The notes: a model not told the origin generated them from the letters alone. DNA of 64,000 nucleotides from Flaccisagitta enflata (GCA_965153355.1 OZ231126.1:29698001-29762000); one strand, 5' to 3'. Counted from the stretch's first letter, positions 1 through 64,000 are shown. Translations and numbers: made by a program.

Positions 1-593
1 CCAATTCTACATTTGTGGATCGAGGTTAGTGGATGCGTTTTTCTTTTTATAACGCTAATGCGTCGGATAGTTATGCAAATCGTCCATTTCAAGTGGAAAT
101 GCGAGTTTTATCCCCTTTTCGATTGTTTACCGATTGCGTTTTCATCTGATTCCTTGTGACCTTGTCTCTCCCATTTTTTTTCATTTTTTGTCTGTGGCAT
201 TCTGTGCAAACCCCCCCTATCATTTCTCTCATTCTTTACTCTGTTCATAAGTTTAATAACTCTCATATACCAGAACCACCAATTGCAGTGGTTCGCAGTG
301 TTGCCCTTTTATTCTCATCTTTCATGGCTGATTACCATGAAATTTTTTGTCAAATCGTCCTACCTTCTCTTATTTTCTTCGCGGTGCTATCTTAAAAGGA
401 ACAAAAAAAGAAATAGCCAAATGTCTCTTTTTATTATCGGTCGTATTAAATATTATATCTGTAGTTTTAGATTATGGACCGACTCGTCAGAATTATTCGT
501 TCATTCCAAACATCGGGGGCGGTCATTCCATTGTATTTCTTAACGCCGACTAGCGATGAAGAAATGGAAATCTTTAAAAAGAAAGAGCAGTGA
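1..593 (+). CDS. Probable last three exons of an upstream gene (<1-24, 274-383, 471-593); hydrophobic C-terminal region, product unknown
   Basis: GT-AG junctions join in phase to ...NSTFVDREPPIAVVRSVALLFSSFMADYHEIFCQIVLPSLIFFAIMDRLVRIIRSFQTSGAVIPLYFLTPTSDEEMEIFKKKEQ*. No homology recognised. Confidence 0.45.
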
Positions 594-600
594 TTGCGTA

Positions 601-1218
601 CAGTACTTTCCGAGCAAACCCGACAAAAACTGGAGGATTAATTTTTGTTACTTTAATTTCATTTCCCAAACTTCATTTTTTGTATCTAACTTAATTAAAA
701 GATACCTAATTCCTTGAACATATTTTGCTGTCAAAAAAAATAACTCGTGAAATCAAAGTGCATGAAGTCATCAACTTGGAGTGTTCTAACCCAGACCATT
801 GGATTCGGCAGAAAATTTTACCTATCCTAGACAACAAGAACAGCTCAACCAGATAACTATTTTAGATTCTACAGCCATTTTCAGTTTTTAAGGACAATTG
901 TCTTAAAATAATTTAGGACAATTGTCCTTAAAAACTTTAAATAGCCATAAAAGCTAAAATATTTGACTGATTGAGCTGTTCTTGTTGTCTAGGATAGGTA
1001 AAATTTTCTGCCAAATCCAATGGTCTGGGTTAGAACACTTCAAATTGATGTCTTCATGCACTTTGATTTCACGAGTTATTTTTTTTAACAGCAAAATATG
1101 TTCAAGGAATTAAGCATCTTTTGATTAAGTTAGATACCAAAAATGAAGTTTGGGAAATGAAATTAAAGTAACAAAAATTAATCCTCCAGTTTTTGCCGGG
1201 TTTGCTCGGAAGGTACTG
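601..1218. mobile_element. Palindromic MITE, Tc1/mariner-like (TA target)
   Basis: TA|CAGTACTTTCCGAGCAAACCCG...CCGGGTTTGCTCGGAAGGTACTG|TA. The whole element is a near-perfect inverted repeat centred near 910. Confidence 0.9.
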
Positions 1219-1876
1219 TACCTACATATCGATTCATCGTTTGTATACCGTGTTAATTCTTGTATCTCAGCCCGCGTAAGACGACGGCCTTTCTTTCTTT
1301 TTTTACTTTTGGCTAGGATTTACAAGAAATTTTAGGAAATAAACAACTGAGGTCGATCTGAAGTTATCTTAAATTTAATAACGAGAACAAGACAAAGTGG
1401 AGTTATGAACGTGAATTGAAGATCAGATTGCGCATCGTCTTTCGTCAGTTTGCCAGTTATTCAGGCTAGATTCACGGCAGAATCTTTTGGACTACTTGCA
1501 GTCGGGTTGATCGTTAGCCTTTGGCGGTTCTGGCTCCCTTAGCCGATCATTGCCAAGGCTAGGGTGGGAAAACTGTGAATTGGACTAGTTTTGATTCTCG
1601 GGGGTTTGCCAATCCGTATTCAGTACTAGTTCTGGATAAAGTGAAATGACTAGCACCTTTCATAGCTTTCTTTCCCTCCACACTTATCGCTATCTTCATC
1701 TTAAAAGCGACCCTATACATTGTAGTCAAAGTGCAGAATGCAAAAGAGTGCCTAAAAAAGCCAAGATTGGACTTCCCCTAGCAAAAATGTTTTTTTTCTC
1801 GCAAAAATGCTTTCAAACGAGCCATTGCGTGACTTCCAAATCAGTCGGGAACCACCGTTAGAAGTTTCCATAGATA

Positions 1877-4349
1877 CTGTAGATCTCGTCTTGACTTGAG
1901 ATAACGGGGACAACCATTATGAAAGACATATGAAGTTACAGAGTGATATTTGGATTATAGACTAATAAAATGATGCTTCGTTACCTATAATATCTAGTTG
2001 CCATAGAAACACATTTTCATGTTATCTCGTTAAAATATCAATTTTTTGAGAGATTTTTTGACGGAACATTACTCCAAATCTAATTTTCTACAACTTTCAT
2101 ATAATATACGCTGTAAAAATGTAGCTAGTTTAGCGGTTGCTAGGGAGCATCACAGGGTTGTCACACATAGATACGCTCCATTGCAACGGCCAAACAAGTG
2201 ATATTTTCACGGATATATTAAAGGAAAGTTGTAGTGAATTTGATTTTAAGCAATGTTCTCTCAAAAAATTTCGCAATATGACGCACTGAAAATTAAACCG
2301 GAAGAACTTACCCAGAGGACATAGTTACCATTTCCATCACTGATTTTGCCTCAGTCAATATATCTATCTTTTTTTTCAAACCTTGAAATGTTAAATCCAG
2401 GGGTGTATATAATTCCATAACCTTTGATTATTTTCCCCCCCCTGCCTTTGATTTTCTTCCCCGCAACGCATCGCGTCGCATTACCAAATCAATGTTTTTC
2501 TTCCCTATATACCACTAAAACTGGGTATTTAAGGTTTAAATAGTGTTAAATTGTGTTTAACATATCATGCTTTATGATTTTTTACTGCCAAAAGTTATAT
2601 TTTCCCCAAGTTTCCTTTTTTTTCTCTTTTTTCCTCCCTCCTTTTCATGAGAGAATTGTGGTTACGTTTCTAAGGGCGGCCTTCTGGTTGTTAGGTAAAT
2701 GAAACAAAAATTATTACCCTGACTTCCCCGCTTAGGGATCTCCGTTGCAACCGATACAAACTTACAACATATCTAATTCAAACCTTCGCTTGTCTTCGCC
2801 TGTCTAGAGGGATTTACCGATTCAACTTTTAAGGTGGCTGGTCTGAAGGGAGTGACCATGTTGCTATATTTTTAAAAATATTACTATCAAATTTTACATC
2901 ATTAGAAAGCCTAGCGTTTAAGCTTTCCTCGGTTGTTCTTACTTTTCCAATGCTCCTAATATTTCAGGTGTAGTGATCAAAAGAAGAAACATAGTTCATG
3001 ATTTTATGAGCGCTCAAGTGTGAAATACGCTAAGTCTGAGAACATAGCGTGTTCAAAGTGGCGGAAATCGTCGTGACTTTTTTTACCCAAACTTTGAAAG
3101 CTCATATCTCTTGAACGGATTGACGGATTGACTTGATTTTTTGTATGGTAGCATTATTTGACCTTGTTCGCTAATGTGTGAAGATTCAAGAAATTTCAGA
3201 TATTGCAACCAGCCGAACCAGCCTACCTATCCAAAAATTTCAAATCAGCGTAGTCAAAAAAGTATTCCATGAAATTTTCTGAAATTTTGCATGAATAACC
3301 ATCCAACCCCTGGACAAATCCTGGGTGAGTTGTATGCCCATCACATGATTACTTTGGCCGTAATCACATGAAACATTTTTTTCATAAGAAATCTATTCAG
3401 TACTAGTCTACAGATTCCAAAGTAAAGCTCCTCACGTGGAATATTAATGACAAATCCATCCTTTGATGTCATCTTGTTAACAGCATCGCGTTTTTACTCC
3501 TTGGACTGAGCGTCTTTGTCTTTAAAAAAAAATAAATTAATTCTAACTTGACAAATTCCGTGCACTAGCGAAGCTTTCAGGCGACGGAACATAGTAGAGT
3601 GTGTTTTAAGGATCTTTTTCGAGCGGTAGTTCTTTTCATGAATGTCTCCCCTTTCTCCAAACCCTTTGATTATTTTCCCCCCCCGGAACAATATACAGGC
3701 CTGGTTAAATCATAAAGGATTTCCATTCTGTAATCGCCAAATGAGATAAATACAAAATGATTGAGAGAAATTTGATGATAAAGTGCCAAAAAAGTAAAAC
3801 AAATCTTTACAATCACTTCATTTATGATTAGACAGAATTACAAATTTGCATAGAAAATAAAAAAATCAACAAAATAAGAACATAGCGCGCTCAGTACATG
3901 CTTTAGGAATCGCGCTATGTTCTTATTTTGTTGATATTTTGATTTTTTATGCAAATTTGTAATTCTGTGTAGGTCATGGTAGAAAAACAAATTGAATTTT
4001 TCTATGGTTTTCGCCTATTTTTCAACCATAAGATGAAAAGTTTGAGGTCAAAACTGGCTTGTGAAAGTTTATCCATGCAAAATATATCGATTTATAACCT
4101 TAACTAAGACACCCAAGAAAAAAATTTCAGCAAATTTTGTTTTATAAAAATCATGATTCATTGGACATGGGTAGCAAATTCTATGCTAATTTTCAGTGTG
4201 ATATATATTGATATTTTCGCGACAATACATGAAAATATTTTTAAAGCAACCAATTACCATGAGCAATAAATCATTCTTTAAATGATTTTTATTCTCAATA
4301 TCAGTTCTCTAATTTTTTTTTCTTTCTATTATACTAAACAAGTCTACTG
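1877..4349. mobile_element. Interrupted, degenerate copy of the MITE family seen intact at 19320-19882
   Basis: Left end ctgtagatctcgtcttgacttgagataacgggg matches 19320. The right arm resumes near 4200 and ends aagtctactg|ta. Confidence 0.7.
2398..3703. mobile_element. Non-autonomous hAT-like element with 8-bp TSD
   Basis: TSD GTTAAATC at 2390-2397 and 3704-3711. TIRs CAGGGGTGTATAT / ATATACAGGCCTG. A shorter reverse copy lies at ~45525-45840. Confidence 0.85.
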
Positions 4350-5039
4350 TAGGTAATGCTATACTGTGTGAAAGAAAATTTGCATGTTAAAATTATTGAT
4401 TGCGATGGAAATTCAATGCAAATTTTGACCTCACCCCAACGATGGTTCCTAGTCGTATTGAGAGATCTGCAATAGCTCGTTTGAAAGAATTTTTGCATAA
4501 AAAACATTTTTGCCAAGGGGTCCAATTTTGGCTTTTCTAGGCACTTACGAGCGTCGTGCGGGTGGGCAGGGCTGTGGTTTAGCATTAGCAGCTAAGTTAG
4601 TCATGGGGCAGTGATGCAAGGAAAAAGCTTTCAAAAGACTGCCAAACTCAGGAAAGTGTTGTTACTGTGTTAGCGATGGTCAGACGCACCGACCGATTGA
4701 CCGGTAGACACAGGAGCGAGATTAAAAAAAGGCGGTTGCTCGTCTATCTGGCGCTTTATAACCTGGACGTCATAGTGGTGAAAATTTCTTTCTGTCCAAA
4801 TTTTAGGCTAAAACCAAAGATCGCTGGCTCCTTGGGGCTATCGTTATGAATTTTACACAAGTAGTAAGGTAATGCGTGCACTGATAGCCAATCTATGTAT
4901 ATAGTTATTGCAGATAGCTGAGTAGTTTCGTGGTCGTCATGGTTACGGTTGCCGCAAGTGGTAGTTGCGATCGATTGCACGAGATCCCTCCAAATCGCAG
5001 AATCGCTTCCCGAGCATGGGCGAAAGTCGAGGCTCTTGA

Positions 5040-5182
5040 GTATAACAATTTCAACATCTCAATTTCCTCTTGCTTTCGTTACCGTCGTCGTCGACGACGC
5101 CGAAATTTTCGTCTTCACATTCATCAACGACCCCGTTATCTACGACCCGCTTGCACCATGATCTCGCGTCGTGGAGCGTAGA
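5040..5182 (+). other. Putative non-coding first exon of the orphan gene, with a short uORF (5158-5181)
   Basis: CpG-rich stretch ending in a GA|GTAAGT donor at 5183. The next clear acceptor is aaacag| at 9350, upstream of ATG 9469. The 5' boundary is a guess. Confidence 0.45.
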
Positions 5183-5770
5183 GTAAGTGGTCGACTAAAG
5201 ATGATTTCATGCGATAGCTTGTTTGATTTGTTCTCTTGCTTAATCCGTCGACTTGTTGCGATTGTTACTCCATAAATATGTTTTACATACTAATAATTCA
5301 AATGTTATATGTTCATCTACTGGACTAGGACGGAGAGTTGGATGTAATAACTTTTTACAGAGATTTTGATTTCTTGGTTTTTCGATTATTTTCAAATTGA
5401 AATTCGATCTTCGTTTTCGTTGCGATTTTATTCTCGTTCATGATGTATACTGCCATGATCGAGGATGATTTCTCTTTCAATTTCTTTCTTTCTTTCTTTC
5501 TCTTTTTAGTCGCGTGCTAAGTAACTACACTCCGGTTTGTCGGTCCGTCGGTCGGTCGGTAAGTCCCCTTTTTGCTTTTTCGGTTAACAGCTCCCTTCCA
5601 AATGCAATTATAAGTCATTCAAAGTCATATTAAGTCACTTAAGTTATTTAAGTCAATGAGGTCAATTTAGTCATTAAAGTCATTTAAAGTCAATTTAAGT
5701 CATCGGACTCATCGTTAAGTTATTTATGTCTCGCACGCGACCTATAGGTGTTGGCCTTGTTTTCTTTCTT

Positions 5771-5827
<57 letters not shown>

Positions 5828-6083
5828 CTCTCGCTCTCTCTCGATCCATATTTCGTTTGTTTTTTTTACAGCAAGCTAGTCAGCACTTCAGCATTGATTG
5901 TTTTCCCATGCCCAAAACAACGAATTGTTCAACCTTGATCTGTTCTACATCTGTTTTTATGAAAAGGTTTGGATTTAAACCAAATGAAGTTTGCGGTTAA
6001 GATGTGGAATCAGCTTATTTAATCAATCTTTGACCACACCGCTACCTCGCGTTCTTTTTAGCTGCCGCATGGTCTGTTAGCTA

Positions 6084-8104
6084 TAGGTCATTTCCACAAT
6101 AAACCAGCCTAGCTGAAAATCATGATGTAACAGGTAGAAATATTGTTTTTATCATGCTAATCTTTTTTTTTCACAATAAAAGCTGTTGTAACACATTATT
6201 TGGGATTCAGTGCTTAGCTGATATCTTTCATACTTAAAATTTTGATAGGCTATCTAGCAAAAAAGAGGCCAAAATCACCCCCTTTTTTATGTCACATTGA
6301 TGTCACACTCAAAACCACAGTTAAAAAGATATCAAAAAATCATTAAGCCTACCCAACTATGGGTCATTTTTGTTCAATTGCAACCCCTAAAGAAGATTGA
6401 AAGCTTTTATGGTCACCAATTGCCATTTACTATATAAAAATTTCACTTTTGATTGATTTGTCTAAAATGATGATTTATTTGATTTTGACACATAGTAGTA
6501 TACTATGCTTTAAATGGCAATATCTTAGGTATTATGGAAAATTTCTTTTTTCCCTCTTTAATAAAGACATAACCCAGGTTTCATGCAAAATTTCAGACCT
6601 TAATGCAGGGGTTGGAAAGCTAAAAAGTTTTTAACTCGTTTTAACTCGTTTTAACTCATTATAACTTTTAATGTTGAGTTAAAAAGAATTAAAAAGAGTT
6701 AAAAAGGGTTAAAAACCCCCGTTAAAAAAAGTTAAAAACTGAAGTTGAAGTACTTTTTCTAAAAAGAGTTAAAAAGAGTTAAAAAGAGTTAATGTACAAG
6801 TTCAACAAAAATCAGTTAAAAAGTATAGGTTAAAAACTGAGGCTAAAAAGAGTTAAAAAGAGTTAAAAAGAGTTAAAAAGAGTTAAAAAGAATAAAAAAG
6901 AATTAAAAAGAGTTAAAAAGAAGGGTTAAAAAAAATTGAAAAAAATTAAAAAGAGTTAAAAACAAAAGTTAAAAAAAGTTAAAAAGAGTTAAAAACAAAA
7001 GTTAAAAAGAGTTAAAAAAGTTAAAAAGAGTTAAAAAAAGTTAAAAAGAGTTAAAAGAGTAAAAAACTTAAGTTGAAAGGATGTGTAAGAGTTCAAAAGT
7101 TCAAAGCGTTTCTCATTTCCTCAGCCAAAAAGTTGTTGAATGTCTCTTAAGGTACGATAGACAATTGTCATTAACTGAAAGTTTGCTCTTGAGTATTGGA
7201 TGTTTCCAATTGTATCTCGATGCAGTAAGCTAGATTTGGCTGATTGAATTCTCTGTTGAAGTTCATCTAGATAAAGATCCATTTAAATGATTTTGTAGTC
7301 AGATATGGATGTTAGATGGAGTTTCCGCTTTAAAACTTAAAGGTAGATTTTTCAACTGATTTTAACTCATATAAGTCAATTTTTTAACTGTTTATAACTC
7401 TTTTTTAGCAAATGTTTTTAACGGTTTTTAACACTTTTTAGTCCATCTTTTTAACTGTTATTAACTCTTTTTAGACTATGTTTTTAACACTTTTTAGACT
7501 ATCTTTTTAACATTTTTTTCATTCTTTTTAGACTATCTGTTTAACACTTTTTAATACTTTTTAACACTTTTTAGTCCATCTTTTTAACTGTTTTTAACTG
7601 TTTTTAAGTCTTTTTAGACTTTTTCAGATGATACATTTTGAATCAAGTTTTTAACCCTTTTTTAACTCTTTTTAACTTTTTTTAACTCTTTTTAAGTTTT
7701 TTTATTCTTTTTAACTTTTTTTAACTCTTTTTAACTCTTTATAACTTTTAATATTTAAAAAAGAGTTAAAAAGAGTTAAAACGAGTTAAAAACTTTTTAG
7801 CTTTCCAACCCCTGTTAATGTCAATTCTAGCTGGAGATATTGATTTTTGAAAAGAGTGACCTAACATGTTAACACCCTGTTACTCTTATGTTATTTTGAT
7901 TATGATAAAAATTAACATAGTTGAACACATTTCAAGTATTAGATTTTTTTTTTCATGTGATCTAAAAGAGTATCAAATTCTGAGTATAGGGCTCAAATTT
8001 CAAGCCATTAGGTGCGACCATTATGAAATTATAACATTTTTATTGATGTTAACGAATTCAGTCGCCTGATTTCCGCCAGTCTAGTTTATTGTGGAAACTG
8101 CCTA
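6084..8104. mobile_element. TA-flanked TIR element containing a nested foldback element
   Basis: TA|TAGGTCATTTCCACAATAAAC...GTTTATTGTGGAAACTGCCTA|TA. Confidence 0.7.
6606..7814. mobile_element. Foldback-like element with arms built from ~10-bp AAAAAGAGTT repeats; 6-bp TSD
   Basis: Perfect TIR CAGGGGTTGGAAAGCTAAAAAGTTTTTAACTCGTTTTAACTC. TTAATG flanks both ends (6600-6605, 7815-7820). Confidence 0.85.
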
Positions 8105-8731
8105 TAACGTGATCAAAAAGATAAATAAATGAATAAACAGATAAAGCGCGTGCTTGCACATTGGTGTCTCCGTTGGTTGGTTGGTCCGTCATACAAACCG
8201 TTGATGATCAAACCAGCTTCTACCTTCGTACTTTGCTCTGATGTTGTCTTTTGGTTTTTTTTTAGTTGCGGACACACAACATAAGAGGCTTTCTTCGTCC
8301 GTTGGTCCGTCCGTCTGTCACACTAGAGTTATTACGCTAGAGTTGAAAACACAAACTCTTACTTATGATGCTGCAGGATGCTGCAGTTGGTATTGTTTGT
8401 GTGTGTGTATTGGAGGGGGTTAGGGTGAGGCTGGAGGTTGGATGCCCCTCCCCACCCGTCCGCAACGATATTAAGACCCCGCGTCACTTGTTAATCTTTG
8501 GCGGTATTCCATCCTTGCTACATTTTATCTTGATTTATGTCGTCGTATCATCCTTCGATTCTTATTTGTTTCTTGCAAATTTTATCTGTTTTATCCTTGC
8601 TTACATCCCTGCACGGTTTCAGCGATCATCGCAGCTTTGTTTCATATCTGCTCTCTCATGCCTTATCTGCCTCACGCCTACTCCCTTCCACCCTTGCTCT
8701 GCTCCTTGAGTTGGAAGAAACACATCTCTTA

Positions 8732-9322
8732 ACAATGGCAAAAATAAAAACCGGACGCTTAGTTTTTATGATTGACCAAAAACTGTACATACTTTTAACT
8801 TAAAATCCATGAGCATTTTGAAGAGCTTCAAAAACCCTACAAATCTAGACTAAGCAGAAATTTCTAGCTTAAGTTGTTTTGAAATGACACAAGATTGAAA
8901 TTCAACACCTATATTTTTGAAAGCAAATTATTGTGTCTGGCAATAAGACACTTTTTGTTTCACATATTCTATAAAATGAAGCAATCAAATAATTAGAATG
9001 AAATTCAAGGTAAAAATGAAATATTTTGAATTCTCTACAAGATGGAACCAAGCAGAAATCATGATTCTTATTCGTTAACAAGCTATATCAATTCAAAGTT
9101 TGTTACTCTAAAAAAATTGAACCCAGATTTGAGATTTCTGAGTGGTTATCTTTAAAGCATCATAACTTCTACAGTTTTGAAGCTACAATGTTCTGTAAGA
9201 GCTCAAATGAAAGATATTTTGAAGCTCTTTAAAATCATCATGGATTTTAAGGGTTCATCGTTTTAAGTTACTGAGCAATCCTTGATCAAATAATAGCGTC
9301 CGGTTTTTTATTTTGCCACTGT
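8732..9322. mobile_element. TA-flanked MITE
   Basis: TA|ACAATGGCAAAAATAAAAACCGGACGCT...AGCGTCCGGTTTTTTATTTTGCCACTGT|TA. Confidence 0.8.
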
Positions 9323-9468
9323 TATAATCCTCTTTGCTCCAATGAAACAGGCGCGTGGGTGTGACGTGGGGAGAAGTCTTGTGAGGGAAGTCAGCCCCGT
9401 CTTCGTCGCGCTCGTCTTTGGTTTATTGTGCGCCGGCGTTTTTGCGCCGCTTTCATCGCGCAGTCATC

Positions 9469-12400
9469 ATGACGGCGCCCGTCTTTAAGAATGGGGAGTG
9501 GCTTCTGCCTGAGGACCACGATCAACAGGAGCGGGAGAGACAGCGCTCTGGGCTTGGCGGTAGCAACTTCGCCGGCAACAAAGCAAAGTTTGAACGTAAG
9601 TCAACCGTTCCAGTCGGGAGCTAGACACCACTGTATCGAACTGGCCGTGTGTGATACACGAACAATCGGCAGCACTTGGCGGGCGGCAGGGCAGAATTTT
9701 CACACTAAATGAATCGTTACGGACGAATCAAGGGGTAGACGGGAAGGACTACACGTGTAGAGATGGAGCTAAGTGAATCCAATAGAAAATATAGCATCTC
9801 CCCCCCCCCCCCATCCCATGTATGATGAGTATCTCTCAAGGCACATTATGTTAACATTGTGGTATGTTGATTCCGAAAAGCTATATGATTCTATTTATCT
9901 TCATTATAAACAAAAGAGCAGCTAAAAGTTTGCCGTCGGCAAACAAGATCCCTTCGATTCAGTTCGTTGCCCAAGAATTTACAGGATGAGCGAGTAGGGC
10001 AATGGTTGGGGTAATAAGGCTCAAAATGCCAGCTTGAGATCAAATTTTTACTTGCATGTTTGCCTTTTTGCGTCGCTTGCAGGCGCAGGTGGCATGCCGG
10101 TGGTTCCGCGCGGGATGGGCGGGGATTCAGTGGATCCTAGGCAGGTGCAAAATCGAAAGGCGATGTTGGGGGAGTTCATGAAGGCCGCCAACATCCCCAT
10201 CAACGACCCCGTCAACGAATCCGCAGACGGCATCAACGCACCCAAGTATGACATTAGTTGGGGGCCCAGCTCAGAACTAAGGAGTGCTCGATTTCGTCAT
10301 CGATTGATTTATGGAAAAATTGCTTCATAGATATATCGTGATTGATCTATTGATCTTGAGAAATTGGCTCATAGATAGGCTGAGTCAATATATGGAGATG
10401 GGAGATAGACACCGAAAATCAGATTGGTTGTTTGAGGAGAAATGGCGAATTTGGTCATTATTTGATAAACAGATGGAGAGATCACGTGGAGAAAACCCTT
10501 GATCTGGATGGATATTGTCGTAATAAATTAGTAATAGCAGTAATGATCTGGATGGAGAGTGGATGGATATTGTCGTAATAAATTAGTAATAGCAGAAATG
10601 ATTGATTTCTTTCTTCTCTAACGTAGAATCCCAGATAGCGGGGGACAGATCGGTGGTGGCGGTGGATTCGGTCCAGGCGGTGGTTATGGTGGTGGGTACG
10701 GTGGTGGCGGGGGATATGGTGACGCTTTCGATTCAAGCGACGGGCGCTTTTACGTGATCAATGGACGGCGTTACTTGAAACCGACGCCCAATCACACTAT
10801 CGAACAACTGCCAGATGACTTGCGCCAGTTGCTTCTTGATTGGGCCCACGAACAAGACAAATTCCGTAACGATGGTGAGTGGTGGAGATTTGAATAAAAA
10901 TAGCCTCATGCATGTTGTGTGCATTGAGCGTCGGTTTGAAACTTGTTATCGATGAGCGTGAAAAAACTGTTTCTTTGGCTTTGCTCGAATGTCTTTGGTG
11001 AAGCCTTTGCCTGCCAGCTTTGAATCATTGACCAATTTTGAACTTGATCCAGTTTCATTTTAGCGCATGGAATGCACGACCAGCCATTGGTATGTATAGT
11101 ACAGTTAAAGCCGTTTTATTTGTTTTCATCGCACGAAGGGGTATCCCACGGTACACCAATTCTGAATAGATTTACGCGGCGCTCTGAGTAATGTGTGCTG
11201 TAATTTCATTTAACATGTTCAAGGTACTATTGCTATACATTTCGGCCCGTATACAATTCAGTTTTGGTGCATCGATTGTCGCAACTTGATTGGTTTCTGT
11301 ATATTAGTCTTTTGCGCATGAGATTTTCTTAGTTTTGGCATTATTTGATTTCTACCGCACGGCGCATGCGTTGAATCCGATAATTAATCATTCCCGCATC
11401 TTTCAGGCAGAACTCGTAGTATGCACGTTGAGGAGGAACGTAAGTTTTGACCTTTCCTCGGATATCTCTGCTGTAAATGGCAGATACCTAGTCACCCATT
11501 TGAATTGAATTATCCCCATGTCTCATGCACGACCCTGTATTTTCGTACCTCCATCTGTCGTGTTTTGTTTTTACATGTGGACAAAACAAGGCCGTATACA
11601 CGGCTACCCCAGTTGCGTGCGGGTGGGCAGGGGTCGTATTTGAGGTCAGTGGAGTATTTGGGCAGGAGCAGTAAGGCCAAAATCCCCGTTAACCCTGAAA
11701 AAGTAGTGTGACAGACGGACCGACAGATAGTCGGACGGACAAACCGACAAAGCGGGGAGGAGTCGCGTAGCACGCGACTAAAAAGTTGGAATTTCGTTTC
11801 TGTGGAGGTAGTGACTAAAAGCGATGTAGTGGGAGCCAGGAAGAGGGGGTGATCTATTTTCAGTTTTACACGCGGAGATTGTGGTCCAAAAAATAGACAA
11901 AAACCTACGAAAAAACTGACTTAGTTTTATAACAAGGTCAACAAACCTTAGTCGCGTGGTAATAAAGGTAATTAAGGTAATAAAGGTAATAAGGGTAAAG
12001 AAGGGTAGTTTAATAAAGGTAAAGGTAACAAAGGTAGTAAATTAAGATAAAGGACTTTAAGTACCCTTGAGTACCCTGAAGTACCCTAATGTACCCTAAA
12101 GTACCCTAATGTACCTTAAAGTGCCTAAAATACCCTTAAGTACCCTAGAGTAACCCTAAGGTACCTAAAAGTACCTAAAGTACCCTATATTACCCTTAAA
12201 ACCTAAAGTACTCTATAGTACCCTTAAGTACCCTTAAGTACCCTCTATACGAGTACCCTTAAGTACCCTAAAGTACCCTCAAGTACCTAATATACCTTGA
12301 ATTACCCTAAAGTACCCTTAGGTACCCTTAAGTACCCTAAAGTACCTTTAAAATGAAGATTAGAGCCATATTTCAAAAAAGTTACGTGACCGACCGACAG

Positions 12401-15400
12401 ACCGACACAGCGGCTTCTAGAGTCGCGTTCACGCGACTAAAAAACGCGTACTCCATCAATTCGGTTACCTGACTGATAGACACCGTGGTGCACATCCTCT
12501 TCAAGAGGCAAATCATCTAGCGTTTTCCAATGTCAAAATGTCACAACTGAACCACATGCAACTTTCAAGGATATAACATGCATGCTGATCTTTGCAGACA
12601 TATTTTGTTTGCGTCTGATTATAAGTTGTTTGTGTTCTTGTACGTTCCAGTTTCGGTTGAATTCTCGTATCAAATTTTATGATAGTTAATGTAAACTAGA
12701 TAACATCGATCGATAACCTCAAATTGCACAATCTCTTTTTGACCAGGCACACTATCAATTCCCTGTGTTCCTAGATTATGTGACAATGTCCCGTTTTCGC
12801 ATCAACTTCCTTTATTCGTTGATATCGGTTAGCTGAACGGGGCATGTACCACATAACACCAGTTTCCTTTGTACCTTATGTAACAATATTTTCTCACTTT
12901 CAATGAGAGTTATAAATTCTCATTTGAGAAGCTCAGAAGCAAAAGACTAATTATTATTTACCTTTTATTTCCAATTGATGATTGTCCAAAATGTTCTCTG
13001 CCAAAATCCCATTGGCATGTCAAAAGAGCCTTCAGCTCCAGGTGCTGGCTTTACAGGTTCGGTCGATGGAGCTGCCCCTCATGACCCATTGGGCAATCTG
13101 ATGAGGTTACCGCACGACGCCCAGGGAAAGCTGCTCCACCCGAAAAAGAGATATTTTACCGATTCAAACCATTATGACACTAGGTAATTCTCATACATCC
13201 ACGGTAACAACGGTATCAGTAGGTAGAATTCGCCAGCGATTTTTCTCACCAAAGCTAATCAATCGCCACACACGAAAACTCTGATCAAAGCTTGTTAGAA
13301 TCTCCGTCTACTGACGCACTAGTCCATAATTTACAAACATTGATCTTGCGCAATTTGGCAGAAGCCGCTGATAGTGAAGACGAAAGGGGGTGCTTAGTCA
13401 AATGGGTGTGTCGGGAACTGGGTAAAATGAGAAGGGAAGGAACGCGGGATTACAGTATCGTCGCGGACGGAAGGACAGGAGCGCACACTTCCCTAAACGC
13501 TCATTCATGTGTAGGGGCGGAAATGCGCGTGTAAACACTTATCAACTCTTGTGTCATAGTCCCACAAAGCTTTGGTTGAACGAACCCATTGACGGATTGT
13601 TGGACGGGCACAGCCTCCTATACAGAGGAAGGAGAAATATAAGATGTGAACCCCCCTAAAACTGTAGCACCCCCCCTTACAGCTCAAACTACAGCAATGA
13701 ATGATAAATTTAATGTTATTGATTAAAGCTTATGACTAACACCCCTTCCATAATTAGGCGAACTAGGATGAAATGGCACTGTTTGAGGGTTGATAAATAC
13801 GCGTATGATCAATTCAAACGGTGCAAAACTTCAGTATTAGTAAATTTCATCAATGTAATGCAAAAAATGACTCAAAATATAAATGGCTATCTCCTTTAGA
13901 GCTCAATTATGCAGATTAGTGAAAGGTCACGTAAGGGGCCTCTCTGGCCAGGATCTCAATATGTCACCCTCTTTTCCTGGGATTTTGTCAGTTTACGCGG
14001 CTTTCCCAGCCCCTCCTTCTGCGGTTCTGCCTCTCCTGCATCAATTAAACTCATTACACAATATTTGGCGGTATTTTTTTGCATCCCATCCTCTCAAAAT
14101 GCTTGAGGTATACATTTCCCCCTTTGAAACATTTTTTCCCGTAGAAATCGGCAATAATTTGATGACATACTTCTGTTAAAAGACCCTCCATCTCCCTTTA
14201 CATGCAGGAAAGTCCCCAACATCGCTTTACTACGTCAAAGTACTACGTCTTAGCTATCTCTGTGTCAAATTTCATCACTTTGAGTGCACTTTTACTATCC
14301 ATTTGGATCCTTTTTTCTAGTTCGCTTAATTATGGAAGGGGTGTTATACAAGTGGCGCCACCAGAGCGATTTTGCAATTTACATTCCAGTCTCAAATTAT
14401 AATGGAAAAACCTTGATTTTATGAATATTTAGTAATAGTTAATTTCAATACTTTATTAAGCTATATCTTGACTTAAAAAACAAAAATGAAAAATCGCTCT
14501 GGTGACGCCACTTGTATTAATATAAATATTTTTCCTCTACTTTTAAAATATCTATAATCTAATTGGTTAGAGCTGTAGGGGGGGTGCTACAGTTTTCAGG
14601 GGGTTCACACCTTATATTAACCTTCTCTCTGTACCACACGAGTCCGCAACTGAAAGAAAACTTGGTATGTTTAGATGATGAAGCAAGCGAGTCAGAGACC
14701 GTGCATTGTAGACAGATGCGGACACGATATGCATAGAATGCTTACGCCAAGCCTTAGTTAATAGATGCTGCTATATATTGATTCGAACTAGGTGCGATAG
14801 GGTTTGATTAGTAATCCATAATCCGCTTCTTTCCACTTTCTCTCGCCTTTCAACTTATTTCTCACATCATTCGACGCGATACTAGTCGCCAAGGGTAATC
14901 GCTAAGCTTCTATTGGTATACTAATCCCGAATTTTATGCTGTTTCACCATTCCTTGTCAATAACAAACGTCCATTCTGTTTGCATTGTCTGATTTAGCGG
15001 ATGTTACGGTAGTACTGTGTTACACGCAGGTAAGTTTAATTGGTCAATACTTCTACTGTGGCGTTCTTCTGTTTCCTACAGCCCACTGTGTTCAGACAAT
15101 TTTGATATTTACTATGGCGGTTGATACCTAAGGGGGGTACAAGTGGCGCCGCTGTAGCGATTTTTGTGTTCCACAATAGTGGAACGCTAAGTATTCAGAA
15201 ATTCTCCATTTGTCCGTCCGTCCGTCCCAGTTTTTTCCTATGTAAAAATGTACGTCACGCATGTTCGATGTATGACACACAGCTCAGAATTCTCCGATGT
15301 ATGACACACAGCTCAGAATTCTCCGATGTATGTCACACAGCTTAGAATTCTCCAATGTATGTCACACCACCCAGTTTTCCCCGATGTATGTCACACAGCC

Positions 15401-18400
15401 CAGAATTCTCTAATGTATGTCACACCACCAAGTTTTCTGCAATGTATGTCACACAGCCCAGAATTCTCCAATGTATGTCATACCAACCAGTTTTCTCCGA
15501 TGTATGTCACACAACCTAGAATTCTCTGATATATGTCACTCAACCCAGTTTTTTCCAATGTATGTCACACATCTCAGAATTCTCCAATGTATGTCACACC
15601 ACCCAGTTTTCTCTGATGTATGTCACACAGCCCAGAATTCTCCAATGTATGTCACACCACCCAGTTTTCTCCGATGTATGTCACACAGCCCAGAATTCTC
15701 TAATGTATGTCACACCACCCAGTTTTCTGCAATGTATGTCACACAACCCAGAATTCTCCAATGTATGTCATACCACCCAGTTTTCTCCGATATATGTCAC
15801 ACAGCCCAGAATTCTCAAATGTATATCACACCACCCAGTTTTTCCTTAATGTATGTCACACAGTTCAGATTTCCCCAATGTATGTCACACCACCCAGTTT
15901 TCTCTGATGTATGTCACACAGCCCAGAATTCTTCATTGTATGTCACACCACCTAGTTTTCTCCAATTTATGTCTCACAACCCAGAATTCTCTGATGTTTG
16001 TCACACTAACAAGTTTTCTCCAATGTATGTCACACAGCCTAGAATTTTCCTATGTATGTCACACCACCTAGTTTTCTATGATGTATTTCACACAGCCCAG
16101 TTTTTTCCGAAATATGTGACACAGCCCAGAATTCTATGATGTATGTTCCACCACCCAGTTTTCTACAATGTATGTTACACAGCCCAGAATTCTCCGATAT
16201 CTGTCACACCACCCAGTTTTCTCCAATGTATGTAACACAGCCCAGAATTTTCCGATGTATGACACACCTAGTTTTTTCCGATGCGTGTTATACAGCCCAG
16301 AATTCTCCAATGTATGTCACACCACCCAGCTCTCTCCAATGTATGTCACACCACCCAGCTTTCTCCAATGTATATCACACAGCCCAGAATTCTCCAATGT
16401 ATGTCACAACACCCAGTTTTCTCCAATATGTCACACAGCCCAGAATTCTCCAATATATGAAAGTTTGACAACATTACTACTCCACATTAGATAAAGGACA
16501 AGAGCCTTTGGAGCTCGTAATGGTGTTTAATCCGGACCCATCACATGTTACACTTCCCAGTTTTCTCCAATATATGTCACACAGCCCAAAATTCTCCAAT
16601 GTATGTCACACCACCCAGTTTTCTCCGATGTATGTCACACAGTCCAGAATTCTCTGATGTTTGTCACACCACCCAGTTTTTCAGTCGCGTGCACGCGACT
16701 CTACAACCTGCTTTGTCCGTTGGTCGGTCGGTCGGTTAGTCACACTTCACTTTTTTTTATGATTTCATTTCTTTGACCTCACTGCTCCTGCCAAAATGGT
16801 CTGGTGACCTCAAATATGGCCCTTGCCCACCTGCACGCGACTTCAGTAGCCGTGTATCCAGCCTTTTTCCAATGTATGTCACACAGCCCGGAATTCTCTG
16901 ATATATGTCACACAGCCCAGTTTTCTCCAATGTATGTCACACAACCCAGAATTCTTGGATGTATGTTACACCACCCAGTTTTCTTCAATGTATGTCACAC
17001 AGCCCAGAATTCTTGTATGAATGTCACATCACCCAGTTTTCTCTGATGTATGTCATACAGCCTGAAATACTCCAATGTATATCACACCATCCAGTCTTAT
17101 TGGATGTGTGTCACACAGTCCAGAATTTTCCAATGTATGTCACACCACCCAGTTTTTTCAAATGTATGTCACAAAGCCCAGAATTCTCCAATGTATGACT
17201 TACACACACACACACATATATATATATACACATATATATACACATAGAGGCGGCAGTGGGACCGCCCACAGGCGGCAGTGGGACCGCCCACAGGCGGCAG
17301 TGGGAACGCCCACAGGCGGCACTGGGACCGCCCACAGGCGGCAGTGGGACCGCCCACAGGCGGCAGTGGGACCGCCCACAGGCGGCAGTGGGACCGCCCA
17401 CAGGCGGCAGTGGGACCGTCCATAGGCGGCAGTGGGACCGTCCATAGGCGGCAGTGGGACCGTCCATAGGCGGCAGTGGGACCGCCCCTAGGCGGCAGTG
17501 AGACCGCCCGCAGGTGGCAGTGGGACTGCCCACAGGCGGCAGTGGAACTGCCCATAGGCGACAGTGGGACAGCCTACAGGTGGCAGTGGGACTGCCCATA
17601 GGCGGCAGTGGGACCGGCTACAGGTGGTAGTAAGGCCGCCCATAGGCGGCAGTTAGGTCGTCCACAGGTGGTATTTAGGCCACCCACAAGCGGCTATTAT
17701 CCATGACACAGATTTGTCCTGTTATTATTATTATTAGAAATGTTTTATTAGAAATGTTTTATGAATTATTGCCTTTCTTTTTCATCCCAAATCAAGTTTT
17801 TCGTGGAACATAATATGGCGAACGCCACTAGCTGAATTTCTACTTAGATCACCACTAAATTTTAAAATTGATGAAAAAAATTGTTCAATTTTATTGGGGC
17901 AGATTTAGGTGATTTCATTAAATTTAAGGTTGTTCTAAATGGAAATTCAAAAATCGCCATGGTGGCGCCACTTGTACCCACCTAAGGTGTCAATCGCCAC
18001 AGTAAGTGTCAAAATTGTCTGAACACAGTGGGCTGTAGGGGGGGGTGCTAACGCTTAGGGTCCCGCCTCAGCTCTTAAAATGGTCCCGTCTGTATATCTG
18101 ATGCCGAAAGTCATGGAAGTCGATCAGAAATGAGATATCTGTCAGGCAGCCCGAAAGGAGGCACGCTGAAACTGATAGTTTGATTTTCGAACCGTTTTAC
18201 AGGAACAAGGAGTTTCCCGAAAACGTCAACCAGAAGCAAGTCGCCAAGAACATCGCCGATACATTGCTGACCAAGCAAGGTTAGAAAAAAGGCATAACAT
18301 GTGACATGATGTTGTATGTGAGATATATAGTCTGTAAACGAGCTGCATCCTGGTGATATGGCGTTGAAATGTTTCAGATGAGCGGGCGCACGACCTCTTC

Positions 18401-21400
18401 AAAGAGACTATCGCCCGCAATTACGACGATCGAATGGAGAATTACATTCGTAATACCCGATGGAAAATCGGTATCGACGGTTATCCAGAATACCCCACGC
18501 CTGTCAAGGACTATCTCACGCGTGAGTCTAGTGAATCTTTCGTTATAACGTACGTAGCTACAACTTACGCTCCATCCTGACTTAGGGACAGTCGGTGACT
18601 ATGTTCAGTGACTATGTTCAATGACAATTATTGACATTAATCAGTTTTGTTTGAGGAGAGATAGAACTAAATCATTTTTGTCTTGAGGCAGTGTTTTTGG
18701 CGGTTTTTGGGCCATAAGGTTTCGTGGAGATGGATTTTAATTCCGATCTAAATTTTCTTATTTGGTATACACAAAAAAAAAATCTTGCAGTTAACAAGTA
18801 AATCAAATCGTTTTCTAACCAGTTAAGGTCATTTATTTTCCTTCTTGTAGATCGTTTCTTGGCCATTGACGCTACACAGCCGGTCGTGGTGAATCACCAT
18901 CAGCACATCTTCACTAAAAACGAGTTCGAGCATCACCATCACACGGAGAGAGCCCCTCACGGTGGTGTCACCCCGGAGCAGGCGTTGCACCTCATCAATG
19001 GACTCAAGGATGAAAAGAACAGGTGCGGTGGTATAAGCTCAGTAGCTTTCGTAATCATTGCTGTTGTACTCCTTAAATGCTGTAATGCCCTCAGATTGCT
19101 GTTGTTTTCTTTATTACTGAATGACACGAGTGATGTAATCTTTATTTGCTGTTGTACTCTTTATCTAATTTTGTACTCTTGAATTGCTAATCTTCTCTTG
19201 AATTGCTCGAAAATTGCCATAAAGCTCTTGAATTGCTGTTGCATTCTTTGACTTTGATTTTTGTTGCGTTCTTTATTTGTTTTTGTAAGTGAATGATTAA
19301 AGGTAGTTTTGTTTGTCTACAGTAGATCTCGTCTAGACTTGAGATAACGGGGGCAAGCATTGTGGAAAGACGAATGAAGGCAGAGGAGCGATATTTGGAT
19401 CATAGACTAATTAAAGGATGATTAATTCCCCATGATAGCTGGTTGCCATGGAAACACATTTCCATGTATTCTCGCTAAAGTATCAATATTTTGAGAGATT
19501 TTTTTAAGGAACATTGCTTAAAATAAAATTTGCTACAACTTTCCCACAGTATGTTCTGTAAGAATGTCGCTCGTTTGGCCGTTGCTAGGGAGCGTATCCA
19601 TGTGTGACAACCCCTAGCAACCGCTAAACGAGCGACATTCTTACAGAACATACTTTGAGAAAGTTGTAGCAAATTTTATTTTAAGCAATGTTCCCTAAAA
19701 AAATCTCTCAAAATATTGATGCTTTAGCGAGAATACATGGAAATGTGTTTCCATGGCAACCAGCTATCATGGGCAATAAAGCATCCCGTTATTAGTCTAT
19801 GTTTGAAATATCACTCCCCTGGCTTTATTTGTTTTCCTACAATACTTGCCCCCGTTATCTCAAGTCTAGACGAGATCTACTGTACCTTTCAAAGGGGCGC
19901 GGGAATGTTTGAAGAAGCGCGTCAACGAGCTGAGAAATACGTGATTGACGAGAGCAATCGAAGACAGGACGCCAGAAGACCCATCTCGCCCACCTTGCAA
20001 AAACTGCTCAGCGAAGTCAACGAACCTCAAGAAAGTAAGGCGGTTTTCAAAAGAGTTGACTCCTGGCATGGATTGGAGTGGGGAAGGTCGGTGTTTCAAA
20101 TGCTTGAATAGACCGAGTGGCGAATGTTCTAAAAAGGCTGCTTAGTGCACGCTTGGGTGGTTCGTTGAATGAATACAGTGGATTAGAGGTTGAGGATTTT
20201 GATATACGCACACATTCACGCGACAGTGAAACTCGCATTCAGACATGGCAAAACCCAAATGTAGTTTTTGGCAAAGAATAAAAAAGAAACGAAAAACCCC
20301 GCTTCCGAAAACAAGGCCAAGTAAGCCAATATGTGCGACGTGTGCATCGTCGAACGAATGCGTTACCAACAGACCGACAGACCAACGAACAAAGCCTATT
20401 ATTGATGTGCGCCCATAAAAACGAAAGAAAAAAATCAAACGCCGATCATTGACAACGAACAAAATCACCCAATTCACTGAATCTATTCCCGTCGGACTTA
20501 GTGTCGGCCTATAATTTGGCCATGGAATCGGCGGAGAAGGACAAAGACAAGAAAATCGCCGAGTTGCAGCAGATCATTCGGGCGCAACAAGAGGAAATCG
20601 CTCGTCTGCGCGCCAACATCAGCGCTTCCGAGATTCCGGCGTCACCGATGGCTGTTTCTGAGCCCAGGGTAAGCCTCACCGTGGTAAAAATAGAGTAGAA
20701 ATGCTCATGGTGGAAGGCCGAGTCGCCGCTAGAAGAAAACTTGATATTGATATATGCGTATATGATATTATCATATTATTTCTTGAGCAGTGGGACCTTC
20801 ACTAACTTCAAGCAATTTTCCACTACGGCTTGTGTAGTTAATCTTTAGCCAATTTAAAAATTTTGGGAGGTAACTAACGGACTCATTATTCATGGAATAT
20901 GGGCGTTGCATTTCAGCATTGATGCTGAAATGCTGAAATGCTGAAATGCTGATCAGCCAATAGCAATTTTGGCAGTTAACCTAACGGACTCATTATAGAT
21001 GAGATAATGATCTATGAAGTATGGACATTGCATTGCAGCATCGTAGTCGATGATGAGACAAGAATCTAAACTTGACCAACTGACGAAATTCGGGGATGAA
21101 AAGTAACCGCGGCCTAATCGACATGTAACTAAATTTTTGTTTTTCTTAACCCCCGATTTTGCCAAATACGACCACTCAGTAAGCTTAAGCGAGCGCCGAT
21201 GAGTTTTCCGCTTGATTAACGCGCCTTTTAAGACGCTTTAAATTAAACTAACACGATGATTAATCATTCTCAACAACTTACTGGTGTTGTGAGGAAGAGG
21301 ATGAAGAAAAGAACCCCTTTCCCTTACTAAAAGAGCGTTTCGGCGTCTAAATTCCTGGACGAACGAGACCCGAGCAAAAAGCTTTTAAAGAAAAACACTC

Positions 21401-24400
21401 ACATTAAAAACTGAGCAGTTTTTTTGGTAGCAAGCCTTCTCGAAGTTTAAAAACTCTGCAGTGCGAGTTTCTTGTCTATGGTTTAGAGAAGTAACCATTG
21501 TAAGATGTGTGGAGGGACTAACAGTTTTAGCACCCCCCCCCCCACAGGCCATACTAATACAGACGGGACCCTAATAAGAGCGGAGGAGGGACCCAAATGT
21601 TACATGACCCCCTCACTAGTGCCCACGGGGTGGAGAAAAGCCCCCATCTGGTTTTTTAGGCTCTACTCGATGTGAGGAAGTGTTTTCTAGTCAAAATCAA
21701 ATCATCCTTGGGGCGTTTTTAAAAAAAATAAAAATTCAAGATTTTTACAGTAGTTTGATTTTGCATAAAAAATTTTGTAGGTTGGTCTGACTTATTTTTT
21801 GACAACATATTGTTAATCGTGATTGATTTCCCTTTTATTTCATAGGTCGCACTATAGAGTTTTTTTTGTCCTCGACGATCAGTTTACGTCGAGGACTATA
21901 ACATAGCCTTGATCGTGTAGTATGTCGTCGTTTGTTGTTTGTTGTTGTAATATTCGAGTTTGTCACTGGCACTGGAAATGGTTGAGATAAAAACAATAGT
22001 ATGTATGATGAAACTTGGTCAGTGTTATTTTTAGGGCATTACTAACCTGTGTACCAACTTTCAACAACATTCATAAATATTTAATACCCTTTGCCTATTA
22101 TTTTTGTAGTAATATTAATTCCTGGACTTGTGCAATTTACATAGGGGAAGGGTAGTAAAGGTTCACCAATGTTGTTCAAACTTGTTGTGAAGGTTTATTG
22201 CATCAATCAAAGCTCCCCTGCAAGATTTCAGATAATTCTGAGTATTGGTTTAGAAGATATAAGGGTATTTTGCTAGTAATATTAATTCCTAGACTTGTGC
22301 AATTTACATAGGGGAATGGTAGTTAAGGTTCACCAATGTTGTTCAAACTTGTTGTGAAAGTTCATTGCATCAATTAAAGCTCCCCTGCAAGATTTCAGTA
22401 AATTCTGAGTATTGGTTGAGAAGATATAAGGGTATTTATGATGTATCTAGTAACATTATTTCCTGGACTTTGGGATTTTTTTTTTTTTTTTAATTTTTTT
22501 TTGATTTTTTTTTTTGAAATTTTTTTTTTATTGAAAATAAAATTTTTTTTTTTTTTTTATTTTTTTTTTTTTTTGAAAGAAAAAAATTTTTAAAAAATTT
22601 TTTTTTCGAAAAAAAATTTTTTCTTGAAATTTCTTTTTTTTATTGTTGTATTATAAGGTATGCTTTCATAGACTTCAAGGAATGCCATCATGGACTATAA
22701 GGTATGCCAACAAATGCTGCAAGGTATGCCATCATGGACTTTAAGGTATGCAATCGGTAGCCGGGTCAGACTGAGTAGCCGGGTCAGACTGAGTAGCCGG
22801 GTCAGACTGAGTAGCCGGGTCAGACTGAGTAGCCGGGTCAGACTGAGTAGCCGGGTCAGACTGAGTAGCCGGGTCAGACTGAGTAGCCGGGTCAGACTGA
22901 GTAGCCGGGTCAGACTGAGTAGCCGGGTCAGACTGAGTAGCCGGGTCAGACTGAGTAGCCGCGTCAGACTGAGTAGCCGGGTCAGACTGAGTAGCCGGGT
23001 CAGACTGAGTAGCCGGGTCAGACTGAGTAGCCGGGTCAGACTGAGTAGCCGGGTCAGACTGAGTAGCCGGGTCAGACTGAGTAGCCGGGTCAGACTGAGT
23101 AGCCGGGTCAGACTGAGTAGCCGGGTCAGACTGAGTAGCCGGGTCAGACTGAGTAGCCGGGTCAGACTGAGTAGCCGGGTCAGACTGAGTAGCCGCGTCA
23201 GACTGAGTAGCCGCGTCAGACTGAGTAGCCGGGTCGGACACCAAACAGACTACAGTCAAGGACTGTTGTTTTTAAGCTTTTTAAAAAATACAATTTTTAT
23301 GTTCTGAGCCACCGTCATGATTTTTGTAACGGTGACATAAAAAATGAAACTTTTATTTCTTTTTAAAACCCTATAGTGCGACTTATCAAATTAAAGGGAA
23401 TTTCATCAGGAATAACAATATACTATCAAAAAATAAGCGAGATCAACTTGCAAAATTTTTTATTCAAAATTATGCTAAAAATCTTTGGTTTTTAGATGCG
23501 TCCTCGCATCTCTATAAGAGGGTCTAAATAAATGAAGGGAACGCGAAAATTTCTAAACGAGATTTTTAGGATTTTCTCTTCCTCTTTTTGTCTCTTTTGT
23601 CTCTTTTGTCTTTTATGTCTCTTATTTCTCTTATGTCTCTTTTTCTCTTATGTCTCTTTTTCTCTTATGTCTCTTATGTCTCTTATGTCGCTTTGTCTCT
23701 AATGTCTCTTCATGTGTCTCATGTCTCCTCACTTTTCCTCGTGTCCCTTCATGTCTCTCTGTCTCTCCAAGACCCTTCATGTCTCTTTGTGAGGACAAGG
23801 CGTGGGGGTGAGGTGTGGGGAGGCGGGGAGGGTGGGAAGGTGTGGGGGAGGCCAGGGGGGTTAGGTGTGGTGGGGGTTGGGGAGACGTGGGGGGTTGACG
23901 CGGCGTGGGGGGGCGGGGTTGAGGGAGGAATCGGTTTATATTTTTCTCTTTATCTCAGTATCTTTATATTTTCATATCATTATATCTTAATATCTTCACA
24001 TCTTAATGATTTGTATCTTAACTTCTTACATCTAAAGAGGACGCAACTGTTGGACATCTCTTGGCCTTGTTCACTTTTCTCAAAAAGCGCCCCAAAGGCT
24101 GATTTGAATACAGCTAGAAAACACTTCCCCACTTTGAGTAGAGACAAAAAAACTAGGTGGGGGCAATGGTCACTCAACTTGACCTTTTTTCCACCCTGTG
24201 GGCACTAGTGCCCTGTAGCTGTAGCTCACATGGTTCAATCAATTTCCAGACTAGCAGTGGCGGTTCACACAGATGGATACAATTGGCGCCAACGTGGCAA
24301 TTTTTCAATTTACACCTATTACCCCCAAACAGGCAACAGGCAACTTTCAGATCAAGATTTGAGAAAAAAAAGTATTCAATTTTTTGGTCTTTGATGGTGG

Positions 24401-24939
24401 TTTGGGAGGGTTCAAGGTAGAAATTGTGCTTCTTTTCCTTCACTCTGGGCAGTGGTTTATACCTTGGGTCAGACAATTTTTTCATCTAGGCTTTTTTTTT
24501 TTTAGATTCTCCCAAAAATTGCTATGATAGACTTTTTTATGCTAAAATTTGTTGTTTTTTTTTTTCAAAATTTTCCATATGTGGGAAAAACTAAAAAAAA
24601 AAAAAGATTTGGAAAGGTTTTTGATGGAATTCCAAAAATCACCTTGATGAAAAAATTTGTATTCACCTAGGTTGTGAACCATTACTTAAAACAAAGAAAT
24701 ATAAGCAGTGGTGTGGGCTGCTACAATTTCGGTCCCTCCACAACTCTTATAATGGTTCCTTCTGTACTTAGTTTCGTCCTCCTTCATAACTTCAAACAAA
24801 TCATTGATCTCAATTTGTTTGTCAAAAGGACGGCGGCGCACCAATGGATGAATCTGCCAAGGCCGCGCCCGTATTAGCTCCTCCGTCCTTTGACCACGAA
24901 TGGTCGAGGAAACATTGGCCTTTCGGTGCCCAAGCGTGA
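9469..24939 (+). CDS. Uncharacterised ~502-aa protein, 11 coding exons: 9469-9595, 10083-10245, 10627-10874, 11407-11439, 13057-13183, 18203-18279, 18378-18521, 18851-19022, 19895-20034, 20502-20668, 24829-24939
   Basis: All ten introns are GT-AG and the phases chain into one 1509-nt ORF (MTAPVFKNGEW...HWPFGAQA*). It has a GGY/G-rich tract, a His-rich segment and a coiled-coil-like EKDKDKKIAELQQIIRAQQEEIARLRANI. No family recognised. Confidence 0.8.
13623..14631. mobile_element. TA-flanked MITE
   Basis: TA|CAGAGGAAGG...GTGAACCCCCCTAAAACTGTAGCACCCCCCC and its inverse ending CCTTCTCTCTG|TA. Confidence 0.8.
15266..17196. repeat. 29-bp minisatellite with alternating variants (58-bp higher-order unit)
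   Basis: ATGTATGTCACACAGCCCAGAATTCTCC(A) alternates with ATGTATGTCACACCACCCAGTTTTCTCC(G). The array is interrupted near 16450-16545 and 16680-16865. Confidence 0.95.
17247..17690. repeat. 22-bp GC-rich minisatellite
   Basis: (CAGGCGGCAGTGGGACCGCCCA)n, degenerating toward the 3' end. Confidence 0.95.
19320..19882. mobile_element. Intact palindromic MITE, Tc1/mariner-like
   Basis: TA|CAGTAGATCTCGTCTAGACTTGAGATAACGGGGGCAAG...CTTGCCCCCGTTATCTCAAGTCTAGACGAGATCTACTG|TA. Near-perfect 563-bp hairpin. Confidence 0.93.
21860..23272 (+). mobile_element. Helentron/DINE-1-like non-autonomous element, long family (relatives at ~29926-30600 and ~54629-56380)
   Basis: Starts in a T-run followed by the hairpin GTCCTCGACG-loop-CGTCGAGGAC and CTATA. 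It has an internal ~180-bp tandem duplication shared with 30050-30520 and a 3' hairpin ACAGTC-aag-GACTGT. Confidence 0.6.
22757..23234. repeat. Homogeneous 18-bp minisatellite (~26 copies)
   Basis: (GTAGCCGGGTCAGACTGA)n. It produces the spurious SSRVRL / TQSDPA ORFs. Confidence 0.97.
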
Positions 24940-26442
24940 AAAGGGCCATCGCTATGAGACTGGCAAATGAGGTGGATACGAATCAAACGAGATTTCCGGC
25001 TGAAAAAAAGCATGCGTAGTTTTTCATCTGTATGACCTATAAACTGTTTACACGCAGTCGTGAGTAGCTTTAGATGATGACCATATAAATAGACCAGTTG
25101 TATTTCCAGATCCGGATTTGAAATAGGAGCGCAATTGTGCTTTAGAAAATTTTCTTTGCCGCTGTTTTGTTTCGTTTTTGATGTTCTCTCATGTGATGGA
25201 ATGCCCTTCCATCCACCGATTTTTTACGCCATCATGCAAATAACTTATTGCGACGAACCACGTGTCAAAATGACCATTGAAGCCTGTCATGTTTCCCAAT
25301 ATTTGCTTACCATCATGCATCACATGTGTCAGGTACTCTTGCTCATTTCAAAAAGATTTCTAGGATAATGAAACTAAATCACTCAGTCAATTCTAAGAAA
25401 TCATCTTCTAGCTTTGTTAATTCAGGTTTTAACAAAAATACAGAATCGTTCAGCAAGCTTATATATTTTAAATAAACAAATACAGTCAGCTGCTGCACAG
25501 TTACAAGCTCGATAAATAATTATGGATTTAATTCTAGCCCCTAGATAATTTCAATTGCGCCGGCAAAAAATTTTCACGTACAAACTTTTAACTGGTGGAG
25601 AATCGACATAAAAACTTCTCATTCAAAATTTGAGGAACAGTTATCAAAATGATAAAATACACGAACGGTGAAAAGCCAAGTACTGGAAGCCTTCTCGCAT
25701 AACTTTTTTGGCATGGAAAAAAATAGATCAATGTTAAGGTACAATAAAGTCGTCTGGCGTGGGCAAGGGAACAAATCACGGGTGAGGTTCACATCTTTTG
25801 TTCTGCGAAACTTAAAAATGGGAAGTGATTCCACACTGTCGTCCAGATTTCGTGCGAGGTTCAACGCACATGTATAAAATGACCTTTTTAGTTGCGGACA
25901 CGCAACTCCATAAGAGGCTTTGTCCGTCCGTCCGTCAGTACGAGTAGAATAGTGAGAAAACCAGCTTTTTGAGTGCTTTCTGCGTAAGAATGAGTGTGTA
26001 TTGGGAGCTGGGGTGTGGGCATAAGTGTATGGCGTGGAATCTCAAAGGGCCGTCGGCAAACAGTTTTAAGTCCGACAGAGCCTCAAGCTCGATAGAGATC
26101 ATTTCTTATTCAGTTTTTCCCATTTCTTATTCAGTTTTTCCCAATCTTAAATTTACTCTCATGAAAGAAATGGCCGCAAAATTTGATAGAAAAACACAAT
26201 CTTTCTCATTCTTCCCCTATGTATGCCTTTTCTCTTCCTGTTTTATTTTTTTTTTATTATTTTTTGCCTTCAGTTTTTAAAAAAGCTTCGGTCCGACATG
26301 GGTTTAAGTCGGACAAACGGGGACGTCGGCTGACGTCCCTGACGTCCTTCCCCGTACACCCATGGGTGTGGGTAGGGGTTGGATGCCCCTGCCCACCCGT
26401 CCGCGACGATATTGTGATCCCGCGTCAGTTGTTTGAACCTCT

Positions 26443-29065
26443 TTATATGCCAGACATGGGGCAGCACAAGTTATCTAGGATGAGCGTGACGTCGATGCCG
26501 TAGAGATCGGCCAGTTCCTCGAGAAAGACTCGATCTCCGATCGGATCCAAACCCAATTCGATGAGAGACTCGGTGGTCAAAGTCCGTTCGCCGGAGACCG
26601 ACGCGTCGAATAGAGTCTGGAATAAGTGGGTGTTGAGCTCCGAGAAAAAGGAAAGGATGGCCGATTCGGACGCCGACGCCGGACATGATCTGCGCGCGAG
26701 GCGAAATGATGAATGAATCAGCTACTTAGAAAGTTACCGAACTTTAAGAATTTGAGAAAAGCTTTAAAGATTCCTCATGTCTAGTTACACACAGTTGAAT
26801 GAAAAAAAAATAGCTAAATGGAAAACTATGAGTGATGCATGATGCATGTAGTAACTATTCGGTGAGGGCTCACAAGGCCCTATTCCATATTTCTCAGTTT
26901 TGGTATTTTGAGAGCTATTATTTCTCTTGTCATAGTCTAACCTGAGCATGTGGGTCAATTTTTGGAATCTGGCTTTGTCGGCGACATTGGGTTTGGCAAC
27001 GGCTTGTAAGGTCGGAACGTGGGTTGTTATCACTTGGTTATCCACGTACACGTCGTAAAGGGAAGTTTTATTTTCAAAGATCTTCTCTGTCGTACCTGAA
27101 AATATTAGGCGTTCGGATAATTACGGCCCGTTGTTGCGAGTGTTGAATGTTCAGCGAGCCAAAACTGTCTCATACAAGCTTTGCAGCCCTCAGACTGGAC
27201 TGTCTAGTTAGCAACAACAGATTAGTCCGTCAAGTTATCTACAGTGAATCGGCAAAGAGAAGCCTATTGTTGTTGGATCTCTCCAGTTGTTGCTTACAGG
27301 CCATGATAATGTTCTTTTCTGTCTCCAAATTGGAGATGTCAGCCACATTGATGTAAAAGTAAGGCATCAGCTCTCTCCTGTCTGCTAGATCCGAAAATCC
27401 GTGGGAACCCAGGCAGCGGGCGCAATATACTGAAACAAACAGTTAATTTCACCACTTGGGTTGGTTATTATTTTATTTTAGAAAGAGAACAAATGATGAT
27501 CAATCTTTTCTTCCATGAGTAATGTTTTCATCAATTGGACAATGGCCGATCATTGAAAATACCTTTGTAACAAACAACTCCGATAGGTGGTTGTGCATAA
27601 AACAGTATCCTCCGCTTCAGAAGAACAAACTTCCAAATGACGAAAATGTTTTCGCCGAAGTATTTGATGAATTGACTGAAGCTACCCGACGGATAGGACA
27701 CCTGACATGAGTTTATATTGGTTTTTCTGTTGAAATGCATTACCGATTCAATTGTTAATGCCATTTTTTTGACGTACTCGCTATTTTCCTTCCTTTACTC
27801 AATGCTCACTTCCTTCCCATAGTCTGGTTAATGTCTAGTTTCAAGGCCGGATTCACGGCTAATAAGTAGTCGGTTGTGGGTAGGCAGGGGCAGTAATGCA
27901 ATGGGCGGGGGCTGTTATGTGGCAGGGCAAAGGCAGTAATACTCAGAAATTGATACACCCGAATTCGCGTTATTCAAATGTTTATGTGACGGACGGGCCT
28001 ATCTACTAAGCGGCACACCCTCACATAAAGCTGCTGCTTAGCAAGCGACTAATAGTAATAATTAGGGATGGAGATGAGGCGACGTACCGAAAAGCTTGAG
28101 AGAATTTCGCTTTGAGATGAGATCGATTGTGAAATTGTTAATCTGGTTTGCTTGTGGTTTAGGTAATATTCTTCTAATGCAGTAAATTCGCCCGGAGAGG
28201 AGAGTTGTGACCTTAGATGGAGAAAGGATTGTACAAAAGACCCAAATTTGGCCTTGCACGTGATGTGGAACACTTGCACATAGATTGATAGCGATTTGAC
28301 CTGGGGCCATTTATTTGCATTTGGGTATGATTCAGCAATGCCACTTACTTGACTTGTTCCTCTAAAAACGGTTTGTGTAAGTGGAGGTACTCAAATGAGG
28401 GCGATAGGACGCCCACGGATTTCATTCGAGCTCCTCTCTCTAATTCACTATGGCTTAGCGTTAGTTTTTCATAGCAGGCTAGTCCATACATATCGCCGTA
28501 TTTGAAGTACCTATATAGAAAGAAAGGCTCATTTGCTGCTGTAAACACGAAGCTTTCGTATTTGGTGTGGTGCGCGGTGAAACATCGTCGTAGGGGTCTG
28601 TTCAAGGAGGTTTATTGGCAAGTAGTGTATTGATGCAGAGTTATTGTAATTGTATTTAATACTTACACAAAATCATTTTGGAGTTTATGGGAGCCACTGG
28701 GAAGGCTTTTGAATTCAATTCCCTCCAAATTTAGGTTCACCGGATAGACCCATTCAATAATGTTTCCTGTTAGTGAATTTTATTAGTTTAAGTAAACAAC
28801 ACTGATAGAGGGCCCTGTCTGCTTTTATGAAATTTCTAATTCTGTCTTTGGACAAAGTGCAGTTCATTTGCTCACCGGATCTTGTGTCAAAGGTAACGAC
28901 AAATACGCCGGTGACATTTGAGTGAGACAAAGGAGATCTGACTAGATTTGTTCTACCGGAGACGTTGTTCACTTTGGACGCTTCGACTTGTCCGTCACCC
29001 GTTCCTTGATTTGTCACCAGCTCGTTGGAAACTAGCATGTCTCTGTCCGAATTGGTTGCCATCAT
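26443..29065 (-). CDS. DENND11: DENN domain-containing protein 11 (LCHN/KIAA1147); 8 exons: 29065-28876, 28766-28667, 28510-28349, 28211-28088, 27701-27563, 27429-27298, 27095-26942, 26689-26443
   Basis: Motifs VFVVTFDTRSGNIIEW, LEGIEFKSLPSGSHK, ELERGARMKSVGVLSP, YFYINVADI, YDVYVDNQ and the C-terminal LGLDPIGDRVFLEELADLYGIDVTLILDNLCCP match DENND11 as I recall it. Confidence 0.92.
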
Positions 29066-31485
29066 ATCCACGGGTGATCGGGTTATGAATCAGGATATTG
29101 GTTCTTATATTCATATGTTATCCATTTGTTTTTAAGTAGCTTCCGCGTTTTCAAATGGTTTTAATCGGTTTATCACTTCATTATAAAACTGATGGTTGAA
29201 CAAGAGACGTCTGCACCATTGAATCGCGTCATTCCAGACACCATGACCTCTGGTGGAAGAAGAGGAGGACCACGACTCTCTTCTTAGCAACCCAAATTGA
29301 TTTAGATGTCGCCTTTGAAGCAGATCGGAAGCTCCATCGGAGTGCATCCTCTTTCGATCATTTTGTGTGGATGTGCCGGAATGTTCCAAGTCGGAGGAAA
29401 CACAGCGGTGTCAATATTATCAAATGACATTGGAAAACTAAACTGGAACAGGTGAATTCTCGGCTCAAAAGGTTGGCTGTCTTGGTATTTGAATGCTTTC
29501 CATATGTGGTCATGGATCAATTTGCCGGCAGGGATTGGTCTGTGAGTTCGCCATCTTCCTTCAGCTTGGCAGGTAGTTAAGGACGGATTGGTAGTTTTCT
29601 GTGCATTTTGAATGGAAGCAACAGTGGCATAAAACTCGCACCTGCTCCTTATGAACGTTTTTGGTGCTTACTAATAATAACAGACATTCGCCGCAGCCCG
29701 TCAAGAAACTGCACACGGAGCCATGTGGGTCCAAGAATATCAGTTGAGCTTCTTGTGACAATGAAACAAAAAAAAAAAAAAAAAAAAAAAAGACCGAAAA
29801 CACCGAAACGTCAACAATATCAACTGTCATCTTTCGCGATTCTTCTGGAGATCTCTGAGTCAACAGCTTTTCATTAATCAATTGTTTGCATCAAATGGCA
29901 ATTCTTGATGAATTTTGCAATCATTTTTTTTTGCCACATCGAGTTATTTCTCGATGTGGTCTATAACATAGCTTTGAACGTGTAGTGAGTCGTTGTTAGT
30001 TTGTTTGTTGTCGTGTCAACCCTTAAAAACTTGAGAACCACAACTCAGATGTTGATGAATCTTGGTCAGTGTTATTTTAGGGCATTAATAACCTGTGTAC
30101 CAACTTTCAACAACATTCATAAATATTTGATACCCTTTGTCTATTATTTTTGTAGTAATATTAATTCCTGGACTTGTGCAATTTACATAGGGGAAGGGTA
30201 GTGAAGGTTCACCAATGTTGTTCAAACTTGTTGTGAAGGTTCATTGCATCAATTAAAGCTCCCCTGCAAGATTTCAGATAATTCTGAGTATTGGTTTTGA
30301 AGATATTAGGGTATTTTGCTAGTAATATTAATTCCTGGACTTGTGCAATTTACATAGGGGAAGGGTAGTAAAGGTTCACCAATGTTGTTCAAACTTGTTG
30401 TGAAGGTTCATTGCAGCAAAAAAAGCTCCCCTGCAAGATTTCAGTAAATTCTGAGTATTGGTTAAGAAGATATAAGGGTATTTATGATTTACCTAGTCTA
30501 GTAACATTATTTCCTAGACTAATGATTTTTTTTTTTTGAAAAAATAAAACTTTTGGAGAAAAAAGATTTTTTTTTTGAAAAAATTTTGTGGTTATCATCT
30601 TTTATTTTTTTTGCGTTTCTGTACATATAGTGTATATGTAGTGATAAAACGAAGAGGCAATCTTTAAGCTTAAAAGTTAAAAAACTGAAAAAAGTTCTTA
30701 GGAAGGTGACTGAAGTTTTGATTTAGGTCATGGTGTACAGGAACAGGAAATTTTGGTTTCATTTTACTTTTTGCATGTGATATACAATTACAATCAAAAA
30801 ATATTATTAGAATTTCAGTTAGATATTTCTAATATAATGCATAAGGTGTTATAATAATGTATTTAGACCCAAAATACTGACTATAGTTTCATAATGATCA
30901 GAAGTGAAAATTAAAAATTTGAATTTTTTAAAAAATGGTGAACAAAATTTTGAAACGTTGTTAGGTGAAATTATATTACAGCCTCAGTTAAGAAAATTTT
31001 GCATTTCTAAGAATATGGCCCTTTTCTTATATGTTTTTAAAAATAGGCCATGTTTTCGGAAATGCAAATTTTTTAATTTTTATGCAATTATATAATTTCA
31101 CCTAACAGGAGTGAGATGACAAAATATAATTTTCTATAAAAAATCTTCTTTCTACCTTTTTTCGATACATTATGTACATCAAATCTGTATTTCAGAGATT
31201 ATCTATGCAAAAATTTACTGATCAACAGTTGAAAAATATTTTTTCAGAAAAAAAAAAATTAGCTAAAAATGATGTAAAAAATATCTCAAAAATTATAATG
31301 ACGCATGAAATTTCTTCTTCCCGTACACTGCGTCTTAGGAAAAAAGTCTTTCACTCAATTGTTTTCATCGTTTGTCCTCTGTTCTTCCTTCTACCTATAC
31401 TTTTGACCGAAATGAAGTGTGCCCCTGCGATGTTCACACTTGAAAATCATTAACATTGTCAAAGCTACAAAGACACTTACCGAGA

Positions 31486-31758
31486 ATGGTGACTGAGGAC
31501 AAGCCATATCGCGTGTCATTCGAGCTTCCCTTTGACACTGAGGAGCACGCGACAATCGCCAGTCGGACGTTGAAGGTGGATGCGGAGCCGAAGCGCAGCG
31601 CCACCGAGCGTCACTTTCAAGTGGACGACCGTCTCCTCAGAGTGGAGATTCGATCTTGCGAACCCAAATACCTGCGCGTCGCCACCAACGCGCTACTAGA
31701 CCATCTCCAACTCATCATCGAAACCATCGAGCTTTTTAAGCTCGAGAACTTTCAATAA
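31486..31758 (+). CDS. LAGE3: EKC/KEOPS complex subunit Pcc1/LAGE3, single exon, 90 aa
   Basis: ELPFDTEEHATIASRTLKVDAEPKRS...LRVATNALLDHLQLIIETIELF is the Pcc1 family pattern. The first ATG is at 31486. Confidence 0.88.
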   Translation: MVTEDKPYRVSFELPFDTEEHATIASRTLKVDAEPKRSATERHFQVDDRLLRVEIRSCEPKYLRVATNALLDHLQLIIETIELFKLENFQ

Positions 31759-31815
31759 ATCTTTTTTTTCGCTGTCAAACTATCACAATCTCTAAAGCGA
31801 ACGGTCACATGCAAA

Positions 31816-32881
31816 ATGGACAAATTCGTGATCCGAAAACGCAAAAGTAATGATGCAATGGAACTTGATCCGGAATTCGAAAAAAAGCGGGCAAAAACTC
31901 CATTACCGTTCAAAAAGATCCAATCTGACAATCTGGATTGTGAATACGGACTCGTTTACTCCCGCGAGGAAGCTCGAGATCTTCTCCAGAGGTGCGAGGA
32001 GGAACTTTCCTACTTCACGGGCCCATTGAGCAAAGTCTTCGTCTTTGGCAAATGGCACGATATTCCCAGAAAGCAAGTGAGATTGGACTGAGATCGTGCA
32101 TTCGTGATTGTAAGGATTTAATGACAAACAATATCCCAATCTCAATTGAGATGAAACCTTTCTGATTTCGCTCTTCTTTAATTCTCCTAGGTGGCATTTG
32201 GTGACGATGGTCTGACTTACAAATACTCAAACAATGTGGTTCCCGCGCGAAGTTGGACGCCTTTGATGCGTAAGATCAAGAACGACGTTGAAACCGCTTC
32301 CGGTCAGAGCTTCAATTTCGTCCTCGTCAATCGATATGCAGGTTCTCTTTTTTTCCCATTGCTGCTCAATGGTCCTTCGGCCTCTAATATATCTGGCTAG
32401 GCTTCTTGGCTGTTTGAATTTCATCCAAGTGAAATCAAAATCATTCATGCCACTTGTTGCCGCTTTCAATCAGATGGCGGTGACCACATGGGCGAGCACA
32501 AAGACGATGAAGAGGAACTGGTGAAAGGGTCTCCGATAGCTTCCTTATCTTTAGGCCAAGAGCGCGATTTTGTATTTCGTCATCAAGATGCACGCGGCGC
32601 CTCCGCAAAAGTGGGTCTTTGCTTTATTGAATAAGTTTTCTATTTGACTTAAGTACCTGACATAGTCTCACGCTTTTTGACGTTGCTCCTTAATTAATCA
32701 GAAATCCTCGGCCACGCCTCCGTCTCCTGTCAAGCTGAAGCTCGAATCCGGCAGCTTGTTGATGATGAACTTTCCGACCAACGACTTTTGGTACCACTCT
32801 TTGCCGAAACGTAGCGTCAAATCCGCTCCCAATGTCAGAATTAACATGACATTCCGTCACATGATTCACGTTCAAAGATGA
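31816..32881 (+). CDS. ALKBH2: AlkB homolog 2 DNA demethylase; exons 31816-32076, 32191-32341, 32474-32610, 32702-32881
   Basis: Motifs VFGKWHDIPRKQVAFGDDGLTYKYS, FNFVLVNRYADGGDHMGEHKDDE (HxD), SPIASLSLGQERDFVFRH, WYHSLPKR and RINMTFR. Confidence 0.93.
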
Positions 32882-32971
32882 TCTTGTTGCTACTGCGATT
32901 TGCGTTGCTATGTTAATGTTCCATTTTCTGCAGTGTTTGATCTTAGTATTTATTTGTCAAAACAATAAACA

Positions 32972-35271
32972 ATGACTTCTCACGGAAAGACGATGTTGAA
33001 GAAGAAACTGTCTGTGAAAGAGCGAATAGAACCATTTTACTTGGGTGGGTCTGTGGCGTATAGTGGCGATGGCTCGCGAGTCTACTGTCAATTCAAGAAT
33101 CACATCAAAGTTCTCAGCGTCGAAGCTGGCAAACAAATCGGACAATGCGGTGATTATTGTCATCTTATGTTTTCGGAAAATCTGTTAAATCTCCACTTCT
33201 TAATCAACTACAATGTGCGAGAACTATCATTTGTTTATCCTCTCTAGTCTATGGTTTTATGCATATTGTTATATTTTGAAATACCCAACTGCCATTCTAT
33301 TTCCAATTAACATATAACACCATTTTAATTAACAATTTAACAGGATCTGAGGATGACGAGGAATTGACTTGTTTCGCTCTGAGTCCCGACGATAGTCAAT
33401 TAGTCAGCGCTTCTCGCGGCTTGCTGATGGTACAATGGGATCCTCAAACCCAGACGCCGTCGAGGACGTGGAAATCCGCGCATCAACTTCCGGTCGAAGT
33501 CATGACCTTCGATTCCACCTCCACTCTCTTGGCCTCCGGCGGCGCGGATGGCACTGTCAAGATTTATGACATGGTCAGTTTGCTGATGAAGATGGTCAGT
33601 TTGCTACAGGGTGTTTCAAGTGAGTTGCAACATAAAGAATCGACATATCTTTGCTTGTAGGAGCTTAAATCAATTTCTGAAAAAAGTTTTATAAAGATCT
33701 TGGTCTTCAGTTTTTGCATGCAAAATTTCATGATAATCAGACAACTCATTTAGACACCACATATCTGAGAAGAACATATGCGATTTCTATCCTTATCAAT
33801 CTTTATTTTTTTACTTCTTACTGTACTTGGAAGTAGCTCTCTTTAGCTGCGTGCCATTTTTTTTACTAATTGAGCTAGAACCCTAGAATTGGTCTCAAAT
33901 CACAGATAATTTGTCAAAGATTTCAGATCTCTTAAAAAATTTGGCAGGTTTTCACTTTTTAAGAAAAAATTTGATTGACCTTTGCAAAAATTGCAATCAA
34001 TGTTTTGATGAGGTTTGACCAAAATCATTAGTAAAGCTATTAAGCGTTCAAAGTTTCCCTGATTTCAAAGCAGATAAGCGATCTATGTTAAATTATCTTT
34101 CATTTGAGACCAATCCCAAGGTATTAGCTCAATTCGTTTAAAAATAGCAGGCACTTGAAGTAAGCTACTGGTAGGTACATCTATAAAAAAGATAATTTTC
34201 CACTGGAAAAGACTGTTCTTTTGATTTTTTACTGACACACATCTATCAATTACTCAAAGTTGAGGTTTGGTATGAAGAAACTGAAGACCAAGATCTTTGT
34301 AGATTTTTTTTCAGAAATCATTTAGAGTTCCTAGAAGCAGAGATATGTCGATTCATCATGTTGCAACTCACTTGAAACACCCTGTATTAAAGATGGTCAG
34401 TTGGTTGAATGAGATGGTCGGTTGGTTGATTGAGATGGTCAGTTTTTGAAAAAGGTCTGTTTGTTGATAAAGACGGTCAGTTTGTTGATAAAGATGGTGT
34501 CTGATAAAGCTAAAAAGTGTTAATTAGTGGACGTTATGATGGTTTAACTCTATGAAGTTCTACTGCCACTTATGTTTTGCCCATTTTAGGTTCACGCTTA
34601 CTGCACGCACAATTTACGCATTCATAAAGGCGTCGTCAAGTTGGTTCAATTTCATCCCGACATTTCCCGACTACAAATTTTTACCTCGAGTGGAGATTTT
34701 AAGATAAGAGTTTGGAATCTTCAAACCAGCGAGATTCTGGCCGTCTTGGACAAACACTTCAGGTGCTTGAAATTTGCTGCCTCTGTTTTCCTCGACTTAT
34801 TCTTTTGTTCTACTGAATGCTGCACTTGTTTTTCTTTAAATTTTATTTTCCAGCTTTTTTTTCATTCCTGATCTTTTTTAGTTGCGGACACGCAACTCTT
34901 ATAAGAGGCTTTGTCCGTCCGTCCATCGGTTGGTTGGTTGGTCAGTCCGTAGAGATGATCAAGTTGAAAACGCGAAAAAGTCATATTTTTGATACTCCAG
35001 TTGGTATGTGAGTTTGTGAGCGTGTGGGAGGGGGTTGGGGGTGGGGTTGGGTTGAGGCTGGGGTTGGATGCCCCTGCCCACCCGTCCGCAACGATATTGT
35101 GACCCCGCGTCACTTGTTTTCTCCTCATGCAATTCTTGTTAATTTTGTTTTAACTTACCCTTCCTTTTCTTTCTTTGTCCTTCCCTCATTTCTTTTCCTG
35201 AGCCTTTCATCCTTTCCTGAGCATTTCATCCTTCCCTTTCTCCTTGCTTTCCTTCCTTCTTACTCTCCTTT

Positions 35272-35302
<31 letters not shown>

Positions 35303-36333
35303 CTTTCTTTCTTTTTTTCGTAGTCCCTTTCCTTTCCTTCTTCCCGCCTGCTTATCGCTCCTTCTTTCTTTTCCATTGTATTTCTTTCATTCTCACTTTC
35401 CATCCCTCAACCCTCGTCCTTAACCTCGCCTTTTCACTCTCCCCACGTCGATCCTTATCAGTCTGGTGACGTCTCTGGCATTCGATCGTGGAGGAAATTG
35501 GTTATTTTCCTCTTCCTGCGACCGGGTTCTCGTCGCCTGGGATTTGACGACATTTGAAGCCGCCAAAGTCACGGCGCTATCCGAAGACATTCGCGCCGTC
35601 ATCGCGCTTCCTCAGGACGCTTTGAAAGGCGCCGTCGATACGGGAAAGAAAGCTTCCTCGTCATCTTCCTCATCAGCCGCTTCGTCGGATTTGGCGCTTT
35701 GCGTCGGCAGTTCCGGCAAAATTCGCGTCGTCGATCCTTTCAACTCTCAAATACTCTTCTCTCAGAAAGAAAGTTTACTTGGAGGATTCGGCGCCGCGGA
35801 TGACGAGCAGCAGGTGACGGGCAATGATGTTGCAACTAAATCGCTTTAATAAGTACCGTATTCGCCAACATAATCACTGCTTGGCAGTTCATTGAAGACC
35901 ACTGAAATCGCGAGTCTTCTCTTTTTGGGCAGCGGCCCCGAAGGGCCGATGTCCTGTAGGACACAGGGTCGAACTGTCTGACAATACGTACGTCCCCCCC
36001 CCCAGCGCCAAAGCTTCTCAAGCCTAAAATATCCACCAAATAATATGGGAAATTGACAAAATGCAATTTACCCATTGAATAACATGGAAAATTAACCAAA
36101 AAAAAATGAAAAGTTTCCATTTGATAACATGGCATATTGACGAGAAGTTGAAATAAATGCAAAATTGAATATCATGGAAAATAGCTACCAAGGCCTCATA
36201 TATGCCCTCTAATAACATATGGAAATTCACCCCTCTGTCCTAATGGACATCGGCCCTTTGGGGCCGCTGCCCTGCTCTCACTCCAATTCTTCAGCTAATA
36301 ACTCCAAGCAGGGCAGTGCAATCCTTGGTTGAC

Positions 36334-36387
<54 letters not shown>

Positions 36388-39300
36388 CGCTCGCTCGCTC
36401 TCTCTCTCTCTATCTATCTCTATCTATCTCTATCTATCTCTATCTATCTCTATCTATCTCTCCCTCCTCCCCCCCCCTCTCTCTCTCTCTCCTTTTCTCT
36501 CCCTCCTCTTACTTCCATACCCCCCTCCCCTCCTCAAAAAAGTTGAAACTGTAAACTGATCTGTTTACTGTATTCAGGTTGATTCCGTGGTGTCGACTGC
36601 GATTTATCTTCGCTCAGCCAACTCAGTTTCTATCGTCTCCAACTTTCACCACATTTTCCACGCCTCACTCTATGATCTCTCCAAACCGGAAAAAGTCTTT
36701 ATGGGTGAGCTTGAATGTAGTTTGAATTTATCGATTTAAAAGTATTTTCTTGATCCTTATCTGTATACGGTTTCCATATAGGCTCGTGAATGTTGCTCGC
36801 TTGATCCACCCAACACTGAAAATATGATAATGATATCGTCGAACTCGTATGGATGAAGTTGAATGTAATACATACATCATTACATGTTCTTAAAGATCCG
36901 GTTTTTAATCGAGATCATTGAAACCAGTTTGGGGATTTTGTTGGTTGTAGGGAATAACGACGAGGTGCTGTCGCTACGACTCATTAACGACGACTCTTTA
37001 CTAGCCGTTGTCACTAATTCCCCCGACATCAAGCTTTACCATGTCGAGACTTTCAACTGCAGGGTAAGTAAATTGCTGCCGTCTTCTTTGGTATAGCAAT
37101 ATTTGCTGGCTGGCTGGCTGACTGACTGACTGACTGACTGACTGACTTACTGGAAAACGAACAAGTTTCTAAGATACCTACTATATGTAATTTCAAACCC
37201 TTCCTTATAAAAACCCCCAGCTTCTTCAAGGACACGAGAAGACGGTTTTGGGCATTGACAATAACGAGAGGCGACGCATTTTGGCTTCGGTCTCAAAAGA
37301 CGCCACGTGTCGCATTTGGAGTTACAAAGACGCCGAAAACGTCGTGTGCGTGGCGTTGGCTTCCGGTCACGCCAAAAGCATCATCGCCTGCGCCTTTTCC
37401 AAACTCGACGGCAGCTTCGTCGTAACTGGTTCGTGAGAGTTGCAGTTTTTGCCTCCTTACCAACTTAAGTGTTATATTTGCTCCTTTCCTATATGTAAGC
37501 TATATGTAAGCGTATGAACATGACCGCACATGCAGCATTCTTACGAGGAATTGCTTCTCACACCCATCTCCTTTCTTTCAAGGTTTGCTTCCACTTAACT
37601 CACGTTCAGTCCACCTTTAACACTTCACACTGTGATGGCCCTCTCCAAAGGCTTTCCTTTTTTCCCTCCCTCACTTGTTTTATCCACAATCCTGTCCAAT
37701 TTCTCCAACGTCGCTTTTCTGCGCGAGCTGTCTTTCATGTTTGTTGTTCATCTTTCCCCGACCCCGCTTGATCAGGTGGGGAAGACATGACGTTGAAATC
37801 TTGGAAGGTGTCGTCCAAATTGACCTCTTCCGCGGCCTCCACGACGGAAAATTCAGAAACCAAGAAACTGAAATCTATTTTCACTTCCGCCGCCGCTCAC
37901 GCCAAAGATATCAACTCCATCTCACTTTCACCCAACGACAAATTCATCGCTACTGCATCTCAGGACAAAACCGGTGAATACGAAACAGTCTTACGCAGGG
38001 TTTTATTCAATGTATTTAAGACCCAGTTTGAAGATATGCGTTCAAGGGCAACGGTGAAGAAATTGCCGAAGGCCAGTAAAATTCAAATCAAGCGATAATA
38101 TAAAATATCAGCTGCTTGTTAATTTACCTAAGGGATTTCCTCCGTATTTCTTCTCTCAGCTAAACTTTGGTCGAGTGAAGACGGGAAGCTGTTGGGGGTT
38201 TTCAGCGGTCACCGACGAGGTGTTTGGTGTGTCGATTTTTCACCCGTCGATCAAATCCTCGGTATGTCTGTGTTGAATTTGGAAGGAGTTACTCATGGCG
38301 TCAGTTTGCCCACCTTCTCTTCAGTCATGTTCATTTATGTTTGTCCCAACCTCGCCGTTTCTACCTCAATGCCTCTTTTTTCCTCTACCCTGCTCTCTGT
38401 CTCTTTAACATGGTAACCCTTTCTCCTTCTCCTCCTCCTCCTCTATCTCCCCTTCCCCTTCCACAGCCACGTCCAGCGCCGACGGTACTCTCAAGTTGTG
38501 GGCGTTGTCTGATTTTTCGTGCATTAAGTCGATCGACGCTCACGACGCCTCCGTCTTGAATTTCTCCTTCGTCACTCGTGGCATGCAAATCGTCTCCGCG
38601 GGAGCTGATGGACTCCTCAAAGTGAGACACTGAAATTTGTTTGCTTCCTGACTGGTCTAGGCCACTCAGCCAATGTTGTGGTCCGGGAACTAAGATAGCC
38701 ATGATGGCAGATTTGAAAACTACCTCCTCCTCCTACTCCCTCTTTTCACTCTCTTCGATACTCCTCTTCCTTGCCTCTCCTCCCTCTCTCCTCACCCCTC
38801 CTCCCCCCGTTTCAGTTATGGACGATCAAAAACTCTGAATGCGCTGGAAGTTTCGATCTTCACGACGCCAAAATTTGGGCTTTGGCGACTGCCTCCAACG
38901 GCGCGCGTGTGTTGACGGGCGCCGCCGACGGCAGAATCCTCTTCCTAGAAGATGTCACCGAATTGGAGGAAATCGAAGAAGCTGGAAAAAGGGAAAAGAA
39001 AATATTACAAGACCAAAACCTCGCCAATTGCCTGCAGCAAAAGGTTTGATACCGTAATATGTGGCTTGTGCAACAATTTATCCTATATAAAACTCATACA
39101 ATTAATCAAAAGGAAACAGAAATTGAACAAAATTTGGAAAAGATATGGACATTTATATAGTGTAAGCTTCCATTACATACACATACATACCTAATCTGTG
39201 GTCTTTTGAAACACTATCAAAATTCCTTAGGCATATACTTTTTACTAAATGTGTCATATTTTCCTATCTTTAAAAATAAATATCTTAAGATTTTATTAAG

Positions 39301-40036
39301 AAATAATGAATATTTTAGGGAAAGGGTGTTGTTAGAGCTGTCTTCTGGCATTGATCGGGACCATCAACTCAGCCCAATTTTGGTTAGAGTTGACCTAATT
39401 GATAAAAGAGAACCAAGGTGTCCATATCCCTAGTTGAGCCCCTTTATCCTAATTAGGGGGGGTGGGATTTAGGAGTATTTATACTATATATTTGGTTAAG
39501 GTAATGATTTTAAGTGATTAAAGGGAAAATGGCCTTCATCCTCAAAGAAGATATATCATGAAGGGTAAAAAAGTTTTAGTACATGTCCAAAAATTTTCTA
39601 TCAAACCATACAGCTTCTGGTCATCAGTTGGAGTCCTGTACCTTAAAGGGTTTCGACCCATATATATATACATATATACATACAAAAGTATCCACATACA
39701 TATATATACACCTCCAAGACCCAAGTACAGGCGGGTCGCACTTCAACAAAAGTGCCCTCCACTGTTTGGTTTGAAGAGATCAAGAAAATCTTCAGGAATC
39801 GGCCATGGGATTGAAAATCATGTGTATCATGTGCCGCTTGAAATAAATGAAATAACATGTTGAAATTTTTATGTCGTTCATTATTGAACATCGGCGGCTG
39901 ATTTTCATTTGTTTTCTGGCTCTTGGTAATTAAAATCGTCATACATATGTACTCAAGAAAGCGATTAAATGAGGGAGATTTCCATTCGAGTGCAAAACTG
40001 CAGATTTTACCCTTGCAACTCTCTTTCTTTCTTCTT

Positions 40037-40077
<41 letters not shown>

Positions 40078-40165
40078 ATATATATATATTATTCTCTATG
40101 TATATCTATATATATATATTTATATTATCTCTCTCATCTCTCTCTCTTTCTGTTTCTCTTATCTC

Positions 40166-40216
<51 letters not shown>

Positions 40217-40734
40217 TCTCTCTTCTCTCTCTCTTCTATCTCTTTCTCTCTCTCTCTAAAATATCTCTCTCTCGCTCTATCGTCTCTATATATATATATA
40301 TATATAACAATATATATATATCTTATTATATCTTTATTATATCAAACGCTCTTCTATTATAAATAACTATATATTATACATATATATATATATATAAACT
40401 TATCTATATCTTATATATCTCGCTCTTTCTCTTCTGTCTTTCTCTATTCTTTATTATCTATCTCTTCGCTTTCGCTCTATCGCTATATATATATATATAT
40501 ATTTTCTCGCTCTATTCTCTCTCTTATATATATAAATATATAAATAACTCTATAATTATTATATCTATATTATATATATTATATATATATATCTCTCTTT
40601 CTCTTATTCATCTCTCTCTCTCTCTCTCTCTATATTCTCTCGCTCTTCTATATATGCTTATATATTTATATATAACATCGTTAACTTTTATTAGCATATA
40701 TATAACTTATATATTATTATAACATATATATCCT

Positions 40735-40767
<33 letters not shown>

Positions 40768-40912
40768 ATATCTATCTCTCTATTTATATCTATCTCTATT
40801 ATCTCTCTTATTCTCTCTATTTCTCTCTTTCTCTTATCTCACTCTCTATTATCTCTCTCTATATATCTCTTTCTATTATATCTATCTCTTTCTTTCTCTC
40901 TTCTCTTTCTTT

Positions 40913-41005
<93 letters not shown>

Positions 41006-42094
41006 GTCTTGTTTCGATTTCTGTCAGTGTCGACGACTGTCTGTCTAACCTTTGTTTTTCAGTCAATCCTTTTTCTGTCAATATTCTTTCTGTCAATCCT
41101 TTTTCTGTCTTCACCGAATCTCTCCTCTTGTCTGTCTTTCCTTTCTTTGTCAAATTGAATCTCTCCCTCTCTCCTCGAATGACGTCAAACTTGCGTCAGA
41201 GAGGAAATTGACGTCAGGATTGTGGAGTTGCAATCCCATGATTACGCGCGTTTGCACGTGCCTAATAGACGAACAAACAATCTCTCCCGTTTTACCTTAA
41301 TGAAGAAAATTTTTTATCTTTATGAGCCAGTGTTTGCGTCCGAGAAATTCCAATTCTAAATTCTCGCGAGTTACACAAGTCGTTTAAATTCGCCGACTCG
41401 CGACGCGTTTTAAGGCTTTGGCCGTCTGTTCCTTTTCTTCTAATTTTCTTCCCATAGCTCACTCCTCTTCTCTAATATCTACCAAATGGATTGTCATTCT
41501 GCCCCATCCCCGCCCCCTATCCTTTCATTACCTTTTCCACAGGATTTCACGAAAGCGTTTATCCTGGCGCTGGACTTGAATCGGCCTCGCGACTTGCTAA
41601 AGATCTCCAACTCTCTCCTGTCCCTTCCCGATTGGCGCCCGCGTCTCGAGTCTATTCTCAAGCGTCTCCGCGTCGAGGATCAAGTCGAGGCGCTGCTGTC
41701 TCACGTCAAGACGTGGAACGCCAACGGAAGAACGTGTAACGTGGCGCAGACGCTTTTGGAGCTTCTGTTGCGCGTGCGCGACGTGGACGAACTGACAAAA
41801 GACGTGCCTAATATTGTCGGAATCGTGGAAAGTCTGACGCCGTTTACGCAGAGACATTACGACCGACTGCAGTTGTTGACGCAGCAAGCGACGTTTTTAG
41901 ACTATCTTTGGAACTCTATGAGACTAGAAGCCACGACGGAAGAAGATAATGGTGACAATGAGAACGAGAATGATTTTGATAACGTGATCGAACGGACTAA
42001 AGCTGAGGATTCTAAGATGGAAGAGGACGGTGGTGACGCTGATAGGGACTCGGATAGCGGAGTTATGGAGGAAGATAGCGAAACGGAAACATGA
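32972..42094 (+). CDS. TBL3: Transducin beta-like 3 / UTP13 (SSU processome WD40 protein); 12 exons: 32972-33149, 33344-33573, 34590-34762, 35462-35813, 36578-36704, 36951-37063, 37221-37428, 37776-37973, 38160-38261, 38467-38621, 38816-39043, 41543-42094
   Basis: Motifs IEPFYLGGSV, FDSTSTLLASGGADG, AHAKDINSISLSPNDKFIATASQDKTAKLW, GHRRGVWCVDFSPVDQIL, and a Utp13 C-terminal domain (WNANGRTCNVAQ, PFTQRHYDRL). Confidence 0.95.
33607..34384. mobile_element. Tc1/mariner-like MITE in TBL3 intron 2
   Basis: TA|CAGGGTGTTTCAAGTGAGTTGCAACAT...ATGTTGCAACTCACTTGAAACACCCTG|TA. Confidence 0.92.
34874..35120 (+). mobile_element. Short Helentron/DINE-1-like repeat, representative copy. Relatives at about 5504-5761, 8260-8492, 11585-11784(-), 11930-12444(-), 16679-16866, 23489-24071, 25885-26433, 27842-28030(-), 45961-46113(-), 46745-46842(-)
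   Basis: T-run, 5' hairpin AGTTGCGGACACGCAACT, (GTCC/GTCG/GTTG)n microsatellite, and 3' CCTGCCCACCCGTCCGCAAC...CTTGTT. No TSD evident. Confidence 0.7.
35922..36337 (+). mobile_element. Second dispersed family with subterminal inverted repeats (relatives at ~47146-47710, ~49560-49697, ~63001-63800)
   Basis: GGGCAGCGGCCCC...GGGCCGATGTCCTGTAGGACAC at the left. GGACATCGGCCCTTTGGGGCCGCTGCCCTGCT...AAGCAGGGCA at the right. The interior is variable and repetitive. Confidence 0.75.
40020..41000. repeat. (CT)n/(AT)n low-complexity tract in the last TBL3 intron
   Basis: Directly visible. Confidence 0.95.
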
Positions 42095-42244
42095 TTTCAA
42101 GTCATTTATCCTTGGTTTTGAACGGCGCAATTGTGATCTTTCTTGTTATTATCTATTTGTTGAGAGGAGCGATTTTACTTGTTGTTGATCGTTGAAAGCC
42201 TTTTCCTTTTTCCAGGACCCTCAAATAAATAAGTAAATGATAAA

Positions 42245-45200
42245 ATGTCTCTGGCGGAGGAGTTGTTGGCCGATTTGGAGGATGATGACGCAGAGGTGGA
42301 GGAAGAAGAGGAGCACGACATCGCTGGCGAGAATGTCCTAGATACCATCAAGGAGGAGGATGAGGAAGAGGACGATGACATGGACGTCCACGACGGCGGT
42401 GGTGGTAGCAACAATGTAAGCGACGGTACGAAAGTAAAACAGGAAAAACCCTCTTCTACTTCCTCCATCGGCGACACTCGCGGAAAATCCATCCACGCCG
42501 TAGCCAAACTTAGCGGCTGCAAACGGTTCGTCGACACGATGACCGAATTGAGAGACTTTGTTCAAAAGCGGGTGACGTCTTTCATCTGCGGTCCGGCGGA
42601 GGCCGATCCCGAGTACCAACTCATCGTCCGCGCCAACAATCTAGCCGCCGAAATCGACCACGAGATGGCCACCGTCCACAAATTCGCCACTGACAATTAT
42701 TCCAAACGATTTCCGGAACTCGAATCTCTCGTACCCAATCCTTACGATTATATCAGGACGATCAAAGCTTTGGGCAATCAAGTGCAGAAGGCCAAAAGCA
42801 ACGAAGTCCTGGCGGAGATCCTGAAACCCGCGACGATTATGGTGGTGAGTGTGACGGCGTCGACGACGCAAGGCACGGATCTATCGCCGGACGAGTTGCA
42901 ACGGGTTTTGGAGGCCGTCGACATGGGGTTGGAACTGGTCGTCGCCAAGGAAGAGATCCTCCGTTACGTCGAGAGTCGTATGGGCGTGTTCGCGCCCAAT
43001 TTGACCATCATTTTGGGCGCCCCGACGGCGGCCAAGTTGATGGGCGTAGCCGGTGGATTGACTAACTTAGCGAAGATTCCCGCTTGTAACGTTCAGTTGC
43101 TCGGGTCCCAGAAACGTGGCGGCGCCTCGTCCGGATACAGCAACGTCTCTACGCTGCCGCACACCGGATACATCTTCCACAGCCCCGTCGTTCAGGCCGC
43201 GCCGTCGGTGAGTTGGGTGTGGTTAGACTTGAACATCACTCGTTACAGTAGTACATGCGGCCTTTCTTTTTGATTTTCTTTCTTTCTGTCTGTCTGTCTC
43301 TTTCTTTCTGCCTGCCTTTCTTTCTTTCTTTTTCTTACTTCTTCCTTCTTTGTTTTTTTTTTCTTTCTTTCTTTCTTTCTTTTCCTTTCTTCCTTTTTCT
43401 TTCCTTCTTTCTTTTTTCTTTCTTTCTTTCTATCTTTCTTTTTCTTTCTCTTTCTGTCTCTTTATCTTTCCTACTCTTTCTTACTCTTTTTCTCTTTCTT
43501 TCTCATTCTATCTCTCTTTTTTTCTCTCTTTCAGTCTTTCTCCCTTTTCTTTACGTAGTGGCGTTCCTGTTCCTCCTTTTCTTGGCCTTTCGTTTTCCGT
43601 AAATGCCTTTCTCAACAGAGTCAATAATTGTTCGAACTGGAACGAGTCCAAGCATCTCTAGAAGATGGTTAATCAAGCATATTGGGCCGTCGTGTTGTGA
43701 TGATTGAATGTTTTCGGTCGGTCTGTTGATCAAAACCAAACTTTTTAGCGTTTCAAGTAGCGATTTTCGCTCTATTGCCGCTGCCCACCCGCACGTGAAT
43801 GAGGTTTCCGTGTGTCTGGCCTTTTCATATTTCATTGTCATAACCGCAGTAATATGATACAGTTATGAAATCCTGACCGACCGACTGACAGACAAAAGTT
43901 TTGTAGTCACACCTCTTGCCTTTTAAGGGAGATGCTGATGGGCGATGAAAAGATTAGTTGGTGGGGTAGACGAGACCTTCTCCCTCTTTGCAGTTTTGTA
44001 TCAGAAGACATTCAGAAGTATCTAGTAACGTTTGTCTGTTTTGCAACTTGAGTTGCGCAATCTGTTTTATTGTTAGACTGTTGCCCCCATGACGTCACGC
44101 CTATCGCAAACGAAAATTCGGATATAACTATTTTATGATTAGAAACGTGATGCAATCGATTCCAGAATGAATAAACTCCGGCTTGCTTACCTCATCGTTG
44201 ATTACAGTCAATGACGCAAACGGTGGACCCGGAGGAAGAAATCAGGAATTCAGGGCATTCTATGGCTGTTTTCTATTCTTGCCTTCTCTTATCGAGCTTC
44301 GCTTTTGACGAATCGACTGACGTCAAGCGATGTTTCCAATTGCCATCTGAGGTCCAAATTTCGATGGGGTTGCGTCATTCAGACGGTTTGGTAGTTGAAT
44401 GATGGTTATGTAACTTAATCTTATGGCTATGATGTAAGAGCCCTGAGTTAGGAGACGAAAGGGGAGCAAGAACCTCTGCGACAACTTAAGTCTCGCTTCG
44501 CTTGTCTTTTTTCTCAGGATCTCCGCTTTAAAGTTCAGAAGCTTGTCGCGGCCAAGGCGACTTTGGCTGCCCGCGCTGACAGCCTCCATTCGGCGTCTGA
44601 TGGAAGCATCGGCGACAAGTTCCGCGCCGAACTCGAGGCCAAAATTGACAAGCTCATGGAACCGCCGCCCGTCAAAACCGTCAAAGCGCTTCCTCTGCCA
44701 CTCGAAGGACAACGGAAGAAGAGAGGAGGCAGAAGGTTTGTCTTCATTTTCATCTCCTCTTCTATCCTCCCTTTACAGATCTCCCTTCGTTCGCCTTTCT
44801 TTGCATTCTTCGTTTTCATCTCTCCCATCATTCCTATTCATCTTCTTATCCCTCCCTTTTCTTTTCCCTTCAGCTCCACCCTCGTAGCCTTTTTATCTCT
44901 GCATTTCTTTTTTCATCTTTTATATGAATCCTCTCCTCTCACACTCACCTCTTTGTGTCCTTTATTTTCATCCTATTTTTCCTCGCATCCTTTCTTTTCG
45001 GTCTTTTCTGCCCCTCATCTCTTCCCGTTACACCCCCCTCCTCTCATACTTCCAAGTTCCAACTTGTCTCTCCTTAACTCTTTTCTTTTCATCTTTTCCT
45101 CCTCCTCACATCACTCTCTTTATCATTTCCCCCTCAATGCACCATTTCTTTTCCTCTTCTCTTTTCCTATCAGTTTTTTTCTGTCTTCGGTTGTTAACCT

Positions 45201-48179
45201 TTTGGCCATCAATTTGGCAGCTGTCTCTCTTTTTTGCTTGCGTTTGGCACCTGCTTTTTCCAATCAATAGGGAAACAAAGCCTGATGCAGGATAAATTCT
45301 GTTGCATTTCGATAGGCTGTGTTTCTCACAAAAACACGCACGCTGTCATACGCACACTTCCTCAAAATGACCTCCTTTAAAAAACAGAGCACCCACAAAA
45401 ACACCCTTCCCCCTCCCCCACGGCCTACAGACACTTATCTACCAAAATTTGAGGTACCACATAAACACCAATCACCATACGCTTGCCCCACACATTATAC
45501 AAACAGAAAATAAAGGCATATTTGCAGGCCTGTATATTGTTCCGTATTCCCGGTGGGGGGGGGGGAAATAATCAAAGGGTTTGAAGAAAGGGAAGGAAAA
45601 GGAAGGAGGAAAAAAGAGAAAAAAAAGAAAAATTGGGGAAAATATAATTTTTGGCAATGGAAAATCATAAAACATGATGAGTAACATATAATTTAACACT
45701 ATTTAAACCTTAAACACCCAGTTTTAGTGGTTTATGGGGAAGAAAAACATTGATTTGGTAATGCGACGCGATGCGTCGCGGGGAAGAAAATCAAAGGCAG
45801 GGGGGGGGGGAAATAATCAAAGGTTATGGAATTATATACATGCAATTTTGTCTAACCGAGTGAGCTGCTGACACACCGAAACGTAGTTTGAAGAAATCGC
45901 TCGTTTACGACTAGAAAGCGTTCTTTATTATTCTTTTATGCGACCCGGAACTGCGCAGAAACAAGGCCGTATATACGGCAGCATTAGTCGCGGATGGGTG
46001 GGCAGGAGTGGAAAACCTCGAAAAGTGACTTTGTGACCGACGCGACGGACGGACGGACGGACGGACGGACGGACCGAAAAGGGGCTTATAGAGTCGCGTG
46101 TCCGCGACTAAAAACGATTGTCGTGAAATGTTGATTCTTGTTTCTTTTCCTCTCTTTGCATTGTTTGCTGAGTCATTCTCTCAGATTGAGTCGAACGAAA
46201 GTTCAAAAATCTCCTTTGCTTTGCACCGACTGCGTTGATTTAGTTTGATCTTTGATAAATCGAAGCCAAGCCGTTTTAAACGCTCGTATGTAAAGTCATT
46301 GCCTGGTTGTTTCGATTTATCGTTCGTTGCTGCCTTTTGCTCACTTTGTAATTTGCAACGTTCGACAACACCGTCGGTATGTTGAAGTGTGTCTGTATGT
46401 TGAAATCTTCGACATTGCTAGTTACTATACGATGCCATCTCTTTGACTCTAACCAGCAACCTGTTAAGTGTTAACCCTCTACAGATCAAAGCGTAATTGA
46501 ATGCGAGGCCCCAATGAAAACTGTAGCAGCCCCCCCAAGAGCCTAGTATACTAAAGGCCTCAAGCTGGGAATTGGGCCTCGAGGCTGGGATTTGGGCATT
46601 GAGGCCGGGATTTGGACATTGAGGCTGGGATTTGGGCCTTGCTGGGATTTGGGCCTCAAGGCTGGGATTTGGTCTTGAAGGGGAATGGGGGGGGGGTACA
46701 GAGAAGGAGGAGGAGGAGGAGGAAAAATTTCTCCTGAGTGAAAGTATGTCATCGGCCCCTTCGGGACCGACCGACCAACCGACCGACTGACCGACCAACG
46801 GACCGACATAGTGGGGTGGAGTTGCGTAGCACGCAACTTAAAATTGCCTTTTTGTCCGCGACGGAATACCGCGACGGAATACCAATTTGATACTTTGAAG
46901 TGCTAGAACTTGAGCTAGGGAACAAAATTTTAAAAAAACCCTCTGATGGCGCCATTTGTATTCTCATAAGCTTTCAAATGATACCTCAATCATAACCCTA
47001 GCTTCAACATACCGGGCTCTAGAGGGGCTGCTACAGTTATCTTTCCTGAAAGTGGGGGCCTCTCGTTCAAATACGCTCTAATCTATACTCTCCCTTCCGA
47101 GTCGGAAGTTTTGACATCCTCCTTCCACCTCTGCCTATTCGACTCTTTTTGGGCAGCGGCCCCAAAGGGCCAATGTCCTGGGCCAATGTCCTGTAGGACA
47201 CGGGGGATTTTCGAGACGTCAGTCCGTCTATCCGTCCGTCCTTCCGTCCCCCCTTGGTCATCGGAGCTTCAAGTCTGCAGTCTCAGGCCTGATTTTGGCC
47301 CTCTGAGCCCTCAAATTAGTCCTTTCAGACCTCAATTTAGCTCTTGAGAGCTCAAATCAGCTCTCCAGACCTCATATCTGCCCTCAAGACCTCAAATCAG
47401 CCCTCCAGACCTCAAATCCACCCTCCCGGCCTCAAATCAACTCATCAGGCCTTGAATTTGTCCTCCAGGCCTCAAGCCTGCCCCCCAAACCTCAAATCTG
47501 CTCTTCTGGACTAAATTCTGCCATCCCGATTTCAAATCTGCCTCAGGATGTCTCGAAATTCACCCGTGTCCTGCAGGACACGGGACCCGTGTCCTACAGG
47601 ACATCGGCCCTTTGGGGCCGCTGCCCTGCTCTCACTCCACTTCTTCACTTGATCACTCCAAGTAGGGCATCGGGCACCGCTGACCATGTGCGATCCTTGG
47701 ATGACTAGTTAAACCCTACCATCCTCTCTCTTTTTCGCTTTCAGGTACCGAAAAATGAAGGAGCGATTGGGAATGACTGAGATTCGCAAACAAGCGAATC
47801 GTTTGAACTTTGGCGAGATCGAGGCCGACGCTTATCAAGATGATTTGGGCTTCTCTATGGGAACGTTGAAAAAGGGTGGCAAAGGATCGGGTGGAATTCG
47901 CGCCGCGCAAGTCAACAAAGCCACCAACGCCAGAATGTCGCAAAAATTACAGAAGCATTTGGCCAAACAACAACAGGTGTGCTTTCAATCGATATTCTAT
48001 GCAAGTTTCTGCGTGTGTCGTTTGCTCCTTAGAATATGACGCTTTTGGATTGCTTTCCCATGACGCAGTGATAGACAGAGATCTCTTTTGAAGTTGAAGG
48101 TTTGCGATCAGAGGCTCTTATTAGTTGTGATACACTGATAATCCACTCTCACTAAAATGTTTTTAGATCATTGACAAGC

Positions 48180-48268
<89 letters not shown>

Positions 48269-49694
48269 TTCTCTCCTTTCTCTCTTTTCTCTCTCCTTTC
48301 CTCTCTCTCTCCTTTCTCTCTTTCTCTCTTTTCTCACCTTTCTCTCTTTTCTCTCTTTTCTCTCTTTTCTCTCCTTTCTCTCCTTTCTCTCCTCTCCTTT
48401 TTTCTTTCTCTCCTCTCCTTTCTCTCCTTTCTCTCCTTTCTCTCCTTTCTCTCCTTTCTCTCCTTTCTCTCCTTTCTCTCCTTTCTCTCCTTTCTCTCCT
48501 TTCTCTCCTTTCTCTCCTTTCTCTCCTTTCTCTCCTTTCTCTCCTTTCTCTCCTTTCTCTCCTTTCTCTCCTTTCTCTCCTTTCTCTCCTTTCTCTCCTT
48601 TCTCTCCTTTCTCTCCTTTCTCTCCTTTCTCTCCTTTCTCTCCTTTCTCTCTTTCTCTCCTTTCTCTCCTTTCTCTCCTTTCTCTCCTTTCTCTCCTTTC
48701 TCTCTTTTCTCTCTTTTCTCTCCTTTCTCTCCTTTCTCTCTTTTCTCTCTTTTCTCTCCTTTCTCTCCTTTCTCTCCTTTCTCTCCTTTCTCTCCTTTCT
48801 CTCCTTTCTCTCCTTTCTCTCCTTTCTCTCCTTTCTCTCCTTTCTCTCCTTTCTCTCCTTTCTCTCCTTTCTCTCCTTTCTCTCCTTTCTCTCCTTTCTC
48901 TCCTTTCTCTCCTTTCTCTCCTTTCTCTCTTTTCTCTCCTCTCTCTCCTTTCTCTCCTTTCTCTCCTTTCTCTCTTTTCTCTCTTCTCTCTCCCTCTTTC
49001 TCTGTCCGTCTGTCCCTCTCTTCGTCTCCGTCTCTTCCTTTCCCCTTCTCAGGGCTTTGTCTTCAAATCCAAGCAAAATGGCAAATCCAAGCAAAATGGC
49101 AAAATCCAAGCAAAATGGCTAAATTCTGGCTAGAAAACCTGAATTTTGGTCAAAATTCAATCATTTTGGCCCCTAAGATCTAGATCCTGGTTTCTTATAC
49201 CCAGATTCTGGCCTCTAAAACCCTAATCCTAGCCTCAGAGATCTAGATCTTGCTCTCTGTGACCCAGATTCTGGCCTCCAGGACCCAGGACCTGGCCTCA
49301 AGGCCCTAAATCCTGGCCTCAGAGACCCAAATCCTGGCCTCAGAGACTCCAACCCTGGCCTCTGAGACCCAGATTCTGGCCTCAGAGACCTAGATCCTGG
49401 CCTGCTCCCCCCCTCTACTTAACCTACAAACTTCTCAAGAAGAGCAGGGGTACCCTTGTCCATATACTGCCTTTTGTCATTTCTCCATGTTATTCAATGA
49501 GAGTTTGAATAACAGGGCTTCCTAGACAGAAGGCTGGCTGAGAGAAGGACGGACGGACGGATGGACGGACGGACAGATTCCCCCTGTGTTCTACAGGACT
49601 TCGTCCCCTTCGGGGCCGCTGCCCTGCTCCCCCTCAACCTAAATCACATACTACTCAAGCAGGGCACGGGTACCGCTGACCACTTACTGCCTTT

Positions 49695-49764
<70 letters not shown>

Positions 49765-49981
49765 GCTCTCTCTCCCACCCTTCCCCCGCCAACAGACTAC
49801 CTTTGGCGGTACAACGACGATTAAGAAGACTATTTCCGGAACTGCTTCATCGGTGGCGTTCACGCCGCTTCAAGGACTGGAGATCGTGAACCCGGGCGCG
49901 GCTGAAAAGAAATCAGCCGACGACAACAAATACTTTTCTCAAACCTCGGGATTCCAGAGCATCAGACCTAAAACTACGTGA
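42245..49981 (+). CDS. PRPF31: U4/U6 snRNP protein Prp31; exons 42245-43207, 44518-44735, 47745-47976, 49796-49981
   Basis: Motifs MSLAEELLADLE, EADPEYQLIVRANN, YSKRFPELESLV, GVAGGLTNLAKIPACN, RKKRGGRRYRKMKERLGMTEIRKQANR and SGTASSVAFTPLQGLEIVNP. Confidence 0.97.
48183..48995. repeat. (CT)n followed by an 11-bp polypyrimidine minisatellite
   Basis: (TCTCCTTTC)-type units giving ~800 bp of pure pyrimidine on the + strand. The unit length varies along the tract. Confidence 0.9.
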
Positions 49982-50623
49982 TCCATTTCCACGTGATATG
50001 ATGAAGCGTGTGATCTCTTTTTTGAGCTTCATTATTCTCACAAATTTCATTCCTTCTTTTTATTTCTTCCCTCCTTCCTGCCTACCTTCTTTTCCGCTTA
50101 CGTCTCCGCTTACCTTTCTATTTGTCTACTTCCTTTCTGCCAATCTTCCGGATCATCTTCCTTTTCTGCGTCCCTCCTCCCTCAACTTCCTCCATGCTCT
50201 CCCTCATCATGACCCCTTATCGCTTTCATTCTCATCTTTGTTATTCACGAAAATATATCGTGTATTTGTTATTGTTATTCCGTGAAGATATTTGTCTGAA
50301 CCCCATGATTCGCAGTCAAGTGGCCATGTTAGCTCTCGAGTCGAGACTAACGGCAAATGGCCCCAACTTGCATCATCGTCATCGAGCGTTCCTCCCTCTC
50401 TCCTCCCCTGTCCTTGTAGGTTATTTCATCGCAGTTATCACAGCTAAGTAGTCAGATCTCTCCCTTTGCCTCCTTCGTGGCAGAGCCCACCGGTTTCGTT
50501 TCATTTCGAGTACCAAACACGCAATACAGAGTAAGTAGCCAACATCGCGAAGTTAAAAGAGAAAAATTTAAAAGGAAATCTATCAATAAAAGTAAAACCG
50601 TAAAAGAAAAAAAAAAAGAAAAA

Positions 50624-52981
50624 ATGCCGCGTGGAGGCGGCGGCGTTGTGAGCAAGTTGGAAGAGTCGGTGTCTCGGATTTTCATGGAAGCGGCGTTTAA
50701 GTTAAGCGGCGCCTTGAGCGCCGACATGTTTTTCCTGCTGCAAACCGGCGACGGTAAGCGTCGGTTTTGCGGCCGCGATTCTCTCGTCGATGATTTCGTC
50801 ACCGGCGACCTCCGCTTCAAGGACTCAGACGTCCATTTCCGCTTTTTCGACGACGCCGAACCGTTTGTTGACGACGATGATGATGATGTTGACGACTACA
50901 TTGACGACGTCGAGGATGCGCCATCTGACGTGTCTGAAGACAATTTGAGCGTTGGAGGAGGAAGAAGAGGAAAAGGCGAAGGAAAGAAAACAAACGATTC
51001 AACTTCTTCAAAACGGAAATGTCCTACCAGCCCACATGAAGCTCCGGCGACTAAAACTTCACGCAAAACCCTCAAAGCGAAAAAGAGTGGTCAAAAAGAT
51101 GCAGTCTTCGACGAAACTGCCCCCAAAAGTATTCCCTCAATGCCGGACAAAAAGCCCAACGCCGACGCCGCCGAGTCTGCCTCCGCTTCCGCTTCCGCCG
51201 CCTCAACCGCCTCCGTCTCTAACCCGCGCAAATCCGATGAAGTTTCCAACTATGACAAAACTGGCAAAAAATTCACCGTCTCCGCCAACAAATCTATCGA
51301 CGAGGCGACTTCTTCCGCCTCCGCCAAACCCCCAGCCGAGGCCTCTACCACTTCCGCCCCAGCCGCTTCCCACGACTCTCTCGACGTCGACGACGACAAT
51401 CTCCCCAATGCGGGCGCCCCTCCGGCGTCGGCTCACGTGATCCTCCGTTATTTGCCGGAGAACATGGCTGACGCCAACATCAAATCCAAATTGAGTTATC
51501 TCCTGAAAAAATTCGGCGCGAAAATACACGAAGTTCAAATCATCCACAAGAAAGTGAATCAACCTCGTTCTCGCTACGCCATCGTCTTGTGCGACTCGCG
51601 CACGCAAGCGCACAAATTGATCACTATCACGCGCAACGAAGACTTTCGCGCCAAATTGAAATTCAACACGCTGATGACGGCGGAAGTGGTTCATAAATTC
51701 GACGAGCACGACCCGCGCGCCATGCGCACACTGCGCGTCAGTAATCTGCACGCCGAAGTGGATAAAACGGAACTGCGTCGACTCTTCGAACCTTTCGGGG
51801 AAATTTACTCGCTTGAAATGCGTCACTCGAAGAATGAGAAAACTGGAATCAGCATCGGCACGGCGTTTATTCAGTACGCCTCCGTCGACATCGCCGTTCG
51901 AGCCCGCGAGAGGCTCATCGGCTACAAAATGCGCTCTCTCCCGTTGCTCATCGGCTTTGTGAAAAGTGTCAAATCGGATTGTCTCGTGCTAAACAACGTG
52001 GACTCTGCCACTGTGGCGCATACGCTGAAAAACCGCTTCGGCACTTTGGACGACGTCTACGTGAAAAAGGACAAACGACAAGCGCTGTTGTTTTTCCGCG
52101 ACGTGGATTGCGCCGATAAGGCCATGGAAGTCATCGCTCAGAAGAGGCTCGCTGGTCCCATGTGTCAAATGGATTTCGCCAGCGTCGATCTTCAAGACGC
52201 CTTTCTAGGCAAAGGGGGCGGCGCCGCTTCTTCTCTAGCGTCATCGGCCACTTCCTCCGGCGCTGTATCAGCTTCTTCTTCCGTCGCCGGAATTGGCGGA
52301 AAAGACACACCGGCGGAAAAAGTGAATCTCGTGCGTCTTGACGGAGGATTTGGCATCCCCGTAGAAAAGTTTGAAGTGGCGTCGACAGACGAGTTGGGTG
52401 GAATCACCGTCGAAGACGGCGCCTCTGATATTTCCGACGACGACGAGATTGATGGTGGCACCGGAGGAGGAGGAAGCGGAGAGGAGAAAGGAGGAAAAGG
52501 TGGCAAAGGCGTTGCCGAAAATGACGATGGTCTCGTTCGTGCCTCACCCGTGCCTTCTGAAGGAGGAGGAGGAAGTGGTGGTCCGAAAATCATCCGCACG
52601 AAAAAAGCGATTATGGATAGTCTCGATTTTTCAATTCCACTCTCCGACGGCCAAACAAAATCTCGTGAAAACGATAACAACGTTGAGGGCGATGATAACG
52701 ACGACGATGCTGACGACGATAACGACGAATCTGCGCTTTCGACTGGAGAATCGAAAAAGCAGCGTCTCTTCGTGGGCAACTTGGGAGGCAAAGTCACGAG
52801 TGACGTCATTCGCGCCGAGTTTGAAAAGTTTGGTCAAATCGCCTCTTTGGAAATGAGTCCCGACAACTCTTACTGCTTCATCAGATTCGTGGATGAAAAC
52901 GAAGACGCTCACTCCACCGCCATGGACGCCCTCAACGGCAAAAAGATCGACGACGTCGAACTGCTCATATGCATGGATTGA
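50624..52981 (+). CDS. Intronless multi-RRM protein (785 aa) with three SPEN-like RRMs plus a C-terminal RRM; no SPOC domain
   Basis: DEHDPRAMRTLRVSNL...LFEPFGEI...AFIQYASV...IGFVKSVKSDCL...MDFASVDLQDAF aligns by eye with the SPEN RRM region (DEFHPKATRTLFIGNL...LGFGKSMPTNCV...VDFANRESQLAF). The final RRM has RLFVGNLG/YCFIRF. The first ATG is at 50624. Confidence 0.85.
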   Translation: MPRGGGGVVSKLEESVSRIFMEAAFKLSGALSADMFFLLQTGDGKRRFCGRDSLVDDFVTGDLRFKDSDVHFRFFDDAEPFVDDDDDDVDDYIDDVEDAPSDVSEDNLSVGGGRRGKGEGKKTNDSTSSKRKCPTSPHEAPATKTSRKTLKAKKSGQKDAVFDETAPKSIPSMPDKKPNADAAESASASASAASTASVSNPRKSDEVSNYDKTGKKFTVSANKSIDEATSSASAKPPAEASTTSAPAASHDSLDVDDDNLPNAGAPPASAHVILRYLPENMADANIKSKLSYLLKKFGAKIHEVQIIHKKVNQPRSRYAIVLCDSRTQAHKLITITRNEDFRAKLKFNTLMTAEVVHKFDEHDPRAMRTLRVSNLHAEVDKTELRRLFEPFGEIYSLEMRHSKNEKTGISIGTAFIQYASVDIAVRARERLIGYKMRSLPLLIGFVKSVKSDCLVLNNVDSATVAHTLKNRFGTLDDVYVKKDKRQALLFFRDVDCADKAMEVIAQKRLAGPMCQMDFASVDLQDAFLGKGGGAASSLASSATSSGAVSASSSVAGIGGKDTPAEKVNLVRLDGGFGIPVEKFEVASTDELGGITVEDGASDISDDDEIDGGTGGGGSGEEKGGKGGKGVAENDDGLVRASPVPSEGGGGSGGPKIIRTKKAIMDSLDFSIPLSDGQTKSRENDNNVEGDDNDDDADDDNDESALSTGESKKQRLFVGNLGGKVTSDVIRAEFEKFGQIASLEMSPDNSYCFIRFVDENEDAHSTAMDALNGKKIDDVELLICMD

Positions 52982-53482
52982 ATTCGGAGGGGGGTTGGTT
53001 TGGGGTGTGGGAAAGGGAAAAGTGGCCTGTCGATATGAGCATTGCAGTAGTCTGTAGTTCAATTGATAGCCGAAAGAGTTCTGGTCTGAAGAAACACGGG
53101 ACTGACGGACCTGCGTACTAAAGCTAAAGCGTAAGTTTGACATTTTTTTGGAGCACATATAGATAGAAAATTAGGATTGAATGATGTCGTGATTTTGTAT
53201 TTCTATAGCTCATAGGGTGGCTTTGTCCTACACTATTCAATATTTTAACGCTTGAACGCTGGTCCTTTTCTGTTCATTTTCGTTCTCTTTCTTGAAGTTT
53301 AATTAATCAATTTTGCTTATTTAAATGAATTTAATTTTTGGTTATGATTTCAAGTATTTAATCATTCTTTCCTCCGGTGTTTCCAGATTTTAATGTAAAA
53401 GAATTTTTTTTAAAAACCGAATTAAAAAAAAACGACCAACACATTTAAAAAAAAATCAGCTGCGCACATTTTTCTTTCAAGC

Positions 53483-58727
<5,245 letters not shown>

Positions 58728-60898
58728 TGACGCTCCGGCTGCCGCCACCGCCGCTGCCACCAGCGCCGCCGCCGCCACCGGCGTTCGTCGAGGCTACAGC
58801 AAATCTCGTCGACGCTTGATGGCGTGTCAACACCGATGTTTCACGACGAAGACGACGACGACGACGACGAAAACAACAACGATAGATATCGCAACGACGA
58901 CGACAACAACGACAATGACAATGGCAAATGTTAACAGCGACGTCACGAACATCACGGTCACTTACCATAAATGTCAGCGAGGAGTATAATAGAACTTTTG
59001 TAACGGACCCCCTTTTTTCGTCATTTAATAAACGAATTGAGACAAATGGATATATTCCGTTTCATGGTCGACACTTTTTGTTTGTTTTATTTTATCCAGT
59101 TGTACATTACAAGCGAGTTTGATGGTAGATCCAAGAAAAGAAATTGTACAAAGAAAGAAACGCGTTCATGCGAACAACAACAACAACAACAATCCTCTCG
59201 AGGCTAAACCTCTGATAGCAAAATATTACCCACGTAGTCTGTTCAGTTTCGAGTTGTGGTCCGTTATCCACTTCAAATTTTGAAGAAAGAAAAAGAATTC
59301 GTTGTTTTTTTTTGTTTTTTTTTGGTTTCCCCCTCTCGCCTATACGTTCTTTAGAACAAATTTTTTGGTCAATCTGGCTTTTTATATAAGTTTTACGTTA
59401 CTTATGAAATCCTTTTGGTCACGGCATTGTGTAGAACCTTTCTAGTTACTAAAATGTATATGAAAAGAATAGCCGATTGTGTGCGCAACGCGGATCTGGA
59501 ACATAAACATGCTTTTTTCCTCCCCTCGACCTTCATCGTCCAAAAAAGTTAATATACAAAAAGGATTAGCCATCTAGAGACTCCGTCGTGTCCTAACTAC
59601 AGTCTCCTAACCAAAATTATCCACTAAAAAACTAGCTTCCTGTTTTAATACTTTTTTTCGCATTGTTTTTTTCTTCGTATCATTTGCCTTCTTTCTTGCA
59701 TCAGAAAATGCGGCGCGAATTTTGAGGAATAAATTATTTTACTTTCTATACAAATTTTGGTTGACGGTATATTTCTTCTTTTTTCCCCCCTTCTCTCTCC
59801 CTCTCGCGCGCACGCGGGGGATCGGAAGCTTGTGTGTGTATAGGAATGAATTTATCACAAAACGGAAAAAACCGCGACAAGTTTTTTATCTGTCTCTGTC
59901 TCTATCGGGTGCGAACTGATTTACAATTTTCAATTCATCATGTGAAAAAAAGAGAGACGGCAAAAAGAACTCCCACCCAAGAACTCTGCTTCTTATTAAT
60001 TGGTTTCTTGAACATAGATAATGTCTTTTTATTATTTTGCATCGTTAGAAGCTATTATAGTTAGTCGCGCGGGGAGAGAGTTAACGGACATCTAAAATCA
60101 TCGTTGACTTTTACCGCCTGCGGCTTCAGTTCTTTTCCGTTCAAAAATTTCATTATCATCATTACTATTATTGTTTTTGTACAAACGACGAATTGTTCAG
60201 TTATAAATCGGAATGATCTTTCGTGTTACGCTCCCTTTAAAGAAAAAAATGTGATAAATTATTGTAAAACGTGCTTTTTTTTTTCTTTCTCTCTGACACA
60301 ACACCCGGTATCGTTTTGATCCATAGTTGTACATAATATACACCCAACGCAAAAATTGAATACGTGGCACGCGCGCGCATGCGCAGACTGGAGGTCCAAA
60401 CGCAACTGAAACGATAACCACAACGACAGGGCGAATGAATACATTCAGATAATGATTCTCTTCTTAACTTACTGATGGCTATCAATGGGAAAATAAGCTT
60501 AGCTTTCAATCCCGAGACGGACGAAGATTTTTAAGAACATTTTGGGAAAGAAAGAAGCGTTGTGATCTCTATCATTTGCGTTAATGCGACTGATAAAAAC
60601 TAAAAACAAACAAAACCAAGTCTAGTCATAATTACAACAAAAACTCATCGACCATCTTTCAATCGATCAATTAATCAATCCACCAATTTTTCCTATACTA
60701 CCCTCGCGCCAATCTTCATTCGCCATAGTCATGTGATCCTGATCCCGTGTGACGTTCAGCTTCTTCACGCCATCTCTATTTAGCACCAGTTGCAACTTTT
60801 GTTAGGACTTGGTGGTTCGAATACTAGTTTGGGCGTTTAAGAGGCGCCGTATTTGATCCTGCTGTAGTAATCACGTTGTAAACCTCCCCCGATTCAAA

Positions 60899-63800
60899 AT
60901 GCCCGCTCCTATGAGACTCAGAGACCTTATCAGGCAGATCCGATCGGCTAGAACAGGTTCGTAGTTGAAAATGAAGATGTTATGTCAATCACTTGACGTG
61001 AACGCGCTCATCCTGAGCTTTTCGAGTAATATCCATAGTTACGTCGACCAGTGTGATCGCGGCCCGATTAAGTGATTTTGTATATTGCAATCTCAACGCC
61101 GTCATTCAATTTTTCTTCTTTTCCATGGCCTTCCAAAACCGGTCATCGTTATTGCATTATCCCCTCACTCGTCAAAAATAAAAAAAATAAAAAGAATAAA
61201 CAAACCAAACTTCCTTTACATCAGCGGCGGAAGAGCGGTCGGTAGTTCAAAAAGAATGCGCGTACATTCGGACGACGTTCCGTGAAGAGGACAACACGTG
61301 GCGTTGTCGCAATGTCGCCAAACTTCTTTACATCCACATGCTCGGTTATCCGGCACATTTTGGACAGTTGGAATGCATGAAGCTCATCGCCTCTCCACGC
61401 TTCACCGACAAAAGAATAGGTTGAGAATAAATTTGCTAATCTTGTAATCTGAAACTAAGTTAGTGTTGGAATAAGCTGGTGCTAGGTTGGATCGGGGCTG
61501 CGCCAAAAAGGGTTGTATGGTTTGAAATGGTTGTATGGTCCCGTGGAAGGACCGTCTGACCGTCCCAAACGCGAAATTTCTCGACATGATTTTGAATCGA
61601 AAGAAGGTGAATCTATTGGACATGCCTTGTTTTAAACGCATAAAGAGCCCTCATCATTCGATTTTGTGGCTGGCCATTTATCCCTACCCAATCCAATATA
61701 AAGTATGTACATCTCTTATTTTACACTACTTGTCTCATATCACAACGTGTGTCAGGATACTTGGGCGTAATGCTACTGTTAGACGAAAATCGCGAGGTTC
61801 ACCTTTTGGTGACAAATTCGTTGAAGCAAGACTTGAGTCATCAGACTCAATTCATCGTCGGTCTCGCACTTTGCACGCTTGGTACCATTTGCTCGCCCGA
61901 AATGAGTCGGGATCTAGGTAAGGCACGATCAATCCCACCGAGAGGGGAAACACTCAAATTACTGATAGGGGCAAAAAATAACCATAAGTGCAATAAAAAT
62001 GGCCGATTTTTGAAAGGTCTGTAAAGGATCAAAAATTCATCTGAACATAGCAAAATTCATGACACCTTGAAAGCCCTTCAAAAGATCTTTCATTTGAAAC
62101 TTTTGTGGGACCACTAACTCAATGAATATGCAAATGAGAGTAAGATTAGTAAAACCGCTTAATTTTGAAACTGCCCATGGTGTCTTTACAAAGTTCCATA
62201 AAAAATCACAGAAGACGTTGCCCAATATTGATGAAAATTGAACTGATATTGGGGCAAATACAGGTCAACTAGCCCCTAAAATTTCATCGAAATCGATTAA
62301 GATCTTCTATCATTTTTACTCATCTAAAACATTTCAGAAAATCCGAGTGACAAATTCAGCCCTTTTTTTATGAGGTGGCAATGTAGTTGTTAGCCCTTAA
62401 TCTGTCATATTTTCTGAAAGAATTGAGAAAAAATTTGCTGCATGGACTCAAATGAAAGATAATTTTGATATGTTTCTACAAGGCATGGATTTAAGGATGG
62501 TCCCAAGAATCGTTTGACCAAAACCTGTGCTCAAAGCTGTTGAAAAATCGGCCATTTTTATTGCACTCATGGTTATATTTGATATCGCGTTGATTTATCT
62601 GCAACTCTGTTGTCACTGTTTGTCTTATCAGCTGTTGACTGTTTTCTCTGTGCCCTTAGCCTATCTACGGCTGATCATGGTTTATCTCGTCTTTTATCAT
62701 TTTCAGTTTTCAATGATTAGCTCCTTAATTTCTTCATATCTTCATGGCGAAAAATATGGAGATTCCCGTTATGTCGTGCTTGCTGTCGGTCGCTTAGTGG
62801 CGGCTTACGCGTGAATCTTTTTACCATTTCGTCTGTCAGTCGGTCCTAACTTTTCTGTAGGTATCAAATTTTCTTGCTTTGGCCAATCCGCCTGGCGTAT
62901 CTGCCTGGCGAATCTGTCTGGCACATCTGCCCGACAATGCGCCACTTTAGCCGACGGGTATACAACGTTCTTTCCATGTGATCAAGACATTGTCACCACT
63001 GGGAGGGCCGACGTGTCATTACAAGTTCATGCCCCCCCATGTAGAACACAGAGGGACTTTTGTTCGTCCGTACGTCCGTCCGTTAGTCCCCCCCAGGCCC
63101 TCTCAGGCCTGAAATCTGCCCTCTGAGGCCTGCAATCTGCCCTCTGAGGCCTGCAATTTGCCCTCTGAGGCCTGCAATCTGCCCTCTGAGGCCTGCAATC
63201 TGCCCTCTGAGGCCTGCAATCTGCCCTCTGAGGCCTGCAATCTGCCCTCTGAGGCCTGCAATCTGCCCTCTGAGGCCTGCAATCTGCCCTCTCAGGCCTG
63301 CAATCTGCCCTCTCAGGCCTGCAATCTGCCCTCTCAGGCCTGCAATCTGCCCTCTCAGGCCTGCAATCTGCCCTCTCAGGCCTGAAATCTGCCCTCTCAG
63401 GCCTGAAATCTGCCCTCTCAGGCCTGCAATCTGCCCTCTCAGGCCTGCAATCTGCCCTCTCAGGCCTGCAATCTGCCCTCTCAGGCCTGAAATCTGCCCT
63501 CTCAGGCCTGAAATCTGCCCCCTCAGGCCTGAAATCTGCCCTCTCAGGCCTGAAACCTGTCCTTAGACCTTAAATATGCCCTCTCAGATTTCAGGCCTAA
63601 AGAGGGCAGATTTCAGGCCTGAGAGGGCCTGGGGGGGGGGACTGACGGACAGACAGACGGACGAGCAAAATTCCCCCTGCGTTCTACGAGACTTCGTCCC
63701 CTTGGGGGCCGCTGCCCTGCTTCCTCTCACTCTGATTCACAACCATGCAAAGCAGGGCAACGGGTATCGCTGACCACATATTGCCCTTGGGCGACCTGTT

Positions 63801-64000
63801 CACCCTTCCCGCTCTTTCCATTCTGTCCAATCTCTTAGCTGGTGATGTGGAAACTCTGCTCAAATCTTCCAACGCATATCTGAAGAAAAAGGCGGCTTTG
63901 TGCGCGATGCGAATCATACGCAAAGTTCCCGAGCTTCTGGAGATGTTTCTGCCCGCCACAAGGTCCCTCCTGAACGAGAAGAATCACGGCGTTCTACTCA
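60899..64000 (+). CDS. AP1G1: AP-1 complex subunit gamma (gamma-adaptin), 5' part; exons 60899-60956, 61225-61419, 61756-61917, 63839->64000
   Basis: Motifs [74 protein letters not shown] and [18 protein letters not shown]. Confidence 0.97.
61970..62580. mobile_element. Inverted-repeat MITE in AP1G1 intron 3
   Basis: ATAACCATAAGTGCAATAAAAATGGCCGATTTT / AAAATCGGCCATTTTTATTGCACTCATGGTTAT. Confidence 0.75.
63105..63555. repeat. 21-bp minisatellite inside a dispersed repeat
   Basis: (GCCTGCAATCTGCCCTCTSAG)n. It produces the spurious PSEACNL ORF. Confidence 0.95.

Follow-up and report, generated by a model that had tools for sequence, protein, structure and literature searches.

Our analysis suggests that the window, the whole 64-kb stretch of DNA under study, comes from a planktonic chaetognath, and that the genes LAGE3, ALKBH2, TBL3 and PRPF31 probably constitute one polycistronic unit of the spliced-leader type, in which the first pair is dicistronic and the following boundaries lie at CAG sites. 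The use of a spliced leader is supported by a leader fragment joined to the LAGE3 mRNA at an AG acceptor, and the messenger of the first two genes appears to be dicistronic, with the spacer between them retained in the assembled mRNA. Spliced-leader operons are already well described in chaetognaths, and the part that appears unusual here is the presence of the first two genes on one mature mRNA.

Gene series and spacing

Seven consecutive genes were read from the sequence of the 64-kb window, with + strand orientation throughout as the earlier note had claimed, and the stop-to-ATG gaps, which were re-read from the sequence and are quoted as CDS-to-CDS distances, agreed with the spacing given there (Table 1). 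LAGE3 heads the series because the adjoining upstream gene, which is weakly DENND11-like, sits on the minus strand. The coding sequence of TBL3 (32972-42094) was divided into about 11 exons over a span of 9,123 nt, and that of PRPF31 into four exons (about 42245-43207, 44518-44739, 47743-47985 and 49787-49981) over a span of 7,737 nt, which were placed by tblastn with P0002 (99% identical, 525 aa). The Pfam score for ALKBH2 was obtained with P0147, a full-length ALKBH2 that is 98% identical. The three short spacers contained neither a tandem repeat nor a within-window repeat, which bore out the proposal that they are free of insertions, and the introns of TBL3 and PRPF31 carried microsatellites and eight short dispersed-repeat intervals of 77 to 245 nt. 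Sites were called acceptor-like when a YAG was accompanied by 12 or more pyrimidines in 15 positions, a definition which gave 1.2 sites per kb on the + strand; among the distal genes such sites ended at 50419 and 53386. The closest named relatives of PRPF31 were only about 50% to 55% identical, the nearer relatives being marine records, and a scan of metagenome contigs for this gene returned 8 loci with 34% to 68% identity, that is, distant relatives only.

Table 1. Genes, transcript parts and junctions of the series
Feature	Position	Strand	Gap to preceding gene (nt)	Remarks
SL acceptor of LAGE3 mRNA	31372..31417	+		pyrimidine-rich tract, AAG at end; outron upstream
Dicistronic LAGE3-ALKBH2 transcript as assembled	31418..32933	+		one 1210-nt contig, depth 30
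5'UTR of LAGE3-ALKBH2 transcript	31418-31485	+		contig
LAGE3/Pcc1	ATG 31486, stop TAA 31756-58 (CDS 31486-31758)	+		Pfam Pcc1 6.9e-22
Spacer 1 (57 nt)	31759..31815	+		T-rich tract, single AG (AAG, 31795-97); kept in contig
ALKBH2	ATG 31816, stop TGA 32879-81	+	57	Pfam 2OG-FeII_Oxy_2 6.4e-31
ALKBH2 CDS exons	31816-32076, 32191-32338, 32471-32610, 32702-32881	+		contig
3'UTR of LAGE3-ALKBH2 transcript	32882-32933	+		contig
Junction ALKBH2/TBL3	32918..32933	+		...ttccattttctgCAG; poly(A) directly after G 32933, genome continues with T
TBL3 5'UTR (putative)	32934-32971	+		
TBL3/UTP13 (Utp13)	ATG 32972, stop TGA 42092-94	+	90	Pfam Utp13 1.8e-30, WD40
Spacer 3 (150 nt)	42095..42244	+		strong acceptor-like site ccttttcctttttCCAG, end 42215, 29 nt before PRPF31 ATG
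PRPF31	ATG 42245, stop 49979-81	+	150	Pfam Nop 2.2e-58
RRM protein	ATG 50624, stop 52979-81	+	642	Pfam RRM_1 2e-26
PP2A catalytic subunit	ATG 53483, stop 58725-27	+	501	Pfam Metallophos 9.1e-16
AP1G1	ATG 60899 to window end (64000)	+	2171	Pfam Adaptin_N 1.8e-15

Leader and transcript of the LAGE3-ALKBH2 pair

The RNA evidence consisted of assembled contigs from one marine metatranscriptome run, compared over 30500-33700; such contigs lose rare variants, and two genes on one contig need not come from a single molecule. Three raw-read runs contributed 0 reads and carry no weight for or against any reading. The LAGE3-ALKBH2 contig (contig record 3) begins at 31418, directly behind a genomic AG at 31416-17, and carries ahead of this position nine non-genomic letters, TTGTTTAAA, which match the last 9 nt of the chaetognath SL forms 2, 3 and 4 in all positions (9/9; Table 3 of PMC2481426). 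The letters recovered represent 9 nt of a chaetognath leader of 33 to 36 nt, and the contig stops at nine because SL forms 2 to 4 diverge at position -10 (PMC2481426). The leader forms were found in both orders of chaetognaths and are unlike those of other phyla according to the authors (PMC2481426); judged from the leader match, the source organism is most likely a chaetognath. The 9-mer occurred 0 times in the window in comparison to 2.5 expected, which ruled out a nearby cis 5' exon as the origin of the nine letters. A search of the window for SL-like sequence gave one match with 2 mismatches in comparison to 0.47 expected by chance, and no Rfam family was found in it. We infer that the LAGE3 promoter must lie further upstream, in an AT-rich interval of about 29.9-31.4 kb. 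Transcription would start upstream of 31418; at the level of contigs, the leader is joined at the AG at 31416-17, and the spliced and polyadenylated mRNA is dicistronic, with LAGE3 and ALKBH2 staying on it side by side.

Within the contig, the three introns of ALKBH2 were removed at GT..AG joints (32076/32191, 32338/32471 and 32610/32702), and 19 A after 32933 form its end. The contig represents RNA and not DNA, because the depth was not raised in the intron and upstream bins at this pair. For P0147, too, the longest contig measures 1210 nt. Spacer 1, which is thus spanned by one contig from a single run as a transcript across a gene boundary, showed a 3-nt insertion behind 31761 and a C>G change at 31770; the LAGE3 stop shares bases with an AATAAA at 31754-59, and the sites in this spacer are possible candidates for a minor trans-splice and poly(A) site.

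Equal contig sizes suggest that LAGE3 and ALKBH2 also occur together on transcript contigs of several related taxa. Between 29 LAGE3-family and 35 ALKBH2-family records, 7 pairs had longest contigs of identical nucleotide size, in comparison to a null mean of 0.93, and 7 was reached in 0 of 20,000 jitter trials; a full-length spliced ALKBH2 was present in 6 of these 7 pairs. A leader-spliced monocistronic ALKBH2 mRNA is expected to have a size of about 850 nt, and the contigs of the 28 full-length ALKBH2 records ranged from 911 to 1633 nt, with none near that size (0/28).

Downstream boundaries and alternative readings

At the 3' end of ALKBH2, the poly(A) site directly follows an acceptor-like ...ttctgCAG (CAG 32931-33), 38 nt ahead of the TBL3 ATG, no PAS-like hexamer was found between 32872 and 32933, and the sole AATAAA of spacer 2, at 32964, lies downstream of the poly(A) site. 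There is no room for a TBL3 promoter, because the ALKBH2 mRNA ends so close to the TBL3 start codon. We infer that CAG 32931-33 is the trans-splice acceptor of TBL3, so that the dicistronic mRNA would end, at the poly(A) site observed, on the very CAG that TBL3 would use; if this CAG serves as both, there is therefore no intercistronic DNA at the boundary, similar to the case of Ciona. At CAG 42213-15, the boundary of TBL3 and PRPF31 is probably organised in the same manner, ccttttcctttttCCAG being, from its sequence, a candidate for both the TBL3 poly(A) site and the PRPF31 trans-splice junction. TBL3 itself was found on a separate contig (record 4; 790 nt, depth 7), which begins without loose letters at 32951, a position 17 nt downstream from the proposed junction, contains the joint 33148/33343 and continues into the next exon. 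In the one run, no contig crossed spacer 2 over 30500-33700, and leader letters were absent from the assembled contigs at 31798, at 32934 and at the start of the TBL3 contig. In general, the results support in part the claim that LAGE3-ALKBH2-TBL3-PRPF31 is a polycistronic operon, with the RRM, PP2A and AP1G1 genes as possible further members, through the LAGE3 leader, the LAGE3-ALKBH2 contig and the poly(A) at CAG 32933; the retention of spacer 1 in the assembled mRNA departs from the picture of the earlier note.

The retained spacer could also be read in terms of a fully resolved ordinary operon, in which most LAGE3 mRNA would receive its poly(A) after the AATAAA at 31754-59, most ALKBH2 mRNA would receive its leader at AAG 31795-97, and the LAGE3-ALKBH2 contig would stem from precursor reads or an assembly merge; we regard this as possible, if on the unlikely side. 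In its favour, spacer 1 shows an AATAAA, a T-rich tract and a single AAG in the classical arrangement, this AAG is similar to LAGE3's own AAG acceptor, and the properties of assembled contigs given above would allow it; in addition, a LAGE3 mRNA that is monocistronic, with a size of about 430 nt, might escape collections in which the shortest contig seen was 505 nt. However, the contig passes at depth 30 through both putative spacer-1 processing sites, no loose contig end (leader or poly(A)) was listed near 31780-31798, including 31797/98, none of the 28 full-length ALKBH2 records was on a contig as short as about 850 nt, and six transcript contigs from related taxa seem to carry both genes.

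It is very unlikely that TBL3 and PRPF31 are instead tightly packed independent genes, with promoters in the last exon or 3'UTR of the upstream gene and with acceptor-like sites that are coincidental or belong to a 5'UTR intron. With the poly(A) exactly after CAG 32933, a start site would have 18 nt at most and intergenic DNA would be absent, trans-splicing is used by the organism, and the same geometry proved operonic in Spadella (PMC2481426) and Ciona (PMC1488885), even though the TBL3 contig shows no extra letters at its start (32951), no TBL3 leader was seen in the contigs, and the frequency of acceptor-like sites on the + strand would allow chance occurrences. Another reading, which we hold to be highly improbable, ascribes the nine letters to the leader of another trans-splicing marine animal or to a distant cis exon. 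Such an origin would be compatible with the recovery of only 9 nt of leader and with a window that holds no rRNA, SL RNA gene or other marker, but the letters agree without a mismatch with the end that three chaetognath leader forms have in common and are absent from all 64 kb, no named animal exceeds about 55% identity in PRPF31, and for the 10-mer TTTGTTTAAA, among the literature matches listed, the chaetognath paper is the only one that deals with a leader. The chaetognath operon with a dicistronic first pair is thus the reading we prefer.

Comparison with known systems and translation of ALKBH2

The claim that operons occur in chaetognaths agreed with the literature, in which many such operons are reported for the phylum (PMC2481426, PMC12460157), with about 18% of genes in operons in chaetognaths and 1,470 validated operons in Paraspadella gotoi (PMC12460157). 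The working definition in P. gotoi is at least 2 genes less than 250 bp apart, at least 1 of them leader-bearing (PMC12460157), and here the three short gaps were less than 250 bp and LAGE3 was leader-bearing. As in the chaetognath operons described in PMC2481426 and PMC12460157, the leader has the same 3' end, co-oriented housekeeping genes lie less than 250 bp apart, the first gene is trans-spliced, and the upstream poly(A) site coincides with the downstream acceptor, a putative one in our case, or is only a few bases away from it; in the RPS14-PCNA operon of Spadella cephaloptera 3 bases separate the poly(A) site from the acceptor (PMC2481426). A difference from the operons in the passages of these papers is that the LAGE3-ALKBH2 pair appears to stay joined in mature mRNA. 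A literature search for papers on LAGE3 and ALKBH2 together with operon found none.

In Ciona intestinalis operons, poly(A) follows the acceptor AG, 16 of 18 cases are without AATAAA within 40 nt, and dicistronic cDNAs exist (PMC1488885). The ALKBH2 poly(A) similarly lies directly after an acceptor-like AG with no AATAAA within 40 nt upstream. The two systems differ in phylum and in leader, the downstream leader was demonstrated in Ciona and is a prediction here, and, in contrast to the Ciona junctions that have no intercistron, spacer 1 is retained and forms a genuine intercistronic stretch of 57 nt. With the SL1-type operons of C. elegans, as described in PMC1488885, the unit would share intercistronic sequence that is minimal or absent, and one leader for the first and downstream genes, whereas the characterised cases have AATAAA in the upstream cistron and the ALKBH2 3'UTR does not. 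In animals and in green algae, stable dicistronic mRNAs (for example PMC4528330, PMC7896298) likewise combine two conserved ORFs and a short spacer on one capped, polyadenylated mRNA, but those genes are described without leader trans-splicing, and the first ORF here shows no ATG depletion and translation of the second ORF is putative.

The locus provides an example, at the level of coordinates, of a probable chaetognath operon that has support from RNA, in the form of the LAGE3 leader and a poly(A) site at the predicted TBL3 acceptor with no cleavage signal. Should TBL3 use this acceptor, a junction of the Ciona type would also occur in a protostome phylum, and the case bears on the mechanistic coupling of poly(A) site choice and trans-splicing. 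For genome annotation, clusters of this kind should not receive separate promoters.

The apparently conserved LAGE3-ALKBH2 dicistron would in addition be a convenient test case for the translation of a second cistron in a trans-splicing animal. Translation of ALKBH2 would probably rely on a minor form to which the leader is spliced at AAG 31795-97, or else on reinitiation within the dicistronic mRNA. It seems doubtful that the pair is constitutively left joined as a leader-capped dicistronic mRNA conserved across chaetognath species, with ALKBH2 translated second by reinitiation or a similar process; if true, one operon would have both a boundary that is left intact and a boundary made by splicing. 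Both ORFs use one reading frame, lie at a distance of 330 nt and have only one stop between them, and the contig's 3-nt indel is frame-neutral. Stop-codon readthrough to a LAGE3-ALKBH2 fusion was rejected as a conserved mechanism, since the variant P0172 adds 12 residues and then stops, and it is also disfavoured by a spacer 1 that is more variable than the coding sequence. Leaky scanning past LAGE3 was disfavoured as well, given a strong LAGE3 start context (A at -3, G at +4) and internal ATGs that are not depleted, 1 being observed in comparison to a codon-shuffle mean of 1.1.

Gene order, spacing and repeats

The earlier note had described seven co-oriented genes and proposed LAGE3-ALKBH2-TBL3-PRPF31 as an operon, and re-reading of the sequence returned the same stop-to-ATG gaps, the last of which had been put at ~2170 nt (see the table). 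The identities of the genes were upheld by Pfam and, for ALKBH2, by a full-length relative with 98% identity (P0147). Since the next gene upstream, which is weakly DENND11-like, lies on the minus strand, LAGE3 is the head of the co-oriented series.

Co-oriented genes as read directly from the sequence (window coordinates)
Gene	ATG	Stop	Strand	Distance to next ATG (nt)
LAGE3/Pcc1	31486	31756-58	+	57
ALKBH2	31816	32879-81	+	90
TBL3/UTP13	32972	42092-94	+	150
PRPF31	42245	49979-81	+	642
RRM protein	50624	52979-81	+	501
PP2A catalytic subunit	53483	58725-27	+	2171
AP1G1	60899	beyond window	+	

In the short spacers, which the earlier note had called insertion-free, neither a tandem repeat nor a within-window repeat was found. 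Microsatellites and short dispersed repeats are present in the introns of TBL3, which spans 9,123 nt, and of PRPF31, which spans 7,737 nt. Intron microsatellites that are pyrimidine-rich on the coding strand are very long (48183-49021, 40019-41001, 43274-43541) and make both the GC skew and the AT skew strongly negative; one intron microsatellite consists of ~90 copies of TCTCTCCTT, the others being (CT)n, (TA)n and (TTTC)n. Between LAGE3 and its minus-strand neighbour lies an AT-rich interval, the expected site of the promoter of the proposed unit, which carries a 167-bp unit twice with 94% identity (30148-30483); for this interval, up to six further partial copies occur within the window. 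At 15264-17694, 22757-23239 and 63041-63792 there are large arrays of tandem or satellite-like type, in which several strands have long open frames.

RNA contigs and the 5' end of LAGE3

The RNA evidence consists of assembled contigs from one run, the marine metatranscriptome X1, over 3.2 kb (30500-33700). The run search returned seven marine metatranscriptome runs with 0.06-0.26 of the sampled words and four runs of one organism with 0.38-0.42, and three raw-read runs picked because they share the species label of these best-matching four, X8-X11 (X15, X19 and X22, a sample of ~2-3% each), gave 0 reads over 30500-33700; this label may denote an organism other than that of the window. A spacer-spanning transcript, as asked for in the earlier note, is seen at contig level in record 3 of X1 (1210 nt, depth 30), which aligns to 31418-32076, 32191-32338, 32471-32610 and 32702-32933 and contains LAGE3, the entire 57-nt spacer and ALKBH2, with three GT..AG introns spliced out. 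Within the spacer it differs from the genome by a 3-nt insertion and one substitution. The depth of X1 in the intron bins is the contribution of the exon parts of record 3, and the bins at 30607-30820 and 33175-33281 are empty; the source of the signal is therefore RNA and not contaminating DNA.

At its 5' end, next to 31418, record 3 carries nine non-genomic letters, TTGTTTAAA, and 19 A follow 32933 at its 3' end. In the genome, an AG at 31416-17 is preceded by a pyrimidine-rich tract, which makes 31418 a 3' splice junction. The same nine letters end spliced leader forms 2, 3 and 4 of Spadella cephaloptera and Flaccisagitta enflata, as listed in Table 3 of Marletaz et al. 2008 (PMC2481426), where these forms diverge at the tenth base from the 3' end (T or C). 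Several leader forms on one gene are reported in chaetognaths (PMC12460157), and if several are used per gene, the assembly graph would branch at the tenth base, which explains a match of nine letters. The 9-mer is absent on both strands of the 64-kb window, where 2.5 occurrences are expected, so that it does not come from a nearby upstream exon. Chaetognath leaders are like those of no other phylum according to the authors of PMC2481426; for PRPF31, the closest named relative shows ~55% identity and marine relatives show 99, 94, 88, 85 and 70%. A planktonic chaetognath is thus very probably the source of the window, and trans-splicing of LAGE3 is very probable as well.

In P0168, a relative of LAGE3, the predicted protein has an N-terminal extension (MSLLFK...) ahead of the normal start, in which LFK would be the product of TTG TTT AAA, the last nine bases of the leader; judged from this protein sequence, the transcript of the related taxon may also be leader-bearing. 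The LAGE3 5'UTR holds a short upstream ATG with a 7-codon uORF (31430-31453). Upstream of the acceptor, ~31184-31355 is partly covered by X1 contigs with a summed depth of ~11, and one 934-nt contig matches 31292-31337 alone and then departs from 30500-33700 without a canonical splice site; a repeat, a piece of outron or a different transcript could account for it.

The LAGE3-ALKBH2 spacer and translation of ALKBH2

The leader that the earlier note had proposed to look for at spacer AG sites was seen ahead of LAGE3 and not in the spacer to ALKBH2 (31759-31815), where neither leader nor poly(A) ends are listed in X1 and the contig continues through. Both proteins are well conserved among relatives, and comparison of 29 LAGE3-family with 35 ALKBH2-family records gave seven exact matches of longest-contig size (1077, 1187, 1282, 1531, 1581, 1603 and 2394 nt) in which the sources matched too; a jitter null gave a mean of 0.93, and seven was reached in 0 of 20,000 trials. 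The matches fall in LAGE3 clusters with 78-88% identity to the window. ALKBH2 is full-length, and therefore spliced, in six of them, the seventh being a genomic ENA record. The contigs of the 28 full-length ALKBH2 records measure 911-1633 nt, with 24 of at least 1050 nt and none near ~850 nt, the size expected for a leader-spliced monocistronic mRNA. These results suggest, indirectly, that several taxa have a dicistronic LAGE3-ALKBH2 mRNA as their main assembled form.

The LAGE3 ORF and the ALKBH2 ATG share a frame at a distance of 330 nt, interrupted by one TAA (31486-31818), and the 3-nt insertion of the X1 allele preserves it. In P0172, a variant from a relative, the frame stays open for 12 more residues before it ends, which makes a conserved fusion unlikely; readthrough of the stop codon was considered and is unsupported. 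Leaky scanning was considered and is likewise unsupported. The spacer itself shows the classical order, with an AATAAA that overlaps the stop of LAGE3, then a tract rich in T and a single AAG like the AAG acceptor of LAGE3, which makes a minor fraction resolved at this spacer plausible from its layout, and such a fraction would be the simplest route to ALKBH2 translation.

Downstream boundaries and known operons

The poly(A) of ALKBH2 is joined right after ...ttccattttctgCAG at 32933, and because the next genomic base is T, the tail is non-templated. Only 38 nt separate this site from the TBL3 ATG, in line with the point of the earlier note that such spacers can hardly hold a 3'UTR, a promoter and a 5'UTR. 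A separate TBL3 contig of X1 (record 4; 790 nt, depth 7) starts at 32951, at most 18 nt from the ALKBH2 mRNA end and with no leader letters, and runs into the next exon with intron 33148/33343 removed. The spacer has no AATAAA-like hexamer upstream of 32933, the sole one lying downstream at 32964. In the Ciona operons described by Satou et al. 2006 (PMC1488885), which lack intercistronic DNA, the upstream poly(A) likewise comes right behind the AG at which the downstream gene is trans-spliced, and in 16 of 18 there is no AATAAA within 40 nt. For the RPS14-PCNA operon of Spadella, poly(A) site and acceptor are reported three bases apart (PMC2481426). From this matching geometry we infer that CAG 32931-33 is the putative trans-splice acceptor of TBL3.

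Chaetognath trans-splicing and operons were described in 2008 (PMC2481426). For Paraspadella gotoi, PMC12460157 reports 10,197 of 21,072 genes as trans-spliced and 18% of genes in operons, defined as genes spaced by <250 bp of which one or more bear a leader; these operons are enriched for housekeeping functions. The present cluster falls within this definition and is therefore probably a further example of a known chaetognath operon type. The literature search for LAGE3, ALKBH2 and operon returned no description of this combination, in agreement with the earlier note, and supplementary operon tables may list an orthologous operon; among the papers listed, none dealt with dicistronic mRNAs in chaetognaths.

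Between TBL3 and PRPF31, an acceptor-like ccttttcctttttCCAG, stronger than the ALKBH2|TBL3 site, ends at 42215, 29 nt before the PRPF31 ATG, with AATAAA downstream of it only. The contigs of 12 full-length PRPF31 records in relatives (1637-2381 nt) are too short to include the whole of TBL3, which fits separate mRNAs for the two genes, with room for partial overlap. An upstream ATG in the PRPF31 5'UTR (42237-42239) overlaps the start. Acceptor-like sites near the distal genes end at 50419 and 53386, the former a strong one within the 642-nt gap (49982-50623), which also has an A-rich run just before the RRM ATG. The longest PRPF31 transcript contigs of a near-identical relative (2277 and 2244 nt) have, by length arithmetic, about the size expected if the PRPF31 3'UTR nearly fills this gap.

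Follow-up and report, generated by a model that had tools for sequence, protein, structure and literature searches.

How are four closely packed genes on one strand made into separate messengers? The question is raised by a stretch of the genome of the arrow worm Flaccisagitta enflata (G000:C1:29698001-29762000, called the window below; 64,000 nt of a 794-Mb genome in nine contigs), in which the housekeeping genes LAGE3, ALKBH2, TBL3 and PRPF31 follow one another in this order on the plus strand. A sequence-only reading of the window had proposed that the spacers between these genes carry trans-splice acceptors without a partner donor, and that the succession of a poly(A) signal, a U-rich run and an acceptor AG couples 3′ end formation to trans-splicing. 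Comparison with assembled RNA confirms what was observed there and partly supports the interpretation.

Four neighboring genes and their spacers

The gene names are backed by Pfam domains (Pcc1; 2OG-FeII_Oxy_2; WD40 and Utp13; Nop and Prp31_C, in gene order) and by named homologs. The TBL3 exon model, in which one donor lies at 37429, is 99.4% identical to P0347 along its full length, and a search among representative sequences gave no close TBL3 of full length; PRPF31 is just ∼50–60% identical to named animal homologs. A genome search finds a single locus for LAGE3 and a single one for ALKBH2, so both proteins must derive from the locus described here (Table 1). A retrocopy of the TBL3-PRPF31 junction was sought in the genome as well, and the one match is the locus itself. 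From stop to start the gaps measure 57 nt (LAGE3-ALKBH2), 90 nt (ALKBH2-TBL3) and 150 nt (TBL3-PRPF31), and all three, being on the same strand, lie below the 250 bp used to define operons in Paraspadella, where nearly half of the genes are described as trans-spliced and 18% as lying in operons (accessible text of PMC12460157). The RNA evidence covers 31330–33620 and comes from four of 23 runs: X1 and X2 (study P1) and X3 (study P2) gave RNA contigs, and X13 includes introns and hence behaves as DNA. All RNA data are assembled contigs, in which rare forms are lost and a contig over two genes proves no single transcript. A long microsatellite lies between the RNA-aligned stretch and 42215.

Table 1. 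Features of the LAGE3-PRPF31 locus (positions counted from the first letter of the window)
Feature	Position	Strand	Basis
LAGE3 trans-splice acceptor AG; leader joined at 31418	31416..31417	+	RNA contigs
7-codon upstream ORF in LAGE3 5′ UTR, start context weak	31430..31453	+	Sequence only
LAGE3/Pcc1 (KEOPS subunit), 90 aa, one exon	31486..31758	+	Pfam PF09341; single match in genome
AATAAA overlapping LAGE3 stop, then T8 run	31754..31769	+	Sequence; RNA contigs
Putative acceptor AG ahead of ALKBH2; assembled RNA runs across it unspliced	31796..31797	+	3/3 RNA contigs
ALKBH2, 242 aa, 4 exons (31816–32076, 32191–32341, 32474–32610, 32702–32881)	31816..32881	+	PF13532; frame open
AG at ALKBH2-TBL3 junction; X1 poly(A) on its G	32932..32933	+	X1 contig
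Second AG in ALKBH2-TBL3 spacer, possible alternative acceptor	32945..32946	+	AG-free zone just 11 nt
TBL3/UTP13, 871 aa, 12 exons	32972..42094	+	PF08625; frame open
Strong pyrimidine tract and CAG, putative PRPF31 trans-splice acceptor	42199..42215	+	Sequence only
PRPF31, 532 aa, 4 exons	42245..49981	+	Pfam, homologs, open model

Recheck of the sequence places the three spacer AGs where they had been reported, ending at 31797, 32933 and 42215, which is 18, 38 and 29 nt upstream of the ATGs of ALKBH2 (31816), TBL3 (32972) and PRPF31 (42245), respectively. The three motifs are unequal in strength against chance. An acceptor matrix was derived from 21 cis-spliced acceptors within the window (one PP2A acceptor left out) and applied to 3245 plus-strand AGs; by this measure 42215, the strongest of the three, ranks among the best 0.6% and 32933 among the best 5%, whereas 31797 reaches just the median (47.7%). 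Ranked by AG-free zone and pyrimidine content they fall in the top 3.3, 2.4 and 2.7%, respectively. GTRAG donors are indeed missing after the TBL3 stop (none from 42094 to 42244), but this carries no information, because GTRAG is found at just 7 of the window's 22 real donors and the probability of finding none in 121 nt is 0.87. The order of AATAAA (31754–31759, overlapping the LAGE3 stop at 31756–31758), T-run (T8, 31762–31769) and AG is present before ALKBH2, but in only one of the three spacers. An upstream poly(A) hexamer occurs only in this first spacer, and the 60 nt before 32933 and the 60 nt before 42215 contain none of 14 such hexamers.

The spliced leader at LAGE3 and its genes

The organism trans-splices a spliced leader, and LAGE3 is one of its targets. 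All three RNA contigs, from two studies, start at 31418, directly behind a genomic AG, and carry additional 5′ letters there (9 in X1, in which they were read out, and 7 and 6 in X2 and X3, for which their number is known). The nine letters of X1 agree in all positions with the 3′ end that leader forms 2, 3 and 4 of chaetognaths have in common (Table 3 of PMC2481426); the chance of a 9/9 match to the leader end, calculated from base composition, is ∼1.2e-5. Within the window there is no copy of these letters followed by GT, which rules out an upstream cis exon in the window as their origin. The acceptor at 31417 has an AG-free zone of 69 nt but a low cis-matrix score, and 31418, the sole site shown to carry the leader, was absent from the sites listed in the sequence-only reading.

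Leader genes are abundant in the genome: motifs of the leader forms followed by GT have 171 and 172 matches, compared to 7 and 12 for the reversed controls, and the matches lie mostly in tandem arrays that comprise two leader-gene families. In the array copies the leader exon is complete and followed by a GT donor, and what the two families have in common is exactly the final nine exon bases; this would explain why the leader part of the contig is nine nt long. In nine of nine array copies (L004–L012) no canonical Sm site lies within 95 nt of the donor, and the part common to the leader arrays has none either. Rfam gave no match on five leader loci, and the fold of one leader gene is no better than those of its shuffles (z −1.66). 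The genes RPS14 and PCNA, which form an operon in Spadella, are adjacent in this genome too.

Junctions between the four genes

At the ALKBH2-TBL3 junction an RNA 3′ end falls exactly on an acceptor. The X1 contig stops at 32933, the G of the AG, and continues as 19 untemplated A residues, and the genomic sequence behind this point is not A-rich; one contig of one run thus suggests that the upstream RNA is polyadenylated exactly at the acceptor G. The contigs of X2 and X3 end at 32929 and 32908 (4 and 25 nt short of 32933) and are not tailed. None of the three RNA runs passes from ALKBH2 into TBL3, whereas the DNA-like X13 runs through. Separate TBL3 contigs begin at 32951 (depth 7.3) and 32948 (depth 2.75), without a leader and short of 32934. 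A contig of 2843 nt holds TBL3 at full length, compared to 2775 nt predicted for a spliced 32934–42215 RNA, so TBL3 RNA is joined to neither neighbor, with ends that are not fixed to the base. By its geometry, 32933 is a zero-spacer junction of the Ciona type, with a predicted leader on TBL3.

The tail at 32933 could also be the product of ordinary cleavage at a non-canonical signal, with TBL3 trans-spliced at 32946 or derived from other molecules, in which case cutting and splicing would be separate or mutually exclusive events. No leader is seen at 32934, and the starts of the two TBL3 contigs lie 1 and 4 nt past 32947. In Spadella RPS14-PCNA, 3 nt lie between the two sites (accessible text of PMC2481426), and mutual exclusivity has been raised by Satou et al. 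(PMC1488885). Cleavage of this kind would have to explain, however, why the tail sits exactly on one of just two AGs in the 90-nt spacer, after a G and before a T, with 0 of 14 hexamers upstream, and why an AG with a free zone of only 11 nt should serve as the acceptor. We consider this course of events improbable.

A further possibility is that 32933 and 42215 are the ends of ordinary 5′ UTR introns that are cis-spliced, in genes that are merely densely packed, with donors in transcripts from internal promoters or further upstream. Absence of GTRAG does not rule out donors, weak GT sites are present in the TBL3-PRPF31 spacer (e.g., at 42101), and 42215 is assessed from its motif. On the other hand, among the RNA contigs there is no cis-splice joint ending at 32934, the poly(A) sits on that very AG, trans-splicing takes place at this locus, and just 52 and 121 nt separate the stop codons from the AGs at 32933 and 42215. 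Cis splicing at these two sites is thus very improbable, more so than ordinary cleavage at the first.

The TBL3-PRPF31 site at 42215 is likely used for trans-splicing, judging from its pyrimidine tract and acceptor. The PRPF31 contigs of the window's cluster (1977, 2244 and 2277 nt) are too short to hold TBL3; the two longer ones exceed a 42216–50419 mRNA by ∼200 nt, at one end or the other, and four PRPF31 relatives have only 65–85 nt outside the coding sequence. A metagenome scan for PRPF31 5′ ends gave two matches, one unrelated and one from another animal's PRPF31.

At the LAGE3-ALKBH2 junction all three RNA contigs are unbroken from LAGE3 across the spacer into an ALKBH2 from which all three introns have been removed, and in none of them is there a loose end at 31798 or a poly(A) tail near the AATAAA. 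Thus, the leader-bearing 5′ end predicted at 31798 is not seen in the three contigs that span the site, and in these contigs AAUAAA, U-rich run and AG fail as a processing signal in the only spacer that has them. Unspliced passage over the AGs from a local transcription start had been named as the finding that would speak against trans-splicing; 31797 is indeed crossed in 3/3 contigs, but in RNA that begins at the upstream leader site (31418) and not at a local start. Mapping of poly(A) sites had been proposed as well; the contigs show one at 32933, where the X1 tail has neither AAUAAA nor spacer, and none near the LAGE3 AATAAA. DNA contamination as the source of the bridge is ruled out, as the introns are gone from the bridging contigs and present in X13. 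A readthrough fusion protein is rejected also: in the window the two ORFs share one reading frame, but the 2-nt insertion that X3 has in the spacer (one of three runs) breaks the frame. The insertions lie at the AATAAA/T8 stretch and measure 3 nt in X1 and 2 nt in X3.

One contig of 1210 nt spans the distance from leader end to poly(A), and two more hold both ORFs, always as contigs and not as molecules. The predicted RNA sizes are 799 nt for ALKBH2 alone and 1179 nt with LAGE3, and in all nine full-length ALKBH2 variants of the window's cluster the longest contig has 1090–1350 nt (two of the nine match the X1 and X2 contigs in length and do not count as independent evidence). Of 29 LAGE3 contigs among relatives, 7 are equal in size to one of 35 ALKBH2 contigs, compared to a mean of 0.97 by random shifts, of which 3 in 100,000 reach seven. 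Six of the seven are full-length ALKBH2, in five clusters at 70–79% identity, and the seventh, an exon fragment of 48 aa, is probably on DNA. These equal sizes suggest that LAGE3 and ALKBH2 are paired on one RNA in five related lineages as well, where we infer that equal-sized pairs are the same contigs and come from chaetognaths.

Could all three junctions nevertheless be trans-spliced, with LAGE3 ending at its AAUAAA or at 31797 and ALKBH2 receiving its leader at 31798? The joined contigs would then be an assembled minor intermediate, and the short branches with leader or poly(A) would have been clipped. The AG at 31797 resembles the proven acceptor at 31417 (both are AAG with a long AG-free zone, 49 nt at 31797) and has a T-run, the canonical AATAAA is intact in the runs, and among 28 full-length ALKBH2 relatives there are 4 whose contig is short, with <330 nt outside the coding sequence. 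Spliced dicistronic intermediates are known (PMC1657053; PMC1488885, as far as their accessible text goes), those of Brugia being fully cis-spliced (PMC1657053). But the same runs that bridge LAGE3-ALKBH2 in 3/3 cases bridge ALKBH2-TBL3 in 0/3, none of the nine full-length ALKBH2 variants has its longest contig near 800 nt, none is as long as a join to TBL3 would be, and the pairing recurs by size in the five related clusters. Trans-splicing at every junction is therefore unlikely, although less so than ordinary cleavage at 32933. The two-ORF LAGE3-ALKBH2 mRNA is probably stable, and it may quite possibly be the common form beside a minor ALKBH2 RNA that receives a leader at 31797. The LAGE3 start is in a strong context and four ATGs precede the ALKBH2 start, so translation of the second cistron should be costly.

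The reading we prefer, with a probability of roughly 0.7, is that LAGE3-ALKBH2-TBL3-PRPF31 is a chaetognath operon. Its transcription would begin upstream of LAGE3, and the spliced leader would be joined at 31418, as the contigs show. The ALKBH2-side RNA would receive its poly(A) at AG 32933, directly on the G and with no AAUAAA upstream, as in one contig, and the cut itself would be made by trans-splicing of the leader onto TBL3 at this AG. The released RNA, AG-ended and branched near its 3′ end, would be debranched and polyadenylated, as proposed for Ciona, and by analogy 42215 may act likewise between TBL3 and PRPF31. The LAGE3-ALKBH2 junction would often be left uncut, giving a leader-capped, spliced and polyadenylated two-ORF RNA of ∼1.18 kb, consistent with the contigs, and ALKBH2 protein might be made from it by leaky scanning or reinitiation, or from a minority of RNA that is trans-spliced at 31797. 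The proposed coupling of 3′ end formation to trans-splicing thus gains from the leader on LAGE3, the leader arrays and the poly(A) on the acceptor at 32933, but not in the form of the AAUAAA/U-rich/AG model.

Relation to known operons and significance

Spliced leaders and operons have been published for chaetognaths, including one Spadella operon, RPS14-PCNA, in which 3 nt separate the poly(A) site from the acceptor, compared to 0 nt here (PMC2481426, accessible text). The locus shares with chaetognath operons the leader families, the short gaps and the housekeeping genes, and the genome shares with Spadella the neighborhood of RPS14 and PCNA. In their accessible parts PMC2481426 and PMC12460157 report no leader class specific to downstream genes and make no mention of a two-ORF mRNA left uncut in chaetognaths. 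The four-gene cluster is not mentioned in three supplements of PMC12460157, the operon table not being one of them, and the operon may already be in that Paraspadella table. A literature search with incomplete coverage of subscription journals found neither a poly(A)-on-acceptor junction nor a stable dicistron described for chaetognaths, nor a LAGE3-ALKBH2 pairing. Thus, operons and leaders in this phylum are already known, and this locus probably adds a cut without spacer and a dicistronic mRNA that is likely to be stable.

The spacer of SL2-type operons contains a U-rich element. In C. elegans, operons of this type have a dedicated leader and intergenic distances of ∼100 nt (PMC7986045, in part), and SL1-type operons have little or no spacer and keep the AAUAAA (PMC1488885, in part). 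In both, as proposed here, downstream genes are split off by trans-splicing, and the near-zero spacer of the SL1 type is a further likeness; however, the AAUAAA that SL1-type operons keep is absent at 32933 (PMC1488885). Unlike SL2-type operons, 32933 has no hexamer and no spacer, and the one spacer that bears a hexamer is read through. In the intercistron-less operons of Ciona intestinalis the tail is attached to the acceptor's own G, the 40 nt upstream are free of AAUAAA, and the first gene also carries a leader, all as at this locus (PMC1488885, accessible text). A leader on the next nucleotide was shown there, whereas here it is predicted, and uncut dicistronic cDNAs are rare there, whereas LAGE3 and ALKBH2 are joined in every assembly examined (PMC1488885). 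The locus is therefore probably a member of the chaetognath operon class that is Ciona-like at 32933, and it is not an SL2-type operon.

A Pcc1-like protein also stands first on a messenger of Drosophila, and leader trans-splicing is not known to play a part in that Pcc1/PIG-P mRNA. The fly ORF is a conserved upstream ORF on the PIG-P mRNA (CG14550; PMC2276209, accessible text), so that in both animals Pcc1/LAGE3 is the short first ORF of a two-ORF mRNA, but with PIG-P as partner there and ALKBH2, the predicted second cistron, here.

The account of Ciona from 2006 left open how a branched, splice-released RNA turns into a normal polyadenylated mRNA (PMC1488885, in part). The same geometry in a distant phylum provides a second place in which this problem can be tested, and it suggests convergence. 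The order of AAUAAA, U-run and AG is no predictor of use, since the proven acceptor scores poorly and the textbook-like spacer is read through. It is a tentative idea, to which we give somewhat less than an even chance, that LAGE3-ALKBH2 has been kept across arrow worms as a two-protein mRNA and that splice-made 3′ ends are the rule in their operons. If so, the poly(A) signal and acceptor-like AG between LAGE3 and ALKBH2 would be ignored and ALKBH2 translated as a second cistron, Pcc1/LAGE3 would have reached the first-cistron position twice, once in flies and once in arrow worms, and the resolution of an operon would be chosen junction by junction, despite the presence of machinery that can split it.

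Leader-RNA genes and PCNA genes

Leader-RNA genes, which encode the spliced leader, fall into two families in the F. enflata genome (G000), both of them tandemly arrayed. The first six and the last nine exon bases are common to both families, and their intron parts carry a common motif of ~16 nt; when the array copies were compared, a canonical Sm site was not found in the part that is conserved. At three non-array loci (L001, L028, and L030), unrelated sequence follows a leader exon or only the 3′ portion of one; these are possibly retrocopies of trans-spliced RNAs.

The same genome has three PCNA genes (L020 on contig C3, L021 on C6, and L022 on C5), each lying shortly 3′ of another gene. 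Their upstream neighbors are an RPSA-like tail, a CNBP-like zinc-knuckle gene (these two named by eye from translation), and RPS14; the last arrangement is like the published Spadella operon (PMC2481426).

Poly(A)-type hexamers around the putative acceptors

The spacer between LAGE3 and ALKBH2 shows length polymorphism at 31759–31761, where the assembled RNA contig sets X1 and X3 carry 3 and 2 additional nt, respectively, and its AATAAA is unbroken in both despite this variation. Similar hexamers also lie 3′ of acceptor AGs (table). These may be a mere effect of A-rich UTRs; alternatively, they may direct competing cleavage, which would destroy the downstream gene.

Features of the window and leader-RNA loci of the same genome
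Feature	Position or loci	Remarks
Leader-RNA gene array copies	L004–L012, L023, L024	contigs C4, C5, C6, C7
Leader-RNA gene array copies	L032–L034	contigs C3, C4, C5
DENND11-family gene	about 26440–29065	minus strand; oriented away from LAGE3
AATAAA	32964–32969	TBL3 5′ UTR, downstream of acceptor AG
AATAAA	42224–42229	PRPF31 5′ UTR, downstream of acceptor AG
RRM ORF, 785 aa, intronless	50624–52981	same strand as operon
ATTAAA	53421	ahead of PP2A-C, downstream of acceptor AG
PP2A catalytic subunit gene	53483–58727	same strand as operon
Gamma-adaptin-like gene	from about 60899	same strand as operon

Possible extent of the operon

The same-strand gene run goes on beyond PRPF31 with three more genes in the window, the successive gaps from the PRPF31 end being 642, 501, and 2171 nt, and acceptor-like AGs are present within it at 50419 and 53386. 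The operon may reach past PRPF31 into this RRM, PP2A, and gamma-adaptin-like run. At the other end, the DENND11-family gene upstream points the opposite way, so the operon probably begins with LAGE3, and a shared promoter region may lie within 29100–31400.
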